Assembly: GCA_016432525.1 (NCBI GenBank)
Contig: CP066693.1
Location: forward strand, 352,815-416,814
Direction: 5' to 3'
DNA length: 64,000 bases
Origin: Candidatus Woesebacteria bacterium
Lineage (GTDB): Bacteria; Patescibacteriota; Microgenomatia; UBA8517
The position numbers and the translations under genes were made by a program. This document shows positions 1 through 64,000 of the stretch, piece by piece; positions within the stretch are counted from its first letter, which is position 1; each line of letters begins with the position of its first letter. The notes under the pieces are model-generated. The model searched no databases. It saw only the letters and a list, made by a program, of their open reading frames with translations, and had not been told where the DNA came from.

Positions 1-419
1 CTATCCAAAGACCGGTTAAAAAAAATGTTGCTTTTGTTTTTGTTTGATTCAAAATATCAACAATTCTTTTATCATAAGAAGCAGCTACTTTACCTGAAAC
101 CAAATCTGCCTTCATTCCATCAGTCATTTCAGCATCAAATGTTATGGCTATTTGTTTTTTATCGCGAGATCCATGGAAAATAACTTTTTCGCTTGGATTT
201 GTGCCTTCAACAGTTCTATTATCATAAGGGCTTCCACGCTCAACATACATCGCATTTTCTGTTTGAGGTAAAACTATAGTTGTAGTTTGTTTAGAGGGAA
301 TTTTAGAAACTGCAACTTGGATTTGTTTATAAAGTAGAGAATTAAGAAGAGTAAAAGTTATAAATGCAGAAACAGAAATTATAAAAATTGTATAAATAAA
401 ATGACGAGTTATATCTCAT
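1..419 (-). CDS. Polysaccharide deacetylase (NodB/CE4) family protein, 3'-partial at the window edge, with an apparent frameshift after codon 6
   Basis: Minus-strand frame is open from 415 to 1 and encodes ...HFIYTIFIISVSAFITFTLL (TM anchor)...FHGSRDKKQIAITFDAEMTDGM...KATFFLTGLWI, typical NodB motifs. The ATG at 419-417 is in the +1 frame (MRYNSS) and joins the body only if one T is removed from the T4 run at 398-401. The next in-frame ATG is at 250-248. Confidence 0.55.
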
Positions 420-427
420 AAAAAAGG

Positions 428-480
428 CCAGCCAATTTTCAATCTCTAATTTCGAGAATAAAAACTGCTGGCCAATGTGA
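428..480 (-). terminator. Rho-independent terminator downstream of the 794-aa gene
   Basis: On the minus strand GGCCAGC...GCTGGCC is an inverted repeat with an internally structured loop, followed by TTTTTTT. Confidence 0.5.
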
Positions 481-490
481 TACTTAGGGA

Positions 491-2875
491 CTACACCCAA
501 GGAAGTCCACGAACATACAACTGTTCGTAGTTGACCCTAGGCCGACGTCCAGTGCGGATAGCGTTAAGCATTTCCTCGCTGTCCCTTTTTGTTCCAATGT
601 AGAAACAAGGATCGATCTCCAACATCGGGGGTTTTCCTTGTCCCTGTTTCAGAAACTCTACAATTGCACGCCAAAAACCAATGAGCGGTGCTTGAAAACC
701 AGTTTGATAGAACTCAAACCGAACTGGTTTATTGAGACGATAGATGTCGCCAAGTTTCCGCCGAGTGATCTGATAACAAAGCTCGTCCACTTCAGCGCTT
801 GTCATTCCAGGCTGGGACACTTCAATGTTTCTGAACCAATACTGGTGAACCATTGAATCCATTTCTGGATGGCGCATCGAGATCATTCCCATCCGAATTG
901 GAGGTTGGCTTCTAAGCTGCTGCATATCAATGTCATTTCTTGGCTTCAGAACAAACAACTGAAATGGTCGTGCCTGTGATCCGTCTGTATAGACAATGTT
1001 TACTGCAATTTCGTGAGTTACATCCTTGGGTGGGCGTTCATAGACCATCTGACGAAGAGCCTTTGTGGCAATCATATGTGGAACCTCACTTAAGTTCACT
1101 CCATTAGCTTGTCCACGACGGCTTGAGCTTACTGCTCGCCAGAGATGCTTCACCACAATTTCATCGAAAGGCAAATTGCCATAATCGTTAATCCAGTCTG
1201 GAACAAACTGCCCAATAAAAGCTCTGGTGAGTTGTTCAACTGGAACCACTGTTTGTCCGACTGACTGAGTTTGTTGTGCATGTTTGTTTTGCACTGCAAT
1301 TACGACCTGGCCTTGTTGTTGCGCCTGTTCTAAAAACTGCAGTTTAAGCAGATTTTCGTGTTGAGGCATCCAAAACATTGGCAACAATCTCGTACTTCTT
1401 GCTTTCTCTGGAGATTGAATCCAAAGATTCGCAAGAACCGATAAAGTAAATTGGTCCAAAACAATACTTTCGTATTGTCCGGAGGCAAGTGCCTGATGTG
1501 CCAGAAATTGTATCCTGTCACAGACTAAATGGTAACGAGCGCGAACGTTGTGTTTGTTCACACCACGCCTAAGTTCGTATTCATCGTAGACTGCTTGTTC
1601 AGTTAGTTGAGATAACAGAAGTCGCCCAATCTGCAAGTTACGAGGAACAGCCACGAGCCTAATTTCGGTTGAATTGAAATCAAGCTTTGAAATAACTGCT
1701 TTGATCTGCTCACGTTCTTCGCCACTTCCTACATCATGTCGCATGGTTTCGCATTCGCGAAGCCGTCTCATTACTTCTGTATCCAACAAAGCAACGCTTT
1801 CAGGACAAATCATGAGTGTCACACCAATTTGTAAGAGTGCTTTTCGATAGCGCTCCAATTCTTGCTCTGATATTTCCAATACATTGCGTGGAACAAGCAA
1901 GAAAAAGTGTGTCGGCTTGTCAGCATAGGCTTGTTTAAGCGATTGCAGTGCATGTGCGTCAGTTTTGATGTAATACACAAAATCCGCCCAATCGCGCGCG
2001 CGAACCATAACTACTATCCGCTCTCCAGCTTGAACCACCAAATTACGATTTACGGTCCATGGAATGGGAGTTTCTTCCCTTGTTTCATAGATTTTTGCAA
2101 AATAGCGCGGGTCAAAGCCGATTGAGATATAACGTTCTGTTTCCTCAAGATCAGTGACCTTCCCGTCTTCTCCTATTATCTCTTTGAGTTTCAGAGTGCG
2201 GTCAAGTATTCCTCCCAAGACAATGTCTCGAGTACGCAAGACCACATCCTGATAAAGCAGATATTCTTCCGGCGTGATTTTGCCCAAAAGAATGTTCTCT
2301 GGAAATTCAGCCCCAAGCAAGAGAGATTCCATCTCCTCTTTTGTGTAGGTAAGATGATGAACCATATAGCAAACCCGCTCAGGAGAGACTTTGTCAGCCA
2401 AAGATAACTCCATTGCGCGCTGCGCTGCTTCAGGACTAAATTCCGTGAGTGCCAAGTATAGAAGCCTAGCTTCTTTTGGTGTAATGACGCCTAAGTCTAT
2501 ATGCTCCTGTTTCAGAAATACTCTGTATTCCTCTGCCATAAGAACAATGGCCGCAGGAACACTACCGCCCTCGACGTTTTTGGCAAACCTAAACCCCATC
2601 GAGGAACCACTTTTATAAGCTTGAGAAAGGATGTAAATAGTAGCAAATTTCGTTCCGCTCCAACCAGAAATAGCATCTGGATCGTAAGTCAGGAACACGT
2701 CTACTTCCATCACATTGTCTTTCTCCTGAAGCCTAGCAACTACCTTGAAAAGAATAACATCCCGAATTGCATGTCTAACAGGACGCCAATCCTTATCTCG
2801 AGGTGCTTTGCCAATGGAGCTAAACTGCTTGGTGAATCTCTCCAAATGCTGATCAAACAGTGCTAAAGCATCCAT
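491..2875 (-). CDS. Large hypothetical protein (794 aa), no recognisable catalytic or NTP-binding motif; G+C-rich island gene
   Basis: Long uninterrupted ORF with an AAGGAG Shine-Dalgarno before the ATG. No Walker A, HEPN or PD-(D/E)xK signature seen by eye. Internal repeat-like segments LVPRNVLEISEQELERY and AVPRNLQIGRLLLSQL. Much higher G+C than the flanks. Confidence 0.6.
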   Translation of the reverse strand: MDALALFDQHLERFTKQFSSIGKAPRDKDWRPVRHAIRDVILFKVVARLQEKDNVMEVDVFLTYDPDAISGWSGTKFATIYILSQAYKSGSSMGFRFAKNVEGGSVPAAIVLMAEEYRVFLKQEHIDLGVITPKEARLLYLALTEFSPEAAQRAMELSLADKVSPERVCYMVHHLTYTKEEMESLLLGAEFPENILLGKITPEEYLLYQDVVLRTRDIVLGGILDRTLKLKEIIGEDGKVTDLEETERYISIGFDPRYFAKIYETREETPIPWTVNRNLVVQAGERIVVMVRARDWADFVYYIKTDAHALQSLKQAYADKPTHFFLLVPRNVLEISEQELERYRKALLQIGVTLMICPESVALLDTEVMRRLRECETMRHDVGSGEEREQIKAVISKLDFNSTEIRLVAVPRNLQIGRLLLSQLTEQAVYDEYELRRGVNKHNVRARYHLVCDRIQFLAHQALASGQYESIVLDQFTLSVLANLWIQSPEKARSTRLLPMFWMPQHENLLKLQFLEQAQQQGQVVIAVQNKHAQQTQSVGQTVVPVEQLTRAFIGQFVPDWINDYGNLPFDEIVVKHLWRAVSSSRRGQANGVNLSEVPHMIATKALRQMVYERPPKDVTHEIAVNIVYTDGSQARPFQLFVLKPRNDIDMQQLRSQPPIRMGMISMRHPEMDSMVHQYWFRNIEVSQPGMTSAEVDELCYQITRRKLGDIYRLNKPVRFEFYQTGFQAPLIGFWRAIVEFLKQGQGKPPMLEIDPCFYIGTKRDSEEMLNAIRTGRRPRVNYEQLYVRGLPWV

Positions 2876-2981
2876 TTCGGATCTCCTTGTATCTAATTGT
2901 TAACGTACGAGAATGCTCTTTATGAGCTGAGGAATTATATCCTATATTTAATAAAATTGAAAACAGGTACGAAGGAACTAT

Positions 2982-4262
2982 TTACTTATCTAGGGATTCA
3001 CTCAGTACTTTTACTTGAGCAATTGTTTGGGACAAAGTGCTAAATGGGTGGAAAGTCATGTGTTTTTTTATTAAGTACGTATAATTTTTTGTCTGTTTAG
3101 CTATGGGAAAGAGATGATTAAAAGTTACGGCATAAAGTTTAGGTAAATCCTGATCTGGGTTTTCATAAGCTTCTATTAAAAAGGCGATATCAGCTATGTT
3201 ATTCAATACATCAGCCACTCTAGCTCGATAGACCTCGGGTGATAATTTTTTTAGTAGCTTGAATTCAATCCAGTATGGGTTAAACTCAATTGAGTCTATC
3301 CACTTTGAGTCTGAGTTCCAATTTGTTTCAAAGGATTTCAAGTCGCCAATAATATCACCTAATTCATGGATTAGTTCAACAATCTGTTGACGGCGATTAA
3401 CTTTCTTGTTAATGACTACATCAAAACTGTCTATTTCTTTGACATAATATGCTTGTGAGTTTCTATCTGCTAATTTAATTTTTATTCTATCCTTGAACTT
3501 ATCTAAAATAGGATATTCTCGAACCACAAAGTCTAAGACTCCATTAGGAAAAGTAAACTCAGGAAAATTTGGCAATAAACTAAGAAAGCCGTGCTTCCAC
3601 TGATTGTTAAACTGTGAATAAAACCAATTTGGAAGTTTAATTTCAGGGATTTGTTTTTGGCAGTAATTTATTACTTTTTCTCTATTGTCAAGAAAATATT
3701 GATAGTCTACTCTGTTTCCAGCCGACCTGTCAGTTTGATTTTTAAAACCTTTAGTTTTAGCCAGCTGATTACGAGACTTTACTAGATTGACATACCTTGG
3801 CTTTAATCCTTCAAATATTGGCAGGTAATCTTTAAGTATTTGAGCTTCGGCATCAGTTGCAACTCTTTTATCTAATTCATTCCAAATATCTACAATATTG
3901 AGGGTCTTCTCATTTAACCATTTGTCGTTTTCATTTGGCTCTGGCAAAACTTTCTCCATATATTCACTTTGAACCTTAATGTTTCTGTTCATTGCTTTTC
4001 TGTATTGTTCGTCTTTTTCCTCTAGTTCTCTTACAATTACTCCTATATTAGAGTTATATTCATTAAAAACAACGGCAGCATTAACCCAAAATGATACATA
4101 AGAAAATAGGCTTCGAGTCTTAGGACTTGGGAGCTTTTTAAAATTCTCTTCTGCATCATGAGCCGCTTTTTTAACAACTTCCATCAGAACATCAAGATCA
4201 ACCCGCTCATAATGTGCGGGTAACCCTTTACATATTATTTCTAACTGTGTTTTGCTAAACAT
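2982..4262 (-). CDS. Hypothetical protein (426 aa), low-G+C gene embedded in the high-G+C island
   Basis: Clean ATG-initiated ORF (MFSKTQLEIICKGLPAHYERVD...). K/N/E-rich composition like the host backbone. No known motif recognised. Confidence 0.55.
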   Translation of the reverse strand: MFSKTQLEIICKGLPAHYERVDLDVLMEVVKKAAHDAEENFKKLPSPKTRSLFSYVSFWVNAAVVFNEYNSNIGVIVRELEEKDEQYRKAMNRNIKVQSEYMEKVLPEPNENDKWLNEKTLNIVDIWNELDKRVATDAEAQILKDYLPIFEGLKPRYVNLVKSRNQLAKTKGFKNQTDRSAGNRVDYQYFLDNREKVINYCQKQIPEIKLPNWFYSQFNNQWKHGFLSLLPNFPEFTFPNGVLDFVVREYPILDKFKDRIKIKLADRNSQAYYVKEIDSFDVVINKKVNRRQQIVELIHELGDIIGDLKSFETNWNSDSKWIDSIEFNPYWIEFKLLKKLSPEVYRARVADVLNNIADIAFLIEAYENPDQDLPKLYAVTFNHLFPIAKQTKNYTYLIKKHMTFHPFSTLSQTIAQVKVLSESLDK

Positions 4263-4306
4263 ATTCGTATTTTACTTATTTTTTTACCTTTTCACAACAA
4301 AAGCCA

Positions 4307-4339
4307 GAGAAGGGGCAAAATGAACCAATACCCCTTCTC
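4307..4339 (-). terminator. Rho-independent terminator after the 182-aa gene
   Basis: GAGAAGGGG (4307-4315) pairs with CCCCTTCTC (4331-4339), a perfect 9-bp stem, followed on the minus strand by a T-rich tract (plus-strand aaaagcc). Confidence 0.5.
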
Positions 4340-4349
4340 CTTTGGGCGA

Positions 4350-4898
4350 TTACACCCTTGAACGGTCAATCTCAAAGTCAGGAGCAAACTTTGGATCCTG
4401 TGGACAGTTACCTCGCGTTATCGGATTTGAAACTTCTTCTCCTCTCTGATTCGCGATTATCACTTCCTCCACGCTTCTGTGCGGAATCCCCTCATTATCT
4501 ACAAACTGCAATTTGGTTCCAAAGATCATAGGCGTGAAATTGTGATTTGGCATTACAGGTACTACCTCACCATTAGGTCGACATTGGAAGGCCTTGACTG
4601 TATTGTCGTTATAAATCAACAGATTCACTCTGCCTTCAGGTATCATCCGAGTATCCGTACCTACGATGGTCTTCCCTGTATCAAGTTTGTCTTCCAGGGT
4701 CTGCATTGATTGCCAAAAATTGTCTCGATCAGCACTGAACTGTCTTGCAAGTTCGATCTCCGCTTTGTTCTGCGAAAGTTCGCCTTTAACACATGCCTCG
4801 ACAGTTTTATCTATTACTCCCCCTGCTTGTGCTTGGTATTCCCTCGCTGCTTCGTTGATTCCAGCGTTTTCTTTGACATTTCCGTCTTTGACACACAC
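4350..4898 (-). CDS. Hypothetical protein (182 aa), divergent from the helicase gene
   Basis: ORF with a GTG start (MCVKDGNVKENAGINEAAREYQAQAGG...). G+C-rich. Shares the 160-bp intergenic region with the helicase. No known motif. Confidence 0.5.
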   Translation of the reverse strand: MCVKDGNVKENAGINEAAREYQAQAGGVIDKTVEACVKGELSQNKAEIELARQFSADRDNFWQSMQTLEDKLDTGKTIVGTDTRMIPEGRVNLLIYNDNTVKAFQCRPNGEVVPVMPNHNFTPMIFGTKLQFVDNEGIPHRSVEEVIIANQRGEEVSNPITRGNCPQDPKFAPDFEIDRSRV

Positions 4899-5059
4899 AG
4901 ACCTTCTCCTTCTGACTCAATCTGACAAAGAACTTCCTTTCGGAATATTAAATTATACACTATGAGCTCATTTTGTGCTATCATACTGGCTATGCTTTTA
5001 CCGTGTAAACGGAAAAGCGCACATTAACAGTTGGGTTATTTAATACAAAGGAGTAAGAA

Positions 5060-8000
5060 ATGACTCGCGAATGGCAAGCGCCATGTAAGTGGCCAGGTTG
5101 TACGAATAAGATTGGCTACTCTGACTGTTCGTATCGCAATTCTCTTCAATATGGATTCTCAAGACCTGAATACTGTGAGAAACACCAAGAAGAAGAACAA
5201 AGGATGAGAAAGGGTGTAGCTACTCCGTATTTTCGTATACCTCGATTTATCGGTGAGATTCAACCTGGACCTCTGGGTCATATTAAACGCTCAGAAAAAA
5301 GGGTACACATCTCAACAGATAAAGCGAGCAAGTTTGATAAGTCTCGTTTTGGAGTAACTGAGGAAGATATCTACAGGATAGCTACTTGGTTTAAAGACCC
5401 TAATCATCGAGTACTTGTGGCTACAGGAGCAACAGGAGCAGGCAAAACAATTGCAGTACCCTATTGGTTCCTATATCCACCGCAGAAAATTGTGGATGAT
5501 TTCGGATCCGATTACTTCACACGGGATGGCCAAATTCTCCTAACGGAACCTCGAATTATCGCCTTAAAGAAAGCGATAACGTTCCTTGGGGAATTGATGG
5601 GTTCATCAATTGGAAGAGGTCAAGATCTTGGCTATTCATACAGTCAAGAGGACAAATCGGATTGGCGAAATGCAATCGATTTCACAACTGACGGAAAGTT
5701 GGTTAATTGGATCGTTGCAGGGAAAATCAGCCAATATGGATTTATCATCGTAGATGAGGCACATGAAGGTTCTGAGAACATCAAGATCATATTGCGACTA
5801 CTAAACGAGCGGATGAGTCTCTACCCTAACTTGAAAGTTGTAATCCTGAGTGCGACGATTGACACTGAAGAATTTCAGCGATATTTCGCAGGTCAAGGAG
5901 CCTCAATAATCGAGTTTGCAGGTAAGGCAAGGTACGACAGTAAAGGTAATGAAATATTACCCCCAGTTCGACACTTTACAACGCAAGACGAGAGCCTTCC
6001 TTATGAAGATCCCACAAAACTGGCTAAACCTCTAATGCAGAAAGCAAAAGAGAAAGCCCAGTGGCTGGTTGAAGAAATTGTGTCTGGAAGAAAAGAATGG
6101 GGAGATATTCTCATACTTCTTCACGGCAAAAATCCGATCAATCAGTTGGTCAAGGACCTTCAAGCGTGGGCTGGACAAGAAGAAAATCTGTCTCGCATTG
6201 TTGAGGTTTACCCTCTCTATCGTACAGAAAATGATGAGGAAGACCTCACTGCTGTGGCTGATGAAGATCCCTCCCCAGGGAAAATTCGCATAATTGTTTC
6301 GACAAATATCGCCGAGGCATCAGTAACAATTGATAGCCTTGTATATGAAATCGAAACAGGAGTTCAAATTCAGCCACAATTCAAAGCTGAAATAGGTGCC
6401 AACGAATATCCTGTGACTCTCATTAGCCGTGCTAACGCTACACAGCGTTTTGGCAGAGTGGGACGTACTAAAAACGGAGAGGTGTACACGCTCTATACAG
6501 AGCAACAGTTTAACGAGTTGTTTAGAGAGCAACCTCTCGATGTACTGGAGCGCTCAAACTTGGAAGATGTTCTTCTCAAAGTTAAAGCGGCAGGTATCTC
6601 AAATGTTCAAACGGGCTGGTTAGGTAACGCACCTAAGGAGGAAATTGATCGTTCAACTAAACAATTGGTCGACTCAAACATTCTCACTGCAGAAGGGTCA
6701 TTAACATCATATGGCGCACTAGTGCGAATATTTTCGTATCCACCAAGGCTCATTGATATGTTGATGGCTGCTGATGATTTAGGTTGCTCGGTGGAAATGG
6801 CTACGATTTTGCCGGTCATCAAGAATGACGGAACTCGTAGACTTTTGTCTTGGAGATTCAGTTGGGACGCTTATACAAAGCGAATTGCTTTCAAGCGTCA
6901 TAGCGCTCTTATGGCTGGATGCAAGGACGATATGGAGTTTATACTCAAGCTTTACAAAGCTTGGGGTGAGCTTCCTTGGCTAGACCAAAACCAGTTAAGA
7001 GAGCTTTCAAAGGAAGAACTTAACACTCTGAGGAAACAGTGGGCAGATATTCACTTTGTTAATCACAAAGTGTTGCTCGTTATCGCGAAAGACAGAGATG
7101 AAGCTCTCGAACGCCTAGGTGTTAGCACCAAAGAGGAAGGCTCGAGATCGATTAATCTGTCACAGATTAGCCGTGTACGAACTCTTTTGCGGTCAATGCT
7201 AACAGAAACAGAGGTTAGTGCAGCTTCAAATCCATATCGGTATGTTGCAGATATTGAACCACAGGCAGGAACACTTGCTACTTGCAGTCTGATTTCAGAC
7301 GAACAAAGAGCAGTAAAGTCTGATTCTTGGCTTGAAATTCCTGCTTTGGAAGAAGAGACCGATGGAACATTCTCACGTTTTTTCATCGATCAGGTATATC
7401 CAGTGGGCTATCGGTTTGCAGCTAAGTTGGAGCAGCAAGGAGATGGATTCGCGTGGATTAAAACCACAAGAAACCTTACCCGAGCTCAAGCTCTGGCTCA
7501 ACAAACTGTCACTCTCGCTGAAGAAGAACCGGAGGATTTACTTGAAGATGAGATCCTAGAGGTAGAAGAACCAGAAGAAGCTTCAGGCATATCACTGGCT
7601 GATATTCCGATTCAATACTGGAATGTTGATTGCAAACAAGCAGTTCGCACGGCAAGCTCACTCGTAGGAGAGGTCATTGTTGAAATAACAGATTTCTACT
7701 TCGAAGAAGGGCAAGTGCCAGTTGTGATAGCAGAAGTTGTTCCTCAACCGGAACCGTTTGATGTATTTGTCAAACGGCATCGTTATAGCGATGAAGTCAC
7801 AGTAGAAGTAAGAGAAATCTTGCAGTTTGAAGGAGACTACTCTGCGGCCTTAGTTGTGCGTGATATTGAAACCAATCTTGAGGTTCTTGTTGAACCACAA
7901 GATATGAGCTTTACTCGTCAAGCACAGGCTGTAACTCAGATACCAGTGGGCGCTCGCCTAATTCTTAATGTCGAAAATATCGACCTTGAGACACGTCGGG

Positions 8001-9286
8001 TTCGATTGACGAACTGGGAAAAAGTCGAAAATACAATCACCGACCGCTTTATCACTACTGAAGGGGATGATGAGACCACTATTGCGAAAGCTACAGTAGT
8101 CGATATTCACGATGACGGCAAAGTCATGTTTGCTCTTGACCTTGGTCAAGCAACACTTGATATCTGCATCATCATATCGGTATATGGGATTAAGCTTCCC
8201 AAAAACTCAAGCGAATTTAAAATTGGAGAGCAAGCAACACTGAAAGTGTACCGTCGATCAAAAGCAAGCTCGTATGCAGATCTCCCTTCTCTTCCTTCGA
8301 AAGCTGTTTCGAAAATCAGCTCTGAGGAAAGACCAAACGAACTTTCGTGGAAACGAGGAGTGCTACGGTTTACAGGAAGAATGACATACGACAGACTCTA
8401 TGAGTTTAGAACAATTGCAGACAGGGATCTTGACTTCCAAAGGGCTTTAGAGAAACTGTACTGGCATTCAAATTTTGTGTACGCTGCACAATTCGTTGAC
8501 AGTGAGTTGTTTACCCATTTGCAAACAACTCTTGCGGTCGGTACTACTATCAACAACGCTATAGTTGTTGAAATAAACAACGGCGGAGTTGTTGTCGAAT
8601 TGGGTCGAGGACTCAAAGGATTTGTGCCCAGAAGCAAAATTATGGAAGGTCGTGGAAACCTCATCGACTTTGTCACTGTCGGTTCCACTGTACAGGTAAG
8701 GGTGCTTGAACATCGCATCGAACGGGCTCAACCTTTACTTGAAATCATTGGTGGAATTGTAAATCCACTTGAACAGCTTGTTGTTGGACGTACATACAAA
8801 GGCATTGTCGAAGAAGTCAATCAAAACGGAGTCTTTGTTAACTTGTCGCCGACAATCACTGGTCGTGTGAAGCACAATGAAGTTTATCGTGGAGGTACTA
8901 AAACAGAGGATTTGTTCAAGGCTGGAGACAATGTAATCGTGAAGGTTCTTTCTGTTCATCCCAGCAGACATAGCGTTGAACTCAGCATGAAAATTCCTGA
9001 ATACGATCCATCGGCAAAACTCAAGCAAGGGGCCATCGTTGAAGGAATTGTAGCAAGCCAACAAAGCTATGGATACTTTATTACCATAGCCATGGGTATC
9101 GATGGACTATTGCGTCACGAAAACATTCCAGAAGTAAGCACTGGTTTTCTTGGATTAGGCGGAAAAGCTAAGCCCAACATTGCAGTTGGTATGAAACTAC
9201 AAGTCAAAATCATCGCGATCGGTCCAGACCGCAAAAATCCAGCCAAAACCGTCTATGGTTTGGAGTATGTTCGTCAATTGAAGTAA
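5060..9286 (+). CDS. DEAH/RHA-family (HrpA-like) RNA helicase with N-terminal zinc ribbon, acidic linker and tandem C-terminal S1 RNA-binding domains (1408 aa)
   Basis: Motifs in order: Walker A GATGAGKT, motif II IVDEAHE, motif III SAT, motif V TNIAEASVTI, motif VI QRFGRVGR. WH/HA2-like segment YGALVRIFSYPPRLIDMLMAADDLGCSVEMATILPVI. N-terminal CKWPGC...CSYRN...CEKH. Acidic stretch EEEPEDLLEDEILEVEEPEE. Two S1-like OB folds (GRTYKGIVEEVNQNGVFVNLSPTITGRVKHNEV and GAIVEGIVASQQSYGYFITIAMGIDGLLRHENI). Strong SD aaaggag before the ATG. Confidence 0.8.
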   Translation: MTREWQAPCKWPGCTNKIGYSDCSYRNSLQYGFSRPEYCEKHQEEEQRMRKGVATPYFRIPRFIGEIQPGPLGHIKRSEKRVHISTDKASKFDKSRFGVTEEDIYRIATWFKDPNHRVLVATGATGAGKTIAVPYWFLYPPQKIVDDFGSDYFTRDGQILLTEPRIIALKKAITFLGELMGSSIGRGQDLGYSYSQEDKSDWRNAIDFTTDGKLVNWIVAGKISQYGFIIVDEAHEGSENIKIILRLLNERMSLYPNLKVVILSATIDTEEFQRYFAGQGASIIEFAGKARYDSKGNEILPPVRHFTTQDESLPYEDPTKLAKPLMQKAKEKAQWLVEEIVSGRKEWGDILILLHGKNPINQLVKDLQAWAGQEENLSRIVEVYPLYRTENDEEDLTAVADEDPSPGKIRIIVSTNIAEASVTIDSLVYEIETGVQIQPQFKAEIGANEYPVTLISRANATQRFGRVGRTKNGEVYTLYTEQQFNELFREQPLDVLERSNLEDVLLKVKAAGISNVQTGWLGNAPKEEIDRSTKQLVDSNILTAEGSLTSYGALVRIFSYPPRLIDMLMAADDLGCSVEMATILPVIKNDGTRRLLSWRFSWDAYTKRIAFKRHSALMAGCKDDMEFILKLYKAWGELPWLDQNQLRELSKEELNTLRKQWADIHFVNHKVLLVIAKDRDEALERLGVSTKEEGSRSINLSQISRVRTLLRSMLTETEVSAASNPYRYVADIEPQAGTLATCSLISDEQRAVKSDSWLEIPALEEETDGTFSRFFIDQVYPVGYRFAAKLEQQGDGFAWIKTTRNLTRAQALAQQTVTLAEEEPEDLLEDEILEVEEPEEASGISLADIPIQYWNVDCKQAVRTASSLVGEVIVEITDFYFEEGQVPVVIAEVVPQPEPFDVFVKRHRYSDEVTVEVREILQFEGDYSAALVVRDIETNLEVLVEPQDMSFTRQAQAVTQIPVGARLILNVENIDLETRRVRLTNWEKVENTITDRFITTEGDDETTIAKATVVDIHDDGKVMFALDLGQATLDICIIISVYGIKLPKNSSEFKIGEQATLKVYRRSKASSYADLPSLPSKAVSKISSEERPNELSWKRGVLRFTGRMTYDRLYEFRTIADRDLDFQRALEKLYWHSNFVYAAQFVDSELFTHLQTTLAVGTTINNAIVVEINNGGVVVELGRGLKGFVPRSKIMEGRGNLIDFVTVGSTVQVRVLEHRIERAQPLLEIIGGIVNPLEQLVVGRTYKGIVEEVNQNGVFVNLSPTITGRVKHNEVYRGGTKTEDLFKAGDNVIVKVLSVHPSRHSVELSMKIPEYDPSAKLKQGAIVEGIVASQQSYGYFITIAMGIDGLLRHENIPEVSTGFLGLGGKAKPNIAVGMKLQVKIIAIGPDRKNPAKTVYGLEYVRQLK

Positions 9287-9299
9287 CCCAGCTAGTTTC

Positions 9300-9320
9300 A
9301 CAGGTAGGCCCTGTTTTTTT
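9300..9320 (+). terminator. Putative rho-independent terminator after the helicase gene
   Basis: ACAGG-TAGGC-CCTGT stem-loop followed by TTTTTTT. A longer alternative pairing AGGCCCTG...CAGGGCTT is also possible. Confidence 0.4.
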
Positions 9321-9520
9321 AGATCAATATGATTCTAAAGAGCAGGGCTTTTCTATTTCTAAAATGGTTGTTGTGCAACTCTTAGAGGAAGTTAATCTTA
9401 TTTTTTATCAATACCCTCCAAATAACTACATAGTTGCTTCAAGGTTCGAATCCAAACTTACGGGTTAACACGGGCTAGAACGGATTAGTGCCATTCCGTC
9501 AATGGCTATAGGATATTTAG

Positions 9521-9591
9521 CTGCGGGATAGGGATTCGAACCCCAATATGCAGATCCAGATTCTGCTGTCCTACCATTAGACGATCCCGCA
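9521..9591 (-). tRNA. tRNA-Gln (anticodon CUG)
   Basis: Minus-strand sequence TGCGGGATCGTCTAATGGTAGGACAGCAGAATCTGGATCTGCATATTGGGGTTCGAATCCCTATCCCGCA folds as a cloverleaf. U1:A72 and G73 discriminator are typical of bacterial tRNA-Gln. Anticodon loop AUCUGGA. T-loop TTCGAAT. CCA is not encoded. Confidence 0.8.
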
Positions 9592-9676
9592 ATATAGCCA
9601 TATTTTACTCTAAATAGGCTTAATATGCTAATATACTTATATCGATTTGCAGCTTAAAAACCTAAGGAAGAAATCA

Positions 9677-9931
9677 ATGGAAAAGCCAAAGATTAGAGAT
9701 CGAGTACTCTGGAAAATATGGGCAGTAGTTGCAATAGTTACCTTTGCTACACTTGCCGTGAATATGGCAAACTTTTTGATTCTTAAACCTGATAGTTTAA
9801 CAATAGTCGTACCTATCTTGTTTTTAATCATAGCTTTCCAAATTATTGGAACAGTTATAGCAACTATCTTGTCCATCAGGTATAAAAAAGGGATTGGAAT
9901 CCGTAAAAAGAAGAAGTTAATTCAAGAATGA
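9677..9931 (+). CDS. Small membrane protein (84 aa)
   Basis: aaggaag SD then ATG at 9677. Two hydrophobic helices, basic C-terminus. A hairpin (CCTGACAGA...TCTGTCAGG) follows. Confidence 0.45.
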   Translation: MEKPKIRDRVLWKIWAVVAIVTFATLAVNMANFLILKPDSLTIVVPILFLIIAFQIIGTVIATILSIRYKKGIGIRKKKKLIQE

Positions 9932-10021
9932 CCATAACCTGACAGAAAAGGTATCATAGATATCGGCTCTGTCAGGATAATATTTCTTTCCAACTCAATA
10001 ATCTGTACAATTATTGAACAG

Positions 10022-10678
10022 GTGCCAAAAAAGCAAAAAAATCTAAAAACCTTTGTTCTTGCCTTAAGCGCTATAAGCCTTTTTTTATTTTTAATTCTTT
10101 CTTATTTTGTAAGTATTGATAGTCTTGCCTTAAACAATTTTGATCTCTCCCTTACTGTCAATCTTCAAAAGCTAATTCCCAAATCCTTTGACACAACTCT
10201 TTCATTTTTAAGCATTATTGGCACATTTGAAATAATCACTATTTTTTTGATTATTGCCCTAACCAAAATCAAATCCACCAAAAACAAAATAATAATCCTT
10301 GTTCTTTATGTTGTTGGTTCAAGCATTGAGCTAATTCAAAAACTTGCAGTTTATCACCCAACTCCTCCAGCAAATTTCTTTCGCTATAACTTAAGATTTC
10401 TCTTTCCAAGTGGTTTTGTCCAAACAGGTGACTCTTTCCCCTCAGGCCATGCTTTTCGAACAGTTTTTTTGCTCACAATAATTGGCTTTATTCTTCTTAC
10501 TAAAAAATACAAATCAGAAAATAACAAATACTTTCATTTTTTTATTTTGCTATTATTTTTAGTTGCCATGCTTATCTCAAGAGTAAGCTTAGGCGAGCAC
10601 TGGGCCACAGATGTAATAGGAGGAGCGCTTCTAGCTTTTAGTTTTTCCCTTATATCAGTATATAAATGTCTTATCTAA
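10022..10678 (+). CDS. PAP2-family membrane phosphatase (phosphatidic-acid / undecaprenyl-diphosphate phosphatase-like)
   Basis: Multi-TM protein with PAP2 signature residues GDSFPSGHA and HWATDVIGG. Confidence 0.65.
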   Translation: MPKKQKNLKTFVLALSAISLFLFLILSYFVSIDSLALNNFDLSLTVNLQKLIPKSFDTTLSFLSIIGTFEIITIFLIIALTKIKSTKNKIIILVLYVVGSSIELIQKLAVYHPTPPANFFRYNLRFLFPSGFVQTGDSFPSGHAFRTVFLLTIIGFILLTKKYKSENNKYFHFFILLLFLVAMLISRVSLGEHWATDVIGGALLAFSFSLISVYKCLI

Positions 10679-11310
10679 GCTTATTTTTTTTAGAATTTTT
10701 AATAATTTTCAAACTCTCACGCGTCCTACTTCAAAAACTTTTTAGTTTTTTCTTTAAAATAACCAAAAACGAAAAACTATCAATTTATATCATTGCAATT
10801 ATTTTCCTTCCAGGAACTTTTATTCACGAAATGTCTCATTTCTTGTTCGCTCTATTTCTTTTAGTAAAAACAGGCAGACTTAGAATCTTGCCTCAAATCG
10901 AAGGAAAAGAAATTCGCCTAGGGAGTTTAGAAATAGGGAAAACCGATATTTTAAGGCGAAACCTTATAGGAATTGCCCCAATGGTTATAGGAATTGCAAT
11001 TATAGTTACGCTTTTATATTTAATAACTCAAAATCACTCAAATCCTTTTTATGTTTTTTTAACTGCCTTTTCAGTTTTTGAAATCTCAAATACTATGTAT
11101 TCAAGCAAAAAAGATTTAGAGTTAGCACTACCTCTGATTATTCTTTTTATAATGCTTTCAGTTGTTTTATATATCTTAAAAGTCAAAATCTCAATCAACC
11201 TTTTTCAGATACTTTCAAACGAAAAGTTGACATACTTGCTAAAATTAGCAGATATATATTTAGGCTTGCCGATATTTATTAACTCTGCCCTCGCAATAAT
11301 TTTAAGATGA
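10666..11310 (+). CDS. Integral membrane protein with HExxH motif (putative membrane metalloprotease-like)
   Basis: FIHEMSHFLFALF, an HExxH embedded in a TM segment, in a polytopic membrane protein. Confidence 0.4.
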   Translation: MSYLSLFFLEFLIIFKLSRVLLQKLFSFFFKITKNEKLSIYIIAIIFLPGTFIHEMSHFLFALFLLVKTGRLRILPQIEGKEIRLGSLEIGKTDILRRNLIGIAPMVIGIAIIVTLLYLITQNHSNPFYVFLTAFSVFEISNTMYSSKKDLELALPLIILFIMLSVVLYILKVKISINLFQILSNEKLTYLLKLADIYLGLPIFINSALAIILR

Positions 11311-12413
11311 AAAACTTTGTAGATTTTATCCAATTTTCTTATAAAAATTTTGTAAGAAAAATCTTTTTTGCTTTCGATTCAGAAGCCATTCACGAATTCA
11401 TGCTCGATAATGGCGAATTTGTAGGGAAAGTGACACCATTAAAATTTATATTTAATTACAAAGATAAATCCCTAAATCAAGAAATTGCTGGAATAAAATT
11501 CGCCTCTCCAATAGGTTTGTCAGCAGGTTTTGACTACAAGGCAAAGCTTCCAAATGCCTTGCCCTTACTAGGTTTTGGTTTTGGCAGCCTGGGAACAATT
11601 ACAAATAAAGCCTATGAAGGAAATCCATTGCCGCGCTTGGGTCGCTTAGTTAAAACAAAATCTTTAATGGTAAACAAAGGTTTCAAAAACGAAGGAATAG
11701 ATAAAATTCTTAAAAAAGTTAAAAACCAAAAATTCAGCATTCCAATTGGGCTAAGTATCGGAAAAACAAACGAATCAAAAATGAATCAGAAAGAGGGGAT
11801 GGTAGATATCGTATCAGCTTTTAAAAAAGCAGAAAAATCAAAAACCAACTTTAGCTATTACGAACTAAACATAAGCTGCCCCAATCTTCTAGGGGGAGTT
11901 GAATTCTACTCACCCAAAAAACTAAATGATCTTCTAAAAGCAGTAATCGCGCTTAAACTCAAAAAACCTCTTTTTGTCAAAATGCCGATCTCAAAAACAA
12001 ATAAAGAAATTGATGAAATGCTAAAAGTGATCACAAAATTCAAAGTGGGAGCCGTAATTTTTGGAAATTTACAAAAAGACAGATCTGATAAAAGTTTTGT
12101 CAAAAGCGAGCTTGCAAAGTTTCCAATTGGCAATTTTAGTGGAATTCCAACCCAAAAAAGATCAAACGAATTAATTCATTTTGCTTATAAAAAATACGGC
12201 AAAAAAATTAAAATAATCGGCTGCGGGGGAGTATTTAACGCTAATGATGCCTATAAAAAAATAAAACTCGGGGCATCTTTGATTCAACTAATAACAGGCC
12301 TCGTTTTTGAAGGTCCATTTTTGCCAGCAAAAATCAATTTTGATCTTAAAAATTTACTTGAAAAAGATGGCTACAAATCCCTTCAAGATGCAGTCGGAAG
12401 TTTTAATAAATAG
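11307..12413 (+). CDS. pyrD: Dihydroorotate dehydrogenase family protein
   Basis: Active-site motif NISCPN. C-terminal GCGGVFNANDAYKKIKLGASLIQ, a TIM-barrel FMN-binding tail typical of DHODH/DHPD. Confidence 0.6.
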   Translation: MKNFVDFIQFSYKNFVRKIFFAFDSEAIHEFMLDNGEFVGKVTPLKFIFNYKDKSLNQEIAGIKFASPIGLSAGFDYKAKLPNALPLLGFGFGSLGTITNKAYEGNPLPRLGRLVKTKSLMVNKGFKNEGIDKILKKVKNQKFSIPIGLSIGKTNESKMNQKEGMVDIVSAFKKAEKSKTNFSYYELNISCPNLLGGVEFYSPKKLNDLLKAVIALKLKKPLFVKMPISKTNKEIDEMLKVITKFKVGAVIFGNLQKDRSDKSFVKSELAKFPIGNFSGIPTQKRSNELIHFAYKKYGKKIKIIGCGGVFNANDAYKKIKLGASLIQLITGLVFEGPFLPAKINFDLKNLLEKDGYKSLQDAVGSFNK

Positions 12414-13188
12414 GTGAAGCCGAGGATGAAACAGTTTTATTTATTTGTCTAAATCCTATTAAGATCACTCTAATTTTTTGAATATCAAACCTCACATTAT
12501 TCAAATCCAACAATGCATTTTTTAGCATGCTTCTTGCAGATTGCAAGGCTTGAGTATTGGCACTCATTTTAGAAGCATCTCCACCATCTGGGGTAAGATT
12601 AGAAACTGTATCTATCGCATTTTGTGCTTGAGTTTTAGCGTCAATAAGTTTTGTTTGAATCTCAGATATGATTGAATTAGTAGAAGATATATCTTTTCCG
12701 TTTTTTTGTTTTGCACTATCAATTAATTTTTGAATTTTTGTCACAAGTGCTGATAAATCATCTGAAATCTCCAAAATTCTATCAGCTGAAGCTACAATTC
12801 TAAATTTTGGAATAAAAAGCCAATAAACTCTATATTCTGTCAAAATTGATTTTTTGTCAGTAAGCAAAATTTCCGGGTCAGTATCAGCATCTATTTTAGC
12901 TTTCAAATTAGTCAAAGAAGTAATTTCAGATTGTATTTGGGATAAGAAAGCACTTTTTTGTGAATCAGATATTTTTTTCATAGCTTGTATTCTTGTTATT
13001 AGATTATTTAATGAAGTTATTCTTCTTTCTATTTCTTGATCAGCACGATCTGTTAAAAGTTCTTGTCTTTTTTGACCAGACCTATCTTTCAAATTAGAAG
13101 CAGGAGAACCTGTTTGCGCAAAAGCATTAGAAGCAATAACAAAACTACTCAAAATAAAAAATCCTGATACTATTATTTTTTTATTCAT
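12403..13188 (-). CDS. Secreted coiled-coil protein (hypothetical)
   Basis: Signal peptide MNKKIIVSGFFILSSFVIASNAFA followed by heptad-like Q/K/L/I-rich sequence. Confidence 0.5.
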   Translation of the reverse strand: MNKKIIVSGFFILSSFVIASNAFAQTGSPASNLKDRSGQKRQELLTDRADQEIERRITSLNNLITRIQAMKKISDSQKSAFLSQIQSEITSLTNLKAKIDADTDPEILLTDKKSILTEYRVYWLFIPKFRIVASADRILEISDDLSALVTKIQKLIDSAKQKNGKDISSTNSIISEIQTKLIDAKTQAQNAIDTVSNLTPDGGDASKMSANTQALQSARSMLKNALLDLNNVRFDIQKIRVILIGFRQINKTVSSSASPIY

Positions 13189-13189
13189 A

Positions 13190-13498
13190 TTACTGTACAG
13201 TAATTGCCTTATCGTTTAATCCTGCATCTACATTATTCAAATCAGTATTCAAATCATTCATTTTTTGATCAATCTTTTGCGAATCGCTATCTAGTCCATC
13301 TCCAAGCGGGGAAGAGGTGGCAACAGGTTGGTTTGGAGTGGTTTGCGAATTTTCTCCTGAATTTACTTGTTGGCTAACTTGATTGTTAGATTGATTTGTA
13401 TTCATGCTATATTTCAATACAAAAAAAGTAACCAAAGCAAAAAGAGCAAGCCCAACAACTAAAATTACAGCACCAAATCCACCAAACTTATCACGCAT
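13190..13498 (-). CDS. Small membrane-anchored protein (hypothetical)
   Basis: N-terminal TM (GAVILVVGLALFALVTFFVL) then a low-complexity N/Q/S-rich tail. Confidence 0.4.
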   Translation of the reverse strand: MRDKFGGFGAVILVVGLALFALVTFFVLKYSMNTNQSNNQVSQQVNSGENSQTTPNQPVATSSPLGDGLDSDSQKIDQKMNDLNTDLNNVDAGLNDKAITVQ

Positions 13499-13570
13499 AA
13501 ATGTATTTAAACATACAGATCAAGATAGTGTCAACTTTCAAATCTCTCTCTTTTATCTTAAAATATGTGA

Positions 13571-14458
13571 ATGAAAAATAATTCGTATCAGAAAATTCTA
13601 AATTTTTCCAAAAGCTCGGGAGTGTCAGTAAAACAAATTCTTGATTTCCTTTTTTCAAAAAATGATAAAAGTTTAGCTAAAAGTATTGTTGATGACATCA
13701 AAAAAGAAAAATTTGAAAACAGCAATCTAACATTTAAAAATTTCAAATTCCAAGATTATTTCTTTGAATTTCTAAAAGACGAAAATTTTAAAAATTCGTA
13801 TCTAGTTCTCCAAAAATATCAAAAATACTTTCCCAAACCCAATAGAAAACTAGATCAGTTTTTAGCTAAACCTCAAACTGTTGCAAAAAGAGCCTCCCTT
13901 TTGAATTTTCTAAATGATTTAGAAAGCAAAAAAATTTTATTTTTGGGAGATGACGATTTTGGATCAGTTGCATCATCAAAGATAAATAATGCGGAGCAGG
14001 TTACAGTTTTAGATATAGATAACAGAATTCTTCATTCGATTAAAAATATTTCAAATTTAGAAAAATTAAACATAGAGACCTTCAAATATGATGTAAAATT
14101 TCCTCTTCCCGATAAATTCACTAAAAAATATGATGTAGTTTTTGCTGATCCTCCATACACTCCAAAAGGTTTTAATTTGTTTTTATCAAGGGCAATCGAC
14201 GCCTTGGATTTGAGAAATAATTCAGCCCGAATTTATATTTGTTTTGGAAATTCTGATCGAGCCCGAGAAAGATTCTTGCCTATTTATGATATTTTACAAA
14301 AATCAGGACTTATGATTAGATTTATTTTTGACAAATTTAATGTTTATCAAGGAGCAGACTCTATTGGAAATGCAAGTAGTCTTTTTATTTGTGACGTGAC
14401 TCCTAAAACCAAAAGCTTACTGAAAGGAAAAATTAACGATGACATTTATACAGGATAA
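13571..14458 (+). CDS. DUF43/BpsA-like aminopropyltransferase (putative polyamine synthase)
   Basis: LFLGDDDFGS (the GDDD motif of the DUF43 family) and FADPPYTP (DPPY motif). Overlaps the downstream AdoMetDC gene by 20 nt. Confidence 0.55.
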   Translation: MKNNSYQKILNFSKSSGVSVKQILDFLFSKNDKSLAKSIVDDIKKEKFENSNLTFKNFKFQDYFFEFLKDENFKNSYLVLQKYQKYFPKPNRKLDQFLAKPQTVAKRASLLNFLNDLESKKILFLGDDDFGSVASSKINNAEQVTVLDIDNRILHSIKNISNLEKLNIETFKYDVKFPLPDKFTKKYDVVFADPPYTPKGFNLFLSRAIDALDLRNNSARIYICFGNSDRARERFLPIYDILQKSGLMIRFIFDKFNVYQGADSIGNASSLFICDVTPKTKSLLKGKINDDIYTG

Positions 14459-14780
14459 TTTACCACTCATATATCATTTTATCGTCAAAGTTAAATTTGA
14501 AGAAGGTTTTCAAGATTCTGAAAAATTCATCGAAGAGGTTGGAACTTCTATATCCAAAATTTTAGATATCACTATTGTTAAAAAAGACTTTCATAAATTT
14601 GAGCCCCATGGAATTACTTACATTTTTATTCTTTCTCAATCTCATTTGGTGATTCACACATATCCAGAATATAATCTAATTCATATAGATCTTTTAAGTT
14701 GCAAAAAACTAACAAAGGATTTGTTTGAAGATGCACTTAAAGCAGTATTCCGAAATCAAAAATTTATGTTATACTACTGA
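14439..14780 (+). CDS. speH: S-adenosylmethionine decarboxylase proenzyme (small SpeH-type, pyruvoyl-dependent)
   Basis: ILSQSHLVIHTYPE matches the AdoMetDC self-processing/active-site block (ESHxSIHTWPE). About 113 aa as expected. The residue before the Ser is Q rather than the usual E. Confidence 0.6.
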   Translation: MTFIQDNLPLIYHFIVKVKFEEGFQDSEKFIEEVGTSISKILDITIVKKDFHKFEPHGITYIFILSQSHLVIHTYPEYNLIHIDLLSCKKLTKDLFEDALKAVFRNQKFMLYY

Positions 14781-14784
14781 CATC

Positions 14785-15471
14785 ATGGCTTCCAAAAGAA
14801 AAACAACTAAAACCAAAACACCTCAAAAAGTAAAACTACCAAAAGTCAATTTCAATTTTAAAAACTTAAAAGAAAAATTCCCAAAAATAAAAATCAATAA
14901 AAAATATATAGGCGGTGCTCTTTTAGCAATAATCCTAGGAATAACTTTTTTCCGTTTCAAAAATTTGGTAGTTGCAGCCATGGTAAATGGTGAGCCTATT
15001 TCTAGATTCAAAATAATTTCAGAATTAGAAAAACGCTCAGGAAGCCAGGCTCTTGATTCAATCATAACTCAAACATTAATTTCTCAAGAAGCAAAAAAAC
15101 AAAATATTAATGTAACTCAAACGGAAATTGACAACCAGATAAACTCTTTAGAGAACAGCTTAAAATCCCAAGGTCAAGACTTAAATAGCGCTCTAGCAAC
15201 GCAAGGTATGACAAAGGAGGACCTAATAACCCAGATTTCTCTACAAAAAATGGTCGAAAAATTAGTCGGAAAAGATATAGAAATCAAAGATCAGCAAATT
15301 GATGATTACATAAAGGCAAATAAAGACACTTTTCCAAAAGACGAAAAACCCGAAGATATTAGATCAAAAGTCAAAAATCAGCTTTTTCAACAAGCTCTTT
15401 CTCAAAAATTCCAAACTTGGATAACAGATCTTAAATCAAAGGCCCACATCACGTATTTCATCAAATACTAA
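14785..15471 (+). CDS. SurA-N/PrsA-like periplasmic chaperone domain protein
   Basis: Basic N-terminus, one TM, then MVNGEPISRFKIISELEKRSGSQALDSIITQTLISQEAKK, resembling the SurA N-terminal chaperone domain. Confidence 0.45.
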   Translation: MASKRKTTKTKTPQKVKLPKVNFNFKNLKEKFPKIKINKKYIGGALLAIILGITFFRFKNLVVAAMVNGEPISRFKIISELEKRSGSQALDSIITQTLISQEAKKQNINVTQTEIDNQINSLENSLKSQGQDLNSALATQGMTKEDLITQISLQKMVEKLVGKDIEIKDQQIDDYIKANKDTFPKDEKPEDIRSKVKNQLFQQALSQKFQTWITDLKSKAHITYFIKY

Positions 15472-15484
15472 AAACTCTCTCATT

Positions 15485-15712
15485 TTGAAGAAAAAGCAAA
15501 AATTTTACGAGCATAAAGGTCGATCCGTTATTAAAGCGTTAACTTTTCGCTTCTTAATTTTATGCTCAGACAGTATTATAATTTTCGCTATAACTAAAAG
15601 GTTAGATTTAACCATAGGTGTGATCACACTTTCAAATGTTGCAAGTACACTAATTTATTTTTTGCACGAAAGGTTATGGAACCACATTCATTGGGGAAAG
15701 GTTTTACAATAA
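15485..15712 (+). CDS. Small membrane protein (DUF2061-like)
   Basis: Two hydrophobic helices (FRFLILCSDSIIIFAI, IGVITLSNVASTLIYFL). Confidence 0.35.
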   Translation: MKKKQKFYEHKGRSVIKALTFRFLILCSDSIIIFAITKRLDLTIGVITLSNVASTLIYFLHERLWNHIHWGKVLQ

Positions 15713-15715
15713 AAC

Positions 15716-16468
15716 ATGAATATTTTTCAATCAATAATTCTCTCAATCGTTGAAGGAATAACAGAATTTTTACCGATCTCATCAACCGGCCACTTGATTC
15801 TCACAAGTCAAATTCTAAAAATCGCTCAAACTGATTTTGTAAAAACTTTTGAAATTGCTATTCAACTTGGCGCAATTATGTCAGTAGTTTTTCTTTATTG
15901 GCAAAAAATTATTAAAAGTAAAACCCTCTGGAAAGAAATTCTTGCAAGTTTTATTCCAACTGCAGTAATTGGCTTTATTTTTTTTAAATTAATCAAAAAT
16001 TATTTACTTGGAAATTCGCATGTGGTAGTTATCTCTCTAATAATAGGTGGTATAGCCCTCATTATTTTTGAAAAATATATAAAACTCAAAAAGAAAAAAC
16101 CAACTCTCAAGGATTATTTTTTAATTGGAATCTTCCAGGCAATTGCTGTAATTCCTGGAGTCTCAAGAGCTGCTGCTACTATAATTGGAGGAGAACTGGT
16201 AGGTCTTGATAAAAAAGAAGCTGTCGAATTTTCGTTTTTGCTTGCAGCTCCAACCATGTTTGCGGCTACAGCCCTCGATCTGGTCAAAAGTGGTTTCAGC
16301 TTTACAGGAAACGAAATTTTAATCATGGCAGTTGGTTTTATTGGAGCATTTGTTACAGCCACTCTAACTATTAAAGCATTCATAAAATTTATTCAGAAAA
16401 ATAATTTTGTAGGTTTTGGAATCTACAGAATTATCGTCGGCCTCATTTTCCTGCTATACTTGGGCTGA
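15716..16468 (+). CDS. uppP: Undecaprenyl-diphosphatase
   Basis: N-terminal VEGITEFLPISSTGHL and multi-TM BacA/UppP architecture. Confidence 0.8.
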   Translation: MNIFQSIILSIVEGITEFLPISSTGHLILTSQILKIAQTDFVKTFEIAIQLGAIMSVVFLYWQKIIKSKTLWKEILASFIPTAVIGFIFFKLIKNYLLGNSHVVVISLIIGGIALIIFEKYIKLKKKKPTLKDYFLIGIFQAIAVIPGVSRAAATIIGGELVGLDKKEAVEFSFLLAAPTMFAATALDLVKSGFSFTGNEILIMAVGFIGAFVTATLTIKAFIKFIQKNNFVGFGIYRIIVGLIFLLYLG

Positions 16469-16471
16469 TTT

Positions 16472-17722
16472 ATGAACCCAAATCATTTTGGTCCAGAGAC
16501 CAGAAAGTCTCTTACAAACTTTCCCTTCCCAAATCATAAGGTATATTTGGAACTTGTCTACGAAATTGTAAAGATCAAAAAAGCAGCTGCTCTTTCAAAC
16601 GCTAAAGTTGGACTCTTGGAAAAAGAAAAGGGCAAATCAATTGTTAAAGCCTGTAATGTCATATTAGATGGAAAATACGATCACGAGTTTATAACCAGTG
16701 CAATTCAAGGAGGAGCAGGCACATCCCTTAATATGAATGTTAACGAAGTAATAGCAAATCTTTCTCATACAAAAGCCTTAAAAGACGTAAATAAATGCCA
16801 ATCCACAAACGATGTAAATCCGTCAGCTCTTAGATTGGTTTGTTTAAATCTTTCAGATCTTTTAATCAAAAACTTAGATAAGCTGATTATAGAATTTGAA
16901 AAAAAGGCAAGAACTTATAAAAATTTCCAAAAACTTGCACGAACTCACATGCAAGATGCTATCTCTATAAATTTCGGTGATGAATTCAAATCCTATTCAT
17001 ACACTCTCAAAAAAGATAAAGAAAGGATAGCTAAATCAAGATCAAACCTTTTTGAACTCAACTTGGGAGGTACTGCAGTAGGAAATAGTATTAATGCTCC
17101 CCAAAAATACATTGAAAATATTTACAAAATTCTTAAAAAAATAACCAATTTAGAAATTTACAAATCCCAAAATTTCATGTCACTTACATCAAGTAGCTCC
17201 GATTTTTGTGAGCTTTCTTCATCCCTTAATATTCTTTTTACAGATTTATCAAAAATTGCAACGGACCTTCGATTCTTATCAAGTGGCCCAAAAGGAGGAA
17301 TTGGAGAAATCACTCTAAAAGAGCTCCAAAATGGGTCATCAATTATGCCGGGGAAAGTAAATCCTGTGATTCCTGAAAGCATTAATCAAGTAGCATATAT
17401 AATCTCGGCTAACAATGAAACAATTCATCAAGCAGCAAGGGATTCAAGTCTTGAACTCTCAATTATGTTCCCAATTATCGCAGATTCTTTAATCACCTCG
17501 CTCAAATTTTCAATTACAGCTGTTGAAATTTTCTCCAAAAAATGCATTAAAACTCTAAAAGTCAATAAAAACAAAACAACTAAAAACTTAAACGAATCTT
17601 TTGCAAGTGCAATATATCTAACAAATGAATTAGGCTACGCCAAAGTTTCAAAAATTGTTAAAAAAGCTCTAAAGCAAGATAAACCTCTTAAAAATTTTAT
17701 TCATACCTCAAGGATTGTATAG
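16472..17722 (+). CDS. Aspartate ammonia-lyase / class II fumarase family protein
   Basis: GGAGTSLNMNVNEV plus lyase signature GSSIMPGKVNP and NKCQSTND. Confidence 0.7.
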   Translation: MNPNHFGPETRKSLTNFPFPNHKVYLELVYEIVKIKKAAALSNAKVGLLEKEKGKSIVKACNVILDGKYDHEFITSAIQGGAGTSLNMNVNEVIANLSHTKALKDVNKCQSTNDVNPSALRLVCLNLSDLLIKNLDKLIIEFEKKARTYKNFQKLARTHMQDAISINFGDEFKSYSYTLKKDKERIAKSRSNLFELNLGGTAVGNSINAPQKYIENIYKILKKITNLEIYKSQNFMSLTSSSSDFCELSSSLNILFTDLSKIATDLRFLSSGPKGGIGEITLKELQNGSSIMPGKVNPVIPESINQVAYIISANNETIHQAARDSSLELSIMFPIIADSLITSLKFSITAVEIFSKKCIKTLKVNKNKTTKNLNESFASAIYLTNELGYAKVSKIVKKALKQDKPLKNFIHTSRIV

Positions 17723-18887
17723 GATCTAGTTTTGAAGCGCTAATCGCCGGCGCAACACCAAATATCACACCTACAATCATTGAAAATCCAAAAGAAAGTC
17801 CAATGGACCAAATTGGAACATATGTCGTTATAAAGTGATTAATTATTGTCGAGAAAAATATTCCAAGTATAATTCCTACAATCCCACCAATTGAAGAAAG
17901 CGCCACCGCTTCAACCAAGAATTGATTGCGAATATCATTAGGTTTAGCCCCCAGTGCCTTTCTAAGTCCAATCTCTCGCGTACGCTCAGTTACAGAGACA
18001 AGCATGATATTCATAACACCAATCCCCCCAACCAAAAGTGAAATTGCAGCAATTCCTCCAAGAGCTATAGTCAAAACTCCTGTAATCTGAGCAACAGTTG
18101 ATAAAGTCTGCTCTTGAGTCATAATACTAAAATCATCCTCAGAAAGTCTCTTTCCAAGTATTTGAACTGCCCTGACTTCGACTAATTTAACTTGTTCAGG
18201 ATTGTTAGCCGCTATATAAATCGTATTAGGATTAGTAATTCCAAATTGTCGCTGTGCGGAAGATAAAGGAATATAAACTACATTATCTTCATCTATTCCA
18301 AAAGTTGAGCCACGAGGAGCTATAACTCCAACAACTTGGTACTTAATTCCAGAAACATCAATGTTTTTTCCAATAGGGTCAGAATTAAAAAGTTTAGTTA
18401 CTACTGTTTTGCCAATAACTGCAACATGCCTTCCTCCATCGGCTTGTGATTGACTAAAAAATTGACCTTGATCAAATTTAATCGCTGTAATAAGCCTTGT
18501 ATAATTTGACTCAACTCCAGCAATTGTCACATTACGATCATTTTTGTTTCCATTTTTAACTGTTCCAACTTTTTGAATAATGGCAGAGACCTCTGCTTGT
18601 CCAAGTAGTTTAGTCTTCAAATTTGTCGAATCTGCCAAAAGTAACTTATTTGCTTGTATACCTCCAGGTCCTCTCCCACCGCCGATTTTTCCAGGTATTA
18701 CAAACATCAAGTTTGATCCCAATCCTTGAATTTGCTCTGTTATATAAATCTGAAGTCCCGAAACAACAGAAACCAAAAGAATTACAGACATAACTCCAAT
18801 TACAATTCCCAAAATTGTTAAAAAAGATCTCAAACGATTCGCAAGTATTGCAGTAAATGAAGATCTAATTGTCTCATTTATATCCAT
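17697..18887 (-). CDS. ABC transporter permease, MacB/FtsX-like
   Basis: N-terminal TM, large periplasmic domain, C-terminal FtsX-type four-helix permease. Confidence 0.7.
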   Translation of the reverse strand: MDINETIRSSFTAILANRLRSFLTILGIVIGVMSVILLVSVVSGLQIYITEQIQGLGSNLMFVIPGKIGGGRGPGGIQANKLLLADSTNLKTKLLGQAEVSAIIQKVGTVKNGNKNDRNVTIAGVESNYTRLITAIKFDQGQFFSQSQADGGRHVAVIGKTVVTKLFNSDPIGKNIDVSGIKYQVVGVIAPRGSTFGIDEDNVVYIPLSSAQRQFGITNPNTIYIAANNPEQVKLVEVRAVQILGKRLSEDDFSIMTQEQTLSTVAQITGVLTIALGGIAAISLLVGGIGVMNIMLVSVTERTREIGLRKALGAKPNDIRNQFLVEAVALSSIGGIVGIILGIFFSTIINHFITTYVPIWSIGLSFGFSMIVGVIFGVAPAISASKLDPIQSLRYE

Positions 18888-19557
18888 TTAAGGTCCTCCC
18901 ATCTTTAATCTCAACGATTTTATTTGCCTCACGGGCAATATCAGGCGAATGAGTAATTAATATTATAGTGCGCCCCCCTTTATTTAATTTTTTAAAAATT
19001 TTTATTACTTCCTCTCCTGTTTTACTATCCAAATTTCCTGTAGGCTCATCAGCCAAAATTATTTCGGGATTAGTTACCAATGCTCTTGCAATAGCCACTC
19101 TCTGTTGTTGGCCTCCGGAAAGTTGATTTGGTTTTGAATTTAACTTTTCTAAAAGACCAACTGACTCAAGTGCGCCAGTTGCCAATTCAACTCTCTTTTT
19201 GGCTTTTATTCCACTATAAATTAAAGGCAATATCGTGTTATCTAAAGCACTTGTTCTTCTAAGCAAATTAAAGCTTTGGAACACAAAGCCAATTTTTTGA
19301 TTTCGAATTTGAGCCCTCTTTTCTTCTTTGAGTCTTGAAACATCCAAGCCATCCAAAAAATATTTACCCGTTGTTGGATGATCTAAAAGCCCCAAAATAT
19401 TCATGAGAGTTGATTTTCCTGATCCTGAAGGTCCAACGATTGCCAAAAACTCACCTTTTTTGATATTCAAATTAATATCGTAAAGAGCCTGAAACGGTAC
19501 ACCATCGTCAGATTCAAAAATTTTACTAACCTTTACAAGTTCAACTGAATATTTCAT
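18874..19557 (-). CDS. ABC transporter ATP-binding protein (MacB/LolD type)
   Basis: Walker [10 protein letters not shown], signature [15 protein letters not shown], Walker [12 protein letters not shown]. Confidence 0.85.
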
Positions 19558-20600
19558 TTGCTAATAGCTTGAGGATTTATGATAACCTGCTCACCTTCGG
19601 AAAGTCCTGAAATAACCTCGACATCAGTATCAGATTTTATTCCAATTTTAATCTCTCTTTTTTCTGTTATTCCAGTGCCTTTATTTACATAAACGTGGCT
19701 ATCATCAATTAAAGCATCTTGTGGAATTATCAAAACATCCTTTTTGGAAGATGTAATAATATCAGCGTTCCCATTCAAACCATATATTTTTGCGATTCGA
19801 CTGTCGCCAACTTCTATTTTTACTATAACAGCAATTGCGCCAGTTGAGCTAGTTTGTGTTTGGGGGTCGATTTCAACAACTTTTCCTGAAAATACTGTAT
19901 CTCCGTAAGCGTTTAATGTAACGTTTGCGCTCTGTCCGATTTGAACTTGTCCGATATCACTTTCGTCAACTGTAGCATCAAAATCCTTTTGACTAAAATC
20001 CACCATCTGTGCAATTAAGTCAGTTGTTGTAATGTTTTGCCCAGGATTTAAACTTGCTTGATTTACAACTACTCCAGAAAATGGGGAATAAATCACTGCA
20101 TTCTGCATATCTCTCTCTGCAGCCAATAAACTCGCCCAGGCGTTGTCGTTTGCCACCTCAGATGCCGTTCTTGTAGCTTTTTGTGAAAATGTTTCATCAC
20201 TGCTATGATCTTTAACCTGATCATGGATATTCTCAACTGCAGCCTGAGTATTTCTTCTGTTGTTTATTGCCGTTTGAAGTGCAGAATTAAGATCAGTGTT
20301 ATCAAGTGCTGCAATTGTCTGTCCCTTTGAAACGTTATCACCTATAGACACTCCTAAATAGTTTAGTTTTCCAGCTATGGCAAAATGAAGCGAAACAGAT
20401 TTTTTTCCATTTAATATTCCAGAAGCACTAACACGAGATTCGATGTTGTTTTTAGAAACAGTAGCATATTGTAAAGGCACTTTTTTAGCCCGTCCTCTTA
20501 GAACAAAAAATAGGGCAATAAGAATAACAATTATTACAATAATTTTATTTCGTCTCCTCGTCCCCTTTAGTCTTTTAAGAAAATTTATTATTATTTCCAT
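19554..20600 (-). CDS. Efflux periplasmic adaptor (HlyD/MacA-like membrane fusion protein)
   Basis: N-terminal TM, coiled-coil region and beta-barrel/lipoyl-like segments. Overlapping-stop operon with the ABC ATPase and permease. Confidence 0.65.
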   Translation of the reverse strand: MEIIINFLKRLKGTRRRNKIIVIIVILIALFFVLRGRAKKVPLQYATVSKNNIESRVSASGILNGKKSVSLHFAIAGKLNYLGVSIGDNVSKGQTIAALDNTDLNSALQTAINNRRNTQAAVENIHDQVKDHSSDETFSQKATRTASEVANDNAWASLLAAERDMQNAVIYSPFSGVVVNQASLNPGQNITTTDLIAQMVDFSQKDFDATVDESDIGQVQIGQSANVTLNAYGDTVFSGKVVEIDPQTQTSSTGAIAVIVKIEVGDSRIAKIYGLNGNADIITSSKKDVLIIPQDALIDDSHVYVNKGTGITEKREIKIGIKSDTDVEVISGLSEGEQVIINPQAISK

Positions 20601-20637
20601 AATTGCAAATCTAGATTTTACTACTTAAAATGCTTTT

Positions 20638-21240
20638 ATGCACGTATTGCCCAATCTTCCTTACGATTATGGCGCTCTAGAGCCTTATATTGATACCCAA
20701 ACCATGGAACTTCATCATAATAAACATCATCAGGCCTATATTGATAATTTAAATAAAGCACTCGAAAAATATCCAGACCTTGCATCTAAAAAAATCGAAA
20801 ATTTACTTCTTTCAGATTTGCCCGAAGATATCAAACAAGCCGTTGTTAATAACGGAGGAGGACACTTTAATCACTCATTTTTTTGGGAGATTATGTCACC
20901 CAAACCTGAAAATCCCAAAGGTCCATTTCTTGAAGCTTTAAATTCAACCTTTGGAAGTTTAGAAAAATTTAAAGACGCATTTACTCAAAAAGCCATGAGT
21001 ATCTTCGGAAGCGGTTGGGCCTGGCTTCTAGTAACTCCCAAAAAAAAGCTAATTCTCAAAAGACACTCGTTTCAAAATCCTCCAATAGTGAATGGCAATA
21101 AACCGATTCTAGGTCTAGATGTTTGGGAACACGCTTATTACTTAAAATATCAAAACAAGCGTGCTGATTATATAAAGGCATGGTGGAATGTAGTCAACTG
21201 GCCCAAGGTCCAAAAAAACTTCAACCTAGCCTCAAAATGA
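20638..21240 (+). CDS. sodA: Fe/Mn superoxide dismutase
   Basis: HHNKHHQAYIDNLN and DVWEHAYY metal-ligand motifs. Confidence 0.9.
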   Translation: MHVLPNLPYDYGALEPYIDTQTMELHHNKHHQAYIDNLNKALEKYPDLASKKIENLLLSDLPEDIKQAVVNNGGGHFNHSFFWEIMSPKPENPKGPFLEALNSTFGSLEKFKDAFTQKAMSIFGSGWAWLLVTPKKKLILKRHSFQNPPIVNGNKPILGLDVWEHAYYLKYQNKRADYIKAWWNVVNWPKVQKNFNLASK

Positions 21241-21926
21241 TTCTTCTTGTTGATAAATCCAAAGGCATGACTTCCCACGATGTAGTAAATCAAATTCGAA
21301 AAATAACAGGTGAGCGTCGCGTTGGTCATGCAGGAACTCTTGATCCCAATGCAACTGGACTATTAATTGTTGCAGTAGGCCGAGTTGATACCAAAAAATT
21401 GGGAGAAATAACAAAATTTACTCAGAAAGAATACCTCGCGGAAATATTTTTAGGCGAAGAAAGAGATACCGACGACATCGAAGGAAAAATAACATTCAAA
21501 AATGATCAAATTATTCCAGCAATAAATAAAATTAACAAAGTAATTAAGAAATTTTCAGGTGAAATTGAACAAATTCCTCCATCATATTCTGCCATTAAAC
21601 TAAAAGGATCAAAATCATATGAACTGGCGCGAGCAGGCAAAAAATCAGAACTAACTCCTAGAAAAGTAACTATCTTTAAATCTGAATTAATAGAATATGA
21701 ATATCCTATTTTAAAAATAAAATTTACAGTTTCTTCAGGAACTTATATTCGCGCTCTGGCCCGCGATATGGGTCGCGCTCTTGGCTGTGGAGCTTATCTT
21801 AAAAATTTAAGAAGAACTAAAATAGGTGATTACGATATTAAAAAATCTTTGGCAATAGAACAGCTATTCCAATTGCAATCGCAAAAATTGCAGAAATTAA
21901 AACAGCAGCAGCAGAAACATCCTTAG
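21237..21926 (+). CDS. truB: tRNA pseudouridine(55) synthase
   Basis: MTSHDVVNQIRKI...GHAGTLDPNATGLLIV catalytic Asp motif. ATG overlaps the sodA stop (ATGA). The Q-rich C-terminal tail overlaps dgkA. Confidence 0.8.
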   Translation: MILLVDKSKGMTSHDVVNQIRKITGERRVGHAGTLDPNATGLLIVAVGRVDTKKLGEITKFTQKEYLAEIFLGEERDTDDIEGKITFKNDQIIPAINKINKVIKKFSGEIEQIPPSYSAIKLKGSKSYELARAGKKSELTPRKVTIFKSELIEYEYPILKIKFTVSSGTYIRALARDMGRALGCGAYLKNLRRTKIGDYDIKKSLAIEQLFQLQSQKLQKLKQQQQKHP

Positions 21927-22194
21927 CAATTTTTGCTTTCTCATGAAATTCAGGTGAAACTATATCGACAATCGCCTCAATTGCTGTATTAAAAAGCTCC
22001 ATTGTAAGAACAAAAGCCCCAGTTATAAGAAGAGAAAACCATTCAAAACTGGTAAGGTTTAAAAAAAGACTAATAAACAAAACTGAAAGTAGGATAGACA
22101 AATGAATTCTAAAATTTGGTTCTTTCTTTATAGCAATTTTAACTCCTTCAATTGCGAATCTAAAACTGCCTGTTAAATTTACATTTCTGCTCAT
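21838..22194 (-). CDS. dgkA: Diacylglycerol kinase (prokaryotic DgkA family)
   Basis: Three-TM 118-aa protein with ELFNTAIEAIVD motif. Confidence 0.7.
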   Translation of the reverse strand: MSRNVNLTGSFRFAIEGVKIAIKKEPNFRIHLSILLSVLFISLFLNLTSFEWFSLLITGAFVLTMELFNTAIEAIVDIVSPEFHEKAKIAKDVSAAAVLISAIFAIAIGIAVLLPKIF

Positions 22195-22249
22195 AAGTAT
22201 AGTTTACTACAGATTTCTTACTATAAATCAATATGCTAAAGTAAGGAAA

Positions 22250-22924
22250 ATGACAAAATTTGCTGCCTTTTCAGTTAGTTTGTTTGCTTTTCTGCTTGTG
22301 ACGGTTGCTCTCTTACAAAAAACCAAAGTAAATAATCTCCATACAGCCTGCATGCCACAAAATTTTGCAGGTAATTATGATTCATCTAAAAACTTAGCTT
22401 TATATCAAGGCTATAACATCAAAATTCCAAAACTTTCAGATTTTGCCCAAAACAAAGAAGACACTCAAGTATTGGCAGATGTATCACCTTCAGAAAAATG
22501 GATAGAAATTTCCCTTTCAGATCAAAAATTAAGAGCCTGGAATGGTCAAAATCTCTATCTCGAAGAAAAAATCTCAACAGGGGGCGCAAACTCTCCAACT
22601 CCAAAAGGTGAATTCCATATCTGGTCTAAACTTGCCTATTCTGAAATTAAAGGCGGAATTGGATCAGGTTCATATGATCTTCCCAATGTACCATTTGCAA
22701 TGTTTTTTGAAGGAGGCGGAATTCCTTCTTGGAAAGGATATGCCATAAACGGATCTTACTGGCTAAAGGAATTTGGGCTTGCGCAGGGAAATGGCTGCGT
22801 AAATATTCCAGTTTCTGTCGCACAAAAACTTTTTTATTGGGCAAACCCAAGTCTTTCACAAGGCCAAACATTTGTTAGAGCATCGGTTGATAACCCCGGA
22901 ACTCGAGTAATAATCCGCGATTAA
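22250..22924 (+). CDS. L,D-transpeptidase (YkuD domain) lipoprotein/secreted
   Basis: Signal peptide. Catalytic block GNGCVNIP (Cys of the YkuD motif). Confidence 0.65.
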   Translation: MTKFAAFSVSLFAFLLVTVALLQKTKVNNLHTACMPQNFAGNYDSSKNLALYQGYNIKIPKLSDFAQNKEDTQVLADVSPSEKWIEISLSDQKLRAWNGQNLYLEEKISTGGANSPTPKGEFHIWSKLAYSEIKGGIGSGSYDLPNVPFAMFFEGGGIPSWKGYAINGSYWLKEFGLAQGNGCVNIPVSVAQKLFYWANPSLSQGQTFVRASVDNPGTRVIIRD

Positions 22925-22973
22925 TTCTTGACATTATAGCACTCATTTTGATAGACTGCTAAATATTAGCGAT

Positions 22974-25385
22974 ATGTCAAACGAAACAGAAATAACAAGA
23001 ACAGTTCCTATCATTGCAGTTCGAGGTTCCGTTATTTTTCCTCATTCTGATTCTATTTTGAGCTTTGGTAGACAGAAATCAGTCGCGGCAGTAAACGCTG
23101 CTTTCCAAGAAGATCGAGTTGTTGCAATTTTTGCTCAAAGAGATTCAAACAAATCCGAGCCCACTCTCGACGATCTTTATCCAATTGGAACAATTGCAAC
23201 AATTACTCAAATGATGGCAACAGAAGGCGAAGTCCATGCAATGGTAAGAGGCCAAAAAAGAATAGTTCTAATAGAACACTTAAGAGAAGAGCCATATCTA
23301 ATAGGAAAAGTCAAAGAAATTGAAGAAGTTGATTCAGAAGATGAAGAAGTTAAAGCTTTATCAAACAAATTAACAGAACTTTTCAAAAAAGCAATAAATT
23401 TAGGAAAATCAGCTGAAATTACAACTGTCATGAAGATAGTTTCAGGTGAAGCAAACACTTTGGAGCTCGTCGACTCAATTGCTTCAACATTAAACATAAA
23501 AACAGAAGAAAAACAAGCTCTTTTGTCAACCACTTCAGTAAAAGAAAGGCTAGATAAAGTAATAGACCATCTAAATCGAGAAGTAAATCTTTTAGATCTC
23601 GAACGTATGATCTCAGTCAAAACTCAAAAAAGATTTGAAGAACAAATGAAAAAAGCAATGCTTCGTGAGAAAAAACGAACAATCGAAGCAGAGCTTGGTG
23701 AAAATGAAGATAGCTCTCTTTCAGATGATGAAATATCAGAATATAAGAAAAAAATTAAAGCTGCCTTAATGCCAAAAAGTGTCAAAGATAAAGCAAAAAA
23801 AGAATTGAAACGTTTAAGCCAAATGTCTCCCCATAATCCAGAAGGTGGATATATCAGAAACTATCTTGATTGGTTAGTCGATATGCCATGGAGCAAAGTT
23901 AGCCCTAATAATGTTTCCATCAAAAACGCAGAAAAAGTATTAGAACATGACCATTACGGTATAGAAAAAGCAAAAGAAAGAATTCTAGAATTTTTAGCAG
24001 TAATGAAACTAAAAAAGAAAGGAAATAGCGAGTCTCAGCCAACAATTCTATGTTTTATTGGCCCTCCAGGGGTTGGTAAAACTTCAATTGGAAAATCAAT
24101 TGCAAGATCATTGGGTCGTAAATTTGTAAGAGTCTCCTTAGGTGGAATTCGTGATGAGGCAGAAATTCGAGGACATAGAAGAACTTATGTTGGAGCTCTT
24201 CCTGGTCGGATTATCCAAGGAATTAAAAATGCTGGCACTAAAAATCCTGTCTTTATGCTTGACGAAATCGACAAACTTGGGTCAGACTTTAGAGGAGATC
24301 CATCATCAGCCCTTTTAGAAGCCCTAGATCCAGAACAAAACAAAGAATTTTCAGATCATTATCTCGAAGTACCGTTTGATTTATCTGAAGTTATGTTTAT
24401 CGCAACAGGAAACGTTTTGGAAGATATTCCTCATGCCTTAAGAGATAGAATGGAAGTTATAAAGTTTGCAGGCTACACTCAAGATGAAAAATTCCATATA
24501 GGACGCGAATTTCTTTGGAAAAAACAGCTTAAACTTCACGGAATTGAAAATAAAAAAATAAAATTAACAGATAAATCAACAAAAGAAATTATAGATAAAT
24601 ACACTCGTGAAGCTGGAGTAAGAAACCTGGAAAGAGCTTTTGCAAGTATAAATAGAAAAATAGCTCGCTTAATTGCAGAAAATAAAAAATTCCCTAAAGA
24701 AATTAAAGTTAGTGACGTTCGAAAATTCTTAGGACCAAGAAAATTCAGTTCTTTAATTGCAGAGAAAAAAGATGAAGTTGGAATGGTTACAGGCCTTTCC
24801 GTAACTGGAGCTGGAGGAGAAATTCTTTTTATAGAAGTTGCTCTCATGCCAGGAAAAGGAAAGCTTACTTTAACAGGCCAGCTAGGTGATGTTATGAAAG
24901 AGTCCGCAAAAGCTGCCTTCACTTGGGCAAAGTCTCATTGGCAAGAGCTCGGCATAGATAAAGATTTTGCCTATAAAACTGATGTCCATATCCATGTTCC
25001 AGAAGGAGCAGTTCCAAAAGACGGCCCTTCAGCTGGAGTTGCCATGACTGTTGCCTTAGTTTCAGCCATAACCGGAATTCCTGTTAAAAAAGATGTAGGA
25101 ATGACAGGCGAGGTAACTCTAAGAGGAAAAGTTTGGGAAATAGGGGGAGTTAAAGAAAAAGTAATAGCTGGAGCTCTAGCCGGATTAAAAACAATAATTT
25201 TGCCAAAAGATAACAAAAAAGATTTAGAAGAAGTGCCAAATGAAGTTAAAAAACAAGTTAAATTTGTATTCGCAACAAAAGTTACCGATGCTCTTTCAGA
25301 AGCATTGACTGTCTGGCCTCCTAAAATTAAGCTTCAAGAGCGAAAACGCAAAATTGAAAACCCCGAATATTTAGCCGCAAATTAA
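22974..25385 (+). CDS. lon: ATP-dependent Lon protease
   Basis: LON N-domain, AAA+ Walker A GPPGVGKTS, Walker B VFMLDEID, protease Ser motif KDGPSAG. Confidence 0.95.
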   Translation: MSNETEITRTVPIIAVRGSVIFPHSDSILSFGRQKSVAAVNAAFQEDRVVAIFAQRDSNKSEPTLDDLYPIGTIATITQMMATEGEVHAMVRGQKRIVLIEHLREEPYLIGKVKEIEEVDSEDEEVKALSNKLTELFKKAINLGKSAEITTVMKIVSGEANTLELVDSIASTLNIKTEEKQALLSTTSVKERLDKVIDHLNREVNLLDLERMISVKTQKRFEEQMKKAMLREKKRTIEAELGENEDSSLSDDEISEYKKKIKAALMPKSVKDKAKKELKRLSQMSPHNPEGGYIRNYLDWLVDMPWSKVSPNNVSIKNAEKVLEHDHYGIEKAKERILEFLAVMKLKKKGNSESQPTILCFIGPPGVGKTSIGKSIARSLGRKFVRVSLGGIRDEAEIRGHRRTYVGALPGRIIQGIKNAGTKNPVFMLDEIDKLGSDFRGDPSSALLEALDPEQNKEFSDHYLEVPFDLSEVMFIATGNVLEDIPHALRDRMEVIKFAGYTQDEKFHIGREFLWKKQLKLHGIENKKIKLTDKSTKEIIDKYTREAGVRNLERAFASINRKIARLIAENKKFPKEIKVSDVRKFLGPRKFSSLIAEKKDEVGMVTGLSVTGAGGEILFIEVALMPGKGKLTLTGQLGDVMKESAKAAFTWAKSHWQELGIDKDFAYKTDVHIHVPEGAVPKDGPSAGVAMTVALVSAITGIPVKKDVGMTGEVTLRGKVWEIGGVKEKVIAGALAGLKTIILPKDNKKDLEEVPNEVKKQVKFVFATKVTDALSEALTVWPPKIKLQERKRKIENPEYLAAN

Positions 25386-25388
25386 TCT

Positions 25389-25436
25389 TCTCGGGCAAAA
25401 TCGCAGCTTTTTTCAAAACTTTGATCTCACCCGAGA
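25389..25436. terminator. Possible bidirectional terminator between convergent lon and the nucleosidase-BMP gene
   Basis: TCTCGGG...CCCGAGA is a 7-bp inverted repeat with internal T-run. Confidence 0.3.
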
Positions 25437-25445
25437 CTAACTAAC

Positions 25446-27506
25446 CTATTTACTTGCTTCAGAAGCGCCGATCATGCCCTGCAAAAGTTCAGGCATGTAC
25501 CAGATCTGCTGATCGGTCGCAACCTCGCCATTCGTGAGAAAAACTTTGCCGCTCTGATAGTTCAGAGGACCAGTGAACAGGTTGACCTTACCATTACCCA
25601 TATCATTAACAAAACCTACCAAAGTGACCTTCTGGTCAGCCGTCAGGGCCGGACCGTAGGCAAAACCCACATTGGACTCATCGGGATCATTGATATTCGA
25701 CCATTTAGGTCCGTTCCAATCCCAGTTAGAGTGCCAAACGCCAGCTCTAAACTCCGCAATAGCCTTAACATAGGCAGGTCCCCAGTTAAAGTACGGTACT
25801 CCCAGGCACGCACCAGCTCCTAGATCACAGGCTCCTTGATAGTCATACGGCACAGCGAAAATTTTCTCGCCCCTGTCGACACGCTGCTTGGTGACAACTA
25901 TCGCTTCAGGTGTGTCGATACCTGACATGACTACATCAGTGCCATTGTCAAAAAAGCCGTTAGCAACTTCAGTCGGGTTCAAGGTGACTCCTGGAATGTT
26001 GAACCAGAAGCCAATCCATTTTACTTCGAACCGAAGAGAGTTGGGATCACCCCCTCTGTACTTTTGAAAACAGTAGCGTACGCCAAGGTAAGCAGCTGAA
26101 GCCAACCGTCGTGTTTCATCGTTGACGAGAGGTCCAAGATAGCCAATTTTATTGGTCTTGGTTGCCAATGCGGCAGCGCATCCACCAACCATCTTCATAT
26201 ATTCCATGCGGCCCATGAAATTCCCGAGATTCTTAGGCACATCGCCTTTCAGGACAGCATCACCAGAAACGTTGATGAACGTGATATCTGGATATTTTTT
26301 TGCAACGACCGTTGTATCAGCCTGGAAAGCATCAGAGGTGGTGATGATCAGTTTAGCTCCTTCTGTCACCATGTCTTGGACCACCTGATCTAGGGTAGTA
26401 TTAGGTCGGTCTGCCGAATTGAGTTTATCCAAGGTGACATTCTTCACGCCAGGAATCTTGCTTTCAGCATAGAGAACTGCACGAAAATGTGCTTCGCTCC
26501 ACCCTTTGTCTTCCTGTGGCCCAACCAAAATAATCCCAACTGTGGTTGTCTTTGAGCTGTCTGAGTATTCCACCCAACGTTTCAAAGTCGCAAGAAAGAC
26601 CTTGGCTGCATTATCAGCGGCAAGTTGGAAAAACGTCCCTATCTCATTTGCTCCTGGCCCTCCGCCTGCTAGATCCGAAAGAGACCTGAAGATGAGAAAT
26701 GGAACCTGGTTAACATAGGCAACATGCGCAACAGCACTGGATTCCATATCCAAGCTATCAGCTTGCCATGTTTTCCATGCCCACTCTCTAAAAGCTGCGT
26801 TGTCAACGAATGTCTGTCCCGCAACTCCATTTCCGCCGACTTTTACAATAGGCTTACTTTGAAGGCACGTTTTCTTCTGTCCACGTTCAACACAATCAGC
26901 CAGTGTAACATCAGCAGTAGCTGCCTTTGCAACAGCAAGCATCTGTGGATCAGTCTGGAACCAGTAAATGCTCTCACTTGTATCTACAGGAACGCGACTG
27001 CTCGTTACTGAAATAGGTTGTGGAAACATGAAATTGAAATTTGGAAGAGTTGCGTCTACGCCCGAGTAATTTCCAGGCGTGTCCTCGCGGGCAAAATGCA
27101 TCTCCTGATACTGCGCCCATTGCGATGGTATAACAACATCACCGATGTTTAAATTCGGATTCACACCTCCTGCGATTCCTGAAAAGAAAATCCGTTCGAT
27201 GTTGAAAAGATCCAGAGCAACTTGCGTTGTCATCGCGGCATTCACCATAGATACACCTGAAAGGTAAGCCACAACAGGCTTCCCATACAGCGTACCTTTA
27301 GTAAACGTTCTACCGTTAACAACAACTGCACATTCTACTCGAACCTCCTTCAACCAGAGAGTAAGCTCCGATCCAAAGGCCGACTCCAGTGCAATGCGTT
27401 GCACTTTGTCGGGTTGGCAAGCTGTTTGGCCTGCTGCCTGTGACGTGGTCACAAGTCCCAACATTACTACAACAACCACAAAAAGTGAAAACCATCTACG
27501 AGCCAT
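25446..27506 (-). CDS. Secreted fusion protein: MTA/SAH-nucleosidase-like (PNP_UDP_1) domain + BMP/PnrA-family nucleoside-binding domain
   Basis: Likely start at ATG 27506 (GGAGG SD; MARRWFSLF signal peptide); the track ORF begins 12 nt upstream. N-terminal domain: FSGIAGG, GDVVIPSQ, LDMESSAVAHVAYVNQVPFLIFRSLSDLAGG (compare MtnN VEMEATAIAHV...RAISD). C-terminal domain: KKYPDITFINVSGD, KIGYLGP, GTDVVMSGIDTP, typical of BMP family ABC substrate-binding lipoproteins. About 50% G+C by eye. Confidence 0.7.
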   Translation of the reverse strand: MARRWFSLFVVVVVMLGLVTTSQAAGQTACQPDKVQRIALESAFGSELTLWLKEVRVECAVVVNGRTFTKGTLYGKPVVAYLSGVSMVNAAMTTQVALDLFNIERIFFSGIAGGVNPNLNIGDVVIPSQWAQYQEMHFAREDTPGNYSGVDATLPNFNFMFPQPISVTSSRVPVDTSESIYWFQTDPQMLAVAKAATADVTLADCVERGQKKTCLQSKPIVKVGGNGVAGQTFVDNAAFREWAWKTWQADSLDMESSAVAHVAYVNQVPFLIFRSLSDLAGGGPGANEIGTFFQLAADNAAKVFLATLKRWVEYSDSSKTTTVGIILVGPQEDKGWSEAHFRAVLYAESKIPGVKNVTLDKLNSADRPNTTLDQVVQDMVTEGAKLIITTSDAFQADTTVVAKKYPDITFINVSGDAVLKGDVPKNLGNFMGRMEYMKMVGGCAAALATKTNKIGYLGPLVNDETRRLASAAYLGVRYCFQKYRGGDPNSLRFEVKWIGFWFNIPGVTLNPTEVANGFFDNGTDVVMSGIDTPEAIVVTKQRVDRGEKIFAVPYDYQGACDLGAGACLGVPYFNWGPAYVKAIAEFRAGVWHSNWDWNGPKWSNINDPDESNVGFAYGPALTADQKVTLVGFVNDMGNGKVNLFTGPLNYQSGKVFLTNGEVATDQQIWYMPELLQGMIGASEASK

Positions 27507-27631
27507 ACAAACCTCCATACTGCCGTTTATCCAACCATTGGATATTTGCTAGACAGCAGTATTTTGGGTATAAAACCTTACGCCCAAAAGACTGCTGTCT
27601 AAAGGTACTTTATTTGTTAAAGAGCACAAAA

Positions 27632-27654
27632 AAACTCGCAGATAATGCGAGTTA
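27632..27654 (-). terminator. Rho-independent terminator after the phosphoribosyltransferase gene
   Basis: AACTCGCA-GATAA-TGCGAGTT hairpin followed by TTTTTTT on the minus strand. Confidence 0.55.
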
Positions 27655-27762
27655 AATAAATCCAATTATTTGGCAATTGATCTTTAAATTCATATATTTT
27701 TCTCTAAGATCTAAAAGAGATTATAGATGTTACCTACAGGATAAAAACTAAAAACAATTATG

Positions 27763-28311
27763 TCAACTCCTAAAAATAGGAAGCTCACCTAAATACGTCA
27801 AATTTTTGATTTCATCAAACTGTTCTCCTTGCTTTAAAGCAGCAAAATAGGTAATAACTTTTGCATCAAGTTTTTTCATCAAATACGCAATCATGCGCAT
27901 TGTAACTCCGGTCGAGATTACATCATCAATTACAACTATTTTTTTATTTTTAAGAAGCTTTGAGTCAGACCCATTAAGTACAAGTGGTTTGATATGTTTT
28001 GGAAAATGAGAAAGAGGCTCAAGTTTAACTGGCGAAATCATATAAGGTTTAATACTTTTGCGGCATATAACAAATCTTTTATGACCCAATCTTTTAGCAA
28101 CTCCATGTATTAGTGGTAACACTTTTACTTCAGGGCCAACCAGATAATCAAACTTAATTTTCTTAAGTCTTTTTGCAATTTCATCTGCAAGGCAATCGGT
28201 GAGTTCTACGTCTCCCAAAATTGAGAAACTAGCAATTCTAGTATTCTTCCCAACACGAATAAGAGGAAGCTTTCTACTTAAACCACATATTTTTAGATCA
28301 AAATATTCCAC
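27763..28311 (-). CDS. Phosphoribosyltransferase (PRTase type I) family protein
   Basis: PRPP-binding motif KKIVVIDDVISTGVTM. Probable GTG start at 28311 (KVEYFDLKI...). The track ORF's extension to 28374 runs through the tRNA-Glu gene and is not credible. Confidence 0.65.
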   Translation of the reverse strand: MEYFDLKICGLSRKLPLIRVGKNTRIASFSILGDVELTDCLADEIAKRLKKIKFDYLVGPEVKVLPLIHGVAKRLGHKRFVICRKSIKPYMISPVKLEPLSHFPKHIKPLVLNGSDSKLLKNKKIVVIDDVISTGVTMRMIAYLMKKLDAKVITYFAALKQGEQFDEIKNLTYLGELPIFRS

Positions 28312-28335
28312 TTTTTGATATAATATAAAAAATTT

Positions 28336-28411
28336 GGCCCCATCGTCTAGTGGTCTAGGACGCCAGGTTCTCATCCTGGTAACCTGGGTTCGACTCCCAG
28401 TGGGGTCACCA
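28336..28411 (+). tRNA. tRNA-Glu (anticodon CUC), CCA encoded
   Basis: GGCCCCATCGTCTAGTGGTCTAGGACGCCAGGTTCTCATCCTGGTAACCTGGGTTCGACTCCCAGTGGGGTCACCA. 7-bp acceptor, D-loop AGTGGTCTA, anticodon loop UUCUCAU, T-loop TTCGACT. Confidence 0.8.
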
Positions 28412-30062
28412 ATCGTTCCTTTGAATTTTCAGCTTCACTGTTTAAGTCGAATATAGGTGTTAATTTGGGTGTTCCACTAACTAGTTCGGCATAAGTCGGC
28501 GTTCTCTCAAAAGTTAACTCAAAAAGTTGTTGCTGTCGAAACATGTCAGGCTCGTTTATTAGCAATTCCGAAGGGTGTTCCACTAAATGCCTTGCATATT
28601 TAAGCTTAGTTTTTATATCTTGTTCGCTTTCTTCCTTTTTATCCCTAATTGACCTGGACTCTTGAATCTTATGCTCTAGTTCCTCAATTTTTTCTTCGAC
28701 TTTCGAAATAGCTATTTTATTACTTAAAAACCTCAAGCTGTCAGCAAGTTCGCTTTGTTGAGCTAAAAGTTTAGCCACAGTCTCGCTTGCAACCTCACTT
28801 TCCTTTATAGACCCCGTTCGTTTTTCTTTCCACTTTTCGATAAATACATATTCAAACAACCTTAAAAATGAATCATCCAGTTTAAGATTTATGATGAAGT
28901 CCTCCATCACCTTGTGAACTTCGGACCTCTTTACTCTCCAACTTTCATGACCTCTATCGCAATGATATGCAGGCCGAGGAATTCCGTTCTTTCCAGTCGA
29001 TGCACTTGCCTTAGGAGTCTTATAACACATGGGGCATAAAATCATCTTTTTGTATGGGTAATAAGGGTTATCTTTCAATCTGATCTGTTTCTTTCGATTG
29101 TATTCGATTGAAGCTTCACTGTTTTTAATCTCAAGGTAGACTTTCCCTCTATTTGCCTTATTAAAAGTCTCGATTGAAACCAATCCCTTAAATTTAGCTA
29201 AGACAGGTATATGTTTAGTCCACTTTTCACAGATAACACCTGCATATATTGGTCGAGAAATGTAACTTTGAAACTGTTTTACAGTTAAAGGGACTCCTCC
29301 TATTTTACCTATCGGCTTTTTGGTCTTTGGATCTCGACGGATTCTCATACGAGAAATAAAACCTAGCTGATTTATTCGCTTAACAATTTGTTTGTCATCA
29401 AAAACTCCTTTTTCTCTCAGTTCAAACATTTTAATAATAAAGAAACCTTCTTTGTTATGTTCTTCGAGTACATTTCTTTTGCCATCAGTTTCTGTCTCGA
29501 TTTTTATATTTTGAAAACCATAGGGTGCACTGCGATTCCAGTATCCTCTTCTTGTATATGAGATTTCTTTGCTGATCATTCGGGTCAAAATCGTTCGTAC
29601 TTCCTCTTTTGAGGATTCAGCCTTCCTAAGTTCTTCAGCTTCTGATGGTGAATAAACGCTCCATGAGTACTCCATGCCCAAGTCTTCTAGTGTGTTCCTT
29701 TCTTTTTTGACAGTTTCTTCAATATCTTGAATTTCGATATTGTTTTCTTTTAGTAAATCCTTTAAGCGAGCATAATCTTTCGCCCCTCCACGAGTAAAAC
29801 GAGATATATCCTTAAAAAGCAAAACATCTATGTTGTTCTGGGGGTTGATACAGTAATCTAAAACCTCTTCGAAAAATACTCTTTCTTTTATTCGACCACT
29901 TTCGACTAATGGGAACACTTTTACTCTTTCCCATCCGTTCTTCTCTATGACACGACTACAGTCATCAACCTGACCGTCGACAGAATCTCCATATGTAACT
30001 TGCTTTGTTCCTGAAGCTCTCGCTAAGACTACAGCTCTTTTATGCTCTCTGGGTATGTTCAT
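28371..30062 (-). CDS. Large serine recombinase (serine integrase)
   Basis: N-terminal resolvase fold (AVVLARASGTKQ with catalytic Ser; RFTRGGAKDYARL). Recombinase domain. Zinc-ribbon cysteines CPMCYK...YHCDRGH. C-terminal coiled-coil region. The last 41 nt overlap the tRNA-Glu gene on the opposite strand. Confidence 0.8.
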   Translation of the reverse strand: MNIPREHKRAVVLARASGTKQVTYGDSVDGQVDDCSRVIEKNGWERVKVFPLVESGRIKERVFFEEVLDYCINPQNNIDVLLFKDISRFTRGGAKDYARLKDLLKENNIEIQDIEETVKKERNTLEDLGMEYSWSVYSPSEAEELRKAESSKEEVRTILTRMISKEISYTRRGYWNRSAPYGFQNIKIETETDGKRNVLEEHNKEGFFIIKMFELREKGVFDDKQIVKRINQLGFISRMRIRRDPKTKKPIGKIGGVPLTVKQFQSYISRPIYAGVICEKWTKHIPVLAKFKGLVSIETFNKANRGKVYLEIKNSEASIEYNRKKQIRLKDNPYYPYKKMILCPMCYKTPKASASTGKNGIPRPAYHCDRGHESWRVKRSEVHKVMEDFIINLKLDDSFLRLFEYVFIEKWKEKRTGSIKESEVASETVAKLLAQQSELADSLRFLSNKIAISKVEEKIEELEHKIQESRSIRDKKEESEQDIKTKLKYARHLVEHPSELLINEPDMFRQQQLFELTFERTPTYAELVSGTPKLTPIFDLNSEAENSKERLVTPLGVEPRLPG

Positions 30063-30219
30063 TTTGCTCTTTCATTTTACTCAAAATCTGGGAGTCTTCA
30101 ACTTTTTCGAGCACAAAATCAGCTAGAAAGGATATTTTCTGAATTACTTGTTCGACTTCGGAGTCAGTTAATCCCTTCGATACCTTTCCTAATAATTTTC
30201 TTGCCTGTTTGATTGTCAT
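30040..30219 (-). CDS. Small ORF (59 aa) overlapping the recombinase start, possible accessory/directionality factor (speculative)
   Basis: ATG at 30219; MTIKQARKLLGKVSKGLTDSEVEQVIQKISFLADFVLEKVEDSQILSKMKEQNEHTQRA. Not in the supplied track (under 60 aa). Overlaps the recombinase ATG by 23 nt in another frame. Confidence 0.25.
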   Translation of the reverse strand: MTIKQARKLLGKVSKGLTDSEVEQVIQKISFLADFVLEKVEDSQILSKMKEQNEHTQRA

Positions 30220-30328
30220 GGTGACTCTGTTTTTAGGGCATAAAAAAAGCCCTCAGCCCATTCACATGGACTTAAGGACTACATATGAGTCACCACAAAC
30301 TTTCAGGTTTTACGACGGAAAGTATCGT

Positions 30329-30652
30329 CTATTTAACTGTCCATTCGATCATATCATCTTTTGTGTAAGGTAGCCAGTAATCTCGAGGTGTTTTGTTTAA
30401 CAAGTATTTAGTAAGAAGTTTTAATTTGTTGCCTACAAAAACGAACCTACTTACATGTTCGCATTGTCTGTGTCCACATTTTGCAGATATGAAAATCCCA
30501 TGTTCGCAAGTAATCTGGTCTTTGGAAAATACAAATCCACATTTGGCACAATGAAGATTTTCTGACTGCAAAAACTTGTCTAGCCTAACTTCAATATCTG
30601 AAGTTTCTTCAAATCCATTTATAATGGTAACCATGCTCAAATTATAACTCAA
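30329..30652 (-). CDS. Cys/His-rich zinc-ribbon protein (107 aa), hypothetical
   Basis: HCAKCG...CEHG...KCGHRQCEH arrangement of Cys/His pairs. Confidence 0.45.
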   Translation of the reverse strand: MSYNLSMVTIINGFEETSDIEVRLDKFLQSENLHCAKCGFVFSKDQITCEHGIFISAKCGHRQCEHVSRFVFVGNKLKLLTKYLLNKTPRDYWLPYTKDDMIEWTVK

Positions 30653-30663
30653 GAAGATCTTCC

Positions 30664-31554
30664 TTAAGGCAAGCTTTCACAGGCAATCCCATTTCCGACA
30701 CCTTTTGCGCTGTCAAGCCGCATGGGATCATTTGTTGCGCTGAATCCACAACATTGAAAGAAGCTTTGTGCTTCTGCATGAGTTGAGAAGTCGGAGCAAT
30801 CTTTGTCGGGACCTGAACAAGAGTATTTACAGCTTCTGCCACCGTTTGTCGGAGCTGTCGGAGTCGATTGAGTAGTTTGCGATCGACATGCACTCCAAAG
30901 ACCTTTATTGGCGCTTCTAGCAGCGTTTTGGGCCTCGAGAAATTGATTTTGATACTTCACATCGGGAGGGTAAGTATAAGAATTGGCGTAGCCTTCACGA
31001 ACTAAAGAATCATTTACGAAAGTGTCTCCGACATATACATAGCGGGGCAATCGACCATACCGATCTGTCTCCGACACATCTTTTTCGAATCTTACCCCTT
31101 TGCCTTCGACCAATTGCCGATTTCGAGCTGTAGCCTCGCTTGCAAAGCATTCATTTTGAGTGAGCTCGGGAGTATCAATTCCGATATACCGCACACGCCT
31201 TCCATCGGAAAGCTCAATTGTGTCTCCGTCTATTACTCTTGAAACAGTAAAGACTTCCTGTTTGTCGGAACCTCCGACGCCGATGTTTTCTCCGACAGTT
31301 GTTGTCGGAGTTTGTGTCGGCAAAATCTCCGACTTAATGTCGGAAGTCGGAGGAGTATTATTGTCGGCAACTTTTGTCGGGAGGGTTGCTCCAAATCCAA
31401 AAAAAGATAAAACAAGCAAACCAATAAATCCAATTGTTAATTGTTTTCGGCTCAGATGTCTCTTCAATAGCCTTGAAAACAAACTTGGTTTAGCAATTCC
31501 CATAAGCAAGCCAATTGGAGAAAGCAAAAAAAGTGTTAGAAATAGGCCGTTCAT
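30664..31554 (-). CDS. Membrane-anchored thermonuclease (SNase-like) with C-terminal Excalibur Ca-binding domain
   Basis: SNase motifs VIDGDTIEL, RYIGIDTPE, RYGRLPRYVYV. C-terminal DPMRLDSAKGVGNGIACE (Excalibur DxDxDGxxCE-like). N-terminal TM helices. Start uncertain: ATG 31554 (MNGLF...), 31503, or track start 31623. Confidence 0.7.
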   Translation of the reverse strand: MNGLFLTLFLLSPIGLLMGIAKPSLFSRLLKRHLSRKQLTIGFIGLLVLSFFGFGATLPTKVADNNTPPTSDIKSEILPTQTPTTTVGENIGVGGSDKQEVFTVSRVIDGDTIELSDGRRVRYIGIDTPELTQNECFASEATARNRQLVEGKGVRFEKDVSETDRYGRLPRYVYVGDTFVNDSLVREGYANSYTYPPDVKYQNQFLEAQNAARSANKGLWSACRSQTTQSTPTAPTNGGRSCKYSCSGPDKDCSDFSTHAEAQSFFQCCGFSATNDPMRLDSAKGVGNGIACESLP

Positions 31555-31631
31555 ACTAGGCTGAATTATACCAGAAATGATGACAAGGAGTCGGAGGTAA
31601 AAGAGACAGGGAGTCACTACCATAAAAAGTA

Positions 31632-31859
31632 ATGGGAAAACCTATTACTCATAAACATATATTAGAAAAATTTGGCCGAAAGGTCCAACAAACTCGCAAG
31701 AGCAAAGGAGTTACCCAAGACGCATTGGCAGCTAGTATTTCTATGGACCGAACATATATTGGATTGATAGAACGAGGAGAAAGGAATCCGACAATAAGGA
31801 CACTTTATAAGATCTCTAAATCATTAAAGGTAGAGGCGAAGGAGTTACTTCCCTTTTAA
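31632..31859 (+). CDS. XRE-family helix-turn-helix transcriptional regulator (Cro/CI-like)
   Basis: KGVTQDALAASISMDRTYIGLIERGERNPTIRTLYKISKSL is a classic HTH_3. Confidence 0.75.
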   Translation: MGKPITHKHILEKFGRKVQQTRKSKGVTQDALAASISMDRTYIGLIERGERNPTIRTLYKISKSLKVEAKELLPF

Positions 31860-32302
31860 GCTTCGTTTGGAACTATATAATTTATCTGCGGAACTTCATT
31901 GATTCCCCCAAAATCTTTATGTTTTGTTTGTGCAACTTCGGTTCGAGTTACAAAGAACGGCTGAGAGGAACGATGCTTTGTTGCTACCAGTGTGATTATT
32001 CTTACCTCTTCCTTTGAGAGAACATAGTTTGGATTTTGAATCAATTTTGCGTGAGTATTGGCTATCACTTTATATGCAATATTATTAGCAAGCTCTCCTA
32101 CAAGTCCTTGAAAGTAGTCTATTTTGTCCGAAAACCAATCTTTTTGAGCATACTTTTCGTACATAGATGTTCGATGTCCATTTAACCCTGCCCTCTCTAT
32201 CGCACTATTTAAGCTATAACCCTGCATTAAAAAAGGCCTCATCTCATCAAGCCACCTTTGGTATTCTTCATCTGTAACTTTAGGGCGGCCCATATAAGAC
32301 AT
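31856..32302 (-). CDS. Phage-like HTH protein (terminase small-subunit-like N-terminus), hypothetical
   Basis: MSYMGRPKVTDEEYQRWLDEMRPFLMQGYSLNSAIERAGL resembles the MGRPxK...HTH N-termini of phage small terminase/DNA-binding proteins. Only 14 nt separate its ATG from the divergent downstream gene. Confidence 0.35.
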   Translation of the reverse strand: MSYMGRPKVTDEEYQRWLDEMRPFLMQGYSLNSAIERAGLNGHRTSMYEKYAQKDWFSDKIDYFQGLVGELANNIAYKVIANTHAKLIQNPNYVLSKEEVRIITLVATKHRSSQPFFVTRTEVAQTKHKDFGGINEVPQINYIVPNEA

Positions 32303-32316
32303 ATCGTAAGTTTACG

Positions 32317-33381
32317 ATGTGGTATCATCTAGCGGAAATGGCAAACTTGCAAGATTATCAACTATTTTATGCTCTCGCCAACGGAAGGGCTATAGATACC
32401 GCTACTTTAATTGAAGAGTATGAACAAATTAAGCCACTTGAAGGGGATGCCTTCTTTGAAAAATATGGTTTAGGAAACATTAACGGTATAACTCTTTATC
32501 CTTATGAAAGGTTAAAAGGATACGAGATAGTTTTAGATGTTCTGGAAAGCCATAATCCTACTCATTTTAGAGAAATACATAAAGGTACACCATATTACTT
32601 CATGGCTTGGCTGTCGATTCAAATGGAAGATTATGAGAAGGGAGTCTTTTACATTGATACTTCAATAAGCGAAGATTTGAGATTGCTTGGTTCTGCCTGG
32701 GACATTAACGCTTCTGAGCCTACGCCAGGAATTAAATTTACTTTGCTTATTGATGCAAACATTCAAGTGGCTTCAGACGCCGCAATTAAACTTGAGACAT
32801 TGGTTAGCCAAGAGTTAATGGCTTTTAGTAGTGCTGCACAGGTGAGTTTAAGCAAGGATCTCTTTATCCAAAAATTTATTAAAGATTCTGGGCTCTTTAG
32901 AAATGGTACTTTCAGGACGATCGTCACAAGCTTGTATAGTTATATTTTGGAGTTTCAGTCAAGACGAACACAGTTAAAAATAAGAAGCTCAGAAGAAGGC
33001 TCTATCGAACCATTTTTGACTCATTTATTCAAAGGATGTGTCATCCTTGAGTCCTTGCTCAAGCTAAAAGCTCCTGGAGATACTGCTCAAACATTGGATC
33101 CTGCTATCAGAGCTCATAACGCCACTTTAGGAATTGACTTAGACACTTTTCCGAGAAAAACATCTTTTGAACAAGTAATAAACAATATGGTCAACTTGAA
33201 GGCACAAAACGCTGATTATAAGAATGTTTGTTTTGCCACAGCTTATGGGATGAGAAACACAACTGGGCATCAGCTTGCTTGGCCAGATGTATTTAGAACA
33301 GCACCTGAAACATATGAACAAGCATACGAATCAATACTCGGGGCAATTTTTTGGTCAATTTACAAACTTTGGGTAGAGTAA
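32317..33381 (+). CDS. HEPN-like (Rx4H motif) Abi-type protein, hypothetical (354 aa)
   Basis: C-terminal YGMRNTTGHQLAW carries an R-x4-H HEPN signature. No other motif recognised. Confidence 0.45.
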   Translation: MWYHLAEMANLQDYQLFYALANGRAIDTATLIEEYEQIKPLEGDAFFEKYGLGNINGITLYPYERLKGYEIVLDVLESHNPTHFREIHKGTPYYFMAWLSIQMEDYEKGVFYIDTSISEDLRLLGSAWDINASEPTPGIKFTLLIDANIQVASDAAIKLETLVSQELMAFSSAAQVSLSKDLFIQKFIKDSGLFRNGTFRTIVTSLYSYILEFQSRRTQLKIRSSEEGSIEPFLTHLFKGCVILESLLKLKAPGDTAQTLDPAIRAHNATLGIDLDTFPRKTSFEQVINNMVNLKAQNADYKNVCFATAYGMRNTTGHQLAWPDVFRTAPETYEQAYESILGAIFWSIYKLWVE

Positions 33382-33471
33382 AATTTTACATATGTTCAAG
33401 AACATTTTTCCTTCAATCGAAACAGCCTTAGAGATGGAACCAGAAGAACTTGCCCCTTTTGTACTGCGACA

Positions 33472-34092
33472 TTGCAAAAGTTAGAACGCATAAATAGGTA
33501 CAACTACACTTTAAGTTCAGGTTCGGACATTAGAGATTATGCAGGAGATCATTTAAGTGAATTTCAAAAGAGATTAACGGAAGCATTTATTTGGCTTGAA
33601 AGAGAAATGTTTATTGCTCCTAAGCCAGATGAGACAGGAGAATGGCGATATATCACGAGAAGAGGAGAGAGAGTATTACAAAGTGAAGACTTTGCCTCAT
33701 ATGCGAAGGAGTCTCTCTTGCAATCTGACCAATTACATCCTGTTTTAGTTAGAAAAGTAAAACAGCTCTTTTTGCGAGGTGATTACGATACTGCAATTTT
33801 TCAGGCCTTTAAGGCAGTCGAAGTAGCAGTTAGGAAGGCGGGAAAATACGAGAAAAGTGATATTGGAGTTCCTCTGATGAGAAAGGCTTTTAACCCCAAT
33901 ACAGGTACTCTTACAAATAGCCACTCTGAGTCTTCGGAGAAAGAAGCAATGAGTAATCTATTCGCAGGGGCAATAGGATTATTCAAAAACCCTGCGAGCC
34001 ATAGAGATATTGAAGGGATAACTCCCGAAGAAGCGAGTGATTATATCAGGGTTGCTAACTGTTTAATAAAAATGGTCGATTCTGAGAAGTAA
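33472..34092 (+). CDS. TIGR02391/Abi_C-like (HEPN-related) protein
   Basis: NLFAGAIGLFKNPASHRD corresponds to the conserved F.G....RNP.AH block of the TIGR02391/Abi_C family, here with K in place of R. TTG start. Confidence 0.5.
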   Translation: MQKLERINRYNYTLSSGSDIRDYAGDHLSEFQKRLTEAFIWLEREMFIAPKPDETGEWRYITRRGERVLQSEDFASYAKESLLQSDQLHPVLVRKVKQLFLRGDYDTAIFQAFKAVEVAVRKAGKYEKSDIGVPLMRKAFNPNTGTLTNSHSESSEKEAMSNLFAGAIGLFKNPASHRDIEGITPEEASDYIRVANCLIKMVDSEK

Positions 34093-34207
34093 CAATTGAG
34101 CGCTTTTAACAGTCACAGGATTAAAATCGCGTGCAATTTCTTCTAAAATGTCTGAGCCAGTGTTATAATTCGCACTACTATCTCGTTATTACGAAAAGGA
34201 GGTTGAA

Positions 34208-34583
34208 AATGTCTCTATTTGTATGTCCTGTTTGTCCATGGAGAGGCAGAGATCATAAGTACCGTCATGCTAAAGCTGGCGAGACAACTATCAGATTCGA
34301 CGATGGCCATATTTGGACTTTTCCGAATTTGATCTTACATTACATTCATGACCATAAATGGCTACCGCCAGAAAATTTTGTGAAAGATGTAATGGAAGGA
34401 CACCTCTCTTTCTCGCCTTTTGGCAATCAAGAGGTGGTTCCTCAGAGAGTTGGATACCTAGCTGAAAGTGACTTTGTACAAGGAGAGATACCAAAGGGTC
34501 TTGTCGACAGACTTCAGAATCTGATTGAACAAGTAAGCCAACACGACGATGATCTCAGGTATTACGGTCCAGGCGAAAAATAA
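34208..34583 (+). CDS. Zinc-ribbon protein (hypothetical)
   Basis: Strong SD AAAGGAGG then ATG. MSLFVCPVCPWRGRDHKYRH...HYIHDHKW Cys/His cluster. Confidence 0.5.
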
Positions 34584-34590
34584 TTCATAT

Positions 34591-34628
34591 AAACCCGATG
34601 CAATTTCTCGTTCATCGGGTTTTTCTTT
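34591..34628 (+). terminator. Rho-independent terminator
   Basis: AAACCCGATG...CATCGGGTTT is a 9-10-bp stem followed by TTTTCTTT. Confidence 0.6.
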
Positions 34629-34653
34629 AAGAAATGCTAAAATATACTCTGTT

Positions 34654-35622
34654 ATGAAAGTATATTTCTCACCAAAATATTACAAAGGTGTCACTCATTT
34701 GGATAGCACAGGCAAGAAAGAATACATGATAGATTCTATTGCCAAGCCATTGTGGGTTTCGGAAAAGGCACAAGAAATTGAAGGAATCGATCTTGTTGAA
34801 CCCAGTCAGATTTCGCGCGAAGATATACTCTCCGTTCATACAGAAGATTATGTAAAATCGATAGAAACCTCAGTACCCATCGATCTAGCTTCCTCATCGG
34901 GACTTAGGTGGGTACCTTCCTTATATGAAGCGACTCTCTATTCAGTAAGTGGCTTGTATAGAGCTATTCAGACGGCCCGAAAAGAATATGTTTCAGGCAC
35001 TTTGTCCACAAATTTTCATCATGCAAAAAAGGGAAAGGGATCTGGTTTCTGCGTCTTCAATGGAGTGGCGATTTCAGTTCTCAAGGCATTAAGAGAATTA
35101 GATTTTGAGAGAATTTTGATAGTAGATTGCGATTTCCATTACGGGGATGGGAGCGCTGAAACACTGAAACAAACGATTGGCGCTTATATATATGACATTT
35201 ATGGAGGGTTTCATCAGGCAAATAACGAAGTCACAGAAGCGAAAAATATTACTAATGAGAAAGTATCTTCAGTCGAAGAATATGATTTAGCGCTTGAGAG
35301 AATGTTTACCTTCTCAAATAATTACAAGCCAGATTTAGTTATTTATGATGCGGGAATGGATTTTTATGAAGGCGATCGAATTGGTGGGATTAGAGGTATA
35401 GATAAAGATTTCTTATATAGAAGGGATTCGTTGATATTTAACTTCTTTCTAAAAAATAATATCCCAGTCGCTTTTATGTTAGGCGGAGGCTATGTGCCTT
35501 ATAAAGATGAAGATGGAAATATGCTATCTGAAGAAGAAATTAACAAAAAAAGAGAAGAATTAACAGAATTGTACTTAAATACCCTAAAAATTGCTTCTCA
35601 GACCGTAGATTTAACAGTGTAG
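34654..35622 (+). CDS. Histone-deacetylase/AcuC/acetylpolyamine-amidohydrolase family protein
   Basis: HDAC signatures HHAKKGKGSGFCVFNGVAI and IVDCDFHYGDG, and a C-terminal GGGY motif. ATG at 34654 (MKVYFSPKYY). Confidence 0.7.
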   Translation: MKVYFSPKYYKGVTHLDSTGKKEYMIDSIAKPLWVSEKAQEIEGIDLVEPSQISREDILSVHTEDYVKSIETSVPIDLASSSGLRWVPSLYEATLYSVSGLYRAIQTARKEYVSGTLSTNFHHAKKGKGSGFCVFNGVAISVLKALRELDFERILIVDCDFHYGDGSAETLKQTIGAYIYDIYGGFHQANNEVTEAKNITNEKVSSVEEYDLALERMFTFSNNYKPDLVIYDAGMDFYEGDRIGGIRGIDKDFLYRRDSLIFNFFLKNNIPVAFMLGGGYVPYKDEDGNMLSEEEINKKREELTELYLNTLKIASQTVDLTV

Positions 35623-35648
35623 TGCCCACGGTCTGAGAAAGTTATATT

Positions 35649-36902
35649 CTAGCTTGCTTTTACAAGCATTGCTTTGCGCAAGATCGTATTGGCCAGATAG
35701 AAACGATGTTCAATTCTCGGCGCATTACGCTTCAATAGCCTTTTCCTTACAACAAGTGCTTCATCAACCATGCTTAGATTCATTAACCCAGACATCTTGA
35801 GCTCAGTTGAGAGCATTTGACTAGGTGTTAAGGAATCTACCTTTATAGAGGCTATCAAGGCTTCTATTGCAGTGTCGACATCATACACAAGCACTTCTTC
35901 GGTTGTTATCTCTCCTGTTTCGGATACATTGTGCTTATTTCGGCAAGGAATTGCTAAGCATACGATGTTAGAGTAGCCTGCAAAAATCGAAATTGCGGTT
36001 GCATCAGATGTTCCTGAACTTACAGTATATTGAAACTTTCGTTCAGTTGCGTTTAATGCGTTCAGCATGATAGCTTCTGCCCGATTGATTTCAGATCCAG
36101 ATAACTGCCCAAACACAACACTTGTGTCATTAACTTTGAGTAGGACTCCGTCCGTATAAGTCGGGTCAACCAAGTTAAGTTGACTAAAAGTGAGATTTGG
36201 CATCATCTCCATTGCTTCAAGTACCACAAAGATAGTTTGATTATCAAAATCAAGATCAATCTCGGGGATACCTTTTTGAGCCATCTGCCTCATCATAGAA
36301 AGCTGATAGACTTCTTCAACAGAATTTAGGATCAAAGTCACATCGATTTCAGCTTGATTAGCTACAAGTCGTTCTAAAGCTTGTAGAGCAACAATTGTCG
36401 GAATGTGGTTATCCGCACTTCGCATTGATATTGCTTCTTGCGTAATTCTCGTTTCAATATCCCATATACCGACACTTTCGCTTGGCAAAGAATCAAAGTT
36501 TACCAACTGCAAATTTGATCCTTTAACCTCGCAACTAGATGCTTGGATCAATTCTCCTACGGGAGAATAGACTTGAACAGGATGTTGACCTTGTTTAATG
36601 TGGCTAATTCCTCGTACGCCGACTCCTCCTAGACTGCCGACGGGGTGTCCTTGTCCATTTTTGTCAAAGACTATTGCAGGGTGATCTAGATGGCTTACCC
36701 ATACAAATTTTGTATCCGCCTTTGAATGTCTAACTCGCAGGTATACCCCATAGGGATCCGAATGGATTTTGACTAAGTAGCTTTTTCCGATACTTAACCC
36801 AAGCTGTCTTAGCAGATTCAATACGGCACTTTCAATGCTGATTGTATGGAAAGGCGAGTTTGGAATTGCATCGAGCAATTGAACTAGTTCTGTAATGTGC
36901 AT
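35649..36902 (-). CDS. Zn-dependent peptidase/deacylase-like protein (M20/M28/M42-like), tentative
   Basis: VWVSHLDHPAIVFDK (HxD metal motif) and later acidic/His residues. Fold assignment uncertain. Confidence 0.3.
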   Translation of the reverse strand: MHITELVQLLDAIPNSPFHTISIESAVLNLLRQLGLSIGKSYLVKIHSDPYGVYLRVRHSKADTKFVWVSHLDHPAIVFDKNGQGHPVGSLGGVGVRGISHIKQGQHPVQVYSPVGELIQASSCEVKGSNLQLVNFDSLPSESVGIWDIETRITQEAISMRSADNHIPTIVALQALERLVANQAEIDVTLILNSVEEVYQLSMMRQMAQKGIPEIDLDFDNQTIFVVLEAMEMMPNLTFSQLNLVDPTYTDGVLLKVNDTSVVFGQLSGSEINRAEAIMLNALNATERKFQYTVSSGTSDATAISIFAGYSNIVCLAIPCRNKHNVSETGEITTEEVLVYDVDTAIEALIASIKVDSLTPSQMLSTELKMSGLMNLSMVDEALVVRKRLLKRNAPRIEHRFYLANTILRKAMLVKAS

Positions 36903-36976
36903 GCTCTTGCCCTTTCTTTGACTTCCGTCTATAAAATGGTAGAATTCAAAAGCCTATAATTTTAGCACATTGGAGG

Positions 36977-37746
36977 TTGAAAATGAATCTCGGTCTTGTT
37001 TCGACCCGCTGGGACGACGAGGTGATGCAAATCTTAAGAGCTGAATTCTACGGAAAATACACAGAAGAAGAGTTTCTTGAAATGATGAGGAAAGATATGG
37101 AAAACGACTCGCAGTCGTTGATCAACTCCTCTGAAATTCAAAGAGCTACCGATGTATTTTTCGTTCGGGAAGAAGAAATTGTGGTTGCCATCCTGATGCT
37201 CAAGTATTACAAATGGGCATTACTAGGTCCGCAACTCTTCTTTGAGGTGCTGTCCGACAGTCAAATAACAACGGCAATTGCATTAAAGCCGTTCAATCAG
37301 CTTGTGGTTTCTGATGGGCTACATGCTGGCGAACTGGCATATTTTTGGGTAAATCCAACAAGAGAGGTGAGGGTATAGGTAGAAATCTGTTTGAATATAC
37401 AGCAGATGAGTTTAGGCGTTTGCTCCAAGCAAATGATCTAGCTTTTACTCTATCTCTCGGCAACAAATCTCATTTGCACGCAGGACGAGATCTCAAAACC
37501 CTCCTACTTGGCCACGAAAGGCAAGTAAACGGCGTCGACGAGCAAACGGGTAAAATACGAGTCATGAGTACTCCGCTAGCGTTATCTATTGTGGAGAACC
37601 AACTTGGTTTTCCTACAAGCGAGATTTCGTCTAGTCAAGGGTCTATCGCAACTGAAGTGTTAGCTAAGAAATTTGGCATGACCTTTCGAGGATATTCTCG
37701 TAATCTTAGCTTATTGTTTGCAACGACCATCGGTAATCTTTCGTAG
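36977..37746 (+). pseudogene. GNAT-family N-acetyltransferase interrupted by a frameshift
   Basis: Frame 1 ends ...ELAYFWVNPTREVRV* at 37378. Frame 3 continues from 37345 with KRGEGIGRNLFEY. Together these rebuild the GNAT motif A (V.P..RG.GIG), so the shift lies near 37357-37360. Confidence 0.55.
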
Positions 37747-37752
37747 ACGAAA

Positions 37753-37805
37753 GGCAGTAAAGATCATCTGGTTTTTACTGCCAATTTTATTTTTGCTACC
37801 GTTTT
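37753..37805 (+). terminator. Rho-independent terminator after the GNAT gene
   Basis: GGCAGTA...TACTGCC stem followed by AATTTTATTTTTG. Confidence 0.5.
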
Positions 37806-37957
37806 TATTTACCATGTTCTAGTACTTATGTGGTATATCTACTATGCGTAAATAGGCTCAAGATCAGGTTGAATATTGAAGTTCTCAAAAACTTCAAAAA
37901 CTCGATTGAGATAGTTATCAAAGGTGTTCCATTCCTGGTATAATAGGTTCACTACTA

Positions 37958-38001
37958 TCAATAAATAAACCCACTTATTTTTTTTGGACTGAATAAGTGG
38001 G
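37958..38001 (-). terminator. Rho-independent terminator after the 38012-38359 gene
   Basis: CCCACTTATT...AATAAGTGGG is a 10-bp stem. T-rich on the minus strand after the stem. Confidence 0.5.
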
Positions 38002-38011
38002 TATAGTTTAG

Positions 38012-38359
38012 CTAAAATTCATATCTTACGTTTACGCCGATTTGTGCTTCGAGCCAAATACCGTAACCCCTCGCCTTCTTCTCTACCTCTTCCCGAGAAT
38101 CAAAAAGCCTGCTTTTAGTTTTTACATCGTTAATATCAAAAAGGAAGAAAGCGGCTACCTTTGTGGCTATGTTCGGTGTGACTTTAAAATACCATTTTTG
38201 TCCTTCTCTATAAACCTTAATATCAACGCTTACCATTGATTTTCTCTCCTTCTTTGAATCTTCAAACGTAAAGTGCAACTGAATTGTAAGCCTAAAAATA
38301 TATAGAGTCAAAGCAAACTCACTTTTTTCATACCAATTTGATATAATATCTTCTGTCAA
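38012..38359 (-). CDS. Hypothetical protein (115 aa)
   Basis: ORF with low-G+C composition; no motif recognised. Confidence 0.4.
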   Translation of the reverse strand: MTEDIISNWYEKSEFALTLYIFRLTIQLHFTFEDSKKERKSMVSVDIKVYREGQKWYFKVTPNIATKVAAFFLFDINDVKTKSRLFDSREEVEKKARGYGIWLEAQIGVNVRYEF

Positions 38360-38994
38360 TGAATATTGAATCCATAATTCAAACAGTAGGACTGCTCGGA
38401 ATTTTCATCATAATTTTTGCTGAATCAGGACTTTTTGTAGGTTTTTTCCTTCCTGGCGATAGTGTTTTGTTTACCGCAGGCTTTCTGGCCTCGCAAGGAA
38501 TTCTTTCTCTTCCCGCATTAATCATAATTTGCTTTATTGCAGCAGTTGCAGGAGATTCAACTGGCTATACATTTGGTCGAAAGGTTGGTAAAAAAATATT
38601 TAACAAAGAAGATTCAATACTTTTCCACAAGGATCATATAAGAAAAGCTCAAGAGTTTTATAAAAAAAATGGACCCAAAGCCATAGTTATCGCTCGTTTT
38701 ATTCCCGTAGTTAGAACATTTGCTCCAATTGTTGCAGGAGTAGGTGAAATGGAGTATAGAACTTTTATAACTTACAATATTTTAGGCGGACTTCTATGGG
38801 CAACAGGCCTTAATCTCGCGGGTTTTTTCCTTGGCAAAACCATTCCAAATGTAGATAAATATCTTTTCCCGATTATAATTTTAATAATTATTATTTCAAT
38901 TGCTCCAAACGTAATTCATGTAGCAAAGGATGAAGAAATGAAAAAATCAATTGCAAGAGAAATTAAAAAATTCACCTCAAAAATTAATAAATAA
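38359..38994 (+). CDS. DedA/SNARE-associated family membrane protein
   Basis: VGFFLPGDSVLFTAGFLASQG and ARFIPVVRTFAPIVAGVGEM, typical of DedA. Confidence 0.75.
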   Translation: MNIESIIQTVGLLGIFIIIFAESGLFVGFFLPGDSVLFTAGFLASQGILSLPALIIICFIAAVAGDSTGYTFGRKVGKKIFNKEDSILFHKDHIRKAQEFYKKNGPKAIVIARFIPVVRTFAPIVAGVGEMEYRTFITYNILGGLLWATGLNLAGFFLGKTIPNVDKYLFPIIILIIIISIAPNVIHVAKDEEMKKSIAREIKKFTSKINK

Positions 38995-39407
38995 TGAGTC
39001 TAGCTGAAGCTAAAGCGTTAAACTTAGAAACCCTTACTCTTAGCCTTGAAACCTCTTCTTTACTAAACGCCTCAATTGACAAATTAAAGAATATTCCCGA
39101 TCTAAGAAATGCGATAGTAGATGGATTTTTTGGTGGCGATCTCAGAACCATTAGATTTGAAATAAGGGGAGAAGTATATGAAGTTAATTATAAAAGAGTC
39201 CAAGAAAGTCAATTTCTATCAATTGCAAGAATTGCCAAACCCACTAAACCCACAGAAGAAAGAATATCAATGTTAATTTTACCCAACGTCTCTGGATTTC
39301 TTCATATCGAAGAAACAAGCGAGTCAGGTCAAGTAAAAGTAGTACAAAACTCTTCAAATTCTGCTACTGCTAAAGAGAGAATATTAGAATTTCTAGATAA
39401 AATTTAG
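38994..39407 (+). CDS. Hypothetical protein (137 aa)
   Basis: ORF immediately following dedA (start overlaps its stop). Confidence 0.4.
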   Translation: MSLAEAKALNLETLTLSLETSSLLNASIDKLKNIPDLRNAIVDGFFGGDLRTIRFEIRGEVYEVNYKRVQESQFLSIARIAKPTKPTEERISMLILPNVSGFLHIEETSESGQVKVVQNSSNSATAKERILEFLDKI

Positions 39408-39412
39408 ATTAG

Positions 39413-40306
39413 TTATAGAAGTACTGGTCCACAAAATATCTGCGGAAGCCTAAGCCTAAAGAATCCAAAGTCAAAAGTTACAAAAGTTGTTTTGCATTGG
39501 AATGTAAATCTCGGGAAAGGTGGAAAGCTTGGAAATGGAAATCCAGATGGCTTTGGTGTCTGTGTAGGGGTGGCTGTTGGGCTAGCAGAAGGTGTCGCAG
39601 TGGGAGTCGCTGTAGGCGTTGAGGTAGGAGTAGCTGTTGGTGTTGCAGTAGGAGAAGCAGAAGCTGTTGGACTAGCAGAAGGTGAAGGTGTCGAAACAAT
39701 AATTGATGAATTTCTTGGAGTAGATGTAGTCAATAATTCAAAATCTGTTGAATTATCCTCTGTATCTTGTCCATGCCCGCCTGTATCATCAATTTTTCTC
39801 TGAATACTACCACCAGCAATTGGAGAAGGAGCATCACTTGCTTCTTTATCAGTTGCTGTGCCCATCCCAACTTTATCTATCAGTGTTGTGCCTGCGTCAC
39901 TATACAAAAGTACCGAATTGTTATCGGCAATAGTTCCACTGTTGGTTGATGAATAAACTTCATCTGTTATCACAGAGCCTGTATATCCAGTTGGGTGTGT
40001 CACCAAAAAATATCCATGGGAAGCAATAGTCCCACTCATACTCGCAACTAAATTTGAAGAACTAGAAGCACTTTCGCTTTCTCTTTTAAGTCTCCACCCC
40101 GACAAATCAACAGCACTATTAGTAGGATTATAAAGCTCTACAAATTCATCGTTTGCAGTGACTCCAGCAACTTGCACTTGTGATATAACAACATGACTAG
40201 CAGCAGCGCGAACAGAAGATTCAGCCTTAAAAATGAGTGCACCAAACACAAATAATCCTAAAAGCCAGGGCAAGTTAGCTTTCTTAAACATATAGCTATA
40301 ATTCAT
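39413..40306 (-). CDS. Lamin-tail-domain (LTD) secreted protein with Pro/Thr/Ala tandem-repeat tail
   Basis: Signal peptide. LTD core DEFVELYNPTNSAVDLSGWRL. C-terminal (A/S)PT(A)TPT repeats. Confidence 0.65.
   Translation of the reverse strand: MNYSYMFKKANLPWLLGLFVFGALIFKAESSVRAAASHVVISQVQVAGVTANDEFVELYNPTNSAVDLSGWRLKRESESASSSSNLVASMSGTIASHGYFLVTHPTGYTGSVITDEVYSSTNSGTIADNNSVLLYSDAGTTLIDKVGMGTATDKEASDAPSPIAGGSIQRKIDDTGGHGQDTEDNSTDFELLTTSTPRNSSIIVSTPSPSASPTASASPTATPTATPTSTPTATPTATPSASPTATPTQTPKPSGFPFPSFPPFPRFTFQCKTTFVTFDFGFFRLRLPQIFCGPVLL
39555..39675. repeat. Short tandem repeat (6/12-nt periodicity) encoding the PT-rich linker
   Basis: Repeated ggtgtcgcagtgggagtcgctgtaggcgttgaggtaggagtagctgttggtgttgcagtagga-type units, inside the LTD gene. 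Confidence 0.55.
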
Positions 40307-40359
40307 ACTAATAGGATAAAATATTCTAGGTCAATACCCAATTTTTGGAGGCTTATTAC

Positions 40360-40388
40360 TTGACAATAAGCTGATCAAGGTATATACT
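40360..40388 (+). promoter_or_regulatory. Sigma70-like promoter (TTGACA-17-TATACT) upstream of greA
   Basis: Consensus -35 TTGACA at 40360-40365, 17-nt spacer, -10 TATACT at 40383-40388. Confidence 0.4.
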
Positions 40389-40538
40389 TCTTTCTGTTAT
40401 TGAAATAAATAACTTCCCATGAAATCTGTCTCCTTCCAAAATTTCCCAATCAAAAAAGGCATTTTTGCCTCTTGATTCGGAGGAGAAATAAGTTAATATT
40501 TCTCTCATTAAGAAGGGGAATTTTTTTTGAATAATAAT

Positions 40539-41003
40539 ATGAATAACAAACAAGTAGAACTAACTAAAGAAGGATTTGAAGCGCTTGAAAAAGAGCTTAG
40601 AGAACTCGTGGACATAAAAAGACCAAAGCTTGTTGATAGGCTTTCTTTTGCAAGTTCTCAAGGCGATCTTTCTGAAAATAGCGATTACACAAACGCCAAA
40701 GAAGAACTTGAGTTTCTTGATGGCAGAATTTCAGAAATTGAAGATGTCATTAAAAATGCTGTTATTGTTAAATCAAACGGCCACAAAAATAAAGTAGACG
40801 TTGGGACAAAAGTAACAGTAAAAGTTAATGGCTCTAAGTTTGCTTACAATATAGTAGGTGAATGGGAAGCCGATCCTATGGAAAAAAAGATTTCTCACAC
40901 ATCTCCATTAGGGCAATCCTTAGTTGGAAAAACAATTGGTGACAAAGTAGAAGTTGAAGCTCCAGCTGGCAAAATTCAGTATGAAATTCTAGCAATAGAA
41001 TAA
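40539..41003 (+). CDS. greA: Transcription elongation factor GreA
   Basis: N-terminal coiled-coil with SENSDYTNAKEE. C-terminal FKBP-like domain ending in the YEILAIE-type tail. Confidence 0.85.
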   Translation: MNNKQVELTKEGFEALEKELRELVDIKRPKLVDRLSFASSQGDLSENSDYTNAKEELEFLDGRISEIEDVIKNAVIVKSNGHKNKVDVGTKVTVKVNGSKFAYNIVGEWEADPMEKKISHTSPLGQSLVGKTIGDKVEVEAPAGKIQYEILAIE

Positions 41004-41193
41004 AGCAAATTAGCCTCAAAAATATCCCATAACTTGACAACAATCAAATTCTGTGATATATTTACTTATTCTGTAGTGTACAGAAAGGCCTCTTCTTAAT
41101 AGATCCAATTTTGTCCTAACTTTAGAAGATGGATTGATCGTTATGACATGACCTAAATCCATGTTAGGGCTTTTTTTATGATATACTCGAGGC

Positions 41194-42741
41194 ATGTCAA
41201 CTCTAAGAAATCTTCGTCAGATTCGTTTAGAAAAACTTTCAAAACTTAAAAATTTGGGGATTAACCCTTACCCTTCTGAGTCAAAAAAAGAATTTCCTAA
41301 TTCAGAAATTGTTAATAATTTTGAAAAATACGAAAGCAAAAATGTGAGCCTAACAGGCCGCATAATGTCTTGGCGTGAACATGGTAACGTGATTTTTGGC
41401 AAACTTGTGGATGAGTCCGGCAATATTCAGATCTTTATCCAAAAGAATGAGCTTAATTTAGAAACTAATTCAAAGGATCAATCAATTGGTTTTAGAGATT
41501 TGAAATTGCTAGATATTGGAGACTTTATAGAAGTTGAAGGAAAAGTCTCCAAAACTACTCGTGGTGAAATATCAATTATTCCCCTAAAAGTGAGGCTTTT
41601 AACAAAATCGTTGCGTCCTCTTCCAGAAAAATGGGAAGGAATTAAAGATCCTGAAATTATTTTTAGAAAAAGATATCTTGACCTGACCATGAATGAAGAA
41701 AGACGCAAAATTTTCAAACGAAAGTCTCACTTTTGGGAAATAAGCCGCGAATTTATGGCAAAATTTGGCTTTTTAGAAATTGAAACTCCAGTTTTAGAAC
41801 ACGTTACAGGTGGAGCTGATGCAAAACCGTTTGTAACCTACCATAATGCCTTAGATGAGAATTTTTATCTTCGTATTTCTACAGAGCTTTACCAAAAAAG
41901 GTTAATAGGCGGTGGTTTTGAAAAAATTTATACCTTGGGACCTAATTTCAGGAATGAAGGGATAGATGATGAACATCTTCAGGAATATTACCAGCTTGAA
42001 TGGTATTGGGCTTATGCCGATTATCGCGATAATATGAAGTTGGTCCATGATTTATTTTTAGAAATCGCCCAAAAAGTATATGGAAAAACTAAATTTGAAT
42101 CTCACTCTCACAAGTTCGATCTTGAAGATAAATGGGAGGAAATAGATTACTCAAATATTATAAAAGATAAGCTAAATATTGATATATTCACATCGACTGA
42201 CGAAGAAATTTACTCAGTATTAGAAAAACATGGAATTGTGATTGAAAAAGGTGCTCATAAATCTCGATTAGTCGATAATCTCTGGAAAATCATTAGAAAA
42301 GATATCGCAGGACCCACGTTTCTAGTTAATGTTCCAAAGTTTATATCTCCATTAGCAAAACCAAAAAGCGATAACGAATTATTAACTGAAAGATTTCAAG
42401 TAATTATTGCAGGAACTGAGCTAGGAAATGGATATTCTGAGCTGAATGATCCGCAAGATCAATATCAAAGATTTATGGATCAACAAAGATCCCGAGAGCA
42501 AGGAGACGAGGAAGCTCAAATGATGGATATAGATTATGTTGAGATGCTTGAATATGGCATGCCTCCAGTTTCAGGCTACGGCCAAAGCGAAAGAGTTTTT
42601 TGGATTCTTGAAGGAGTTGGTGCCCGTGAAGCCACATTCTTCCCTCAAATGAAGAAAAAATACGATTTAACCTTAAAAGAAATCTATCCAGATTTCAAAA
42701 CTTCTGAAGAAACAAAAAAGCCTCTCAAGAAAAAGAAATAA
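41194..42741 (+). CDS. lysS: Lysine--tRNA ligase (class II)
   Basis: OB anticodon-binding domain. Class II motifs FLEIETPVL, FRNEGID, GTELGNGYSELNDP. Confidence 0.9.
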   Translation: MSTLRNLRQIRLEKLSKLKNLGINPYPSESKKEFPNSEIVNNFEKYESKNVSLTGRIMSWREHGNVIFGKLVDESGNIQIFIQKNELNLETNSKDQSIGFRDLKLLDIGDFIEVEGKVSKTTRGEISIIPLKVRLLTKSLRPLPEKWEGIKDPEIIFRKRYLDLTMNEERRKIFKRKSHFWEISREFMAKFGFLEIETPVLEHVTGGADAKPFVTYHNALDENFYLRISTELYQKRLIGGGFEKIYTLGPNFRNEGIDDEHLQEYYQLEWYWAYADYRDNMKLVHDLFLEIAQKVYGKTKFESHSHKFDLEDKWEEIDYSNIIKDKLNIDIFTSTDEEIYSVLEKHGIVIEKGAHKSRLVDNLWKIIRKDIAGPTFLVNVPKFISPLAKPKSDNELLTERFQVIIAGTELGNGYSELNDPQDQYQRFMDQQRSREQGDEEAQMMDIDYVEMLEYGMPPVSGYGQSERVFWILEGVGAREATFFPQMKKKYDLTLKEIYPDFKTSEETKKPLKKKK

Positions 42742-42779
42742 ATTCATTTTCTCAAGAGGCATAATCCTCAACTATTAAT

Positions 42780-43925
42780 TCAATTCGGAGACCAAGAAAC
42801 TCTTGTTAACAACGCATCCCCTTTATCAACTTCTATGGGAATAGTGGTGGTGTCATCGTTTAAGACATCAATTAGTGTTATTCCAGAAGCATGTAAACAC
42901 GCCACTGCAACCTCCTGGGAATTTGGTAGCCAACTAATAGACGTTATCAGGTTACAATTATTTGTATAATTCCTGACTTTCAGATCAGACATATCCAAAA
43001 CAGACAAAGAGTCCTCGCTCGGATTGTAAACTAACTTTACCCCTCCTGGCGAGAGCCGGAAACCTTGTTCGAAAATGTTCAATACACCTTTGGTTAATTG
43101 TTTTGGCTCAATAACACCATCAGTGTCAAAAAGATAAATTCCTTCCTTGGTGTTATCTTTATTCGAAATATAAACCAATAGTTGTTTAGAATCAGGAGTC
43201 CATACAATATCCCAATCTGCATCAGTAAAAGGCGATACATTAGTTAAAAACAACAATCTGGAGTTGTTTATACCAACATTTCGGTTATCGCCTTGTAGGG
43301 GTTCGGTTCCTTTTTTCGTCAAATCAAATACGGTTATGAACAAATTATGTTCAAACTCATAATGAAGAATTGCTAGTTTTTTTCCGTCAGGCGAAATTAT
43401 AGGACTCATATCAGCAACATTTCCTGACGAAGAAAGTATTTTTAAGGTTTTATCAGAAACGATGTCGTATTCATATACTCCAACATATCTCTGACCATAT
43501 ACCAACTTATCATCAGGAGACCAGCTCGGCTGAGTATAATTCTGAAAAGGATCATTAGATTCACTAATACCCTTTATCAAGTTCCCTTCTCTACTAAAAA
43601 TCAAATATGTGTATGTTTTAGCAATTGGAATATAAACAAAAAACATATCTCCTTTATTTGACCATCCAATTCTCCAAAATTGAGTTCCTAGATTATACTC
43701 GAATATCTCACTATATATCGTCTTCAAGTCTGTTCCGTCTTCATTCATTAACCAAATTTTAGCCGGAATAGTTGCTTCATCATTAACCCACGGTTGAGTC
43801 ACGAACACTACTTTACTTTTGTTCACCTGCGAATTGATTTTGATATTCGGAACACCAAAAGTCGTAATTACAAGAACAACCACTATAAATAGGAAATAGA
43901 CTCTTTTCAACACCTCATCCTCCAA
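42780..43925 (-). CDS. TolB-like beta-propeller (PD40 repeat) secreted protein
   Basis: Signal anchor. Repeated SWSPDDK/ISPDGKK/WTPDSK PD40-type motifs. Confidence 0.55.
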   Translation of the reverse strand: MEDEVLKRVYFLFIVVVLVITTFGVPNIKINSQVNKSKVVFVTQPWVNDEATIPAKIWLMNEDGTDLKTIYSEIFEYNLGTQFWRIGWSNKGDMFFVYIPIAKTYTYLIFSREGNLIKGISESNDPFQNYTQPSWSPDDKLVYGQRYVGVYEYDIVSDKTLKILSSSGNVADMSPIISPDGKKLAILHYEFEHNLFITVFDLTKKGTEPLQGDNRNVGINNSRLLFLTNVSPFTDADWDIVWTPDSKQLLVYISNKDNTKEGIYLFDTDGVIEPKQLTKGVLNIFEQGFRLSPGGVKLVYNPSEDSLSVLDMSDLKVRNYTNNCNLITSISWLPNSQEVAVACLHASGITLIDVLNDDTTTIPIEVDKGDALLTRVSWSPN

Positions 43926-44034
43926 ACTGTTAACGTTCTAGCTTCCGATAACCTATATTTTACTCTTTCAAATCAAATTTCCCAAAAAAAGCCTGTCAAA
44001 GCTAAAAAATAGCCCCAACAGGCAAAAAATACTC

Positions 44035-44421
44035 TCAAGAATCCACCAATCTCACTGACTGCTCGATGGTTTGTGTAACTAGATTTCGAATCAAACTTGG
44101 ATACGCCTCTTTACTTGAAAATTCAACACAAAGATGTTGAATTTCATGACCTGAATAAAAACTCTCATAGTTAACAATCGCTCCATCGAATCTCTCAGTA
44201 AAAATTCTCTGAGCATTCCTTTTAAGAGCATCAATATCAAATTGACCTTTTAATTGTGGAGATAGAAAAATATCACATCTTATAATACCCACTCTAGATC
44301 CCTCAAACACTTCTCCTGATACCATCGTATGTACTACTCTTCCATTTTCAAAAGTTTTTTCAACTCCAGCAATTATAGTATCCCCCAAACTCATTACCAC
44401 AAGAGGACTATTATTAGGCAT
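44035..44421 (-). CDS. Hypothetical protein (128 aa)
   Basis: ORF; no motif recognised. Confidence 0.35.
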   Translation of the reverse strand: MPNNSPLVVMSLGDTIIAGVEKTFENGRVVHTMVSGEVFEGSRVGIIRCDIFLSPQLKGQFDIDALKRNAQRIFTERFDGAIVNYESFYSGHEIQHLCVEFSSKEAYPSLIRNLVTQTIEQSVRLVDS

Positions 44422-44485
44422 TTTGCCTCCTCAAAAGTGCCAATCTTGATTGATTTCAAAAATTATATCATAATGTATCAATTAC

Positions 44486-45052
44486 ATGATTACGCGAGAA
44501 CAAGCCTTAAAAATTTTGCACGACAACATGCTTAGTCAAAATCTTCGTCGTCATTGCTATGCAGTTGAAGCAGTTATGCGCTCTCTTGCCAGAAGATTTA
44601 AGAAAAACGAAGACGTCTGGGGGCTCGCTGGCCTTATCCATGATGCGGATTACGAGCTTACTAAAGATGATACTCAAAATCACACAAAATTAGTCATAAA
44701 CTGGCTTAGGGAAATTGAAAGTCATGCAGAAATTGAAGATGCAATTTTAGCTCATGCTTGGGGTTATGTTGATGGTAATCCAGAACCAAAAAATCAAATG
44801 CAATGGTCATTGTATTGCTGTGATGAGCTAACAGGCCTGATTGTCGCAGTAGCTCTTGTTAAACCCGACCACAAGCTTTCATCAGTAACAGTAGAATCAG
44901 TTCTCAGAAAATGGAATGAAAAATCATTCGCAAAAGGAGTGGATCGTGCTCAAATTAAAAAATGCGAAGATATGCTAGATATCCCACTTCCAGAATTTAT
45001 TCAAATCGCACTAACTTCAATGCAATCAATAGCCCCAGATTTAGGATTATAA
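44486..45052 (+). CDS. HD-domain phosphohydrolase
   Basis: HCYAVEAVMRSLA...GLIHDADYE, with the H...HD metal-binding pattern. Confidence 0.6.
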   Translation: MITREQALKILHDNMLSQNLRRHCYAVEAVMRSLARRFKKNEDVWGLAGLIHDADYELTKDDTQNHTKLVINWLREIESHAEIEDAILAHAWGYVDGNPEPKNQMQWSLYCCDELTGLIVAVALVKPDHKLSSVTVESVLRKWNEKSFAKGVDRAQIKKCEDMLDIPLPEFIQIALTSMQSIAPDLGL

Positions 45053-45097
45053 AAAGACTCAAGATTCTAAATATTAGTCACTTGAGTCTTTGTTTTC

Positions 45098-45328
45098 TTA
45101 AACAGTAACTGAACTTGCCCATCTGGAAAAAACTAGCTGTTTGTCATGATCATAATACAATCGTTCTTGATCTCCTAAACTATCAATCTCACCTATCACA
45201 ATAAATCCTCCCTGATTTTTCCAAAGTTCATCGATTTTTGACCAATTCACCTCATTGAGATTATTTTTATCACTTTGATAAAGTACTTTACAAGGATGGT
45301 CCTTAATCCTAAATTTCACGGTAGACAT
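45098..45328 (-). CDS. Hypothetical small protein (76 aa)
   Basis: ORF only. Confidence 0.3.
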   Translation of the reverse strand: MSTVKFRIKDHPCKVLYQSDKNNLNEVNWSKIDELWKNQGGFIVIGEIDSLGDQERLYYDHDKQLVFSRWASSVTV

Positions 45329-45431
45329 TTTGCCTCCTTGCTTAAGTTTAGAAACTTACAAAATTTTACAACAAAATACAAATAGAGCAAGCTGTTGGCT
45401 ATTTTAACAATTTGAAGTAAAATAAGCATAA

Positions 45432-46667
45432 ATGTTAGATATTCAATTTATTCGCGAAAACCCCGATGAGGTCAAAAAAGGCATTTCCTCAAAAAATATT
45501 AACCCCAATTTGGTTGATAAACTTCTAAAACTAGATGAAACACGCAAGAGTTTAATTTTGGAAATTGAAAACTTAAGAAGCCAAAGAAACAAGATTGCAA
45601 AAGAAGGAAAAGCCTCAATTGAGGGCAAGAAAATAAAAGATGAGCTTAAAACCAAAGAACCGGAATTGGAAAAAATTGAAAAAGAGTACAAAAAAACTCT
45701 GTTTGAGATACCCAATCTTCCAAAAGATGATGTAAAAATCGGCAAAAATGACACAGAAAACGAGATCTTACGAAAATGGGGAGAACCAAAAAAATTTGAT
45801 TTTCCTATTAAAGACCATCTGGTACTTGGTGAAAAATTAGGCATAATCGACACAGAAAGAGCTTCAAAAGTATCAGGTGCCCGATTTGCTTATCTAAAAG
45901 CAGATGCGGCTTTGCTAGAATTCGCTCTCCTAAGCTTTGCAATGGAAACTCTCGTTAAGGTTGGTTTTATTCCAGTAATTCCACCAGTTCTAATTAAAAA
46001 AGAGATGATGTCAGGGATGGGTTATTTAGAGCACGGCGGAGAAGAGGACATGTATATTTTGGATAAAGATAATATGATCTTGATTGGCACTTCTGAACAA
46101 TCAATTGGTCCAATGCATGCGAATGAAGTCTTGGATGTCAAAAAACCAATAAGATATGCTGGTTTTTCTAGCTGTTTCAGAAGAGAAGCAGGCTCCTATG
46201 GGAAGGATACGAAAGGAATAATTAGAGTTCATCAATTTGATAAGGTTGAAATGTTTAGCTTTATCCACCCTGATAAATCAGAAGAAGAACATGAATTTTT
46301 ACTCAATTTAGAAGAAAAACTCCTTCAATCTCTTGAAATCCCTTATCAAGTAGTAAAAATGTGTTCAGGTGATTTAGGTACGACAGCAGCCAGAAAATAC
46401 GATCTAGAAGGGTGGATTCCAAGTCAAAATAAATATAGAGAACTAACTTCAACCTCAACAGTTACAGATTTCCAAGCCCGTCGTCTAAATATTAAATTCA
46501 GAGAAAAAGGACAAATCAAATTTGTCCACATGCTTAACGGAACTGCATTTGCCATGGGTCGCACAATAGTAGCCATAATAGAAAATAACCAACAGAAAGA
46601 TGGAAGTATTGTTGTTCCCGAAGTCCTAAGAAAATGGTTTGGTAAAGATAAAATCGCTCATTCATAA
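45432..46667 (+). CDS. serS: Serine--tRNA ligase
   Basis: N-terminal coiled-coil arm. Class II motifs FSSCFRREAGSYGKDTKGIIRVHQFDKVE and GDLG..AARKYDLEGW. Confidence 0.9.
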   Translation: MLDIQFIRENPDEVKKGISSKNINPNLVDKLLKLDETRKSLILEIENLRSQRNKIAKEGKASIEGKKIKDELKTKEPELEKIEKEYKKTLFEIPNLPKDDVKIGKNDTENEILRKWGEPKKFDFPIKDHLVLGEKLGIIDTERASKVSGARFAYLKADAALLEFALLSFAMETLVKVGFIPVIPPVLIKKEMMSGMGYLEHGGEEDMYILDKDNMILIGTSEQSIGPMHANEVLDVKKPIRYAGFSSCFRREAGSYGKDTKGIIRVHQFDKVEMFSFIHPDKSEEEHEFLLNLEEKLLQSLEIPYQVVKMCSGDLGTTAARKYDLEGWIPSQNKYRELTSTSTVTDFQARRLNIKFREKGQIKFVHMLNGTAFAMGRTIVAIIENNQQKDGSIVVPEVLRKWFGKDKIAHS

Positions 46668-46685
46668 ATTCTCAAGGAGGCTAAA

Positions 46686-46931
46686 GTGTTCAATGCTACC
46701 TTAACTAAAATGGTCAAACCCATCACTGCCATTTATAAAGGATTTACTTTTGAGCTCGAGAGGAGCGAAGAAAGTATCCCAGAAGGCACTCGAATCTATT
46801 TAGGTGAGCAAAGAGAGCAGTTCTTTGAAGACAAATTCCAACTACTCATGAACTTTTTTTGGATAGACAGCCAAGATCATTATCATATAGGGTTTGCTAT
46901 TCCAGAAGAGCTCAAATATATAAACATATAA
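46686..46931 (+). CDS. Hypothetical small protein (81 aa)
   Basis: ORF with GTG start; no motif. Confidence 0.3.
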   Translation: MFNATLTKMVKPITAIYKGFTFELERSEESIPEGTRIYLGEQREQFFEDKFQLLMNFFWIDSQDHYHIGFAIPEELKYINI

Positions 46932-46980
46932 CCTTACAAAGCCACTCGCGTTATTCAACAACACGCTCTATGAGTGGCTT

Positions 46981-47184
46981 TTAAATTTCAAGCTCATAAC
47001 CACTTTTTTTAACAATCTCTTTTATCTTCTCTTCATTTAATTTTTTTTCATCAAACTCAATTTCCAAGCTTTGGTTTGGATAACTACATTTTGCTTTAAC
47101 TCCAACATCTTCCAAATCAAGTTCAATCATTGAAGCGCAAGATTCACAGTGCATATTTTTAACTTTGTAAATTTTCTTCTTCAT
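46981..47184 (-). CDS. copZ: Copper chaperone CopZ (heavy-metal-associated domain)
   Basis: MHCESCA metal-binding motif in a 67-aa ferredoxin-like fold. Confidence 0.8.
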   Translation of the reverse strand: MKKKIYKVKNMHCESCASMIELDLEDVGVKAKCSYPNQSLEIEFDEKKLNEEKIKEIVKKSGYELEI

Positions 47185-48188
47185 ATAACATTAAAAGCTC
47201 CTGTATACATTCCCATACTACATGTATAAGTCAAAAGCCCCGTCTTTGTTGGAGTAAACTCAACTGACTCGGTTCCTGTTAAAGGCAAAAGTTTTGAAAT
47301 ATTCATAGAGGGTATATTAAAAGCTCTGCTACAACCCTGAGTATTATTGGTAACTAAAGTTAGCTTAACTGGCACTCCTGCTTTAATCACCTTCGAGTCA
47401 GCTTTATATCCATAAGAAGTGACAGCGATTGTTACATTTTGTTTTCCATCAGAATCAAGTTTAGTTGTTCCTTTGACCTCCTCTTTTGCACTCGCAGAAT
47501 TATTAAGTCCTAAAACCTTTACATAATTTTGAAAAGTGTGTGCAGATCCCCTTAAAGCTTGTCCCGTATTAATTGATAAAATTCCTAAAAATAATATCAC
47601 GCCCGATGCAATATACAAAAATGCTTTTTTCTCCATAAGCTTTGCAGATGCAATTCCTAAAACCAAAAAAACAGGAGAAGTCCCAAGAGTAAATCCAAAC
47701 ATTATCCCCGCAGCTGTTATTGGATTAGCAGTTGAAACTGCTAAAACCATCATTCCTTGTGTTATTCCGCAAGGGATCAAAACTGTCAAAAAACCCAAAA
47801 ATGCTGGAGCAAAAAATGAGTTCGCCTTGCTTTGGTTTCTCAATACTTTAAAAGCAAATTTTGGTGGCTGTATTACAAATCTTCTAAATATTGGGTGGAC
47901 ATCCAAAAGTCTCAAAGCCGTGATAATCATAAAAACTCCAGCAAATATCTGTAGCCAACCCTGCGCCTGGGCAGTTATCTTCAAACTCGATCCAATTGCT
48001 CCAAGCCCAAATCCTAAAAGTGTATAAGCAAATATTTTAAAAACCAAAAACATGGAAACATAAGGTAAATCACTTTGTTCCTTACTTTTTTGAGATAAAG
48101 CAGATGTAAGAAGTCCTCCTTGTACAGCAAGGCACGATATTCCGCCTGTTGTAAGCCCGGTTACAAATGCAAGTAAAATAGAATTCAT
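47181..48188 (-). CDS. Polytopic membrane permease (TauE/SafE- or DsbD_2-like) fused to a C-terminal cupredoxin-like domain
   Basis: N-terminal GLTTGGISCLAVQGG transmembrane block and multiple TM helices. C-terminal soluble domain VKLTLVTNNTQGCSRAFN...LTYTCSMGMYTGAFNVI resembles Cupredoxin_1. Start overlaps the copZ stop. Confidence 0.5.
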   Translation of the reverse strand: MNSILLAFVTGLTTGGISCLAVQGGLLTSALSQKSKEQSDLPYVSMFLVFKIFAYTLLGFGLGAIGSSLKITAQAQGWLQIFAGVFMIITALRLLDVHPIFRRFVIQPPKFAFKVLRNQSKANSFFAPAFLGFLTVLIPCGITQGMMVLAVSTANPITAAGIMFGFTLGTSPVFLVLGIASAKLMEKKAFLYIASGVILFLGILSINTGQALRGSAHTFQNYVKVLGLNNSASAKEEVKGTTKLDSDGKQNVTIAVTSYGYKADSKVIKAGVPVKLTLVTNNTQGCSRAFNIPSMNISKLLPLTGTESVEFTPTKTGLLTYTCSMGMYTGAFNVI

Positions 48189-48281
48189 AATATAAATTAT
48201 AGATTATTGTTATTCTTTGCAACAGTCAACTATCTTCTTAACTTCATAAAATCTTAATATTTGTCGTTGTAACATCATCTT

Positions 48282-48779
48282 ATGTCAGGTAAGACAATCC
48301 TAATTAGTTCGGGAATTCTTCTTCTAATTCTCATAGGTCTCGCTTTTCTTTTTACATCCGCCTCAAAGTCAAATGCTAAAGTAGTATCTTATGATGCAAA
48401 CAGCGCAGAAAAGCCCAAAGCAGAAGTTGCCCAAAGCTTTGCAGATTTGGGTGAAATAAAAGTTTCAGATGTCAAGAAAACTGATTTTACAATTAAAAAC
48501 TCAGGAACAAAACCTTTACAAATAATTGGATTAACCACAAGCTGTCACTGCACTTTTGGCCAGATTATTTATAAAGATCTAACTACACAAGAATATGGTA
48601 TGTCGGTTCCTGCTGGATATATTACAGATGTTGCTCCAGGGGAAACTGCGATAGTTCGAGTTATATACAAGCCTTACATAATGCCTGTATTTGGATTTGT
48701 CGAGCGGGAAGTCTATATCACGACCAATGACCCATTAAACCAAAAGCTAATTTTTAGCATAAAGATGAACGTTCGCTAA
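48282..48779 (+). CDS. DUF1573-domain membrane-anchored protein
   Basis: TM anchor then NSGTKPLQIIGLTTSCHCT, the DUF1573 N.G..PL.I....SC.C signature. Confidence 0.6.
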   Translation: MSGKTILISSGILLLILIGLAFLFTSASKSNAKVVSYDANSAEKPKAEVAQSFADLGEIKVSDVKKTDFTIKNSGTKPLQIIGLTTSCHCTFGQIIYKDLTTQEYGMSVPAGYITDVAPGETAIVRVIYKPYIMPVFGFVEREVYITTNDPLNQKLIFSIKMNVR

Positions 48780-48781
48780 TT

Positions 48782-49606
48782 ATGAATACAAATTTCTTGT
48801 TCGGAATATCACTAACAGCATCATTTTTGGCTGGTGTACTTGCTCTTTTTGCACCATGCTGCATTACATTTCTTTTTCCTTCTTACCTTGGAACAATTTT
48901 TAAAGAAAATAAAAAAGTTATGCTTTACACTCTTATTTTTGCATTAGGGCTTGGTTCTGTACTGGTGCCGATTGCTCTTGGAGTACGCTTTGCCATATTT
49001 TTCTTAGATTCTTATCACACTCAAGTTTACTATCTCGGGGCAATAGTAATGATTTTAATGGGAGTAATGACACTAAAGCCAATTTTTCATCTCCCTCAAA
49101 TTTTTCATATGTCGCATACTCCGAATAAAAAGGTTGATGCAGCAAGCGTTTTTGGATTAGGACTCATGTCTGGTCTAACTTCTGCTTGCTGCGCCCCCGT
49201 ACTCTTTGCCGCTGTTACTTTGACCTCTCTTTCGCCAACCTTGTTTCAGGCAATAATTGTATCTTTTGCATATGTCATGGGGATAGTTATGCCACTTTTT
49301 GTCATTTCAATGTTTTACGAAAAAGCGACATCTAAAATTGGAGGAGTAAATAGGCAGAAAATTTACAAAGTTTTGAAGTTTGTAGGGGCAGGGATTTTCT
49401 TTCTGACAGGGTTTTTAATTGCAGTATTTAATTATCAAGGCAAATTAAAAATGGGTCAGATGGAAGGATACAGCACAAAAATTCGTCTTATTGTTTTTGA
49501 AATTGCAAAGTATTTCAAAAATCCAATATTAGATTTATTAGTTTTTGGAATTATTGTTTTTATTTTTTATAAATTACTACATTATAAAGGCCATGAAAAA
49601 AAGTAA
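48782..49606 (+). CDS. CcdA/DsbD_2-like thiol-disulfide transmembrane protein
   Basis: LAGVLALFAPCCITFLFP (Cys pair in TM1) and SACCAPVLFAAV (Cys pair in TM4). Confidence 0.6.
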   Translation: MNTNFLFGISLTASFLAGVLALFAPCCITFLFPSYLGTIFKENKKVMLYTLIFALGLGSVLVPIALGVRFAIFFLDSYHTQVYYLGAIVMILMGVMTLKPIFHLPQIFHMSHTPNKKVDAASVFGLGLMSGLTSACCAPVLFAAVTLTSLSPTLFQAIIVSFAYVMGIVMPLFVISMFYEKATSKIGGVNRQKIYKVLKFVGAGIFFLTGFLIAVFNYQGKLKMGQMEGYSTKIRLIVFEIAKYFKNPILDLLVFGIIVFIFYKLLHYKGHEKK

Positions 49607-50516
49607 ATTATTCCCAATTTTAATCCTGAGTATGATTACAAATATACTCTTTGCCGCCGTAGTTTTGGCATCAGGAACAATTAAATTAAATTTAAACGCA
49701 TTACGAACACAATCTACACCTACGACTATATCTAAAGATAATTTATTTGATGAAACAAATCCTGTTGAAGGATTTGAAATTAATGCTAAGTATGGCGATT
49801 TAGGGCCAAAGATGACAGCTCTTGGAGTAATTGACTCAATTAAGTTCAAAGAAGTTTTTGAAAAATCAAATCAACCTCTAACTCCAGATGAAGAAAACAT
49901 TCTTACTAAAGGATCTGATCAAAAAATAAAGATAACTAGAGATAACTCTTATTTTCTTCTTAATTTCTTCTGGGCAGTAGGGCTAACTAACAAATCAAAA
50001 ATTTTAGATGAAGGAGATATGGTCAAATATGGAGGAGCAAAGGCAGCTGGAAATTTTGCATCGACTGGCGGATGGACTTTGGCAAAAACTGATGCTATGA
50101 ACTATTATTCAAAATCTCCAATAGTTAAACTTACACAAGATCAAGAGGATCTAGTGAATAAAGTTGCATCAAATATTTATAGACCATGTTGCAACAACTC
50201 TACTGCTTTTCCTGACTGTAATCACGGTATGGCACTTTTAGGAGTGCTTGAGGTTATGGCAGCAAACGGAGAAACTGAGGATCAAATGTATGAAGCTGCA
50301 AAATATTTCAACGCTTTCTGGTTTCCCGGAAACTACTACGATCTAGCTGAGTATTTCAAAGCTAAAGAAGGAAAATCGTTTAAAGATATTAATGCAAGGA
50401 CACTTCTGGGAAAAGACTATTCCTCGTCAACTGGCTACCAAACCATAAAACAGTGGTTAACAACTAACAATATAGGCGATGTTCCTCCAAAACAAGGCGG
50501 CGGGTGCGGTGTTTGA
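49593..50516 (+). CDS. Secreted hypothetical protein with Cys/His cluster (putative metal-binding)
   Basis: Signal peptide MKKSKLFPILILSMITNILFAAVVLASG. RPCCNNSTAFPDCNHGMALLG motif. Ends GGGCGV. Confidence 0.45.
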   Translation: MKKSKLFPILILSMITNILFAAVVLASGTIKLNLNALRTQSTPTTISKDNLFDETNPVEGFEINAKYGDLGPKMTALGVIDSIKFKEVFEKSNQPLTPDEENILTKGSDQKIKITRDNSYFLLNFFWAVGLTNKSKILDEGDMVKYGGAKAAGNFASTGGWTLAKTDAMNYYSKSPIVKLTQDQEDLVNKVASNIYRPCCNNSTAFPDCNHGMALLGVLEVMAANGETEDQMYEAAKYFNAFWFPGNYYDLAEYFKAKEGKSFKDINARTLLGKDYSSSTGYQTIKQWLTTNNIGDVPPKQGGGCGV

Positions 50517-50529
50517 GATATAATATGGC

Positions 50530-51192
50530 ATGCGTATCTTGATTGTTGAAGACGAGAAACGGCTTTCTAATATTATTAAAAAAGGGTTAGTAGAAGACAA
50601 CTTTGCTGTTGACCAAGCTTTTGATGGTGAAGATGGCGGTTACCTTGCAGAAAGCGAAGAGTATGATCTTATTATCCTTGATTTGATGCTCCCTAAAGTT
50701 AACGGTTTAACTATTTGCCAAGAGCTTCGTAAAAAAAATATCAAGACTCCCATTCTCATGCTTACTGCAAAATCTACAACAGAAGACAAAGTGGCTGGTC
50801 TTGATAGTGGGGCTGATGATTATATTACAAAACCATTCTCTTTTGTTGAGCTTCGCTCACGAATAAACGCTTTAATCAGAAGAAGTCGTCAAGAAGCATC
50901 ACCGATCTTGGTAAAAAAAGATTTAGAAGTTGATCCTCTTAAACACATCGTTAAACGAAGTGGAAAATTAATAGAACTAACACCCAAAGAATTTGCAATT
51001 TTAGAGTTTTTGCTTGGATATAAAGACGAAATTGTTACTAGAACCATGATTATTGAACACGTTTGGGACTACAATTTTGATGGTATGAGTAATATTGTTG
51101 ATGTTTTTGTGGCATCTTTGCGAAAAAAAATTAATGCAGATTCCAAAATCAAATTAATAGAAACAATTCATGGTGTGGGATTTAAAATATGA
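50530..51192 (+). CDS. OmpR-family response regulator
   Basis: Receiver domain with D...DLMLP.VNG and winged-helix output domain. Confidence 0.85.
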   Translation: MRILIVEDEKRLSNIIKKGLVEDNFAVDQAFDGEDGGYLAESEEYDLIILDLMLPKVNGLTICQELRKKNIKTPILMLTAKSTTEDKVAGLDSGADDYITKPFSFVELRSRINALIRRSRQEASPILVKKDLEVDPLKHIVKRSGKLIELTPKEFAILEFLLGYKDEIVTRTMIIEHVWDYNFDGMSNIVDVFVASLRKKINADSKIKLIETIHGVGFKI

Positions 51193-52574
51193 ATACTAAA
51201 AGTATACGTTTTCGAATATTATTCTGGTGTAGTTTGTCTTTATTTTTGGCAACAGCCCTCATATTTTCAAGTTTTTACCTAGTAACAAACAAAATTCTTT
51301 TTCAGCAAGTTGATAAAGAGTTAATTACTCATGCTAATAATATTACCCAAATTGTTATGAATGGGGGAAATGACATGCGCGGTTTAGTTAGTCAACGACT
51401 CACTAGTGAATCTAGGGATATTCCAGGAATGGTAGTAACTATTCTTGATCAGAATGAAAGTATTGTAGCAAGTTCTCTAAGCATTGATACTCCGTTTGTT
51501 TCCTATAGATACTTATTTAAAGAGTCTCAAAACAACTCAAGTCCAATTTATATAAACCAGAATATTAATAATTTTCCAATGAGATTTGTTGCAAAAGCCA
51601 TTAGAAGTAAGGGAATCTTTTTGGGAGTTGTGCTTGTTGCCCATCCCATTGATGCTATTCAAAAATCTCTTAATATACTTCTTGTTACTTTAGGCACTGT
51701 TTTCGTATTACTTATTATTCCAACCATATTAGCGGTTCACATATTGGCTACAAAAATATTGCAGCCTATTTTGAAAATAAGTGACAAGATGGAGGAAATT
51801 AGTTCCGAACATTTGGATAAAAAAATTATAAATCCAAACTCTGGTGATGAAATAGAAAAGTTGGTTGTTAGCTTTAATAAACTCCTTGATCGTTTACAAG
51901 AAGCGTTTGTTCGTGAACGCCAATTTATTGGCGATGTTGCACATGAACTTAAAACTCCTGTAGCAACACTAAGAAGCGGAGTTGAACTTACCCTTTCAAA
52001 AGAAAGAACAAAAGAAGAATATAAAAAGGCACTCTCTGAAACAATATTTGATGTGAATAGATTATCAGGAAGTTTAAAAAATATTCTTGATCTGGCTTGG
52101 GTGGGAACAGAAAATGTGGGTTTTTTAAAAAACAAGTTTAATTTATCTGAAACGATGAATGAATTGAAGGAAATTGCAATAAAATTAGCTACCCAAAAGC
52201 ATATTACGATTCGAGGAAAAGTTGATACCAATATTTCGGTAAAGGGTAGCAAAGATAAAATAACAAGAGCAATTCTTAATGTAATTGATAATGCAATTAA
52301 ATATACTCCTGAGGGAGGGCTGGTATTCATATCTCTTCATAAAAAATCCAAAAATGCTATTGTTGAAATTAGGGATAATGGTGCAGGTATACCAAAAAAA
52401 GAACTTCCACATATTTTTGAACGTTTTTACAGAGGATCTGGTGTTTCTAAAACCTTAGGGTCTGGATTGGGATTGGCAATTGCTCAAAACATAATAAAGG
52501 CTCACCAAGGAGATATCAAAATATCAAGTATTATTGGTAAAGGTACTTCTGTAAAAATATTCATAAAATCTTAA
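51189..52574 (+). CDS. Sensor histidine kinase (HAMP-HisKA-HATPase)
   Basis: Two TM segments, H-box VAHELKTPVATL, N/G boxes IRDNGAGIP...GSGLGLAI. Confidence 0.85.
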   Translation: MNTKSIRFRILFWCSLSLFLATALIFSSFYLVTNKILFQQVDKELITHANNITQIVMNGGNDMRGLVSQRLTSESRDIPGMVVTILDQNESIVASSLSIDTPFVSYRYLFKESQNNSSPIYINQNINNFPMRFVAKAIRSKGIFLGVVLVAHPIDAIQKSLNILLVTLGTVFVLLIIPTILAVHILATKILQPILKISDKMEEISSEHLDKKIINPNSGDEIEKLVVSFNKLLDRLQEAFVRERQFIGDVAHELKTPVATLRSGVELTLSKERTKEEYKKALSETIFDVNRLSGSLKNILDLAWVGTENVGFLKNKFNLSETMNELKEIAIKLATQKHITIRGKVDTNISVKGSKDKITRAILNVIDNAIKYTPEGGLVFISLHKKSKNAIVEIRDNGAGIPKKELPHIFERFYRGSGVSKTLGSGLGLAIAQNIIKAHQGDIKISSIIGKGTSVKIFIKS

Positions 52575-52618
52575 TAGTTATTTCTGTAATCTTAGTCTAA
52601 ACTGAAAGTGGATCGAAG

Positions 52619-52888
52619 GTGAGAAAGATGAAAAAATTAAATGAAATGGCTCTTGCAAATGCGTTTGCTGCTTTAGGGTTTATATTTTATGCCGCTTGTT
52701 TTGTTATAATAACAACGGCTCCTGACCTCTATAAATCTATTGCTCAAAGCTGGTTCCATGGTGTTGATTTAAGCCAAATCTGGAAAGGAAATCAAGACAA
52801 TTTTTTATTAGGTCTTATTACCTTTACTGGAAGCTCTTGGATCTCAGGTTGGTTACTCGCATGGTTTTATAATAGATTTAGTAAATAA
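52619..52888 (+). CDS. Small membrane protein
   Basis: Two TM helices. GTG or internal ATG start. Confidence 0.35.
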   Translation: MRKMKKLNEMALANAFAALGFIFYAACFVIITTAPDLYKSIAQSWFHGVDLSQIWKGNQDNFLLGLITFTGSSWISGWLLAWFYNRFSK

Positions 52889-53244
52889 TGGAAAAACTAG
52901 TAATAACATCATTAGGTTTAGTTATGGTAGGTTTTATTTATTGGTTTTTCTTTGGAAAACGCGAGGAGGTGGTGGGTACGGAAAATGGAAAAATTCATAT
53001 ATTAGTTGATGGAGGCTACAAGCCAGGAAATATCAAAGTTAAAAAAAACATTGAAACAGAGCTAGTTTTTAAAAGAACTGACCAAAATTCTTGCTTAGAG
53101 GAAGTTGTGATTCCCGATTTTAAAATTAGTCAGTATTTGCCAATGAACGAGCCAGTATCAATTAAAATTACACCTAAAAATAAAGGAGAATACGATATTC
53201 ATTGTGGAATGAACATGTTCCACGGAAAAATAATTGTAGAATGA
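52888..53244 (+). CDS. Cupredoxin-like domain protein, membrane-anchored
   Basis: TM anchor. [18 protein letters not shown] resembles the Cupredoxin_1 C-terminal copper-site block. Stop overlaps the copA start. Confidence 0.55.
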
Positions 53245-55466
53245 TGGCAACACCTACTGAAAAAAAATCATTTCCCATAATTGGAATGCATTGCGCTTCC
53301 TGTGCTAAGTTAATTGAAAGAAATCTTAGAAAAGCTAAAGGAGTTATAGATTGCTCAGTTAATTACGCATCTGAAGAAGCCTCTGTTGAATATGATCCAA
53401 TTGAGGCTAGCGATAAAAATTTAATAGATGCTGTTACCTCAGCTGGATATAAAGCCGTTCTTGGTGAAAATTTAGAAAAAGATAAACAAGCTTCAGATGT
53501 TAAACAAGAAGCAAAGAAAAAAGAACTGGAATCTCTCAAAAAAAAGGTAATTATATCGGCAATTTTTAGTACAATCGTATTTTTAGGAAGCTTTCCAGAG
53601 TGGTTTAGCTTTGTTCCAGAAATTATAAAAGACCCCCTTCACTTAATGATACTTTCAGGAATTGTTCAGTTTTGGGCAGGCTGGAGCTTTTATCAAGCAA
53701 CTCTCTCTGGTCTTAAAAATAGAACAGCCAGTATGGATACTCTTATTGCAATTGGAACTTCAGCTGCATGGGGTTTTTCAGCAATAGTAACACTTTTAAA
53801 TCTCAAATTCGCGATGTATTTTGATACTGGAGCTGTTGTTATTACGTTAATTCTTCTGGGAAGATATTTGGAAAGCAAAGCCAAAGAACACACGTCGGAT
53901 GCAATTAAAAAACTTCTCGGACTTCAAGCAAAAACCGCACGAGTAATTAGAAACGGCAAAGAAATGGATATTCCGATAGAAGAAGTTAAGATTGGGGATG
54001 AAATTCGTGTTCGCCCAGGTGAAAAAGTCCCAGTTGATGGGATTATTGAAGAAGGAACCAGTAGTATTGATGAATCAATGGTAACAGGAGAGTCAATTCC
54101 TGTTGAAAAAATTAAAGGCGATACAGTAATAGGGTCCACTTTAAACAAATCTGGAAGTTTTATTTTTAAAGCAACAAAAGTGGGATCAGATACTATGCTA
54201 TCCCAAATTGTAAAGATGGTAAGTACTGCTCAAAGCTCAAGAGCTCCAATTCAGCGCTTAGCCGATGTTATCTCCTCTTATTTCGTACCAATCGTTTTAA
54301 TGTTAGCAGTTCTAACTTTTGTTGTTTGGTTTGACACAGGCTCTTTTGCAAGTGCTCTGACTAATATGATTGCAGTATTGGTCATCGCTTGCCCTTGTGC
54401 TCTTGGCCTTGCAACCCCAACTGCAATAATGGTTGGTGTGGGCATTGGTGCTGAAAAAGGAATACTCATAAAAGATGCCGAATCTCTTGAAATTGCGCAT
54501 AAAGTGCAAGTTGTAGTCTTTGATAAAACAGGGACCCTCACAGAAGGAAAACCAAAAGTAACAGATATTATAAAATCCTCAACTTCAGATTTAACTCAAA
54601 TGGGGATATTGGGACTCGCTGCTTCTCTTGAAAAAGGTTCAGAGCACCCTCTTGCAGAAGCAATCATAGCTCGTGCCCAAGAAGAAAAAGTAGAGTTAAC
54701 CAAAGTTGAAGGGTTCAAGGCAATTGCAGGTCATGGTATAGAAGGGAATTTAATAGGTAATAAATTTTATTTTGGTAATCGCCGCTTAATGGATAAAAAT
54801 GATATTTCATACAAAGACTTGGATAATGAAGTTGTTGCGTTAGAGAAAGAAGGCAAAACTGTAATGCTTGTTGGATCAAATAAATTAGAAGGAATAATAG
54901 CTGTTGCAGATACCCTCAAAGAAGATGCTAAAGATATGGTCAATAGCCTTGAAAAGAAAAAAATAGAAGTATGGATGGTTACAGGTGATAATGAAGTTAC
55001 AGCACAAGGTATAGCCCAAAAGGCAGGGATTAAAAATGTGTTAGCCGGAGTTCTTCCAGAGCAAAAAGCAGAAAAAATTGGACAGTTAAAATCTATTAAC
55101 AAAAAAGTTGTTGCCTTTGTTGGAGATGGAGTAAACGATGCACCAGCTTTAGCCGCAGCAGATGTGGGTATTGCGATGGGAACAGGTACAGATGTCGCGA
55201 TAGAGTCAGCTGCAGTTACACTTCTAAATAAAGACCTTATAAATGTAGTATCAGCTCTTGATCTATCAAAGAGTACTATGAATACGATTCGTCAAAATCT
55301 TTTTTGGGCTTTTGGCTATAACGTAATTTTAATTCCTGTGGCAATGGGAGCTCTTTATCCTTTCTTTCATCTTCTTTTAAATCCAGCACTAGCCGCTTTT
55401 GCAATGGCTGCTTCGTCAATTTCAGTTGTAGGAAATTCTTTAAGACTCAAGAAAATCAGGTTATAA
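53241..55466 (+). CDS. copA: Copper-translocating P1B-type ATPase
   Basis: N-terminal [16 protein letters not shown] motif. DKTGTLT phosphorylation site. [10 protein letters not shown] hinge. Confidence 0.9.
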
Positions 55467-55498
55467 TATCTTCCTACTTATTCTATAATTAAAATACG

Positions 55499-56380
55499 AT
55501 GAAAAAGAATGGCCTTATTATTTTTATTCTTCTCATTTTTACTTCTCTTTTTTTAGTTTTTCTCACCCAAAAAAATGCCATTGAAAACACTCAAAAAATA
55601 AAAGTTACAGCGTCATTTTATCCACTATATGATTTCGCAAAAAATGTAGGCGGCGACAAAACAGAAGTTATAAATATTACCCCAGCAGGATCCGAACCTC
55701 ATGATTTTGATCCAACACCCCAAGATATTGTAAATATTCAAAAATCCAAACTTTTTATCTATAACGATATAAATCTGGAAAGATGGACAGATAAACTTTT
55801 ACCAGATCTAGGAAGCCATATTATAAAAGCTTCTAATGGAATTAATATAACCTCTTCAGATCCTCATGTTTGGCTTGATCCTGTTTTAGCACAAATTGAA
55901 GTTAAAAATATCACCCAAGCGCTAAAGGCAGCAGATCATCAAAATCAATCAATTTATGATGCTAATTCTCAAAACTACATTAATAAATTAAAAACCTTAG
56001 ATACTGAATTTAAAGTAGGTCTTTCATCGTGTACTAGTCGAGATTTTATAACTTCCCATCAAGCTTTTGGCTATCTCGCAAGTCGTTATAATTTAAATAT
56101 GATATCAATTGCTGGTTTTAGTCCAGATGCAGAGCCTTCTCCTCAAACTCTTGCTAACTTAGCAAATTTTGGCAAAAATCATAATGTAAAATACATTTTC
56201 TTTGAATCTTTAGTTTCCCCTAAACTATCCCAAACGTTAGCCCAAGAACTAGGTGCAAAAACTCTTGTTTTAGACCCAATAGAAGGATTAACTGCCGATA
56301 GAATTAAAAGTGGTGAAAATTACATCTCACTCCAAAGGCAAAATCTTGCTAATCTTAGGTTAGCCCTTAACTGCAAATGA
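55499..56380 (+). CDS. Metal (Zn/Mn) ABC transporter substrate-binding protein, ZnuA/TroA family
   Basis: Signal anchor. Cluster-9 SBP fold with conserved His/Asp positions (EPHDFDP, HVWLDP). Confidence 0.7.
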   Translation: MKKNGLIIFILLIFTSLFLVFLTQKNAIENTQKIKVTASFYPLYDFAKNVGGDKTEVINITPAGSEPHDFDPTPQDIVNIQKSKLFIYNDINLERWTDKLLPDLGSHIIKASNGINITSSDPHVWLDPVLAQIEVKNITQALKAADHQNQSIYDANSQNYINKLKTLDTEFKVGLSSCTSRDFITSHQAFGYLASRYNLNMISIAGFSPDAEPSPQTLANLANFGKNHNVKYIFFESLVSPKLSQTLAQELGAKTLVLDPIEGLTADRIKSGENYISLQRQNLANLRLALNCK

Positions 56381-57099
56381 ATGACTTAATAATACAGCTT
56401 AAAAAAGTAAATTATAGATACAATGATTTACGAGTTTTAGAGGACATAGATCTTGAAGTGGAAAAAAAAGAATTTCTAGGAATCATTGGCCCAAATGGTT
56501 CGGGAAAAACAACTCTTTTAAAAATTATTCTTGGATTGATTCCACCCGAGAATGGAGAAGTTTTCCTGTTCCAAAAACCAATTTCTAAATTTAAGGATTG
56601 GCAAAAAATTGGTTACGTTCCCCAAAAAGCAACTCAATTTGATAAAAATTTCCCCATTACAGTTGAAGAAGTCGTTTCTCTTGGGTGTCTTCACACAGTT
56701 GATCATAAAAAAATAGAAAATGCTCTTAGTATTGTTGAAATGGGAAAGTTTAGAAAAAGAAGAATTTCAGATCTTTCAGGAGGCCAGCAGCAGAGAGTTT
56801 TTATAGCAAAAGCTCTCTGTAGTAGTCCCGAACTTCTGGTTTTAGACGAGCCAACGGTAGGGATAGATAGTAATTCCCAAGAAAAATTTTATGATATTTT
56901 ATCGCACTTAAATAAAGACCACTCAATCACAATTCTCTTAGTTTCCCACGATATTGACGTTGTAGTAAATGAAGTGGGAAAACTTGTTTGTATCAATAAA
57001 AAACTTGTTTATGAGGGTCAACCAAAAGAATTCATAAAAAAAGATTATCTGGAAAAACTTTATGGAAAGGGACGAAAATTCATAATTCATGGGCACTAA
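56377..57099 (+). CDS. Metal ABC transporter ATP-binding protein (ZnuC-like)
   Basis: Walker A GPNGSGKTT, signature [15 protein letters not shown], Walker B LVLDEPT. Confidence 0.85.
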   Translation: MNDLIIQLKKVNYRYNDLRVLEDIDLEVEKKEFLGIIGPNGSGKTTLLKIILGLIPPENGEVFLFQKPISKFKDWQKIGYVPQKATQFDKNFPITVEEVVSLGCLHTVDHKKIENALSIVEMGKFRKRRISDLSGGQQQRVFIAKALCSSPELLVLDEPTVGIDSNSQEKFYDILSHLNKDHSITILLVSHDIDVVVNEVGKLVCINKKLVYEGQPKEFIKKDYLEKLYGKGRKFIIHGH

Positions 57100-57895
57100 C
57101 ATTTTAGAAATTTTTAAGTATAGTTTTATGCTTCGAGCTCTAGAGGCAGGGATAATCATCTCAATTTTGGCGCCCATCATAGGCATTTTTCTGGTATCGC
57201 GAAGATTGAGCCTTATTTCAGATACTCTTTCCCATGTCTCTCTTGCAGGTGTTGCCATCGGCCTTCTTTTAGGAATATATCCTGTTGCAACGGCAATTGT
57301 TGTCTCAATTTTGGCAGGCATTTTAATTGAAAAATTAAGAGGAGATAAAAATATTTCTTCAGAATCAACTCTCGCAATGTTTCTTTCAGGCGGTTTGGCA
57401 ATAGCAGTTGTATTAATAAGTCTAGCCAAAGGCTTTAATACAGATCTTTTTTCATATCTTTTTGGAAGTATCACAACAGTCACAGTTTCAGATCTTTGGA
57501 CGATTTTAATTTTGGGAGTAATAATCCTTGTTACAATTTCTCTTTTTTATAAAGATTTTTTGTATATTGCATTCGATGAAGATGGCGCACGTGTTGCAGG
57601 TCTCCCTGTTAAATTTTTAAATATTTTATATATAGTTCTTACTGCAACAACCGTAAGTCTTTCAATGAGAATAGTAGGAGTCCTGCTAATTGGAGCCTTA
57701 ATGGTAATTCCAGTAGTATCTGCAATTCAACTCAAATTAAGTTTTAAAAACACTCTCTTCGTGTCAATTCTAATAAGTTTTGTATCTGTAATTATAGGCC
57801 TTTTTGCTTCATATTTCTTAAATTTGGCCGCTGGAGGAACTATAGTTGTAGTTTCCCTTATAATTTTTGGTATAATTACCCTGTTAAAAAAATAA
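57089..57895 (+). CDS. Metal ABC transporter permease (ZnuB-like)
   Basis: ABC-3 family, 8-TM permease. Confidence 0.75.
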   Translation: MGTNILEIFKYSFMLRALEAGIIISILAPIIGIFLVSRRLSLISDTLSHVSLAGVAIGLLLGIYPVATAIVVSILAGILIEKLRGDKNISSESTLAMFLSGGLAIAVVLISLAKGFNTDLFSYLFGSITTVTVSDLWTILILGVIILVTISLFYKDFLYIAFDEDGARVAGLPVKFLNILYIVLTATTVSLSMRIVGVLLIGALMVIPVVSAIQLKLSFKNTLFVSILISFVSVIIGLFASYFLNLAAGGTIVVVSLIIFGIITLLKK

Positions 57896-57917
57896 CCTAT
57901 TTTAAATAGGAGAAAAA

Positions 57918-58016
57918 ATGAGCCTTTCGGATATAATAGTTGCTATCGGTTTAGGAATCGCAGCAGTCATAATAGTAAACGCGATCATCATAGGAATAAA
58001 AAGTAGAAAAGATTAA
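57918..58016 (+). CDS. Small membrane ORF (32 aa)
   Basis: AGGAG SD and ATG at 57918. MSLSDIIVAIGLGIAAVIIVNAIIIGIKSRKD. Terminator immediately downstream. Not in the track (under 60 aa). Confidence 0.35.
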   Translation: MSLSDIIVAIGLGIAAVIIVNAIIIGIKSRKD

Positions 58017-58026
58017 AAAAGTGAAG

Positions 58027-58068
58027 GGACCTGAATAACCACACAAGGCTTTCAGGTCCATTTTTTTT
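58027..58068 (+). terminator. Rho-independent terminator
   Basis: GGACCTGAA...TTCAGGTCC is a 9-bp stem followed by TTTTTTTT. Confidence 0.7.
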
Positions 58069-58174
58069 ATCTTCTTTTATCAGTCCACGTTATTATAGGC
58101 TAAATATGTTATAATTCTACAATTTGGCAAAATTGTCAAAGGTTCCTTAATAACTCAAAGAAAGAGGCTATAAA

Positions 58175-60940
58175 ATGTCAACTCTTAAACGTTTGTTGCC
58201 TTTTGTAACTCTGTCGGTGTTACTTCTAATTCAGATGAAAATTCAAGCTCAAGGGGGAACACCTCATCCACCCAATCTTTTAAGTCCTGCCGATGGGACA
58301 ACTCTTAATTCTGGATCAGTCCAGATATGTGCTACAGCTTCTGATAATATTACAACTGAAATCCAATTCGAACTTTATCCAAGCTCGGAAAATGATTTTC
58401 AAACTGGATATCAGAAGGCAAATCCACAAGGTAGTCCTACATGCACAACCATTAATGTTCCCAATGGAACGTATGGCTGGCACGCAAGAGGAAAGAATGG
58501 CGCTGGAGAAGGAGGTGCTTCACCTGAGTGGAAATTCATAGTTCAAGTTGGAAATGCACCACCTCCCACTCGTGTTCCAGGTCCACAACAGCCAACAGCT
58601 GTTCCTGATGTTGGGCCGGATTTTAGCTATAGCTTTAGTCCAGCCAATGGAACAAATGTTGGACAGACTGTGACAATCCACATTACCGTGAATTGTAGTC
58701 CAAATTGTGGTGAGGTTGATACTACACCAAGTTGCGGTGGTGGCGATCAGCCAGTTAATACATCTGGAGATTTTGATTATCATTGGAATACAAATGGTTG
58801 TAATGCTGGTGGGCAATCAATTTCGACTTGTTCAAAGGCAATCTCTGATCCACAAGGCACAAGAAGAAAATGCAAGAATCCCGGCTACGAGCTGATTGGT
58901 TCTGCACCTTCTGGAAGTCCTGTCATCAATAGCTTTACAACAGACAATACTACGACGACAGGAGAATGCACCACGCTTCGTTGGTCAACAAGCAATGCGA
59001 CATCCGTTGTCATTAATGGTCAAAGCGTTGCTGGAAGTGGCTCTATGCAAGTCTGTCCAAAGACAAGCCAACAATTTGGACTGCGGGCGAGTAACGGTAA
59101 TGGAAATGATGCAACAGCTAACGTTGTCATTCAAGTGAATAATTCTTCAATTCCACCCGTAAGCTCTAGTTCAAGCGGCGGGGGACCACAAGTTGGACCT
59201 GCTCAAGATAGTCAAGTTCCACAAAACGCAAAGCAAAACAACACTCCAGGCGGTGTTGATCTAATTGTTTATTGCTATGCAAAAGGGTTTACCAATGCAG
59301 GTAATGACAACAACAGTCGTGATGGTTGGTACTGTAATGGTCCAACTTTTTGGAGAGTGGATTGGGGACAAGCCTGTTTCGACGTCTATGGTCCTGATTA
59401 TATCGCTGTCAATAGCGATAACAGCAGGAATGGCTGGAGATGTATGCCAAAGGGCAACAGTGGAGAACAAATAAATCCACCTCCTCAACAGCAAAATTCA
59501 AGTTGCGGGCCTTCAGTAAGTAGACTGCATCCTGGAGATATTGCATTGGTCTCAGATTTCGATCCGGATCCACTACATGTTTACAATACTTCGAATTTAA
59601 ACTCTGGCGAAATTTTCAGTGTTTCCATTCGAGAAAAAGTAAGCATCGTCTCAGGTCCAAAATGTGCAGACAATCGCACTTGGGTTGAAATTGGCTACAA
59701 TGGTAAAGATGGTTGGGCAATTGAGGTAAACCGAAATGGTACTTACAATCTAATTCCAAACGGAATGCCTCTTCCAGGCTCATCTCAGCCCAACAATCAA
59801 TCCAACAACCAACAAGAATCCTCAAATAATTGTGGTGGTTTATCATCACAGTTATCGATAGGACTATCTGTTGTTGTCACATCTGTAGGTGATGATCTGG
59901 TTTTACACACAAACCCAGGTGTATCGCAACCCCAGATGGACATCATATCTACCGGTACACAAGGATCAGTAGTTGGAGGTCCAACTTGCGCTGACGGATA
60001 TCGTTGGTGGCAACTGAATATCAAAGGAAAGACTGGATGGACGGCAGAAGGAGATAGTAAGTCATACTGGTTAGAAGCAAGCCAATCCGCTCAAGTTCCT
60101 CAACCCACAGCGGTTCCATCAGTCAGACCAACGGTAACAACAAAATCACAACAGAATCAAAATACAAAACAAACAACAATAAATTGTCTTGAAATTGGAT
60201 ACTCTCCCGGAATCGTACCTCAGGCATACGCAGCAGAACTGTGGTGTACTCAATATGTCGAAAAAATCTATCCAGATTTAGTCGATAGCTGTTGGGGCGG
60301 TGCCTATCCTGATGCATATCTCTGGGCACAAAAAGCAAGAGATACTGCACAGAAATGCAATTTAGAAGTATCCGATTCAAGTGATATTCGAAATGGTGAC
60401 ATCGTAGTCTGGGGACCGAACTGCGGATTTACAAGTGAAAAAGCTGGACCAATAGGCCACGTTGCGGTTGTCAAATCTCATGAAAATGGAACAATTACCG
60501 TCGATGAAGCTAAATGGGAAGTTTCCCAACCCACAAGACGCGTAGATCCAAGTTGTATGACTTTTATCCATATTCTCAAAAAACAAAACGGAAGTAATCA
60601 GCAATCGGAAAATCAACAAAAAAATACTTCCGAAAATGGTATTGCCAGTGGAAACACAAAGGCAACAAATATCAGATGGAGTTTTTGTATATGGTGTACG
60701 TCAAACGCCTGGATCGAATTCCAATTACCAGCCGGTCACTATGACAAGACAAATTTTAGACTAAGATTCACAGGAAAAGACATTATCGTGGACGATTTCT
60801 CTATCATCTCTGGTGATTCTGTAGATAAAATTTCTCTACATGTCAATGCAGAAGTGATCCAACAACAAATTGATGCTGGCCTAGGTGACAAACTTAATAA
60901 TCCGGACAATTGGATTCTGTACTATGTAATCACAAAGTAA
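58175..60940 (+). CDS. Large secreted multidomain protein with C-terminal CHAP amidase/peptidase domain and two SH3-like domains
   Basis: Signal peptide. Ig/FN3-like Thr/Gly-rich repeats. Two SH3_3-like segments (GDIALVSDF...GKDGWAIE; GDDLVLHTNPG...GKTGWTAE). CHAP catalytic Cys (WCTQYVEKIYPD) and His (GDIVVWGP...GPIGHVAVV). G+C visibly above the flanks. Confidence 0.7.
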   Translation: MSTLKRLLPFVTLSVLLLIQMKIQAQGGTPHPPNLLSPADGTTLNSGSVQICATASDNITTEIQFELYPSSENDFQTGYQKANPQGSPTCTTINVPNGTYGWHARGKNGAGEGGASPEWKFIVQVGNAPPPTRVPGPQQPTAVPDVGPDFSYSFSPANGTNVGQTVTIHITVNCSPNCGEVDTTPSCGGGDQPVNTSGDFDYHWNTNGCNAGGQSISTCSKAISDPQGTRRKCKNPGYELIGSAPSGSPVINSFTTDNTTTTGECTTLRWSTSNATSVVINGQSVAGSGSMQVCPKTSQQFGLRASNGNGNDATANVVIQVNNSSIPPVSSSSSGGGPQVGPAQDSQVPQNAKQNNTPGGVDLIVYCYAKGFTNAGNDNNSRDGWYCNGPTFWRVDWGQACFDVYGPDYIAVNSDNSRNGWRCMPKGNSGEQINPPPQQQNSSCGPSVSRLHPGDIALVSDFDPDPLHVYNTSNLNSGEIFSVSIREKVSIVSGPKCADNRTWVEIGYNGKDGWAIEVNRNGTYNLIPNGMPLPGSSQPNNQSNNQQESSNNCGGLSSQLSIGLSVVVTSVGDDLVLHTNPGVSQPQMDIISTGTQGSVVGGPTCADGYRWWQLNIKGKTGWTAEGDSKSYWLEASQSAQVPQPTAVPSVRPTVTTKSQQNQNTKQTTINCLEIGYSPGIVPQAYAAELWCTQYVEKIYPDLVDSCWGGAYPDAYLWAQKARDTAQKCNLEVSDSSDIRNGDIVVWGPNCGFTSEKAGPIGHVAVVKSHENGTITVDEAKWEVSQPTRRVDPSCMTFIHILKKQNGSNQQSENQQKNTSENGIASGNTKATNIRWSFCIWCTSNAWIEFQLPAGHYDKTNFRLRFTGKDIIVDDFSIISGDSVDKISLHVNAEVIQQQIDAGLGDKLNNPDNWILYYVITK

Positions 60941-61006
60941 CGCTAGTGTGAAGACTAAGCAGTAGATTCATATTTATTATTCCAAATTTGGAGTAATTAA
61001 TTCTAT

Positions 61007-61501
61007 CTACTGCTTGCTATTTAATTGAAATGTTGAAAAGATCTTACTCAGGAGATCTGGTTCTATGTCTTCAGCCCAGAAAGCAATTACAGTATTATTT
61101 GATAAATTTCTAGGTAAATTTAAAACTCCCATTTTCCAGATTCCATTTATCTTTCCATAGCATGCTTCTCCAATCTGATTTCCAACATTGAATGTTTTTC
61201 TGTACTGCGTATCGCAAATATCTCCACCCACTCCTTGTGTGGTGCAGCTTATGGTAAACGTCATATTGTTTTTTGTGAGATCGTAATATACAGAATTCTT
61301 GGTCAAAAGTTCTGATCCTAAATCTCTTTTTTTTGTATTCCACTGTCCAGGTAATTCGATAGAGTATTGATAATCCGATAAATTTGGTCCACACCCTTGA
61401 AAAGAATATTTTTTCCAATAGTAATCTTTAAAATAAATACCACCAGCGATAGATATAATCACTAAGGCTGTAGTCAAAATAAAAAGTCTTTTCATACCCA
61501 A
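61007..61501 (-). CDS. Secreted hypothetical protein (164 aa)
   Basis: TM/signal anchor ILTTALVIISIAGGIYF. Cys-containing. Confidence 0.4.
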   Translation of the reverse strand: MGMKRLFILTTALVIISIAGGIYFKDYYWKKYSFQGCGPNLSDYQYSIELPGQWNTKKRDLGSELLTKNSVYYDLTKNNMTFTISCTTQGVGGDICDTQYRKTFNVGNQIGEACYGKINGIWKMGVLNLPRNLSNNTVIAFWAEDIEPDLLSKIFSTFQLNSKQ

Positions 61502-61518
61502 TTATACCAGAATTAAGC

Positions 61519-62682
61519 TTATTTTTCTCTTTTATAATACCTTTTACCTCTTATTTTTTCAGGTAACAAACTTTCTTTTGAATACATCTCATATCCTTTT
61601 CCATAATTAAGTTCTTTCATTAACTTTGTTGGTGCATTTCGAATATTTAGTGGAACTGGCAAGTTTCCATATTTTTTAACATCACCTAGAGCTGCCATAT
61701 AAGCATCGTATGCAGATCTATCTTTTTTTGCCAATGCTAAATATACAACTCCATGTGCTAAATTTTCCTGACATTCTGGGTATCCTATTGTCTCACAAGC
61801 TCGAAACACTTCATTTGCAACAACTAGAGCTGTTGGCTGAGCCATTCCAATATCTTCAGATGCAAAAACAACCATTCGTCTTGCAATATACAAAGGATCT
61901 TGCCCAGCCTCAATCATCCTTGCCAAATAATACAAAGCTGCATCCACGTTAGATGCTCTCATACTCTTTATAAATGCTGAAATCACGTTATAAAATTCCT
62001 CTCCTTGCTTGTCAAAATTAAGTTGTCGCCTTTGTAGAGCCTCCTCGATATCTGAAACTTTTAAATTTTTATTTCTAGTTAAATTTCCTGCAATCTCCAA
62101 AACATTTAGTAAAACTCTTGCATCTCCATTTGATGCTTCAATTAAAAATTCTTTTGCTTTTACATCAATCTTTATTTTTAATTTTTTCTCACCTTTGGTT
62201 AATATTTTTGAAAGATCTTCCTTACTGTGCTCTTTCAAAACCAATACTCTTGACCTTGATAAAAGTGGAGCAATCACCTCAAATGAAGGATTTTCAGTTG
62301 TCGCCCCAATTAGTATTATTTCTCCTTTTTCAACAAAAGGTAAAAGTTTATCCTGTTGTGCTTTGTTAAATCTGTGAATTTCATCAATGAAGACAACCGG
62401 AGCAGTTTCTTTTTTATCTTTAATAGCTTTTTGAATTTCTTTTATAGAAGCAGATACAGCCGAAAACTCATAAAATTCGCGAGAAAGCTCATTTGCAATA
62501 ATCCGAGCAAGGGTCGTTTTTCCAGATCCAGGAGGTCCCCAAAAAATTATTGAAGGAAAAAAATGAGTTTTTTTGGCGCCTTCCAAAAGCTTGTTAATAA
62601 TTTTGTCTTTGCCAACAATTTGCGTTTGACCAATATACTCAGATATCCTTTTAGGTCTTAAAAGCTCGGGTAATGGAGTCAT
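61519..62682 (-). CDS. rarA: Replication-associated recombination protein A (AAA+ ATPase)
   Basis: Walker A FWGPPGSGKTTLARIIA, Walker B VVFIDEIHRFNKAQQD, sensor LIGATTENPSFEV, MgsA C-terminal helical domain. Confidence 0.85.
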   Translation of the reverse strand: MTPLPELLRPKRISEYIGQTQIVGKDKIINKLLEGAKKTHFFPSIIFWGPPGSGKTTLARIIANELSREFYEFSAVSASIKEIQKAIKDKKETAPVVFIDEIHRFNKAQQDKLLPFVEKGEIILIGATTENPSFEVIAPLLSRSRVLVLKEHSKEDLSKILTKGEKKLKIKIDVKAKEFLIEASNGDARVLLNVLEIAGNLTRNKNLKVSDIEEALQRRQLNFDKQGEEFYNVISAFIKSMRASNVDAALYYLARMIEAGQDPLYIARRMVVFASEDIGMAQPTALVVANEVFRACETIGYPECQENLAHGVVYLALAKKDRSAYDAYMAALGDVKKYGNLPVPLNIRNAPTKLMKELNYGKGYEMYSKESLLPEKIRGKRYYKREK

Positions 62683-62727
62683 ATTTTTGGTATAATTAGT
62701 ATAATCCTAAGAAAAGGCGAAGAAAAG

Positions 62728-64000
62728 ATGAAAAAACCAAAAATAACTTTTAGCCATTTCGGACAATTATGGTTTACTCTAAAAGAGGTAGTAAAGCTTG
62801 CAGCCAGAACCAACCCCAAACTTCTTGTTGTCATTTTAATTCTTAATGCAGCCTGGGGTTTTTCATCAGTTCCCGGATTTTATTTAGAAAAATTAGTAAT
62901 TGATCGTTTAGTCCAATCTGTTGGCAATCACAATGCCCGTCCTATTATTATTGGAATCGCGGTTCTTGTTGCTTTAAGGCTAATTCTCGAATTTGTCCGA
63001 AATGTTTTAAGTAGCATCAATAATTTTCTTGATCGATTTTTATCTCGAAGATTCAGTGCTGAACTAGATATTTTAATGGCAGAAAAATTCTCGGAGCTTG
63101 ATCTTGCATCAATTGAAGATCCAGATTTTAGAGATAAATTCGATAAGATCGAAAGAGAGTCAGGTCGGCGCGCATGGGGTCTTATGTCACCAATATCAGA
63201 TATTCCAAATTATTTAGTTGGATTCATATCCGCGCTAGGAGTCGTTTTTTTCTTAAGCCCTCTGGTTACAGTAGGGATCATTCTAGTATCTATCCCTCAA
63301 TTTTTCTTTAACTCCAAATTTATAAAATCTGAATATGATCTTAACTCAAAACTTTCACCTCAATATCGTTTATGGGGGTGGTTAAGCTATTTCTTGGTAA
63401 GAAATCACAACTTCATGGAGCTTAAAATCCTAAATCTTTCTCCTTATCTTTCAGAAAAGCTAGAAAAATTGATTAATGAGATAATAAAAGAAGAAGAACA
63501 TCTTCAAATAAAAAGACAATCATCTCGTTTATTGGGTTTTATACCTCTTTCTATGTATGAATTACTTTTTGCTGTATGGTTGGCAACTCTGGTGATTGCC
63601 AAAAAAATAACTGTCGGTTCTTTTGATCTTTATTTAAGGTCAATTCGATCTGCTCAGTCAAACTTAACTGGCCTTGTCTCGTCATTTATTGATATATATG
63701 AAAATTATATCTACGTAAATGATCTTATCTGGTTTCTCAATCTAAAGCCTCAAATGCAATTCACTGGAAAAGAAATTGTCAAAGAAGGGCCTGTCGAAAT
63801 TGCGTTTAAAAATGTGTGGTTTAGATACAGAGAAGATAAACCTTGGATTCTTAAAGAGTTAAATTTTCTAATCCGTCCAGGTGAAAAAATAGCAATCGTT
63901 GGAAAAAATGGAGCAGGCAAGTCTACCCTCATAAAACTACTTGCTCGCTTTTATGATCCCGCAAAAGGGGAAGTAATCATAAACGGTAACGATCTAAAAG
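62728..64000 (+). CDS. ABC exporter, fused permease/ATP-binding protein (MsbA-like), 3'-partial at the window edge
   Basis: 6-TM ABC_membrane domain then the start of the NBD with Walker A GKNGAGKST. ORF runs off the window. Confidence 0.75.
   Translation, partial: MKKPKITFSHFGQLWFTLKEVVKLAARTNPKLLVVILILNAAWGFSSVPGFYLEKLVIDRLVQSVGNHNARPIIIGIAVLVALRLILEFVRNVLSSINNFLDRFLSRRFSAELDILMAEKFSELDLASIEDPDFRDKFDKIERESGRRAWGLMSPISDIPNYLVGFISALGVVFFLSPLVTVGIILVSIPQFFFNSKFIKSEYDLNSKLSPQYRLWGWLSYFLVRNHNFMELKILNLSPYLSEKLEKLINEIIKEEEHLQIKRQSSRLLGFIPLSMYELLFAVWLATLVIAKKITVGSFDLYLRSIRSAQSNLTGLVSSFIDIYENYIYVNDLIWFLNLKPQMQFTGKEIVKEGPVEIAFKNVWFRYREDKPWILKELNFLIRPGEKIAIVGKNGAGKSTLIKLLARFYDPAKGEVIINGNDLK

Follow-up and report, generated by a model that had tools for sequence, protein, structure and literature searches.

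An exported MTAN-like nucleosidase fused to a Bmp-family binding domain in a Candidatus Woesebacteria genome: a candidate purine-salvage protein

A 64-kb stretch of the approximately 0.9-Mb genome of a Candidatus Woesebacteria bacterium (the window; all coordinates are counted from its first nucleotide) carries a gene in which a nucleosidase domain and a Bmp-family binding domain are joined in one polypeptide (Table 1). The open reading frame is uninterrupted over 25446..27518 on the minus strand, with an in-frame ATG at 27518, and corresponds to 690 amino acids; residue numbering throughout follows this 690-aa frame. Because a GGAGG motif (27516-27512) lies 5 nt ahead of a second ATG at 27506, translation probably starts at the latter and yields a 686-aa protein (MARRWF...). 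One Logan assembly calls the 686-aa form (P0001), and both 686-aa and 690-aa calls occur across two Logan assemblies. Two independent Logan assemblies and a 916,571-bp NCBI contig contain the ORF with identical sequence, and the gene is not an assembly artefact. The initial annotation of this DNA had proposed one gene with two domains, an export signal and retained catalytic residues, and the intact 690-aa ORF and its domain matches agree with that description. An AlphaFold model of the fusion (mean pLDDT 90.1, pTM 0.81) shows helix 297-321 passing straight into Bmp strand 325-330, and the linker between the last helix of the enzyme and the Bmp domain is only about three residues long.

Table 1. 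Features of the fusion locus, in window coordinates
Feature	Position	Strand	Details and basis
Fusion CDS	25446..27506	-	686 aa from ATG 27506; stop codon 25446-25448
Bmp-family binding domain	25449..26552	-	aa 323-690; Pfam, phmmer, Foldseek
MTAN-like nucleosidase domain	26565..27407	-	aa 38-318; Pfam, MTAN alignment, Foldseek
Approximately 80-residue insertion	26853..27110	-	approximately aa 137-222; absent from canonical 230-aa MTANs
Predicted signal peptide	27435..27506	-	aa 5-28, MARRWFSLFVVVVVMLGLVTTSQA; read from translation
Second inverted repeat	27551..27600	-	AGACAGCAGT ... ACTGCTGTCT; 10-bp arms, 30-nt loop; read from sequence
Leader region between PRTase gene and fusion	27626..27766	-	promoter/terminator scan, shared layout, covariation
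Predicted intrinsic terminator, then T-run	27653-27633	-	terminator scan
Putative leader pseudoknot partner	27684-27679	-	covarying stems
Putative leader hairpin P1	27719-27716/27705-27702, loop 27715-27706	-	covarying stems
Conserved 5' block of leader	27730-27720	-	layout common to other loci
Promoter-like site overlapping PRTase stop codon	27766-27738	-	promoter scan
Adenine-type phosphoribosyltransferase (PRTase) gene	27763..28311	-	182 aa, GTG start; NCBIfam NF005592
tRNA-Glu(CTC)	28336-28411	+	ARAGORN; Rfam 60.8 bits

The PRTase matches NF005592 with an E-value of 2e-51 (173.9 bits, above the cut-off of 143), and GenBank names it 'adenine phosphoribosyltransferase' (QQG47865.1). The initial annotation was right that this gene is adjacent to the fusion, but it lies downstream only in window coordinates; on the shared strand it is upstream in transcription. 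It is a transcription unit separate from the fusion and has the native low GC content. In 6/6 loci with visible upstream sequence, among them L001, L006, L021, L088 and L089, the gene before the fusion encodes a PRTase orthologue (37-66% identical). Additionally, two Patescibacteria genomes have the PRTase upstream of a standalone nucleosidase, with one gene intervening in L085. Among 73 metagenomic loci with this PRTase, a nucleosidase lies downstream in none (0/73) and an AtzT-like Bmp gene in one (1/73); the linkage between PRTase and nucleosidase is therefore one-directional.

The fusion had also been described as next to a tRNA. The tRNA-Glu(CTC) is real, but the PRTase gene stands between the two. 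The 3' half of the tRNA is overlapped antisense by the last 13 codons of a serine recombinase ORF, and a mechanical 203-aa PRTase ORF extends into its 5' half. Adjacency to the tRNA was rejected as an explanation of the gene's arrival: the recombinase sits on the far side of the tRNA from the fusion, the window contains no second copy of the tRNA-Glu 3' end (an att-site direct repeat) even with up to 3 mismatches allowed, and relatives do not share the surroundings of the tRNA. To the right of the tRNA-Glu, a search for long direct repeats gave nothing convincing.

Between the PRTase gene and the fusion lies a previously unreported leader RNA that is predicted to be pseudoknotted. Its layout recurs in other loci, its stems covary, and nhmmer found the element only downstream of this PRTase. 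Neither the window nor five other loci gave an Rfam match to the leader at gathering or permissive thresholds. A small conserved ORF within the leader was considered and rejected, as reading frames are not conserved. A second inverted repeat follows the leader terminator and precedes the ribosome-binding site of the fusion; L001 and L085 have repeats of a similar kind, CAGC(A/G)G...CTGCTG, upstream of their copies of the gene.

In its base composition the fusion gene stands apart from its surroundings. Its GC content is 47.8% (GC3 45.2%) against a window mean of 36.8%, and it is the most GC-rich of 24 genes measured in the window; the flanking Lon gene has a GC content of 35.8% (GC3 21%) and the PRTase gene one of 33.3% (GC3 23%). 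The earlier claim of a composition foreign to the backbone is thus upheld by the comparison with neighbouring genes (47.8% versus 33-36%), although the actual value is slightly under the 50% then suggested. In 8/8 loci examined, the GC content of the gene exceeds that of its host. It was probably acquired horizontally and placed beside a resident PRTase gene, with Chloroflexota as the most likely source. A neighbour-joining tree of 94 nucleosidase domains, built without bootstrap, was set aside as a guide to the origin of the fusion: it is star-like, with fusions, Chloroflexota and Patescibacteria intermixed and all 50-59% identical.

The N-terminus of the protein, MARRWFSLFVVVVVMLGLVTTSQA followed by AGQ, shows by eye the n, h and c regions typical of a Sec signal peptide and a cleavage site of the A-x-A type, as expected from the earlier claim of a signal peptide ahead of both domains, and cleavage by signal-peptidase I after SQA is probable. 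In the AlphaFold model this region is a lone helix of low confidence (aa 6-28). The label of lipoprotein does not hold for the window copy, from which a canonical lipobox (L-x-x-C) is absent (SQA is followed by AG, and a Cys comes later, at aa 34), although several homologues are lipoproteins. For instance, P0003, P0004, P0006 and P0045 have lipoboxes (such as LFAGC, IIGC and LPGC), and the lipobox of the standalone nucleosidase in L085 is LTAGC. A cleaved protein that is free of a lipobox might diffuse away unless it is docked on something. The cysteine pairs C209/C218 and C564/C571 are invariant in homologues and were counted in favour of export.

The N-terminal half belongs to the nucleosidase family that had been assigned to it. 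PNP_UDP_1 (PF01048) matches aa 46-312 with an E-value of 5.6e-39 (134.4 bits; cut-off 25.1), and the blocks MESSAVAHV (aa 258-266) and RSLSD (aa 278-282) are both present. In an alignment to B. anthracis MTAN (4qez), the counterparts of E. coli MTAN residues Glu12, Met173-Glu174 and Ser196-Asp197 are E51, M258-E259 and S281-D282, all of which are invariant in nine fusion proteins. The established catalytic positions of E. coli MTAN, Glu12, Glu174 and Asp197, are thus all kept (E51, E259 and D282); the titles of PDB mutants (Glu12Gln and Asp197Asn) mark two of them as targets of mutagenesis. By Foldseek, the domain matches MTAN structures with TM scores of 0.78-0.84, and its best fold match is the periplasmic Aeromonas MTAN 5b7q (E 8e-17, TM 0.83 on target). 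From these features, the N-terminal domain is predicted to be an active nucleoside hydrolase.

The best NCBIfam matches of the domain are likewise MTAN models, yet they fall below their cut-offs (NF004079, 116.8 bits against 169; TIGR01704, 68 against 73.8), and both match in two stretches that flank an unaligned insertion. This insertion forms additional strands and a helix in the AlphaFold model, with low confidence at aa 156-163, and contains the invariant pair C209/C218. The loop that it replaces shapes the pocket for the 5' substituent in E. coli MTAN, and because of this replacement the substrate range is not readable from homology.

The C-terminal half is a Bmp-family domain, as had been proposed. 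Bmp (PF02608) matches aa 325-482 with an E-value of 6.9e-15 (55.2 bits; cut-off 24.1); this match covers half of the profile only (positions 2-151), whereas alignment to solved Bmp proteins spans aa 323-675, with a full-length alignment to 3s99, and the AlphaFold model shows the entire C-terminal half as a two-lobe binding protein. Like PnrA/TmpC of Treponema pallidum and PnrA of Streptococcus pneumoniae, it combines PF02608, the two-lobe fold and an aromatic cradle. The closer resemblance is to AtzT (6PI5) and to the 'basic membrane lipoprotein' of Brucella melitensis (3S99), with phmmer E-values of 2.6e-20 (3s99) and 4.1e-18 (6pi5) and Foldseek TM scores of 0.90-0.92. AtzT binds guanine (0.11 uM) and adenine (2.5 uM) but not GTP, and the 3S99 site holds a modelled adenine (PMC6834077). 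Relative to the contact residues of AtzT (taken from PMC6834077), W340, W505, S395, E468 and D535 match the Tyr45/Trp194 sandwich, Ser97, Glu165 and Asn/Asp220 of AtzT/3S99, and vary little or not at all across 55 aligned family members. However, the domain shares only 25-27% identity with AtzT/3S99, it differs from AtzT at three further contacts (N218 is replaced by G533, N169 by L472 and T139 by K442), and D396 and D420 are family-specific. Domains of the window type form a large subfamily of their own, mostly in Chloroflexota; besides standing alone and occurring in nucleosidase fusions, they make up the C-terminal half of tandem Bmp-Bmp proteins.

Sequence and model together place the domain in the AtzT/3S99 purine-base branch rather than the PnrA nucleoside branch, and it probably captures the released base (adenine) rather than a nucleoside. 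The part of the earlier claim that concerned PnrA-like nucleoside binding is accordingly not sustained. It is nevertheless conceivable, if unlikely, that the domain binds intact nucleosides, either for an importer or to recruit substrate in the manner of a carbohydrate-binding module for a glycosidase. The Pfam family takes its name from the nucleoside binder PnrA, and in some Chloroflexota tandem proteins (P0008) the partner of this domain type is a BmpA-like domain. The residue opposite the ribose-binding Asp98 (BmpA numbering) depends on the alignment: pairwise HMMER places D420 there, which is kept in 8/9 fusion proteins, whereas the multiple alignment places S418 there, so that the ribose-contacting Asp of PnrA proteins is replaced by Ser. 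Of the other ribose contacts of BmpA, Asp225 and Lys242, the former may correspond to D535; the aligned BmpA and BmpD sequence spans the N-lobe only, which leaves Lys242 without an aligned counterpart. That N-lobe similarity is slight (BmpD, E 0.0016; BmpA, E 0.036), and neither PnrA/TmpC nor S. pneumoniae PnrA was detected by sequence search with the domain. Nucleoside binders carry Gly in place of S395 and a Phe/Phe cradle in place of W340/W505; at the Ser, Glu and Trp columns nucleoside-type sequences have Gly, Pro and Phe, with P0008_N as the one sequence behind the Glu and Trp columns. Additionally, a domain that bound the enzyme's own substrate would compete with hydrolysis, and the gene conserved beside the fusion encodes a base-using enzyme, a PRTase, and not a nucleoside kinase or phosphorylase.

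Relatives of the gene bear on both the coupling of the two domains and the identity of the ligand. The same architecture, for which the initial annotation had suggested a search, occurs in at least nine proteins from various samples (43-62% identical). In a second, independent fusion type (L021, P0123 and P0135), the same nucleosidase is combined with a Bmp domain that is AtzT-like; the Bmp domain of the L021-type fusion is 46-50% identical to AtzT/3S99, and 50% to the guanine/adenine binder AtzT, which further argues against nucleoside binding. In approximately 45 Comamonadaceae genomes, a standalone nucleosidase gene lies between a gene for a Bmp substrate-binding protein (SBP) and genes for an ATPase and two permeases. 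Three independent kinds of evidence (two fusion types, the Comamonadaceae operons and the conserved PRTase neighbour) thus support a link between exported nucleoside cleavage and Bmp-type capture. The coupling of extracellular hydrolysis to capture, as originally put forward, therefore stands, with a base more likely than a nucleoside as the captured molecule.

A cognate transporter, which had been suggested as a check, was found in a relative and not in the window. In L006 the fusion heads genes for an ATPase and two BPD_transp_2 permeases, a canonical Bmp-type ABC operon. Searches of the 64-kb window by Pfam and by tblastn (queries: ATPase and permeases from L006, ECF components from L001) found no BPD_transp_2 permease, matching ATPase or ECF component. 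The ABC ATPases that the window does contain were rejected as partners, as they belong to an unrelated MacB-type pump (17697-20600) and a ZnuABC-type system (55499-57895). No permease or ATPase partner adjoins the fusion in L007, L021, L088 or L089, the closest single-domain and tandem relatives of the binding domain are likewise orphans, and the transporter beside the fusion in L001 is of the ECF type. ECF-type transporters make no use of soluble binding proteins. These observations favour the idea that the domain no longer serves an ABC importer here and is instead a surface retention or base-trapping module, with uptake via an unrelated permease. This is judged somewhat less likely still than nucleoside binding: orphan binding-protein genes served by transporters encoded elsewhere are common, the partner search spans 64 kb of an approximately 0.9-Mb genome, and both the L006 operon and the standalone nucleosidase within such operons in approximately 45 genomes point to ABC import.

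A literature search found nothing specific on this fusion, or on a periplasmic nucleosidase coupled to a Bmp transporter; the fusion is a novel arrangement of already known parts. Borrelia burgdorferi exports MTA/SAH nucleosidases (Bgp and MtnN), thought to supply transportable adenine (PMC7557402), and takes up salvage substrates via the Bmp-family lipoproteins BmpA-D (PMC7093131, PMC13325309). The likeness lies in minimal biosynthesis, MTAN-family enzymes with signal peptides and Bmp-family binding proteins; in B. burgdorferi, however, these are separate polypeptides and Bmp binds nucleosides, whereas the fusion is one chain with an approximately 80-aa insertion and a domain of the predicted base-binding branch. 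Similarly, the periplasmic MTA/SAH nucleosidase of Aeromonas hydrophila (5B7P/5B7Q) is an exported family member and the best structural match of the N-terminal domain, but it is 22% identical, approximately 250 aa long and standalone, without insertion or binding domain. The uncharacterised exported lipoprotein nucleosidases that Variovorax, Acidovorax, Polaromonas and their relatives encode within Bmp-type ABC operons are 52-57% identical to the N-terminal domain and share its insertion and catalytic residues; they are encoded by separate genes in the order SBP then nucleosidase, the reverse of the fusion's domains, with no PRTase nearby.

Overall, the fusion is best read, with somewhat better than even confidence, as an exported bifunctional purine-salvage protein of probable horizontal origin. 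After Sec export, the MTAN-like domain would act outside the cell and hydrolyse the N-glycosidic bond of adenine nucleosides, candidate substrates being adenosine, 5'-methylthioadenosine, S-adenosylhomocysteine and 5'-deoxyadenosine. The Bmp domain would trap the freed purine base, most likely adenine, and pass it to a membrane importer, possibly a Bmp-type ABC system such as that of L006. The cytoplasmic phosphoribosyltransferase encoded upstream would then convert the base into a nucleotide.

There is only a slight chance that the protein instead handles the SAM by-products MTA and SAH, in detoxification, methionine or sulfur salvage or autoinducer-2 chemistry. All best family matches of the N-terminal domain are MTA/SAH nucleosidases or futalosine hydrolases, and RefSeq names the standalone homologues MTA/SAH nucleosidase. 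However, MTA and SAH are formed in the cytoplasm and the protein is apparently exported, it is linked to a purine-type binding domain and a PRTase and not to methionine-salvage or LuxS genes, and it scores below MTAN equivalog cut-offs with a remodelled 5'-pocket region. Least credible, and already largely refuted, is that the fusion is an artefact of two genes, or of a pseudogene and a gene, as implied by a GenBank record that covers the Bmp half only (QQG47957.1, 379 aa, beginning MKRWVEY) from a TTG codon inside the ORF at residue 312: no stop or frameshift separates the halves in the window or two other assemblies, such a 379-aa binding protein would be without any export signal, the homologues align continuously across the junction, and the model shows, with good confidence, an unbroken passage from helix to strand at the junction. 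Because public annotation lists only half of the protein, the enzyme domain would escape automated surveys.

Beyond purine salvage by cleavage and base capture, a broader joint reading is tentatively offered, although it is more probably wrong than right as a whole. In it, catalysis would be coupled to capture (adenine moving directly from active site to cleft to cell), the pseudoknotted leader would exert control as a riboswitch or as an attenuator bound by a PRTase-like protein, and the gene would have been transferred repeatedly from GC-rich donors into a PRTase-adjacent slot in different Patescibacteria.

The genomes of Patescibacteria (CPR) are tiny, and de novo purine synthesis is reported to be absent from many of these bacteria; the host, a Candidatus Woesebacteria bacterium, is a reduced-genome organism of the kind that had been anticipated. 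To our knowledge, how Patescibacteria acquire purines is poorly understood. The fusion gene offers a concrete route, in which extracellular cleavage, base trapping and import would be followed by phosphoribosylation. By Rosetta-stone reasoning, it leads to the prediction that exported 'MTA/SAH nucleosidases' whose genes lie within Bmp-type ABC operons of many soil Betaproteobacteria feed purine bases to those transporters, and that a large uncharacterised Bmp subfamily binds bases, not nucleosides. Gene flow and regulation in these organisms can also be approached from the GC excess, consistent in eight hosts, and from the leader RNA conserved beside the gene, each a lead of its own. If the joint reading were true, it would represent a new organisational principle of nutrient scavenging in ultra-small bacteria and would imply a function for widespread operon-encoded periplasmic nucleosidases.

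The nucleosidase and Bmp halves are encoded by a single unbroken open reading frame of 690 codons, in agreement with the initial annotation, and Pfam profiles match both parts of its translation: PNP_UDP_1 covers aa 46-312 (E = 5.6e-39), and Bmp covers aa 325-482 (E = 6.9e-15), with only half of the Bmp profile matched. Whole Bmp proteins among the PDB sequences align with aa 323-675 in phmmer searches, and an AlphaFold2 model with 55 aligned sequences as input (mean pLDDT 90.1, pTM 0.81) gives the entire C-terminal half the two-lobe fold of binding proteins. In the model, only three residues separate the final helix of the enzyme (aa 297-321) from the strand with which the binding domain opens (aa 325-330), so that the predicted junction is short and ordered. 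The corresponding GenBank entry, QQG47957.1, is a 379-aa 'BMP family ABC transporter substrate-binding protein'; its start is set at a TTG codon within the long frame (residue L312), and it leaves out the signal peptide and the whole nucleosidase half. The long frame is favoured because a binding protein with no means of export would be biologically senseless, and an artefactual origin of the fusion is essentially excluded. Since a GGAGG sequence lies five bases ahead of an in-frame second ATG, the true product is probably 686 aa long and begins MARRWF; Logan assemblies differ on the start, one giving 686 aa and another 690 aa. Residue numbers given here follow the 690-aa version. Read by eye, the N-terminus has a positive start, a 15-residue hydrophobic core and an SQA-AG site, and is thus a likely Sec signal peptide ahead of both domains. 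A canonical lipobox, present in many homologues, is absent from the translated N-terminus, and the lipoprotein status initially proposed does not hold for the window copy.

Features of the window around the fusion gene, and other window features mentioned in the text
Feature	Window position	Strand	Remarks
Long GC-rich gene	491-2875	-	
Long GC-rich gene	5060-9286	+	
Fusion gene	25446..27518	-	690 codons
QQG47957.1	25446-26585		379 aa
Second ATG	27506		in frame
GGAGG	27516-27512		
10-bp inverted repeat AGACAGCAGT...ACTGCTGTCT	27551-27600	-	30-nt loop; just before fusion ribosome-binding site
Leader element	27626-27766	-	about 100 nt
Intrinsic terminator and T-run	27653-27633	-	
Promoter-like site TTGACA, 17 nt, TATCCT	27766-27738	-	overlaps PRTase stop codon
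PRTase	27763..28311	-	182 aa; GTG start at 28311
tRNA-Glu(CTC)	28336-28411	+	
Large serine recombinase ORF	28371-30062	-	563 aa
Thermonuclease (SNase)	30664..31623	-	3 kb off; GC 44.6%
Imperfect 12-nt-phased repeats	39548-39684		GTAGG/GCTGT-rich; within ORF 39413-40306 (-)
Long GC-rich gene	58175-60940	+	

Among solved proteins, the C-domain is nearest by sequence to Brucella 3S99 (E = 2.6e-20), with E = 4.1e-18 for AtzT (6PI5) and only 0.0016 for BmpD and 0.036 for BmpA; PnrA was not detected in this search. The nearest folds in Foldseek are also AtzT and 3S99 (TM 0.90-0.92). AtzT was crystallised with endogenous guanine and binds guanine (0.11 uM) and adenine (2.5 uM) but not GTP, and adenine was modelled in the site of 3S99 (PMC6834077); both are free-base binders. 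These relationships count against the nucleoside-binding ligand class that had been assigned to the domain. When the AtzT contacts are mapped onto the C-domain via a 21-sequence alignment, Tyr45 (W340), Ser97 (S395), Glu165 (E468) and Trp194 (W505) are kept, and Asn220 (D535) is counted as kept, Asp also being found in the adenine-containing 3S99; Asn218 (G533), Asn169 (L472) and Thr139 (K442) are changed. At the Ser97 position nucleoside binders carry Gly, and their cradle has Phe. One of the main alternatives is that the C-domain binds a nucleoside. The conserved ribose contacts of nucleoside binders are Asp98, Asp225 and Lys242 in BmpA numbering (PMC13325309); BmpA Asp98 falls opposite D420 in a pairwise HMMER alignment and opposite S418 (Thr in AtzT and 3S99) in the multiple alignment. 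Overall, the domain forms a subfamily of its own that belongs with the base binders of the Bmp family, at 25-27% identity to AtzT and 3S99. The great majority of its close relatives (60-74% identical) come from Chloroflexota/Anaerolineae. There this domain type is found either by itself or at the C-terminus of tandem Bmp-Bmp proteins whose N-terminal half is AtzT-like (P0012, 47% to AtzT) or BmpA-like (P0008). Five such metagenomic Chloroflexota proteins (P0008, P0012, P0020, P0023 and P0108) are 720-790 aa long, and the window-type domain is always C-terminal.

The best family matches of the N-domain are MTA/SAH nucleosidases, futalosine hydrolases and HpnG-type enzymes, and in Foldseek its fold is matched best by a periplasmic MTAN, that of Aeromonas hydrophila (5b7q). 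Glu12, Glu174 and Asp197 are all catalytic in MTAN. In an alignment with Bacillus anthracis MTAN (E. coli numbering), E51 aligns with Glu12, M258-E259 with Met173-Glu174 and S281-D282 with Ser196-Asp197, and these residues are invariant in all nine fusion proteins; the catalytic positions are therefore retained, as first proposed. Mutant structures Glu12Gln and Asp197Asn appear in the Foldseek list, and two of these positions have thus been chosen for mutagenesis. Retention of the Asp that protonates N7 of adenine favours adenine nucleosides as substrates. That the enzyme instead serves MTA/SAH metabolism is a main alternative; the N-domain scores under every curated NCBIfam equivalog cut-off (NF004079, 116.8 vs 169; TIGR01704, 68 vs 73.8), and its profile match is broken into two stretches by some 80 residues that do not align. 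This insertion (about aa 137-222), with an invariant Cys pair (C209/C218), takes the place of the loop that contributes to the 5'-alkylthio pocket in E. coli MTAN, and therefore 5' specificity cannot be inferred.

The search for the same fusion elsewhere recovered this architecture in nine proteins of a 5.8-billion-protein collection, at 43-62% identity over the full length. A second fusion type, in which a similar nucleosidase is joined to an AtzT-like Bmp domain, was found among 1.84 billion cluster representatives (P0123 and P0135) and in the genome collection (locus L021, C-domain 50% identical to AtzT). Additionally, the nucleosidase is tandem-duplicated (P0137), placed behind a NUP-like domain (P0154) or placed ahead of a domain of about 270 aa with no assigned identity (P0179, P0204). 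None of the fusion clusters looked up has a name or UniRef entry. When 185,579 species genomes were searched with the alignment of the N-domain, more than 559 loci were recovered (51-57% identity), and in the best 80 of these the nucleosidase is almost always standalone, at about 310-340 aa. In about 45 of the best 80, the gene lies between a Bmp substrate-binding protein gene and a tandem ABC ATPase with two BPD_transp_2 permeases, in Variovorax, Acidovorax, Polaromonas, Pseudacidovorax, Xenophilus and other genera. The operon binding protein is 33% identical to AtzT/3S99, and the nucleosidase carries a lipobox (LSGC) and the RefSeq name MTA/SAH nucleosidase. These loci fall within L012-L081 (about 45 Comamonadaceae loci; for example, L022 8739-14408). 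Gene fusion and operon membership point the same way, and thus the exported nucleosidase probably works with Bmp-type uptake systems. There seems to be no earlier description of a periplasmic nucleosidase encoded within an operon for purine uptake.

The PRTase was initially placed downstream of the fusion; it is in fact directly upstream, on the same strand. Its start was set by orthologue alignment, and it matches NCBIfam NF005592 'adenine phosphoribosyltransferase' over the cut-off (173.9 vs 143), in agreement with its GenBank name. Wherever upstream sequence is visible, the fusion is preceded by an orthologous PRTase, with one gene between the two in L001. Such a PRTase also precedes a standalone nucleosidase in two Patescibacteria, L018 and the Woesebacteria locus L085, where a 373-aa gene without known function intervenes. 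The reverse linkage fails: the nucleosidase is downstream in none of the 73 metagenomic loci recovered by the PRTase alone, and in one of them (L103) an AtzT-like Bmp gene takes that position. Therefore, the nucleosidase or fusion seems to have been added in particular lineages next to a PRTase gene that was already resident.

Composition of the nucleosidase or fusion gene and the adjacent PRTase gene, with PRTase identity to that of the window
Locus	Nucleosidase/fusion GC (%)	PRTase GC (%)	PRTase identity (%)
Window	47.8	33.3	
L001	54.6	46.6	59
L006	57.2	38.9	37
L021	53.6	39.9	42
L088	60.3	40.1	47
L089 (identity: L089/L090)	43.4	31.7	66
L085	60.5	38.5	66
L018	45.2	34.5	

The host is a CPR bacterium whose genome is roughly 0.9 Mb in size: the seryl-tRNA synthetase encoded in the window is 100% identical to an NCBI protein from 'Candidatus Woesebacteria bacterium' on a 916,571-bp contig, and the matches ranked next come from Woesebacteria, Microgenomates and Patescibacteria. 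The foreign composition first reported for the gene is evident against this host: the window as a whole has 36.8% G+C, the fusion gene has a GC3 of 45%, and its flanks are host-like (Lon gene, 35.8% G+C and GC3 21%; PRTase, GC3 23%). At each of the eight loci compared, the gene for the nucleosidase or fusion exceeds its PRTase neighbour by 8-22 GC points and the remainder of the locus by 7-18, with GC3 from 0.34 to 0.77. This excess, the host-like composition of the PRTase genes and the Chloroflexota origin of the closest relatives of both halves together fit a history in which GC-rich donors passed on the gene repeatedly or relatively recently, with copies at differing stages of amelioration, and suggest that the same genomic slot was entered. 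A neighbour-joining tree of the N-domains did not resolve the number of transfers or fusion events. Three other long window genes are GC-rich for this genome (43-45%). Their products are a 794-aa protein that matches nothing in Pfam, a DEAD-box helicase of 1408 aa that also carries S1 domains, and a 921-aa protein that weakly matches a bacterial Ig domain (Big_7, E = 3.5e-5). The flanks of L021, labelled 'uncultured Pseudomonadales' (CAYPXO010000014.1), have 36% GC; it has CTP synthase, L19 and UPF0102 as in L001, with L19 and UPF0102 also adjacent. L021 looks Patescibacteria-like, and the bin label may be wrong.

The neighbouring tRNA-Glu(CTC) is real, but it offers no evidence for a mode of acquisition: the serine recombinase ORF, which ends inside the tRNA, antisense to its 3' half, lies on the side away from the PRTase and fusion, no att-like repeat was found in the window, and the neighbourhood is not conserved in relatives. 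To the right of the recombinase are a thermonuclease, an HTH protein and several unknown genes, a region that may be an integrated element. The thermonuclease, which is membrane-anchored at its N-terminus and ends in a Cys-rich tail, could supply nucleic-acid breakdown products to a salvage route or may be part of a mobile element.

A cognate permease was also sought. No Bmp-type permease is present within the 64-kb window, where the ABC genes belong to a MacB-type pump and a ZnuABC-type system, and a further main alternative is that the C-domain has no ABC partner in this host and works as a retention module. Only two relatives have an adjacent transporter. L006 has a canonical ATPase and two permeases immediately after the fusion. 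In L001 (9081-13070), whose fusion is the closest distinct relative (62% identical), the fusion gene is followed by an ECF-type module (putative S component, fused A-A' ATPase and CbiQ/T), then by a second PNP_UDP_1 protein (299 aa) and CTP synthase, with pyrimidine synthesis genes around.

The 244-nt gap between PRTase and fusion contains an ordered leader: the promoter-like site, a conserved block (YAGNNNAAUA), a short hairpin, an A-rich stretch and the intrinsic terminator, then another 120 nt with the inverted repeat, ahead of the ribosome-binding site. No second promoter-like site was found ahead of the fusion gene. CAGCRG...CTGCTG repeats like that of the window also occur in L001 and L085. 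The leader layout follows the orthologous PRTase in 19 instances at 18 loci (including L018, L021, L085, L088, L089, L097, L098, L100-L107 and L109), whether or not a nucleosidase follows; the genes found after it so far encode the fusion, a standalone nucleosidase, an AtzT-like binding protein and the 373-aa unknown. An nhmmer profile had no matches elsewhere in about 2 Mb of collected loci, and no Rfam family matched the leader in the window or the other loci scanned. The hairpin stem pairs in 19 of 19 instances despite 17 sequence versions, and pairing is also possible between its loop and a stretch that usually lies 15-22 nt beyond the stem in the downstream direction. The loop pairings vary in a compensatory way: GCC/GGC is the commonest, two instances have ACC/GGU, and there are also UCAAGCC/GGCUUGA vs UUAAGCC/GGCUUAA, GCCUU/AAGGC, and GAUCUU/AAGAUC in the window. 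Single instances are weak because the helices are short; against shuffled tails, the combined pairing gives p = 0.006 (Fisher). The element looks like an undescribed H-type pseudoknot leader and might work as a riboswitch, or as a PyrR-like attenuator to which the PRTase-family protein binds, making it a candidate regulator upstream of purine-salvage genes.

The closest functional parallel is Borrelia, where two exported MTANs, Bgp and MtnN, have been proposed as a source of transportable adenine (PMC7557402) and Bmp lipoproteins serve salvage uptake (PMC7093131, PMC13325309). In Borrelia, however, enzyme and Bmp proteins are separate and the latter bind nucleosides, whereas the window encodes a single-chain fusion. 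The initial observation is thus confirmed and its interpretation holds in outline, but not as to ligand class, lipoprotein status, gene order and what the tRNA signifies. The fusion protein is absent from the literature searched, and public annotation misses half of it; it is a new assembly of known kinds of parts. Strong comparative evidence suggests that it would be exported, the invariant Cys pairs C209/C218 and C564/C571 fitting an oxidising, extracytoplasmic location; its enzyme domain would hydrolyse adenine nucleosides, the fused Bmp domain would bind the released base, an importer would take it up, and the neighbouring PRTase would turn it into nucleotide.

Follow-up and report, generated by a model that had tools for sequence, protein, structure and literature searches.

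A 9,543-bp (approximately 9.5-kb) integrative element was found at the extreme 3′ tip of the tRNA-Glu(CTC) gene in a Woesebacteria (CPR) genome (Table 1); the window analyzed is the whole 64,000-nt stretch of DNA that contains it. We consider it highly probable (roughly 0.88) that the element was inserted there by its own large serine recombinase (LSR), with attP lying within the integrase ORF, crossover within the sequence TCAC, and the native 3′-end of the integrase gene displaced to the other end of the element. Dozens of relatives, at a wide variety of tRNAs, shared the split-integrase arrangement.

Table 1 Features of the element and its target in the window
Feature	Position	Strand	Evidence and remarks
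tRNA-Glu(CTC), integration target	28336-28411	+	ARAGORN and Rfam, 60.8 bits
Large serine integrase, integrated form, 563 aa	28371-30062	-	PF00239 3.4e-11; phrog_95 integrase 4e-26; fold match
Whole attL	roughly 28385-28435		
attL core TCAC	28406-28409	.	At discriminator end of tRNA-Glu(CTC); sequence common with attR
Conserved 59-aa ORF	30040-30219	-	Overlaps integrase start
Cys/His-rich small protein, putative Zn-ribbon	30329-30652	-	Sub-threshold Zn_ribbon_3 only, E 0.16; gene called in independent assemblies
Membrane-anchored staphylococcal-nuclease-family (SNase) protein	30664-31623	-	PF00565 2.5e-21; PADLOC C3a212 (SNc+LTD) 3e-28; phrog_20876 nuclease
XRE/Cro-type HTH regulator	31632-31859	+	HTH_3 1.5e-13; divergent from nuclease gene
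148-aa protein	31856-32302	-	40% identity to LSR-adjoining ORF in L006
354-aa all-helical protein, putative HEPN-like domain (RNTTGH)	32317-33381	+	
Hypoth_Ymh/TIGR02391 (HEPN-superfamily) protein	33472-34092	+	PF09509 1.6e-26; TIGR02391 9.6e-22
DUF7919 Cys-rich protein, 124 aa called	34209-34583	+	PF25535 1.5e-16; alternative ORF start 34131
HDAC-family deacetylase	34549-35622	+	PF00850 8e-39; 47%-identical orthologue in L007 element
M42-like metallohydrolase	35649-36902	-	PF05343 5.7e-6; 37%-identical orthologue in L007 element
GNAT acetyltransferase pseudogene	36977-37746	+	Frameshift near 37345-37378
Displaced native integrase 3′-end, 36 codons VNLLYQEWNTFDNYLNRVFEVFENFNIQPDLEPIYA plus stop	37842-37952 (codons 37845-37952)	-	In frame with ...ERLV of main ORF
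attR P arm GTGAACCTATTATACCAGGAATGGAACAC, 29 nt	37924-37952	-	Core 37949-37952
attR core TCAC	37949-37952		Identical to attL core

Borders and attachment sites

When attL and attR were compared, TCAC was the sole sequence common to both, and the sequence places the crossover dinucleotide somewhere inside it. In tRNA sense, TCAC runs from the final acceptor bases through the discriminator to the base that follows it. Up to about position 28405 the tRNA gene belongs to the host (B arm); its final (T)CACCA, with the encoded CCA, is element-derived, and host B′ DNA starts at about 37953, right beyond the attR core. In two relatives (L003 and L004) tRNA-Glu ends in ...GTCAC and CCA is not encoded; the part of the tRNA gene that the element supplied is limited to its final few bases, among them the CCA. 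The reconstructed attB was GGGGTCAC|TAC, likewise without CCA, giving a predicted empty-site junction for the window element of ...GGGGTCAC|TACTATC.... The predicted attP was …AACGATTGGTGAACCTATTATACCAGGAATGGAACAC…, and the predicted junction sequences were ...AATTCAAAGGAACGATTGGTGAACCTATTATACCAGGAATGGAACACC... for attP and ...GGGTTCGACTCCCAGTGGGGTCACTACTATCAATAAATAAACCC... for attB. The pattern GTGA-N17-TGGAACAC occurred once in the window, in the attR P arm (0.10 matches expected).

The initial annotation had placed the left edge at 28336 or 28371 and the right border near 37800. Both had to be moved, the left edge to the attL core and the right border approximately 145 bp further on, so that the interval first noted missed attR. 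Its observation of no tRNA 3′-end duplicate at the right border, a 2-bp core being sufficient for serine integrases, agreed with our results: repeat finding and Smith-Waterman local alignment for a tRNA 3′-end or 3′-half duplicate gave matches no better than those of shuffled sequence, an absence explained by the tiny size of the shared core. A scan for pairs of TTCGAA/TTTGAA half-sites separated by a constant distance was dropped, the pattern being too degenerate in AT-rich DNA. The reported elevation in G+C was present but modest (39.1% in the element vs. 36.4% in the remaining window), and because the element fell within the span of other 9.5-kb windows (32.0–41.7%), composition was no discriminating boundary marker.

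Empty sites were found in relatives: the tRNA-Glu loci of L003 and L004 showed the order Lon...PRTase-tRNA-Glu-...-GreA, with neither recombinase nor cargo. For the window element itself no empty attB or excised circle was found, both of two independent assemblies carrying the integrated copy (source metagenomes, SRR12113414/15), and an exact search of viral contigs for its attP junction gave zero matches.

The integrase and its displaced 3′-end

Integration by an LSR, as initially annotated, was borne out by the resolvase domain (PF00239), by catalytic residues R15, S17, and Q21, invariant among 29 aligned integrase sequences, and by the fold. The zinc-ribbon motif C343-x2-C346...Y366-H367 was also found on alignment (C343, C346, and Y366 invariant, H367 nearly so), which settled a check on catalytic Ser and zinc-ribbon set beforehand. 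The TP901-1 catalytic domain matched the integrase (2.6e-10). In sequence searches against the PDB, similarity to solved LSRs was confined to the catalytic domain, and a fold comparison was therefore needed for the rest of the protein. The AlphaFold (AF2) model gave full-length Foldseek matches to the SPbeta, PhiC31, and Bxb1 integrases (E 4e-17 to 3e-13), with helices at residues 397–443 and 449–495 and with pLDDT below 50 for residues 543–563; homologues carry PF07508 and PF13408. The protein combines a resolvase-type catalytic domain bearing the Ser with recombinase and zinc-ribbon/coiled-coil domains, as in LSRs.

The coordinates first given for the integrase were correct, as was the antisense overlap of its final 41 nt (28371–28411) with the 3′ half of tRNA-Glu. 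This overlap is not an element-borne tRNA half, however, but mostly host DNA (B arm) that happens to prolong the ORF: residues 1–552 are native, whereas the final 11 (TPLGVEPRLPG) and the stop, which overlaps the anticodon, are encoded by the antisense tRNA (28371–28406). The native tail of 35 residues (36 codons when the shared Val is counted) was preserved intact at the opposite end of the element, and its restoration yielded an integrase of 587 aa. A tail HMM trained on 19 tails from other loci, with the window left out, matched it with 39.3 bits (E 5.7e-11; runner-up match, E 0.55).

The conserved 59-aa ORF was the sole candidate for a directionality factor (RDF) or regulator. Its homologues lay directly upstream of the LSR in four related loci (tblastn; L017, L018, L021, and L036), small ORFs were also called at the same position in L008, L009, L012, and L013, and its only PHROGs match was a weak one to a family of unknown function.

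The pattern among related loci

Relatives were sought in a metagenome scan with an 11-sequence alignment as the query. The 3′-end of the LSR gene overlapped an antisense tRNA in 64 of 91 related loci, representing nine isotypes (33 Glu, 8 Arg, 8 Lys, 5 Gln, 3 Asp, 3 Trp, 2 Gly, 1 Val, and 1 Ile), and the position of the ORF stop inside the tRNA varied by locus from 4 to 134 nt. At least 15 integrated loci had an orphan tail upstream on the same strand. A full-length integrase ORF with its tail was retained in nine loci, two of which (L027 and L028) were circular contigs of approximately 5 kb; L078, with attP within the ORF, sat in a 77.8-kb chromosome-like contig, so not every such locus is a free circle. 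L012 was considered as a free attP form and ruled out by an orphan tail 8.8 kb upstream; this element is inserted at a non-tRNA site, nested within a T4SS-bearing element.

The spacing from core to GAAC was 22 in all P arms (24/24) and 17 in tRNAs, placing the T-loop-like motif exactly 5 bp farther out. This matches the published geometry of large serine integrases, in which the ZD motif is shifted by 5 bp between attP and attB (PMC3783163). The sites of the window element have both the short common core and the 5-bp motif shift of LSR attachment sites. The integrase genes of L042 (tRNA-Lys) and L049 (tRNA-Glu) were 95.4% identical, and the identity stopped at TGGTGA.

Cargo genes

Most of the cargo first listed was recovered, namely, the SNase, the XRE regulator, two HEPN-type proteins (the 354-aa one putatively so), DUF7919, the HDAC, the M42-like hydrolase, and the frameshifted GNAT. 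The nuclease is divergent from the XRE gene, as noted initially, but the Excalibur domain assigned to it was not detected by Pfam. The 148-aa protein, taken initially for a phage-like HTH protein, had zero family matches in Pfam and PHROGs searches, and comparison gave no support for homology to GP3_package (small-terminase-like) proteins. XRE homologues were present in 10 related loci, and L024, another LSR element, contained a Ymh homologue. Homologues of the 354-aa protein were solitary, amid chromosomal housekeeping genes; a conserved two-gene system with Ymh was rejected, the pairing being absent in two homologue contexts. The two GNAT ORFs correspond to one intact 256-aa ORF in L007 (Acetyltransf_1 2.3e-7), and the split was identical in two independent assemblies; this frameshift indicates some decay, and present-day mobility is thus unproven.

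No complete defence system was found in the element with PADLOC-DB 2.0, all matches being weak or limited to single proteins: the SNase matched candidate C3a212, the XRE regulator matched control proteins, and Ymh matched PD-Lambda-3_B (1.3e-5). Because no known defence system is complete, the abortive-infection or toxin function first ascribed to the cargo is unproven and may be kept as a hypothesis. Capsid, portal, terminase, tail, packaging, relaxase, and T4SS genes were absent from 28407–37952 (Pfam, PHROGs, and NCBIfam), and no replication, transfer, or packaging genes were recognizable in the cargo; PHROGs matches were limited to the integrase, the nuclease, and the weak match of the 59-aa ORF.

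Proposed mechanism and alternatives

The attP of the element lies within the 3′-end of the integrase ORF, and recombination takes place inside the 4-bp core TCAC at the tRNA 3′ tip. Integration therefore cuts the gene in two and swaps its C-terminus. The tRNA retains its body (B arm, including the T-arm) and gains its last few bases and an encoded CCA from the element; the integrase loses its native 35-residue tail and reads through the antisense tRNA to a stop in the anticodon loop; and the tail, with the P arm, moves to the opposite end of the element. By analogy with known LSR structural work, the zinc-ribbon domain may read, in attB, the universal sequence of the T-loop (antisense TCGAAC) and, 5 bp farther out in attP, its mimic TGGAAC, made up of the tail's Trp-Asn codons. 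Such recognition of a universal sequence would explain near-identical integrases at different tRNAs. More speculatively, the swap of the C-terminus may act as a lock or bias on the directionality of recombination.

A crossover in the anticodon loop, by which the element would bring the whole 41-nt tRNA 3′ half within its integrase gene and end near 37800, accords with an ORF overlap that is exactly the tRNA 3′ half, with a stop codon at the anticodon, and with a weak match (18/25) between 28367–28391 and 37926–37950. That match was at chance level and is better read as the T-loop mimic of the P arm at attP-type spacing. Moreover, the near-identical integrase genes at tRNA-Lys and tRNA-Glu part directly after TGGTGA, ORF stops are scattered within tRNAs among loci, and the displaced tail starts at 37952. 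The anticodon-loop crossover is already contradicted by these data and is very improbable. The initial suggestion of a satellite-like element found no phage structural or packaging gene to sustain it. A prophage or phage satellite carrying an anti-phage defence island would account for the two HEPN-type proteins, the nuclease, and the XRE regulator, and some related elements do have a GP3_package gene and one relative is present in IMG/VR. Nevertheless, we regard it as unlikely, given a PHROGs search without capsid, portal, terminase, or tail protein, a PADLOC search without a complete system, a 148-aa protein that is not GP3_package, and a 354-aa protein whose homologues are solitary chromosomal genes.

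A fixed, immobile remnant, with recognizable junctions and a tail-less integrase unable to excise the element, is a more serious possibility, though still one that we do not favor. It would fit the frameshifted GNAT, the integrated ORF without its native tail, the lack of any recognized RDF, and the presence of the element in both assemblies with neither circle nor empty site seen. However, the element retains an intact integrase ORF, 36-codon tail ORF, and 29-nt P arm, all in agreement with the family consensus; circular full-length relatives are known; and visible damage affects one cargo gene only.

Insertion at the tRNA tip with displacement of the tail may have a wider meaning. We suggest, tentatively, a widespread and undescribed LSR clade that uses the universal T-arm/acceptor end of tRNAs as attB, with several tRNAs per enzyme and attP in its own ORF, and in which the tail swap would be a built-in switch: the full-length enzyme, produced solely by the circle, would integrate, and the tail-less fusion, produced by the integrated copy, would be locked or dependent on a partner for excision. 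In the literature, searches on CPR serine recombinases and on serine integrases that target tRNAs or have a split ORF retrieved no description of such enzymes.

Significance

Serine integrases are the main tools for the insertion of large DNA and, as generally described, target unique sites that are for the most part within protein-coding genes. A clade that reads a feature of every tRNA, and whose attP and attB can be defined purely from sequence, could provide compact enzymes whose target is conserved across all life, and the splitting of the ORF offers a directly testable idea of directionality control without, or besides, a separate factor. Mobile elements in the genomes of CPR/Patescibacteria are poorly charted. 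The arrangement supplies a rule for delimiting them: one border is marked by an integrase whose C-terminus reads ...LVxPxG(F/I/V)EP, the opposite border by an orphan ...EWNTL... tail. The C-terminal Gly-Phe/Ile/Val-Glu-Pro with which such integrases are annotated is antisense tRNA read-through.

Comparison with known systems

The window integrase resembles the LSRs of PhiC31, Bxb1, A118/LI, SPbeta, and TP901-1 in its resolvase catalytic domain with invariant Ser, its recombinase domain, its zinc-ribbon with a long coiled coil, and its full-length fold, and the element shares with theirs a very short attL/attR core and a 5-bp shift of the outer motif between attP-type and attB-type half-sites. 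It differs from them in that the target is the tRNA 3′ tip, at several isotypes for near-identical enzymes, and in that attP lies within the integrase ORF, the C-terminus of which is swapped on integration. In a large survey of LSR attachment sites, tRNA is never mentioned in the main text (PMC10083194).

As in tRNA islands and prophages of tyrosine integrases, the element and its integrase gene adjoin a tRNA gene that stays functional; in contrast to them, none of the ORFs encodes a tyrosine integrase, the far border lacks a direct repeat of the tRNA 3′-end, and replacement is restricted to a few terminal tRNA bases. In archaeal integrases of the SSV1 (fusellovirus) type, attP lies in the integrase ORF and the gene is partitioned on integration into a tRNA gene; these are tyrosine recombinases of archaeal viruses, with an identity segment of approximately 44 bp, and the split takes away a large part of the gene. 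The window element shares with them attP in the int ORF and an integration into a tRNA gene that leaves a large and a small int part at opposite ends of the element, whereas its enzyme is a bacterial serine recombinase with a 4-bp core, and displacement is confined to the last 35 residues. The window integrase thus works like an SSV1-type partitioned system without being a member of it.

Insertion site

The block in the window is flanked by genes encoding Lon, a phosphoribosyltransferase (PRTase), DedA/VTT and GreA. The closest genomes were Candidatus Woesebacteria MAGs, and the gene order Lon...PRTase-tRNA-Glu...GreA was kept in two relatives (loci L003 and L004), whose PRTases were 69% identical to that of the window. 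In both, tRNA-Glu was followed by 2-3 kb of unrelated housekeeping genes, and neither a recombinase nor any of the window's cargo was found at these tRNA-Glu loci. Because the flanks are kept without either, the block is an insertion and not a case of conserved synteny, in agreement with the integrative element at tRNA-Glu proposed in the initial annotation. Composition, also offered there as a mark of the element, failed as such: G+C content (39.1% vs 36.4% elsewhere in the window) was within the range of equal-sized windows. The tRNA-Glu genes of the relatives ended in ...GTCAC, followed by A/T-rich DNA, with CCA not encoded, whereas that of the window ended in GTCACCA. Immediately left of the PRTase gene, a 690-aa ORF was a compositional outlier (47.8% G+C vs ~35% in its flanks).

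Features of the element and its surroundings (window coordinates)
Feature	Position	Strand	Evidence or description
690-aa ORF	25446-27518	-	PNP_UDP_1 phosphorylase domain fused to Bmp/PnrA-like binding domain
tRNA-Glu(CTC)	28336-28411	+	ARAGORN, Rfam
attL core	28406-28409		TCAC
Integrase ORF, 563 aa	30062 down to 28371	-	PF00239, phrog_95, fold
Membrane SNase nuclease			PF00565 at 2.5e-21
XRE regulator			Divergent from SNase nuclease gene
354-aa HEPN-like protein	32317-33381	+	Unannotated family
Hypoth_Ymh/TIGR02391 protein
DUF7919 protein
HDAC			PF00850 at 8e-39
M42-like hydrolase			PF05343 at 5.7e-6
GNAT, frameshift-split			Its two ORFs match one intact 256-aa L007 orthologue
Orphan-tail motif	37924-37952	-	Start of the orphan tail
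attR core	37949-37952		TCAC
Lamin-tail-domain (LTD) protein	39413-40306	-	Outside the element

Integrase and its tRNA targets

The 563-aa ORF hit PF00239, the catalytic domain of resolvases (3.4e-11), and phrog_95, an integrase family of PHROGs (4e-26). In alignments with 28 homologues, R15, S17 and Q21 were invariant, as were C343-x2-C346...Y366, with H367 nearly so; the catalytic serine and zinc-ribbon motif, whose absence would have spoken against the earlier assignment, were present. The AlphaFold model (pLDDT 84.6) contained catalytic and recombinase domains, a long helix E, and a zinc-ribbon region that was rich in beta structure and bore a long coiled coil; it was aligned full length by Foldseek to the SPbeta, PhiC31 and Bxb1 integrases (E 4e-17 to 3e-13). 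Together, these matches, motifs and predicted fold identify the ORF as a large serine recombinase (LSR). Its final 41 nt were antisense to the 3′ half of tRNA-Glu(CTC), and the TGA stop overlapped the anticodon. Residues 543-563 of the modeled integrated form had pLDDT < 50, consistent with a meaningless appended peptide.

Homologues (n = 324) were mostly from CPR/Patescibacteria, and nearly all ended in ...LVxPxG(F/I/V)EP..., which is no more than translated antisense acceptor stem and T-arm. Of 91 loci retrieved from assemblies and metagenomes, 64 had an antisense tRNA overlapped by the integrase 3′ end (33 Glu, 8 Arg, 8 Lys, 5 Gln, 3 Asp, 3 Trp, 2 Gly, 1 Val and 1 Ile); the majority of the other loci were cut by contig ends. 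The stop position within the tRNA ranged from 4 to 134 nt across loci, so the overlap represents read-through and not a functional tail. The integrase genes of L042, at tRNA-Lys(TTT), and of L049 and L050, both at tRNA-Glu(CTC), were 95.4% identical, and identity stopped exactly at TGGTGA, the antisense of discriminator plus CCA. This boundary places the crossover at the tRNA 3′ tip, with the T-arm as part of the host half-site; the same comparison points to the use of more than one isotype, with several tRNAs used by near-identical enzymes.

At locus L033, a 35-nt fossil tRNA 3′ fragment (acceptor and T-arm, ~11655-11695) was found in the integrase 3′ end, directly preceding a tRNA-Glu that was itself intact; the gene appears to have incorporated an earlier read-through derived from a tRNA. 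Contigs often stopped at most ~100 nt past the integrase/tRNA junction (many loci, e.g., L019, L024, L034, L044 and L057), which suggests assembly breaks from mixed integrated and empty populations, or tRNA repeats.

Attachment sites

At nine loci without a tRNA, the ORF ran past ...LV into a conserved tail of 30-40 residues of the form V-x5-(E/S)WN(T/P)(I/L)-x6-W-x3-F. Tail conservation reached ~10 codons past the 29-nt P-arm (element half-site) motif, and the tail probably has a function in the protein. A tail HMM detected short orphan copies in at least 15 tRNA-integrated loci; they lay on the integrase strand, 2.8-10 kb upstream of its gene. From these sequences, attP lies within the integrase ORF, which is split by integration. 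Contigs L027 (5,018 bp) and L028 (5,286 bp), with exact terminal overlaps of 43 nt and 127 nt, bear the signature of circular molecules, and both keep the full-length ORF. Besides this integrase, they contained an XRE regulator and a few small ORFs. No recognisable replication gene was found in these ~5-kb contigs, apparently minimal circular versions of elements of this family.

All orphan-tail sites read GTG(A/C)-N17-TGGAAC. The core-to-GAAC distance was 22 nt in 24/24 P arms (the script took the nearest core, which would fall at that exact position by chance in only ~9%), vs 17 nt from discriminator to T-loop GAAC in a tRNA. The published hallmark of serine-integrase sites is a zinc-ribbon-domain motif that lies 5 bp further out in attP than in attB (PMC3783163), and the two distances fit attP-type and attB-type spacing in this family. 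The T-loop and its TGGAAC mimic would be the zinc-ribbon-domain motifs, and the C-terminal swap on integration may affect the directionality of recombination.

The window contained one match to GTGA-N17-TGGAACAC in 64 kb (0.10 expected by chance). Read down from 37952, this orphan tail encodes VNLLYQEWNTFDNYLNRVFEVFENFNIQPDLEPIYA and then a stop, continuing the reading frame of ...NSKERLV in the main integrase ORF. It scored 39.3 bits (E 5.7e-11) against an HMM made with the tails of 19 other loci; the next best window fragment had E 0.55. Only TCAC was common to attL (...CAGTGGGG-TCAC-CAATCG...) and attR (...ATAGGT-TCAC-TACTATC...), and the positions of these 4-bp cores set the borders and give an element length of 9,543 bp. 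With the element removed, the reconstructed attB reads GGGGTCAC followed directly by TACTATC and lacks CCA, like L003 and L004; the tRNA-Glu was repaired by the element, with CCA added. The reconstructed integrase was 587 aa long (full-length relatives, ~590-625 aa). The att sites and ORFs were intact, but the GNAT had decayed; neither a circular form nor an empty site of this element was seen in independent assemblies or viral contigs.

A related element at locus L012 (orphan tail at 605, integrase end at 9455) was nested in a T4SS/HsdM-bearing element; its target was not a tRNA and carried TTTGAAC at attP-type spacing. A full-length integrase with in-ORF attP was also found in L078 (9932-11749), a 77.8-kb contig encoding TonB-receptor-like, FecR and ECF-sigma proteins, so members of the family also occur outside CPR bacteria.

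Cargo

A second Woesebacteria genome (L007) has an integrase of 40% identity at this tRNA-Glu; there the HDAC/M42/GNAT trio, in the opposite orientation to that of the window, is bounded by the L007 orphan tail and the L007 integrase, so the trio is true cargo. Cargo otherwise varied among elements; only the XRE regulator (found in 10 loci) and a small ORF immediately upstream of the integrase gene recurred. The latter, of 59 aa in the window, may be a directionality factor.

Most of the cargo proposed initially (SNase, XRE, Ymh/TIGR02391, HDAC, hydrolase and frameshifted GNAT) was recovered. PADLOC found no complete defence system in the window, PHROGs no structural or packaging protein in the element, and two homologues of the 354-aa protein stood alone among housekeeping genes; the accompanying reading as a defence carrier or satellite is therefore possible but unproven. 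The family of the 354-aa protein comprised 59 homologues with invariant HKGxPY and RNxxxH motifs, and its members, such as those at L097 and L098, stood alone in CPR chromosomes. In the PADLOC candidate C3a212, SNase and LTD are parts of a single protein; in the window, by contrast, the SNase gene belongs to the element and the LTD gene lies outside it, at a distance of 8 kb, in host DNA.

Comparison with known systems

In a literature search that excluded many subscription papers, we found no published account of serine integrases targeting tRNA tips, or of a serine-integrase ORF split by integration; tRNA was absent from the main text of the largest LSR attachment-site survey (PMC10083194). 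We conclude that the element is real and probably represents a new variant of serine-integrase integration, seen at dozens of loci and offering precise, testable att sites. Functionally, the arrangement resembles the partitioned integrases of SSV1-type archaeal viruses, in which the integrase is also split on integration, but those belong to the tyrosine-recombinase family, of which the window enzyme is not a member. Tyrosine-integrase islands have a long tRNA repeat, whereas the window element has none. Every class feature of LSRs open to testing in this analysis was found in the window enzyme, placing it within that class.

Follow-up and report, generated by a model that had tools for sequence, protein, structure and literature searches.

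The three genes ORF1, ORF2 and ORF3 of a Candidatus Woesebacteria genome are best explained, with a probability that we put at roughly 60%, as cargo of a serine-recombinase island, each gene inherited independently and none co-evolved with the others, with ORF1 encoding a predicted HEPN ribonuclease that stands alone. The best reading of ORF1 is that of an Abi-type predicted HEPN RNase which occurs solo and is sometimes found beside R-M genes and recombinases.

The window (the whole 64,000-nucleotide stretch of DNA that was analysed) comes from a tiny groundwater bacterium. All three ORFs were located on the + strand where an earlier note on this DNA had placed them. A large, tRNA-Glu-linked serine recombinase, which marks a mobile element, is encoded 2-6 kb from the three ORFs. 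The 3' end of its ORF overlaps tRNA-Glu(CUC), the probable integration site of the island. A direct-repeat search for the limits of the island detected no att-like duplication of the tRNA end. The Rfam scan of the interval yielded the tRNA alone. The features referred to below are the following.

28336..28411, +, tRNA-Glu(CUC) (ARAGORN; Rfam 60.8 bits)
28371..30062, -, large serine recombinase/integrase (Resolvase 3.4e-11; phrog_95 integrase 4.1e-26)
31632..31859, +, XRE-family HTH protein, 75 aa (HTH_3 1.5e-13), listed for context only
32338..33381, +, ORF1, 347 aa, unannotated family, TPR-like helical N-terminal domain and HEPN-like C-terminal domain
32578..32601, +, HKGTPYYF motif (ORF1 residues 81-88) at the start of a TPR-like hairpin in the N-terminal domain
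32893..33378, +, HEPN-like C-terminal domain of ORF1 (residues 186-347)
33049..33063, +, ESLLK (E238-x3-K242), acidic Ex3[KR] motif within helix 2 as predicted for ORF1
33253..33270, +, RNTTGH (R306, N307, H311), Rx4H motif where predicted helix 3 ends and the loop begins
33392..33484, +, orphaned 5' fragment of ORF2, 30 codons from ATG 33392 (read from the sequence)
33468..33476, +, 1-nt deletion (CATTTG to CATTG) that shifts the frame of ORF2 (single-base gap against the DNA of loci L008 and L009)
33472..34092, +, ORF2 as annotated, 206 aa from TTG, Ymh/TIGR02391 HEPN protein without its first 27 residues
33982-34002, +, FKNPASH of ORF2, including KNPASH (33985..34002), a Lys variant of the Ymh Rx4H motif
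34196..34202, +, Shine-Dalgarno sequence AAGGAGG, 6 nt 5' of the ORF3 ATG (read from the sequence)
34209..34583, +, ORF3, 124 aa, DUF7919 (PF25535 1.5e-16)
34591..34629, +, terminator-like hairpin with U-run after ORF3 (dG -13.9 kcal/mol, z -3.6)

Predicted fold and distribution of the ORF1 family

The likely start of ORF1 is ATG 32338, which agrees with the NCBI record (P0001), and an alternative ATG lies upstream at 32317. The earlier note had described a 354-aa protein ending with MRNTTGH; the motif is real, but it lies 36 residues before the C-terminus and the protein is likely 347 aa long.

The AF2 model of ORF1 (pLDDT 92.6, pTM 0.91) was all-helical with two domains. The HEPN fold is a four-helix up-down bundle of two alpha-hairpins that often carries an insert between helices 2 and 3 (PMC3710099). 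Such a bundle was predicted for the C-terminal domain, with helix 1 at residues 190-214, helix 2 at 224-241, helix 3 at 294-309 and helix 4 at 324-346, and with a helical insert between helices 2 and 3. HEPN proteins ranked first in two independent structural comparators, and all four HEPN hallmarks (PMC3710099) were present at the expected secondary-structure positions. The conserved acidic residue of HEPN helix 2 within Ex3[KR] (PMC3710099) corresponds to E238, which was invariant in 33 ORF1 sequences and was either E or D in the wider family. In the models R306 and N307 close helix 294-309 and H311 is located in the loop. A bare Rx4H occurred in 11 of the 55 ORFs that reach 120 aa or more in the window and is therefore no evidence by itself; its meaning comes from conservation. 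RNxxxH was found in ORF1 alone among these ORFs, and was invariant in the 33 aligned homologues and in every one of the 65 members that could be aligned out of 69 genome loci, as well as present in 181/184 family members of at least 300 aa. The earlier note had staked its HEPN reading of ORF1 on the predicted fold and on the Rx4H spacing in homologues, and both came out in its favour.

At the level of sequence, ORF1 had no match in Pfam, NCBIfam, PADLOC or PHROGs, and no curated HEPN-clan profile of the first three recognized it. PDB sequence searches with full-length and domain profiles returned nothing, and hhalign against the Ymh profile gave no alignment in the HEPN region. A permissive Pfam scan (E <= 10) detected TPR_2/TPR_8 in 11-12 of 33 family members and DUF4145 in one of the 33 at E 0.028. 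No significant link to known families was found, only these TPR repeats and the single DUF4145 match.

A word-indexed search recovered 59 homologues of ORF1 and an exhaustive profile search 1031 representatives, defined as 50%-identity clusters. This bacterial and archaeal family of more than 1000 clusters is covered by no Pfam, NCBIfam, PADLOC or PHROGs model. Should ORF1 prove to be an active HEPN RNase that works solo, the known repertoire of HEPN conflict systems would grow by a family of considerable size. Its distribution is patchy over bacterial and archaeal phyla. The 69 genome loci, fetched by scanning 185,579 species genomes with an HKGTPYYF-type pattern, belonged to Patescibacteria, Bacteroidota, Desulfobacterota, Planctomycetota, Acidobacteriota, Paenibacillus and several archaeal phyla; cultivable hosts among them are Spirosoma sp. 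KNUC1025, Desulfosarcina cetonica and Paenibacillus nicotianae. H81, K82, G83, P85 and Y87 of this motif were invariant in the 33 homologues; its conservation among the genome loci is by construction, as the pattern was used for their retrieval. In one family member a NucS_C nuclease-fold domain replaces the N-terminal domain, which shows that the HEPN half can be separated from the rest as a module.

The Ymh and DUF7919 genes

By its sequence, ORF2 is a Ymh/TIGR02391 member of a Patescibacteria-rich K-N-P-x-S-H subfamily. It scored 93 bits against PF09509 (cut-off 25; 1.6e-26) and 77.4 bits against TIGR02391 (cut-off 39.45; 9.6e-22). Abi_C (PF14355) gave no match at E <= 0.1, with PF09509 alone reported. 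The label "TIGR02391/Abi_C-like" given in the earlier note was therefore right for TIGR02391/Ymh, whereas Abi_C holds at the superfamily level only. Ymh is a HEPN family whose members are often solo or in R-M operons (PMC3710099), and the three loci of ORF2 homologues fit this solo or R-M/mobile pattern of Hypoth_Ymh (PF09509, TIGR02391).

The subfamily differs from canonical Ymh by a Lys in place of Arg, so that ORF2 carries KNPASH instead of RNPxAH. K199, N200, P201, S203 and H204 were invariant in 25 ORF2-family sequences. Among the 120 closest homologues 116 showed [FY]KNPxSH and 2 showed FRNPTSH, and a distant Ymh protein had FRNPTAH. The Lys had been noticed before and taken as a possible sign of an inactive or regulatory copy. 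The substitution is real, but at 116/120 it is the rule of the subfamily and thus a trait under selection rather than a sign of decay. The subfamily with its conserved Lys for Arg represents a natural experiment on the HEPN catalytic motif.

What does suggest that the window copy of ORF2 is impaired is an N-terminal frameshift, in which a single-base deletion parts the first 27 codons from the rest of the gene. The orphaned 5' fragment encodes MFKNIFPSIETALEMEPEELAPFVLRH..., the conserved N-terminus of the family, and ends at a TAG stop after the frameshift. The repaired reading VLRHLQKLERINRYNY agrees with the family consensus and gives a protein of 233 aa, 99-100% of which is covered by intact homologues of ~231 aa. 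In the subfamily, the N-terminal stretch of about 110 aa is conserved and has no Pfam model. ORF2 is here probably a recent pseudogene with at best a truncated product. Programmed -1 frameshifting was considered and rejected, as there is no slippery heptamer at CAT-TGC and undoing a simple T deletion brings back the family consensus. The deletion could be an assembly error; the annotated ORF2 is 100% identical to P0060, and the same 206-aa product in NCBI and Logan sources hints that the deletion is present in reads. The frameshift had escaped the earlier note.

ORF3, a DUF7919 Cys/His protein, has translation and termination signals of its own and shows no demonstrable link to ORF1 or ORF2. 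It starts at ATG 34209, and both the Shine-Dalgarno sequence (AAGGAGG at 34196-34202) and the terminator (hairpin at 34591-34629) that had been attributed to it were recovered. None of 200 shuffled sequences folded as well as the hairpin, which is absent from a consensus terminator scan because its loop is long. The match to PF25535 (61.1-61.2 bits, cut-off 27) covers model positions 58/62-126 of 126. Accordingly only the C-terminal half of the model (62-126) is represented, and the match leaves out the CxxC...HxxxH knuckle at the N-terminus of ORF3 as well as its last 60 residues. The previous description of a CxxC/His-rich Zn-ribbon protein was correct regarding the Cys and His residues, but not regarding a two-knuckle zinc ribbon, as there is one CxxC followed by Hx3(H/C). 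The residues C6-x2-C9-x6-H16-x3-H20 plausibly form a small CCH(H/C) knuckle, judged from the sequence a putative metal site. A protein search yielded one close homologue (P0322, 58% identical), in which position 20 is Cys, and a conserved block WTFPNLILHYIxDHKWLPPE was recognized. A metagenome pattern scan revealed no further DUF7919 relatives of ORF3, and a literature search found no publication on DUF7919.

Gene neighbourhoods of the three families

We surveyed 74 non-redundant ORF1-family loci, 3 loci of the Ymh subfamily and 1 DUF7919 locus. A Ymh-like gene was encoded within 5 kb of an ORF1 relative at only one of the 74 loci, 3 kb away, on the opposite strand and non-adjacent. A DUF7919 gene was found near none of the 74. 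Likewise, the other two genes were absent from the 3 Ymh-subfamily loci and from the DUF7919 locus. Neither co-occurrence nor gene order of ORF1, ORF2 and ORF3 is thus conserved, and the three-gene toxin/regulator/antitoxin module proposed in the earlier note is left unsupported. At L012, the locus of the closest ORF1 relative, the downstream genes (DUF5677, HNH-like) were checked as potential counterparts of ORF2 and ORF3, and no relation was found.

ORFs within 3 kb of ORF1 relatives were clustered by BLAST for about 74 loci, and 141 immediate neighbours of ORF1-family genes were subjected to Pfam and PADLOC censuses. These analyses gave no conserved partner gene for ORF1. Neighbours varied and no family was common to more than a handful of loci, the largest cluster being DNA methylases, with 7 of about 74 loci. 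Among the neighbours a minority recurred, namely R-M subunits, NYN RNases, serine recombinases and integrases, and many ORF1-family loci were situated amid housekeeping genes.

Possible functions of ORF1

The closest parallels in organization are the lactococcal AbiD/AbiD1, AbiF, AbiJ, AbiV and AbiU2, which are single-protein HEPN Abi systems (Anantharaman et al. 2013, PMC3710099). Like ORF1 they are solo genes on mobile elements or beside R-M genes, and combine a C-terminal HEPN domain with Rx4-6H and a family-specific helical N-terminal domain. By analogy, ORF1 is predicted to act like these proteins as a trigger-released RNase. The two differ in that no sequence similarity was detectable (Pfam, PADLOC), that the N-terminal domain of ORF1 (TPR-like hairpin, HKGTP[YF]YF) is distinct from those of the Abi families, and that it is Patescibacteria and archaea, not Firmicutes, in which the ORF1 family is prominent.

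The best structural matches to the ORF1 domain were HepT of HepT/MntA (HEPN-MNT, type VII; PDB 7ae2, 5yep, 7bxo, 8xdj) and, also among the best, the minimal archaeal HEPN proteins 2hsb and 1wol. In all of these Rx4H is located at the end of helix 3, as in ORF1, but sequence identity was only 5-11% and ORF1 is 2.5 times longer because of its extra N-terminal domain. Unlike HepT, ORF1 and its relatives have no adjoining MNT nucleotidyltransferase. The C6orf70/DUF4209 family of HEPN proteins, which is TPR-fused and found in R-M-related operons (PMC3710099 Table 1), shares the TPR plus HEPN architecture and the occasional R-M neighbourhood with ORF1. Membership of ORF1 in this family is not supported, as 0/33 members matched PF13910 even at E <= 10.

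Other HEPN RNases dimerise through their HEPN domains. Two copies of ORF1 might likewise dimerise and thereby form a joint active site that needs no metal. The N-terminal TPR-like domain, whose HKGTP[YF]YF pocket is invariant, would hold the enzyme off until a trigger binds, which might be a small ligand or a protein from a phage or mobile element. Cleavage of RNA would then arrest the cell or stabilise the island, by the same logic as in the single-gene lactococcal Abi HEPN proteins. If active, ORF1 would provide a candidate gene for immunity or addiction in CPR bacteria.

More tentatively, the whole ORF1 family might represent an unrecognised, widespread single-protein immune sensor-effector, in which the HKGTP[YF]YF pocket would sense a phage component or nucleotide signal and unlock the HEPN RNase. 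Should this be true, it would constitute a new defence family with its own sensing domain, especially in Patescibacteria and archaea. To our knowledge, the defence arsenal of CPR bacteria is poorly known, and few defence systems are known from Patescibacteria and archaea.

It appears unlikely that the ORF1 family has no defence function and acts instead as a housekeeping RNA-processing or RNA-binding factor, or as a non-catalytic TPR scaffold with a ligand-binding RNxxxH. Such a role would suit the several family loci that lie amid ribosomal-protein, GTPase, chaperonin and sigma-factor genes and the missing PADLOC and PHROG matches, and HEPN domains do occur in RNA-processing enzymes too (PMC3710099). 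The patchy spread of the family, with only 69 pattern matches in 185,579 species genomes, is however unexpected for a core function. A housekeeping role is also at odds with the recurrence of these genes beside R-M subunits, NYN nucleases, integrases and serine recombinases, with the NucS_C fusion in one member and with the position of the window ORF1 inside a recombinase island.

Somewhat less probable still is that ORF1 is the toxin of a two-gene TA pair whose antitoxin is a fast-evolving small neighbour, too diverged to be clustered by BLAST. Candidates in the window would be, for example, a divergent gene of 148 aa (31856-32302) or the XRE HTH gene at 31632-31859. At L012, a homologue of the latter (43% identical) is encoded in the vicinity of the closest ORF1 relative, P0008 is directly flanked by an HTH gene, and small, tightly coupled ORFs of the same direction occur at some loci. 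The HTH gene is however non-adjacent, at a distance of 0.5-2 kb, both in L012 and in the window, L001 and L005 lack any co-directional neighbour, and no neighbour cluster exceeded 7 of about 74 loci, the one that reached this number consisting of DNA methylases.

Very improbable is a single Abi or TA module of toxin (ORF1), inactive K-substituted regulator (ORF2) and Cys/His partner or antitoxin (ORF3): the genes share a strand, tight spacing and a place inside a mobile island, and ORF1 and ORF2 are both HEPN-type, but this is largely refuted by the failure of the three families to co-occur elsewhere, and is further opposed by ORF1 relatives that at several loci stand solitary, with divergent or convergent genes on either side, by the Shine-Dalgarno sequence, the preceding 116-nt gap and the terminator that set ORF3 apart, by the Lys of ORF2 being the subfamily norm and by the frameshift of ORF2 in the window. 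Recognizing independently inherited cargo genes in chance juxtaposition keeps a false "HEPN-HEPN-Zn" system out of defence catalogues. Within this window a local, non-conserved pairing of ORF1 and ORF2 is possible, as only 10 nt separate the ORF1 stop from the ATG (33392) with which ORF2 originally began, and the two genes are therefore probably co-transcribed.

Identity and predicted fold of ORF1

The three open reading frames of the earlier note were all confirmed in the window:
32338..33381, +, ORF1
33472..34092, +, ORF2
34209..34583, +, ORF3

The main point of interest in this interval was ORF1, which is 100% identical to a recorded Candidatus Woesebacteria hypothetical protein. The ORF had been given as 354 aa; it is real, with its most likely start at 32338, resulting in 347 aa. 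The motif MRNTTGH, said to end the protein, is internal (residues 305-311). A bare Rx4H motif occurred by chance in 11 of 55 window ORFs and is therefore a weak lead, while RNxxxH was found in ORF1 alone. No match to ORF1 was obtained in Pfam, NCBIfam, PADLOC or PHROGs. A word-indexed search yielded 59 homologues, all named hypothetical wherever the source gives a name, and when 1.84 billion representatives were searched exhaustively with a profile, 1031 passed E <= 1e-3, 319 of them also E <= 1e-30. Invariant in an alignment of 33 members, with identity down to 26%, were H81, K82, G83, P85, Y87, D113, G233, E238, R306, N307, H311 and Y326. Every alignable relative from 69 genome loci has RNxxxH, as do 181 of the 184 members that are 300 aa or longer; the Rx4H spacing, on which the HEPN proposal had been made to depend, is thus conserved among homologues.

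AlphaFold predicted an all-helical structure both for the whole protein (pLDDT 92.6, pTM 0.91) and for residues 186-347 alone (pLDDT 92.3). In the C-terminal domain of the model E238-x3-K242 lies on helix 2 and is followed by a helical insert, R306-N307 close helix 3, H311 lies in the next loop, and a long helix 4 completes the bundle. Hallmarks of HEPN domains are a four-helix up-down fold with an insert between helices 2 and 3, an Rx4-6H motif that closes helix 3 and whose R is followed by a polar residue, and Ex3[KR] on helix 2 (Anantharaman et al. 2013, PMC3710099). Fold, insert and both motifs are all present in the ORF1 model, in agreement with the earlier HEPN-like assignment. Judged by conserved residues and predicted structure, ORF1 is of HEPN type and belongs to a family without annotation.

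The N-terminal half showed weak TPR_2/TPR_8 matches in 11-12 of the 33 members. One 394-aa relative (protein record P0030) kept only the C-terminal HEPN-like half and carries in place of the N-terminal half NucS_C, a PD-(D/E)xK-type nuclease fold, so that the HEPN half behaves as a separable module. Domain swaps of this kind are typical of conflict systems.

A recombinase-associated island

The following features flank the interval:
28336-28411, +, tRNA-Glu(CUC), left
28371-30062, -, large serine recombinase with Resolvase and phrog_95 integrase matches, left
30664-31623, -, membrane-anchored staphylococcal-type nuclease, 319 aa, left
XRE HTH gene, left
31856-32302, -, 148-aa gene divergent from ORF1, left
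histone-deacetylase-family gene, right

The 3' end of the recombinase ORF reads through the tRNA gene, and the encoding of its C-terminus antisense to the tRNA suggests integration into or beside tRNA-Glu. A direct-repeat search found no att-like repeat within 12 kb. Recombinase, tRNA-Glu and neighbouring genes together identify the setting of the three ORFs as a recombinase-associated, variable island. G+C content is slightly raised in the stretch that contains the interval (0.37-0.41 vs ~0.34 over much of the remaining window); elsewhere, window positions 10000-16000 are markedly low (0.29-0.31 vs 0.39-0.44 in the first 9 kb).

Start codons of the 148-aa gene and ORF1 are only 14-35 nt apart. 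The sole family match of this gene was a weak one to PADLOC PDC-M01B (0.0053), and it had no homologue at other ORF1-family loci. The histone-deacetylase-family gene probably starts at ATG 34654, because the ORF3 terminator falls inside the longer ORF. In the nuclease an N-terminal membrane segment and a Cys-rich C-terminal tail flank the staphylococcal-nuclease domain, and the protein matches PADLOC candidate C3a212 (SNc+LTD, 3.2e-28). A separate lamin-tail-domain protein is encoded at 39413-40306, with an internal degenerate repeat at 39548-39684.

Distribution of ORF1 and the proposed three-gene module

Genomic contexts were taken from eight relatives in the protein collection and from 69 species genomes, and no fixed neighbour was found across them. 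When all ORFs lying up to 3 kb from ORF1 relatives were clustered, DNA methylases, some of HsdM type, formed the biggest common group (7 loci); NYN-domain proteins and serine recombinases occurred in 3 independent loci each, the latter also in the window. Among 141 immediate neighbours classified with Pfam and PADLOC, no family dominated either; restriction-modification (R-M) parts (ResIII, N6_N4_Mtase, Eco57I, Methylase_S, type ISP, HsdR), NYN proteins and integrases were scattered beside ordinary housekeeping genes. Hosts are Patescibacteria, Bacteroidota, Desulfobacterota, Planctomycetota, Acidobacteriota, one Paenibacillus and several archaeal phyla. A solo gene, ORF1 is patchily distributed and horizontally spread, resembling Abi-type and R-M-linked HEPN proteins, which are patchy, partner-less and sometimes in R-M or mobile contexts (PMC3710099). 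The closest relative (79% identity; locus L012, region 4533-5998) has 5 nt after it a gene for a DUF5677 protein whose score equals the threshold, and next a gene whose product matches HNH_5 weakly; in the window these positions are held by Ymh and DUF7919 genes. Since part of a serine recombinase and a homologue of the XRE HTH protein occur on that contig too, the type of island seems to be kept, with different cargo after ORF1.

In the window, a gap of 10 nt makes co-transcription of ORF1 and ORF2 probable. Among 74 non-redundant loci of ORF1 relatives a Ymh-like gene, i.e. of the ORF2 family, lay within 5 kb only once, in a Desulfovibrionaceae MAG (locus L062); there the ORF1-family gene (L062:4623-5804, +) and the Ymh gene (L062:8856-9641, -), with a canonical FRNPTAH motif, are on opposite strands and 3 kb apart. 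Searches of ORF2 and ORF3 by tblastn against all context loci collected up to that search gave matches in their own family loci only. On the loci surveyed, the three ORFs are not a module of toxin, regulator and partner, as had been proposed, but three neighbours in a variable island; the observations of the earlier note largely stood, its module interpretation did not.

The domain architecture, conserved motifs and solo, mobile distribution of ORF1 are shown, and the protein represents a HEPN family that is new and has an N-terminal domain of a distinctive kind. By analogy with HEPN biochemistry (PMC3710099), ORF1 would dimerise and form a composite metal-independent RNase site, with H311 as putative general base, R306 and N307 stabilising the transition state and E238 assisting. 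The TPR-like N-terminal domain with HKGTP[YF]YF might gate the predicted RNase activity on a trigger, and activation could result in abortive infection or element addiction. Solo HEPN genes are a well-known theme, and nothing about ORF1 departs from it in kind.

ORF2 and ORF3

ORF2 matched PF09509 (Hypoth_Ymh, 93 bits) and TIGR02391 (77 bits), both far above cut-offs; of the TIGR02391/Abi_C-like assignment made earlier the first part holds, and no Abi_C match was found. Ymh counts among the recognised HEPN families and has the catalytic motif; its members stand alone or are joined to paraMORC, AbiJ-NTD or AbiTii domains, and they occur in R-M operons (PMC3710099). Homologues of ~231 aa cover 99-100% of the repaired ORF2 query. 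In the window the first 27 codons (MFKNIFPSIETALEMEPEELAPFVLRH) sit in another frame, explained by one missing T (CATTTG to CATTG). The lost segment includes the invariant P7, E10, E19 and L25, and the annotated TTG lacks a preceding Shine-Dalgarno sequence, so that an inactive or truncated protein is the probable result. NCBI and Logan sources both record the 206-aa product, a hint that the deletion is present in the reads.

The Lys of K-N-P-x-S-H was invariant in 25 aligned subfamily members and shared by 116 of 120 close homologues (2 have Arg), and E144-x3-R148 in the helix upstream was also invariant; a distant Ymh protein has RNPTAH. Lys, read earlier as a possible sign of an inactive or regulatory copy, is the subfamily norm and on this sequence evidence a selected trait. 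Neighbours differed in each of three subfamily loci: a DNA methylase and a sigma-like protein in the first, a ResIII helicase and a Mu-F-like protein in the second, and a serine recombinase, LexA-like proteins, a transposase and SMODS in the third.

ORF3 (124 aa) has its own ribosome site and terminator, as previously noted: ATG 34209 lies 6 nt 3' of AAGGAGG, and a stable hairpin with U-run follows the gene (dG -13.9 kcal/mol, z -3.6). It is a DUF7919 member, with a match confined to the C-terminal half of the model, and a literature search found no publication on this family. The sole close homologue (58% identity) is on a 2.6-kb contig lacking ORF1 or ORF2 relatives, and a metagenome scan found no further ones. 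Between the two proteins C6, C9, H16, position 20 (H or C), H34, H44 and H49 are kept; a CCH(H/C) metal knuckle is plausible. The ribosome-site and start context GGAGGTTGAAAATG is common to ORF3 and an ORF at 36977-37378 (repeat D8, 34198 and 36972). That ORF and another at 37345-37746 are both 133 aa, lie on the same strand and have no Pfam match; their reading frames differ, with an overlap of 34 nt, and the pair may represent a further gene with a frameshift.
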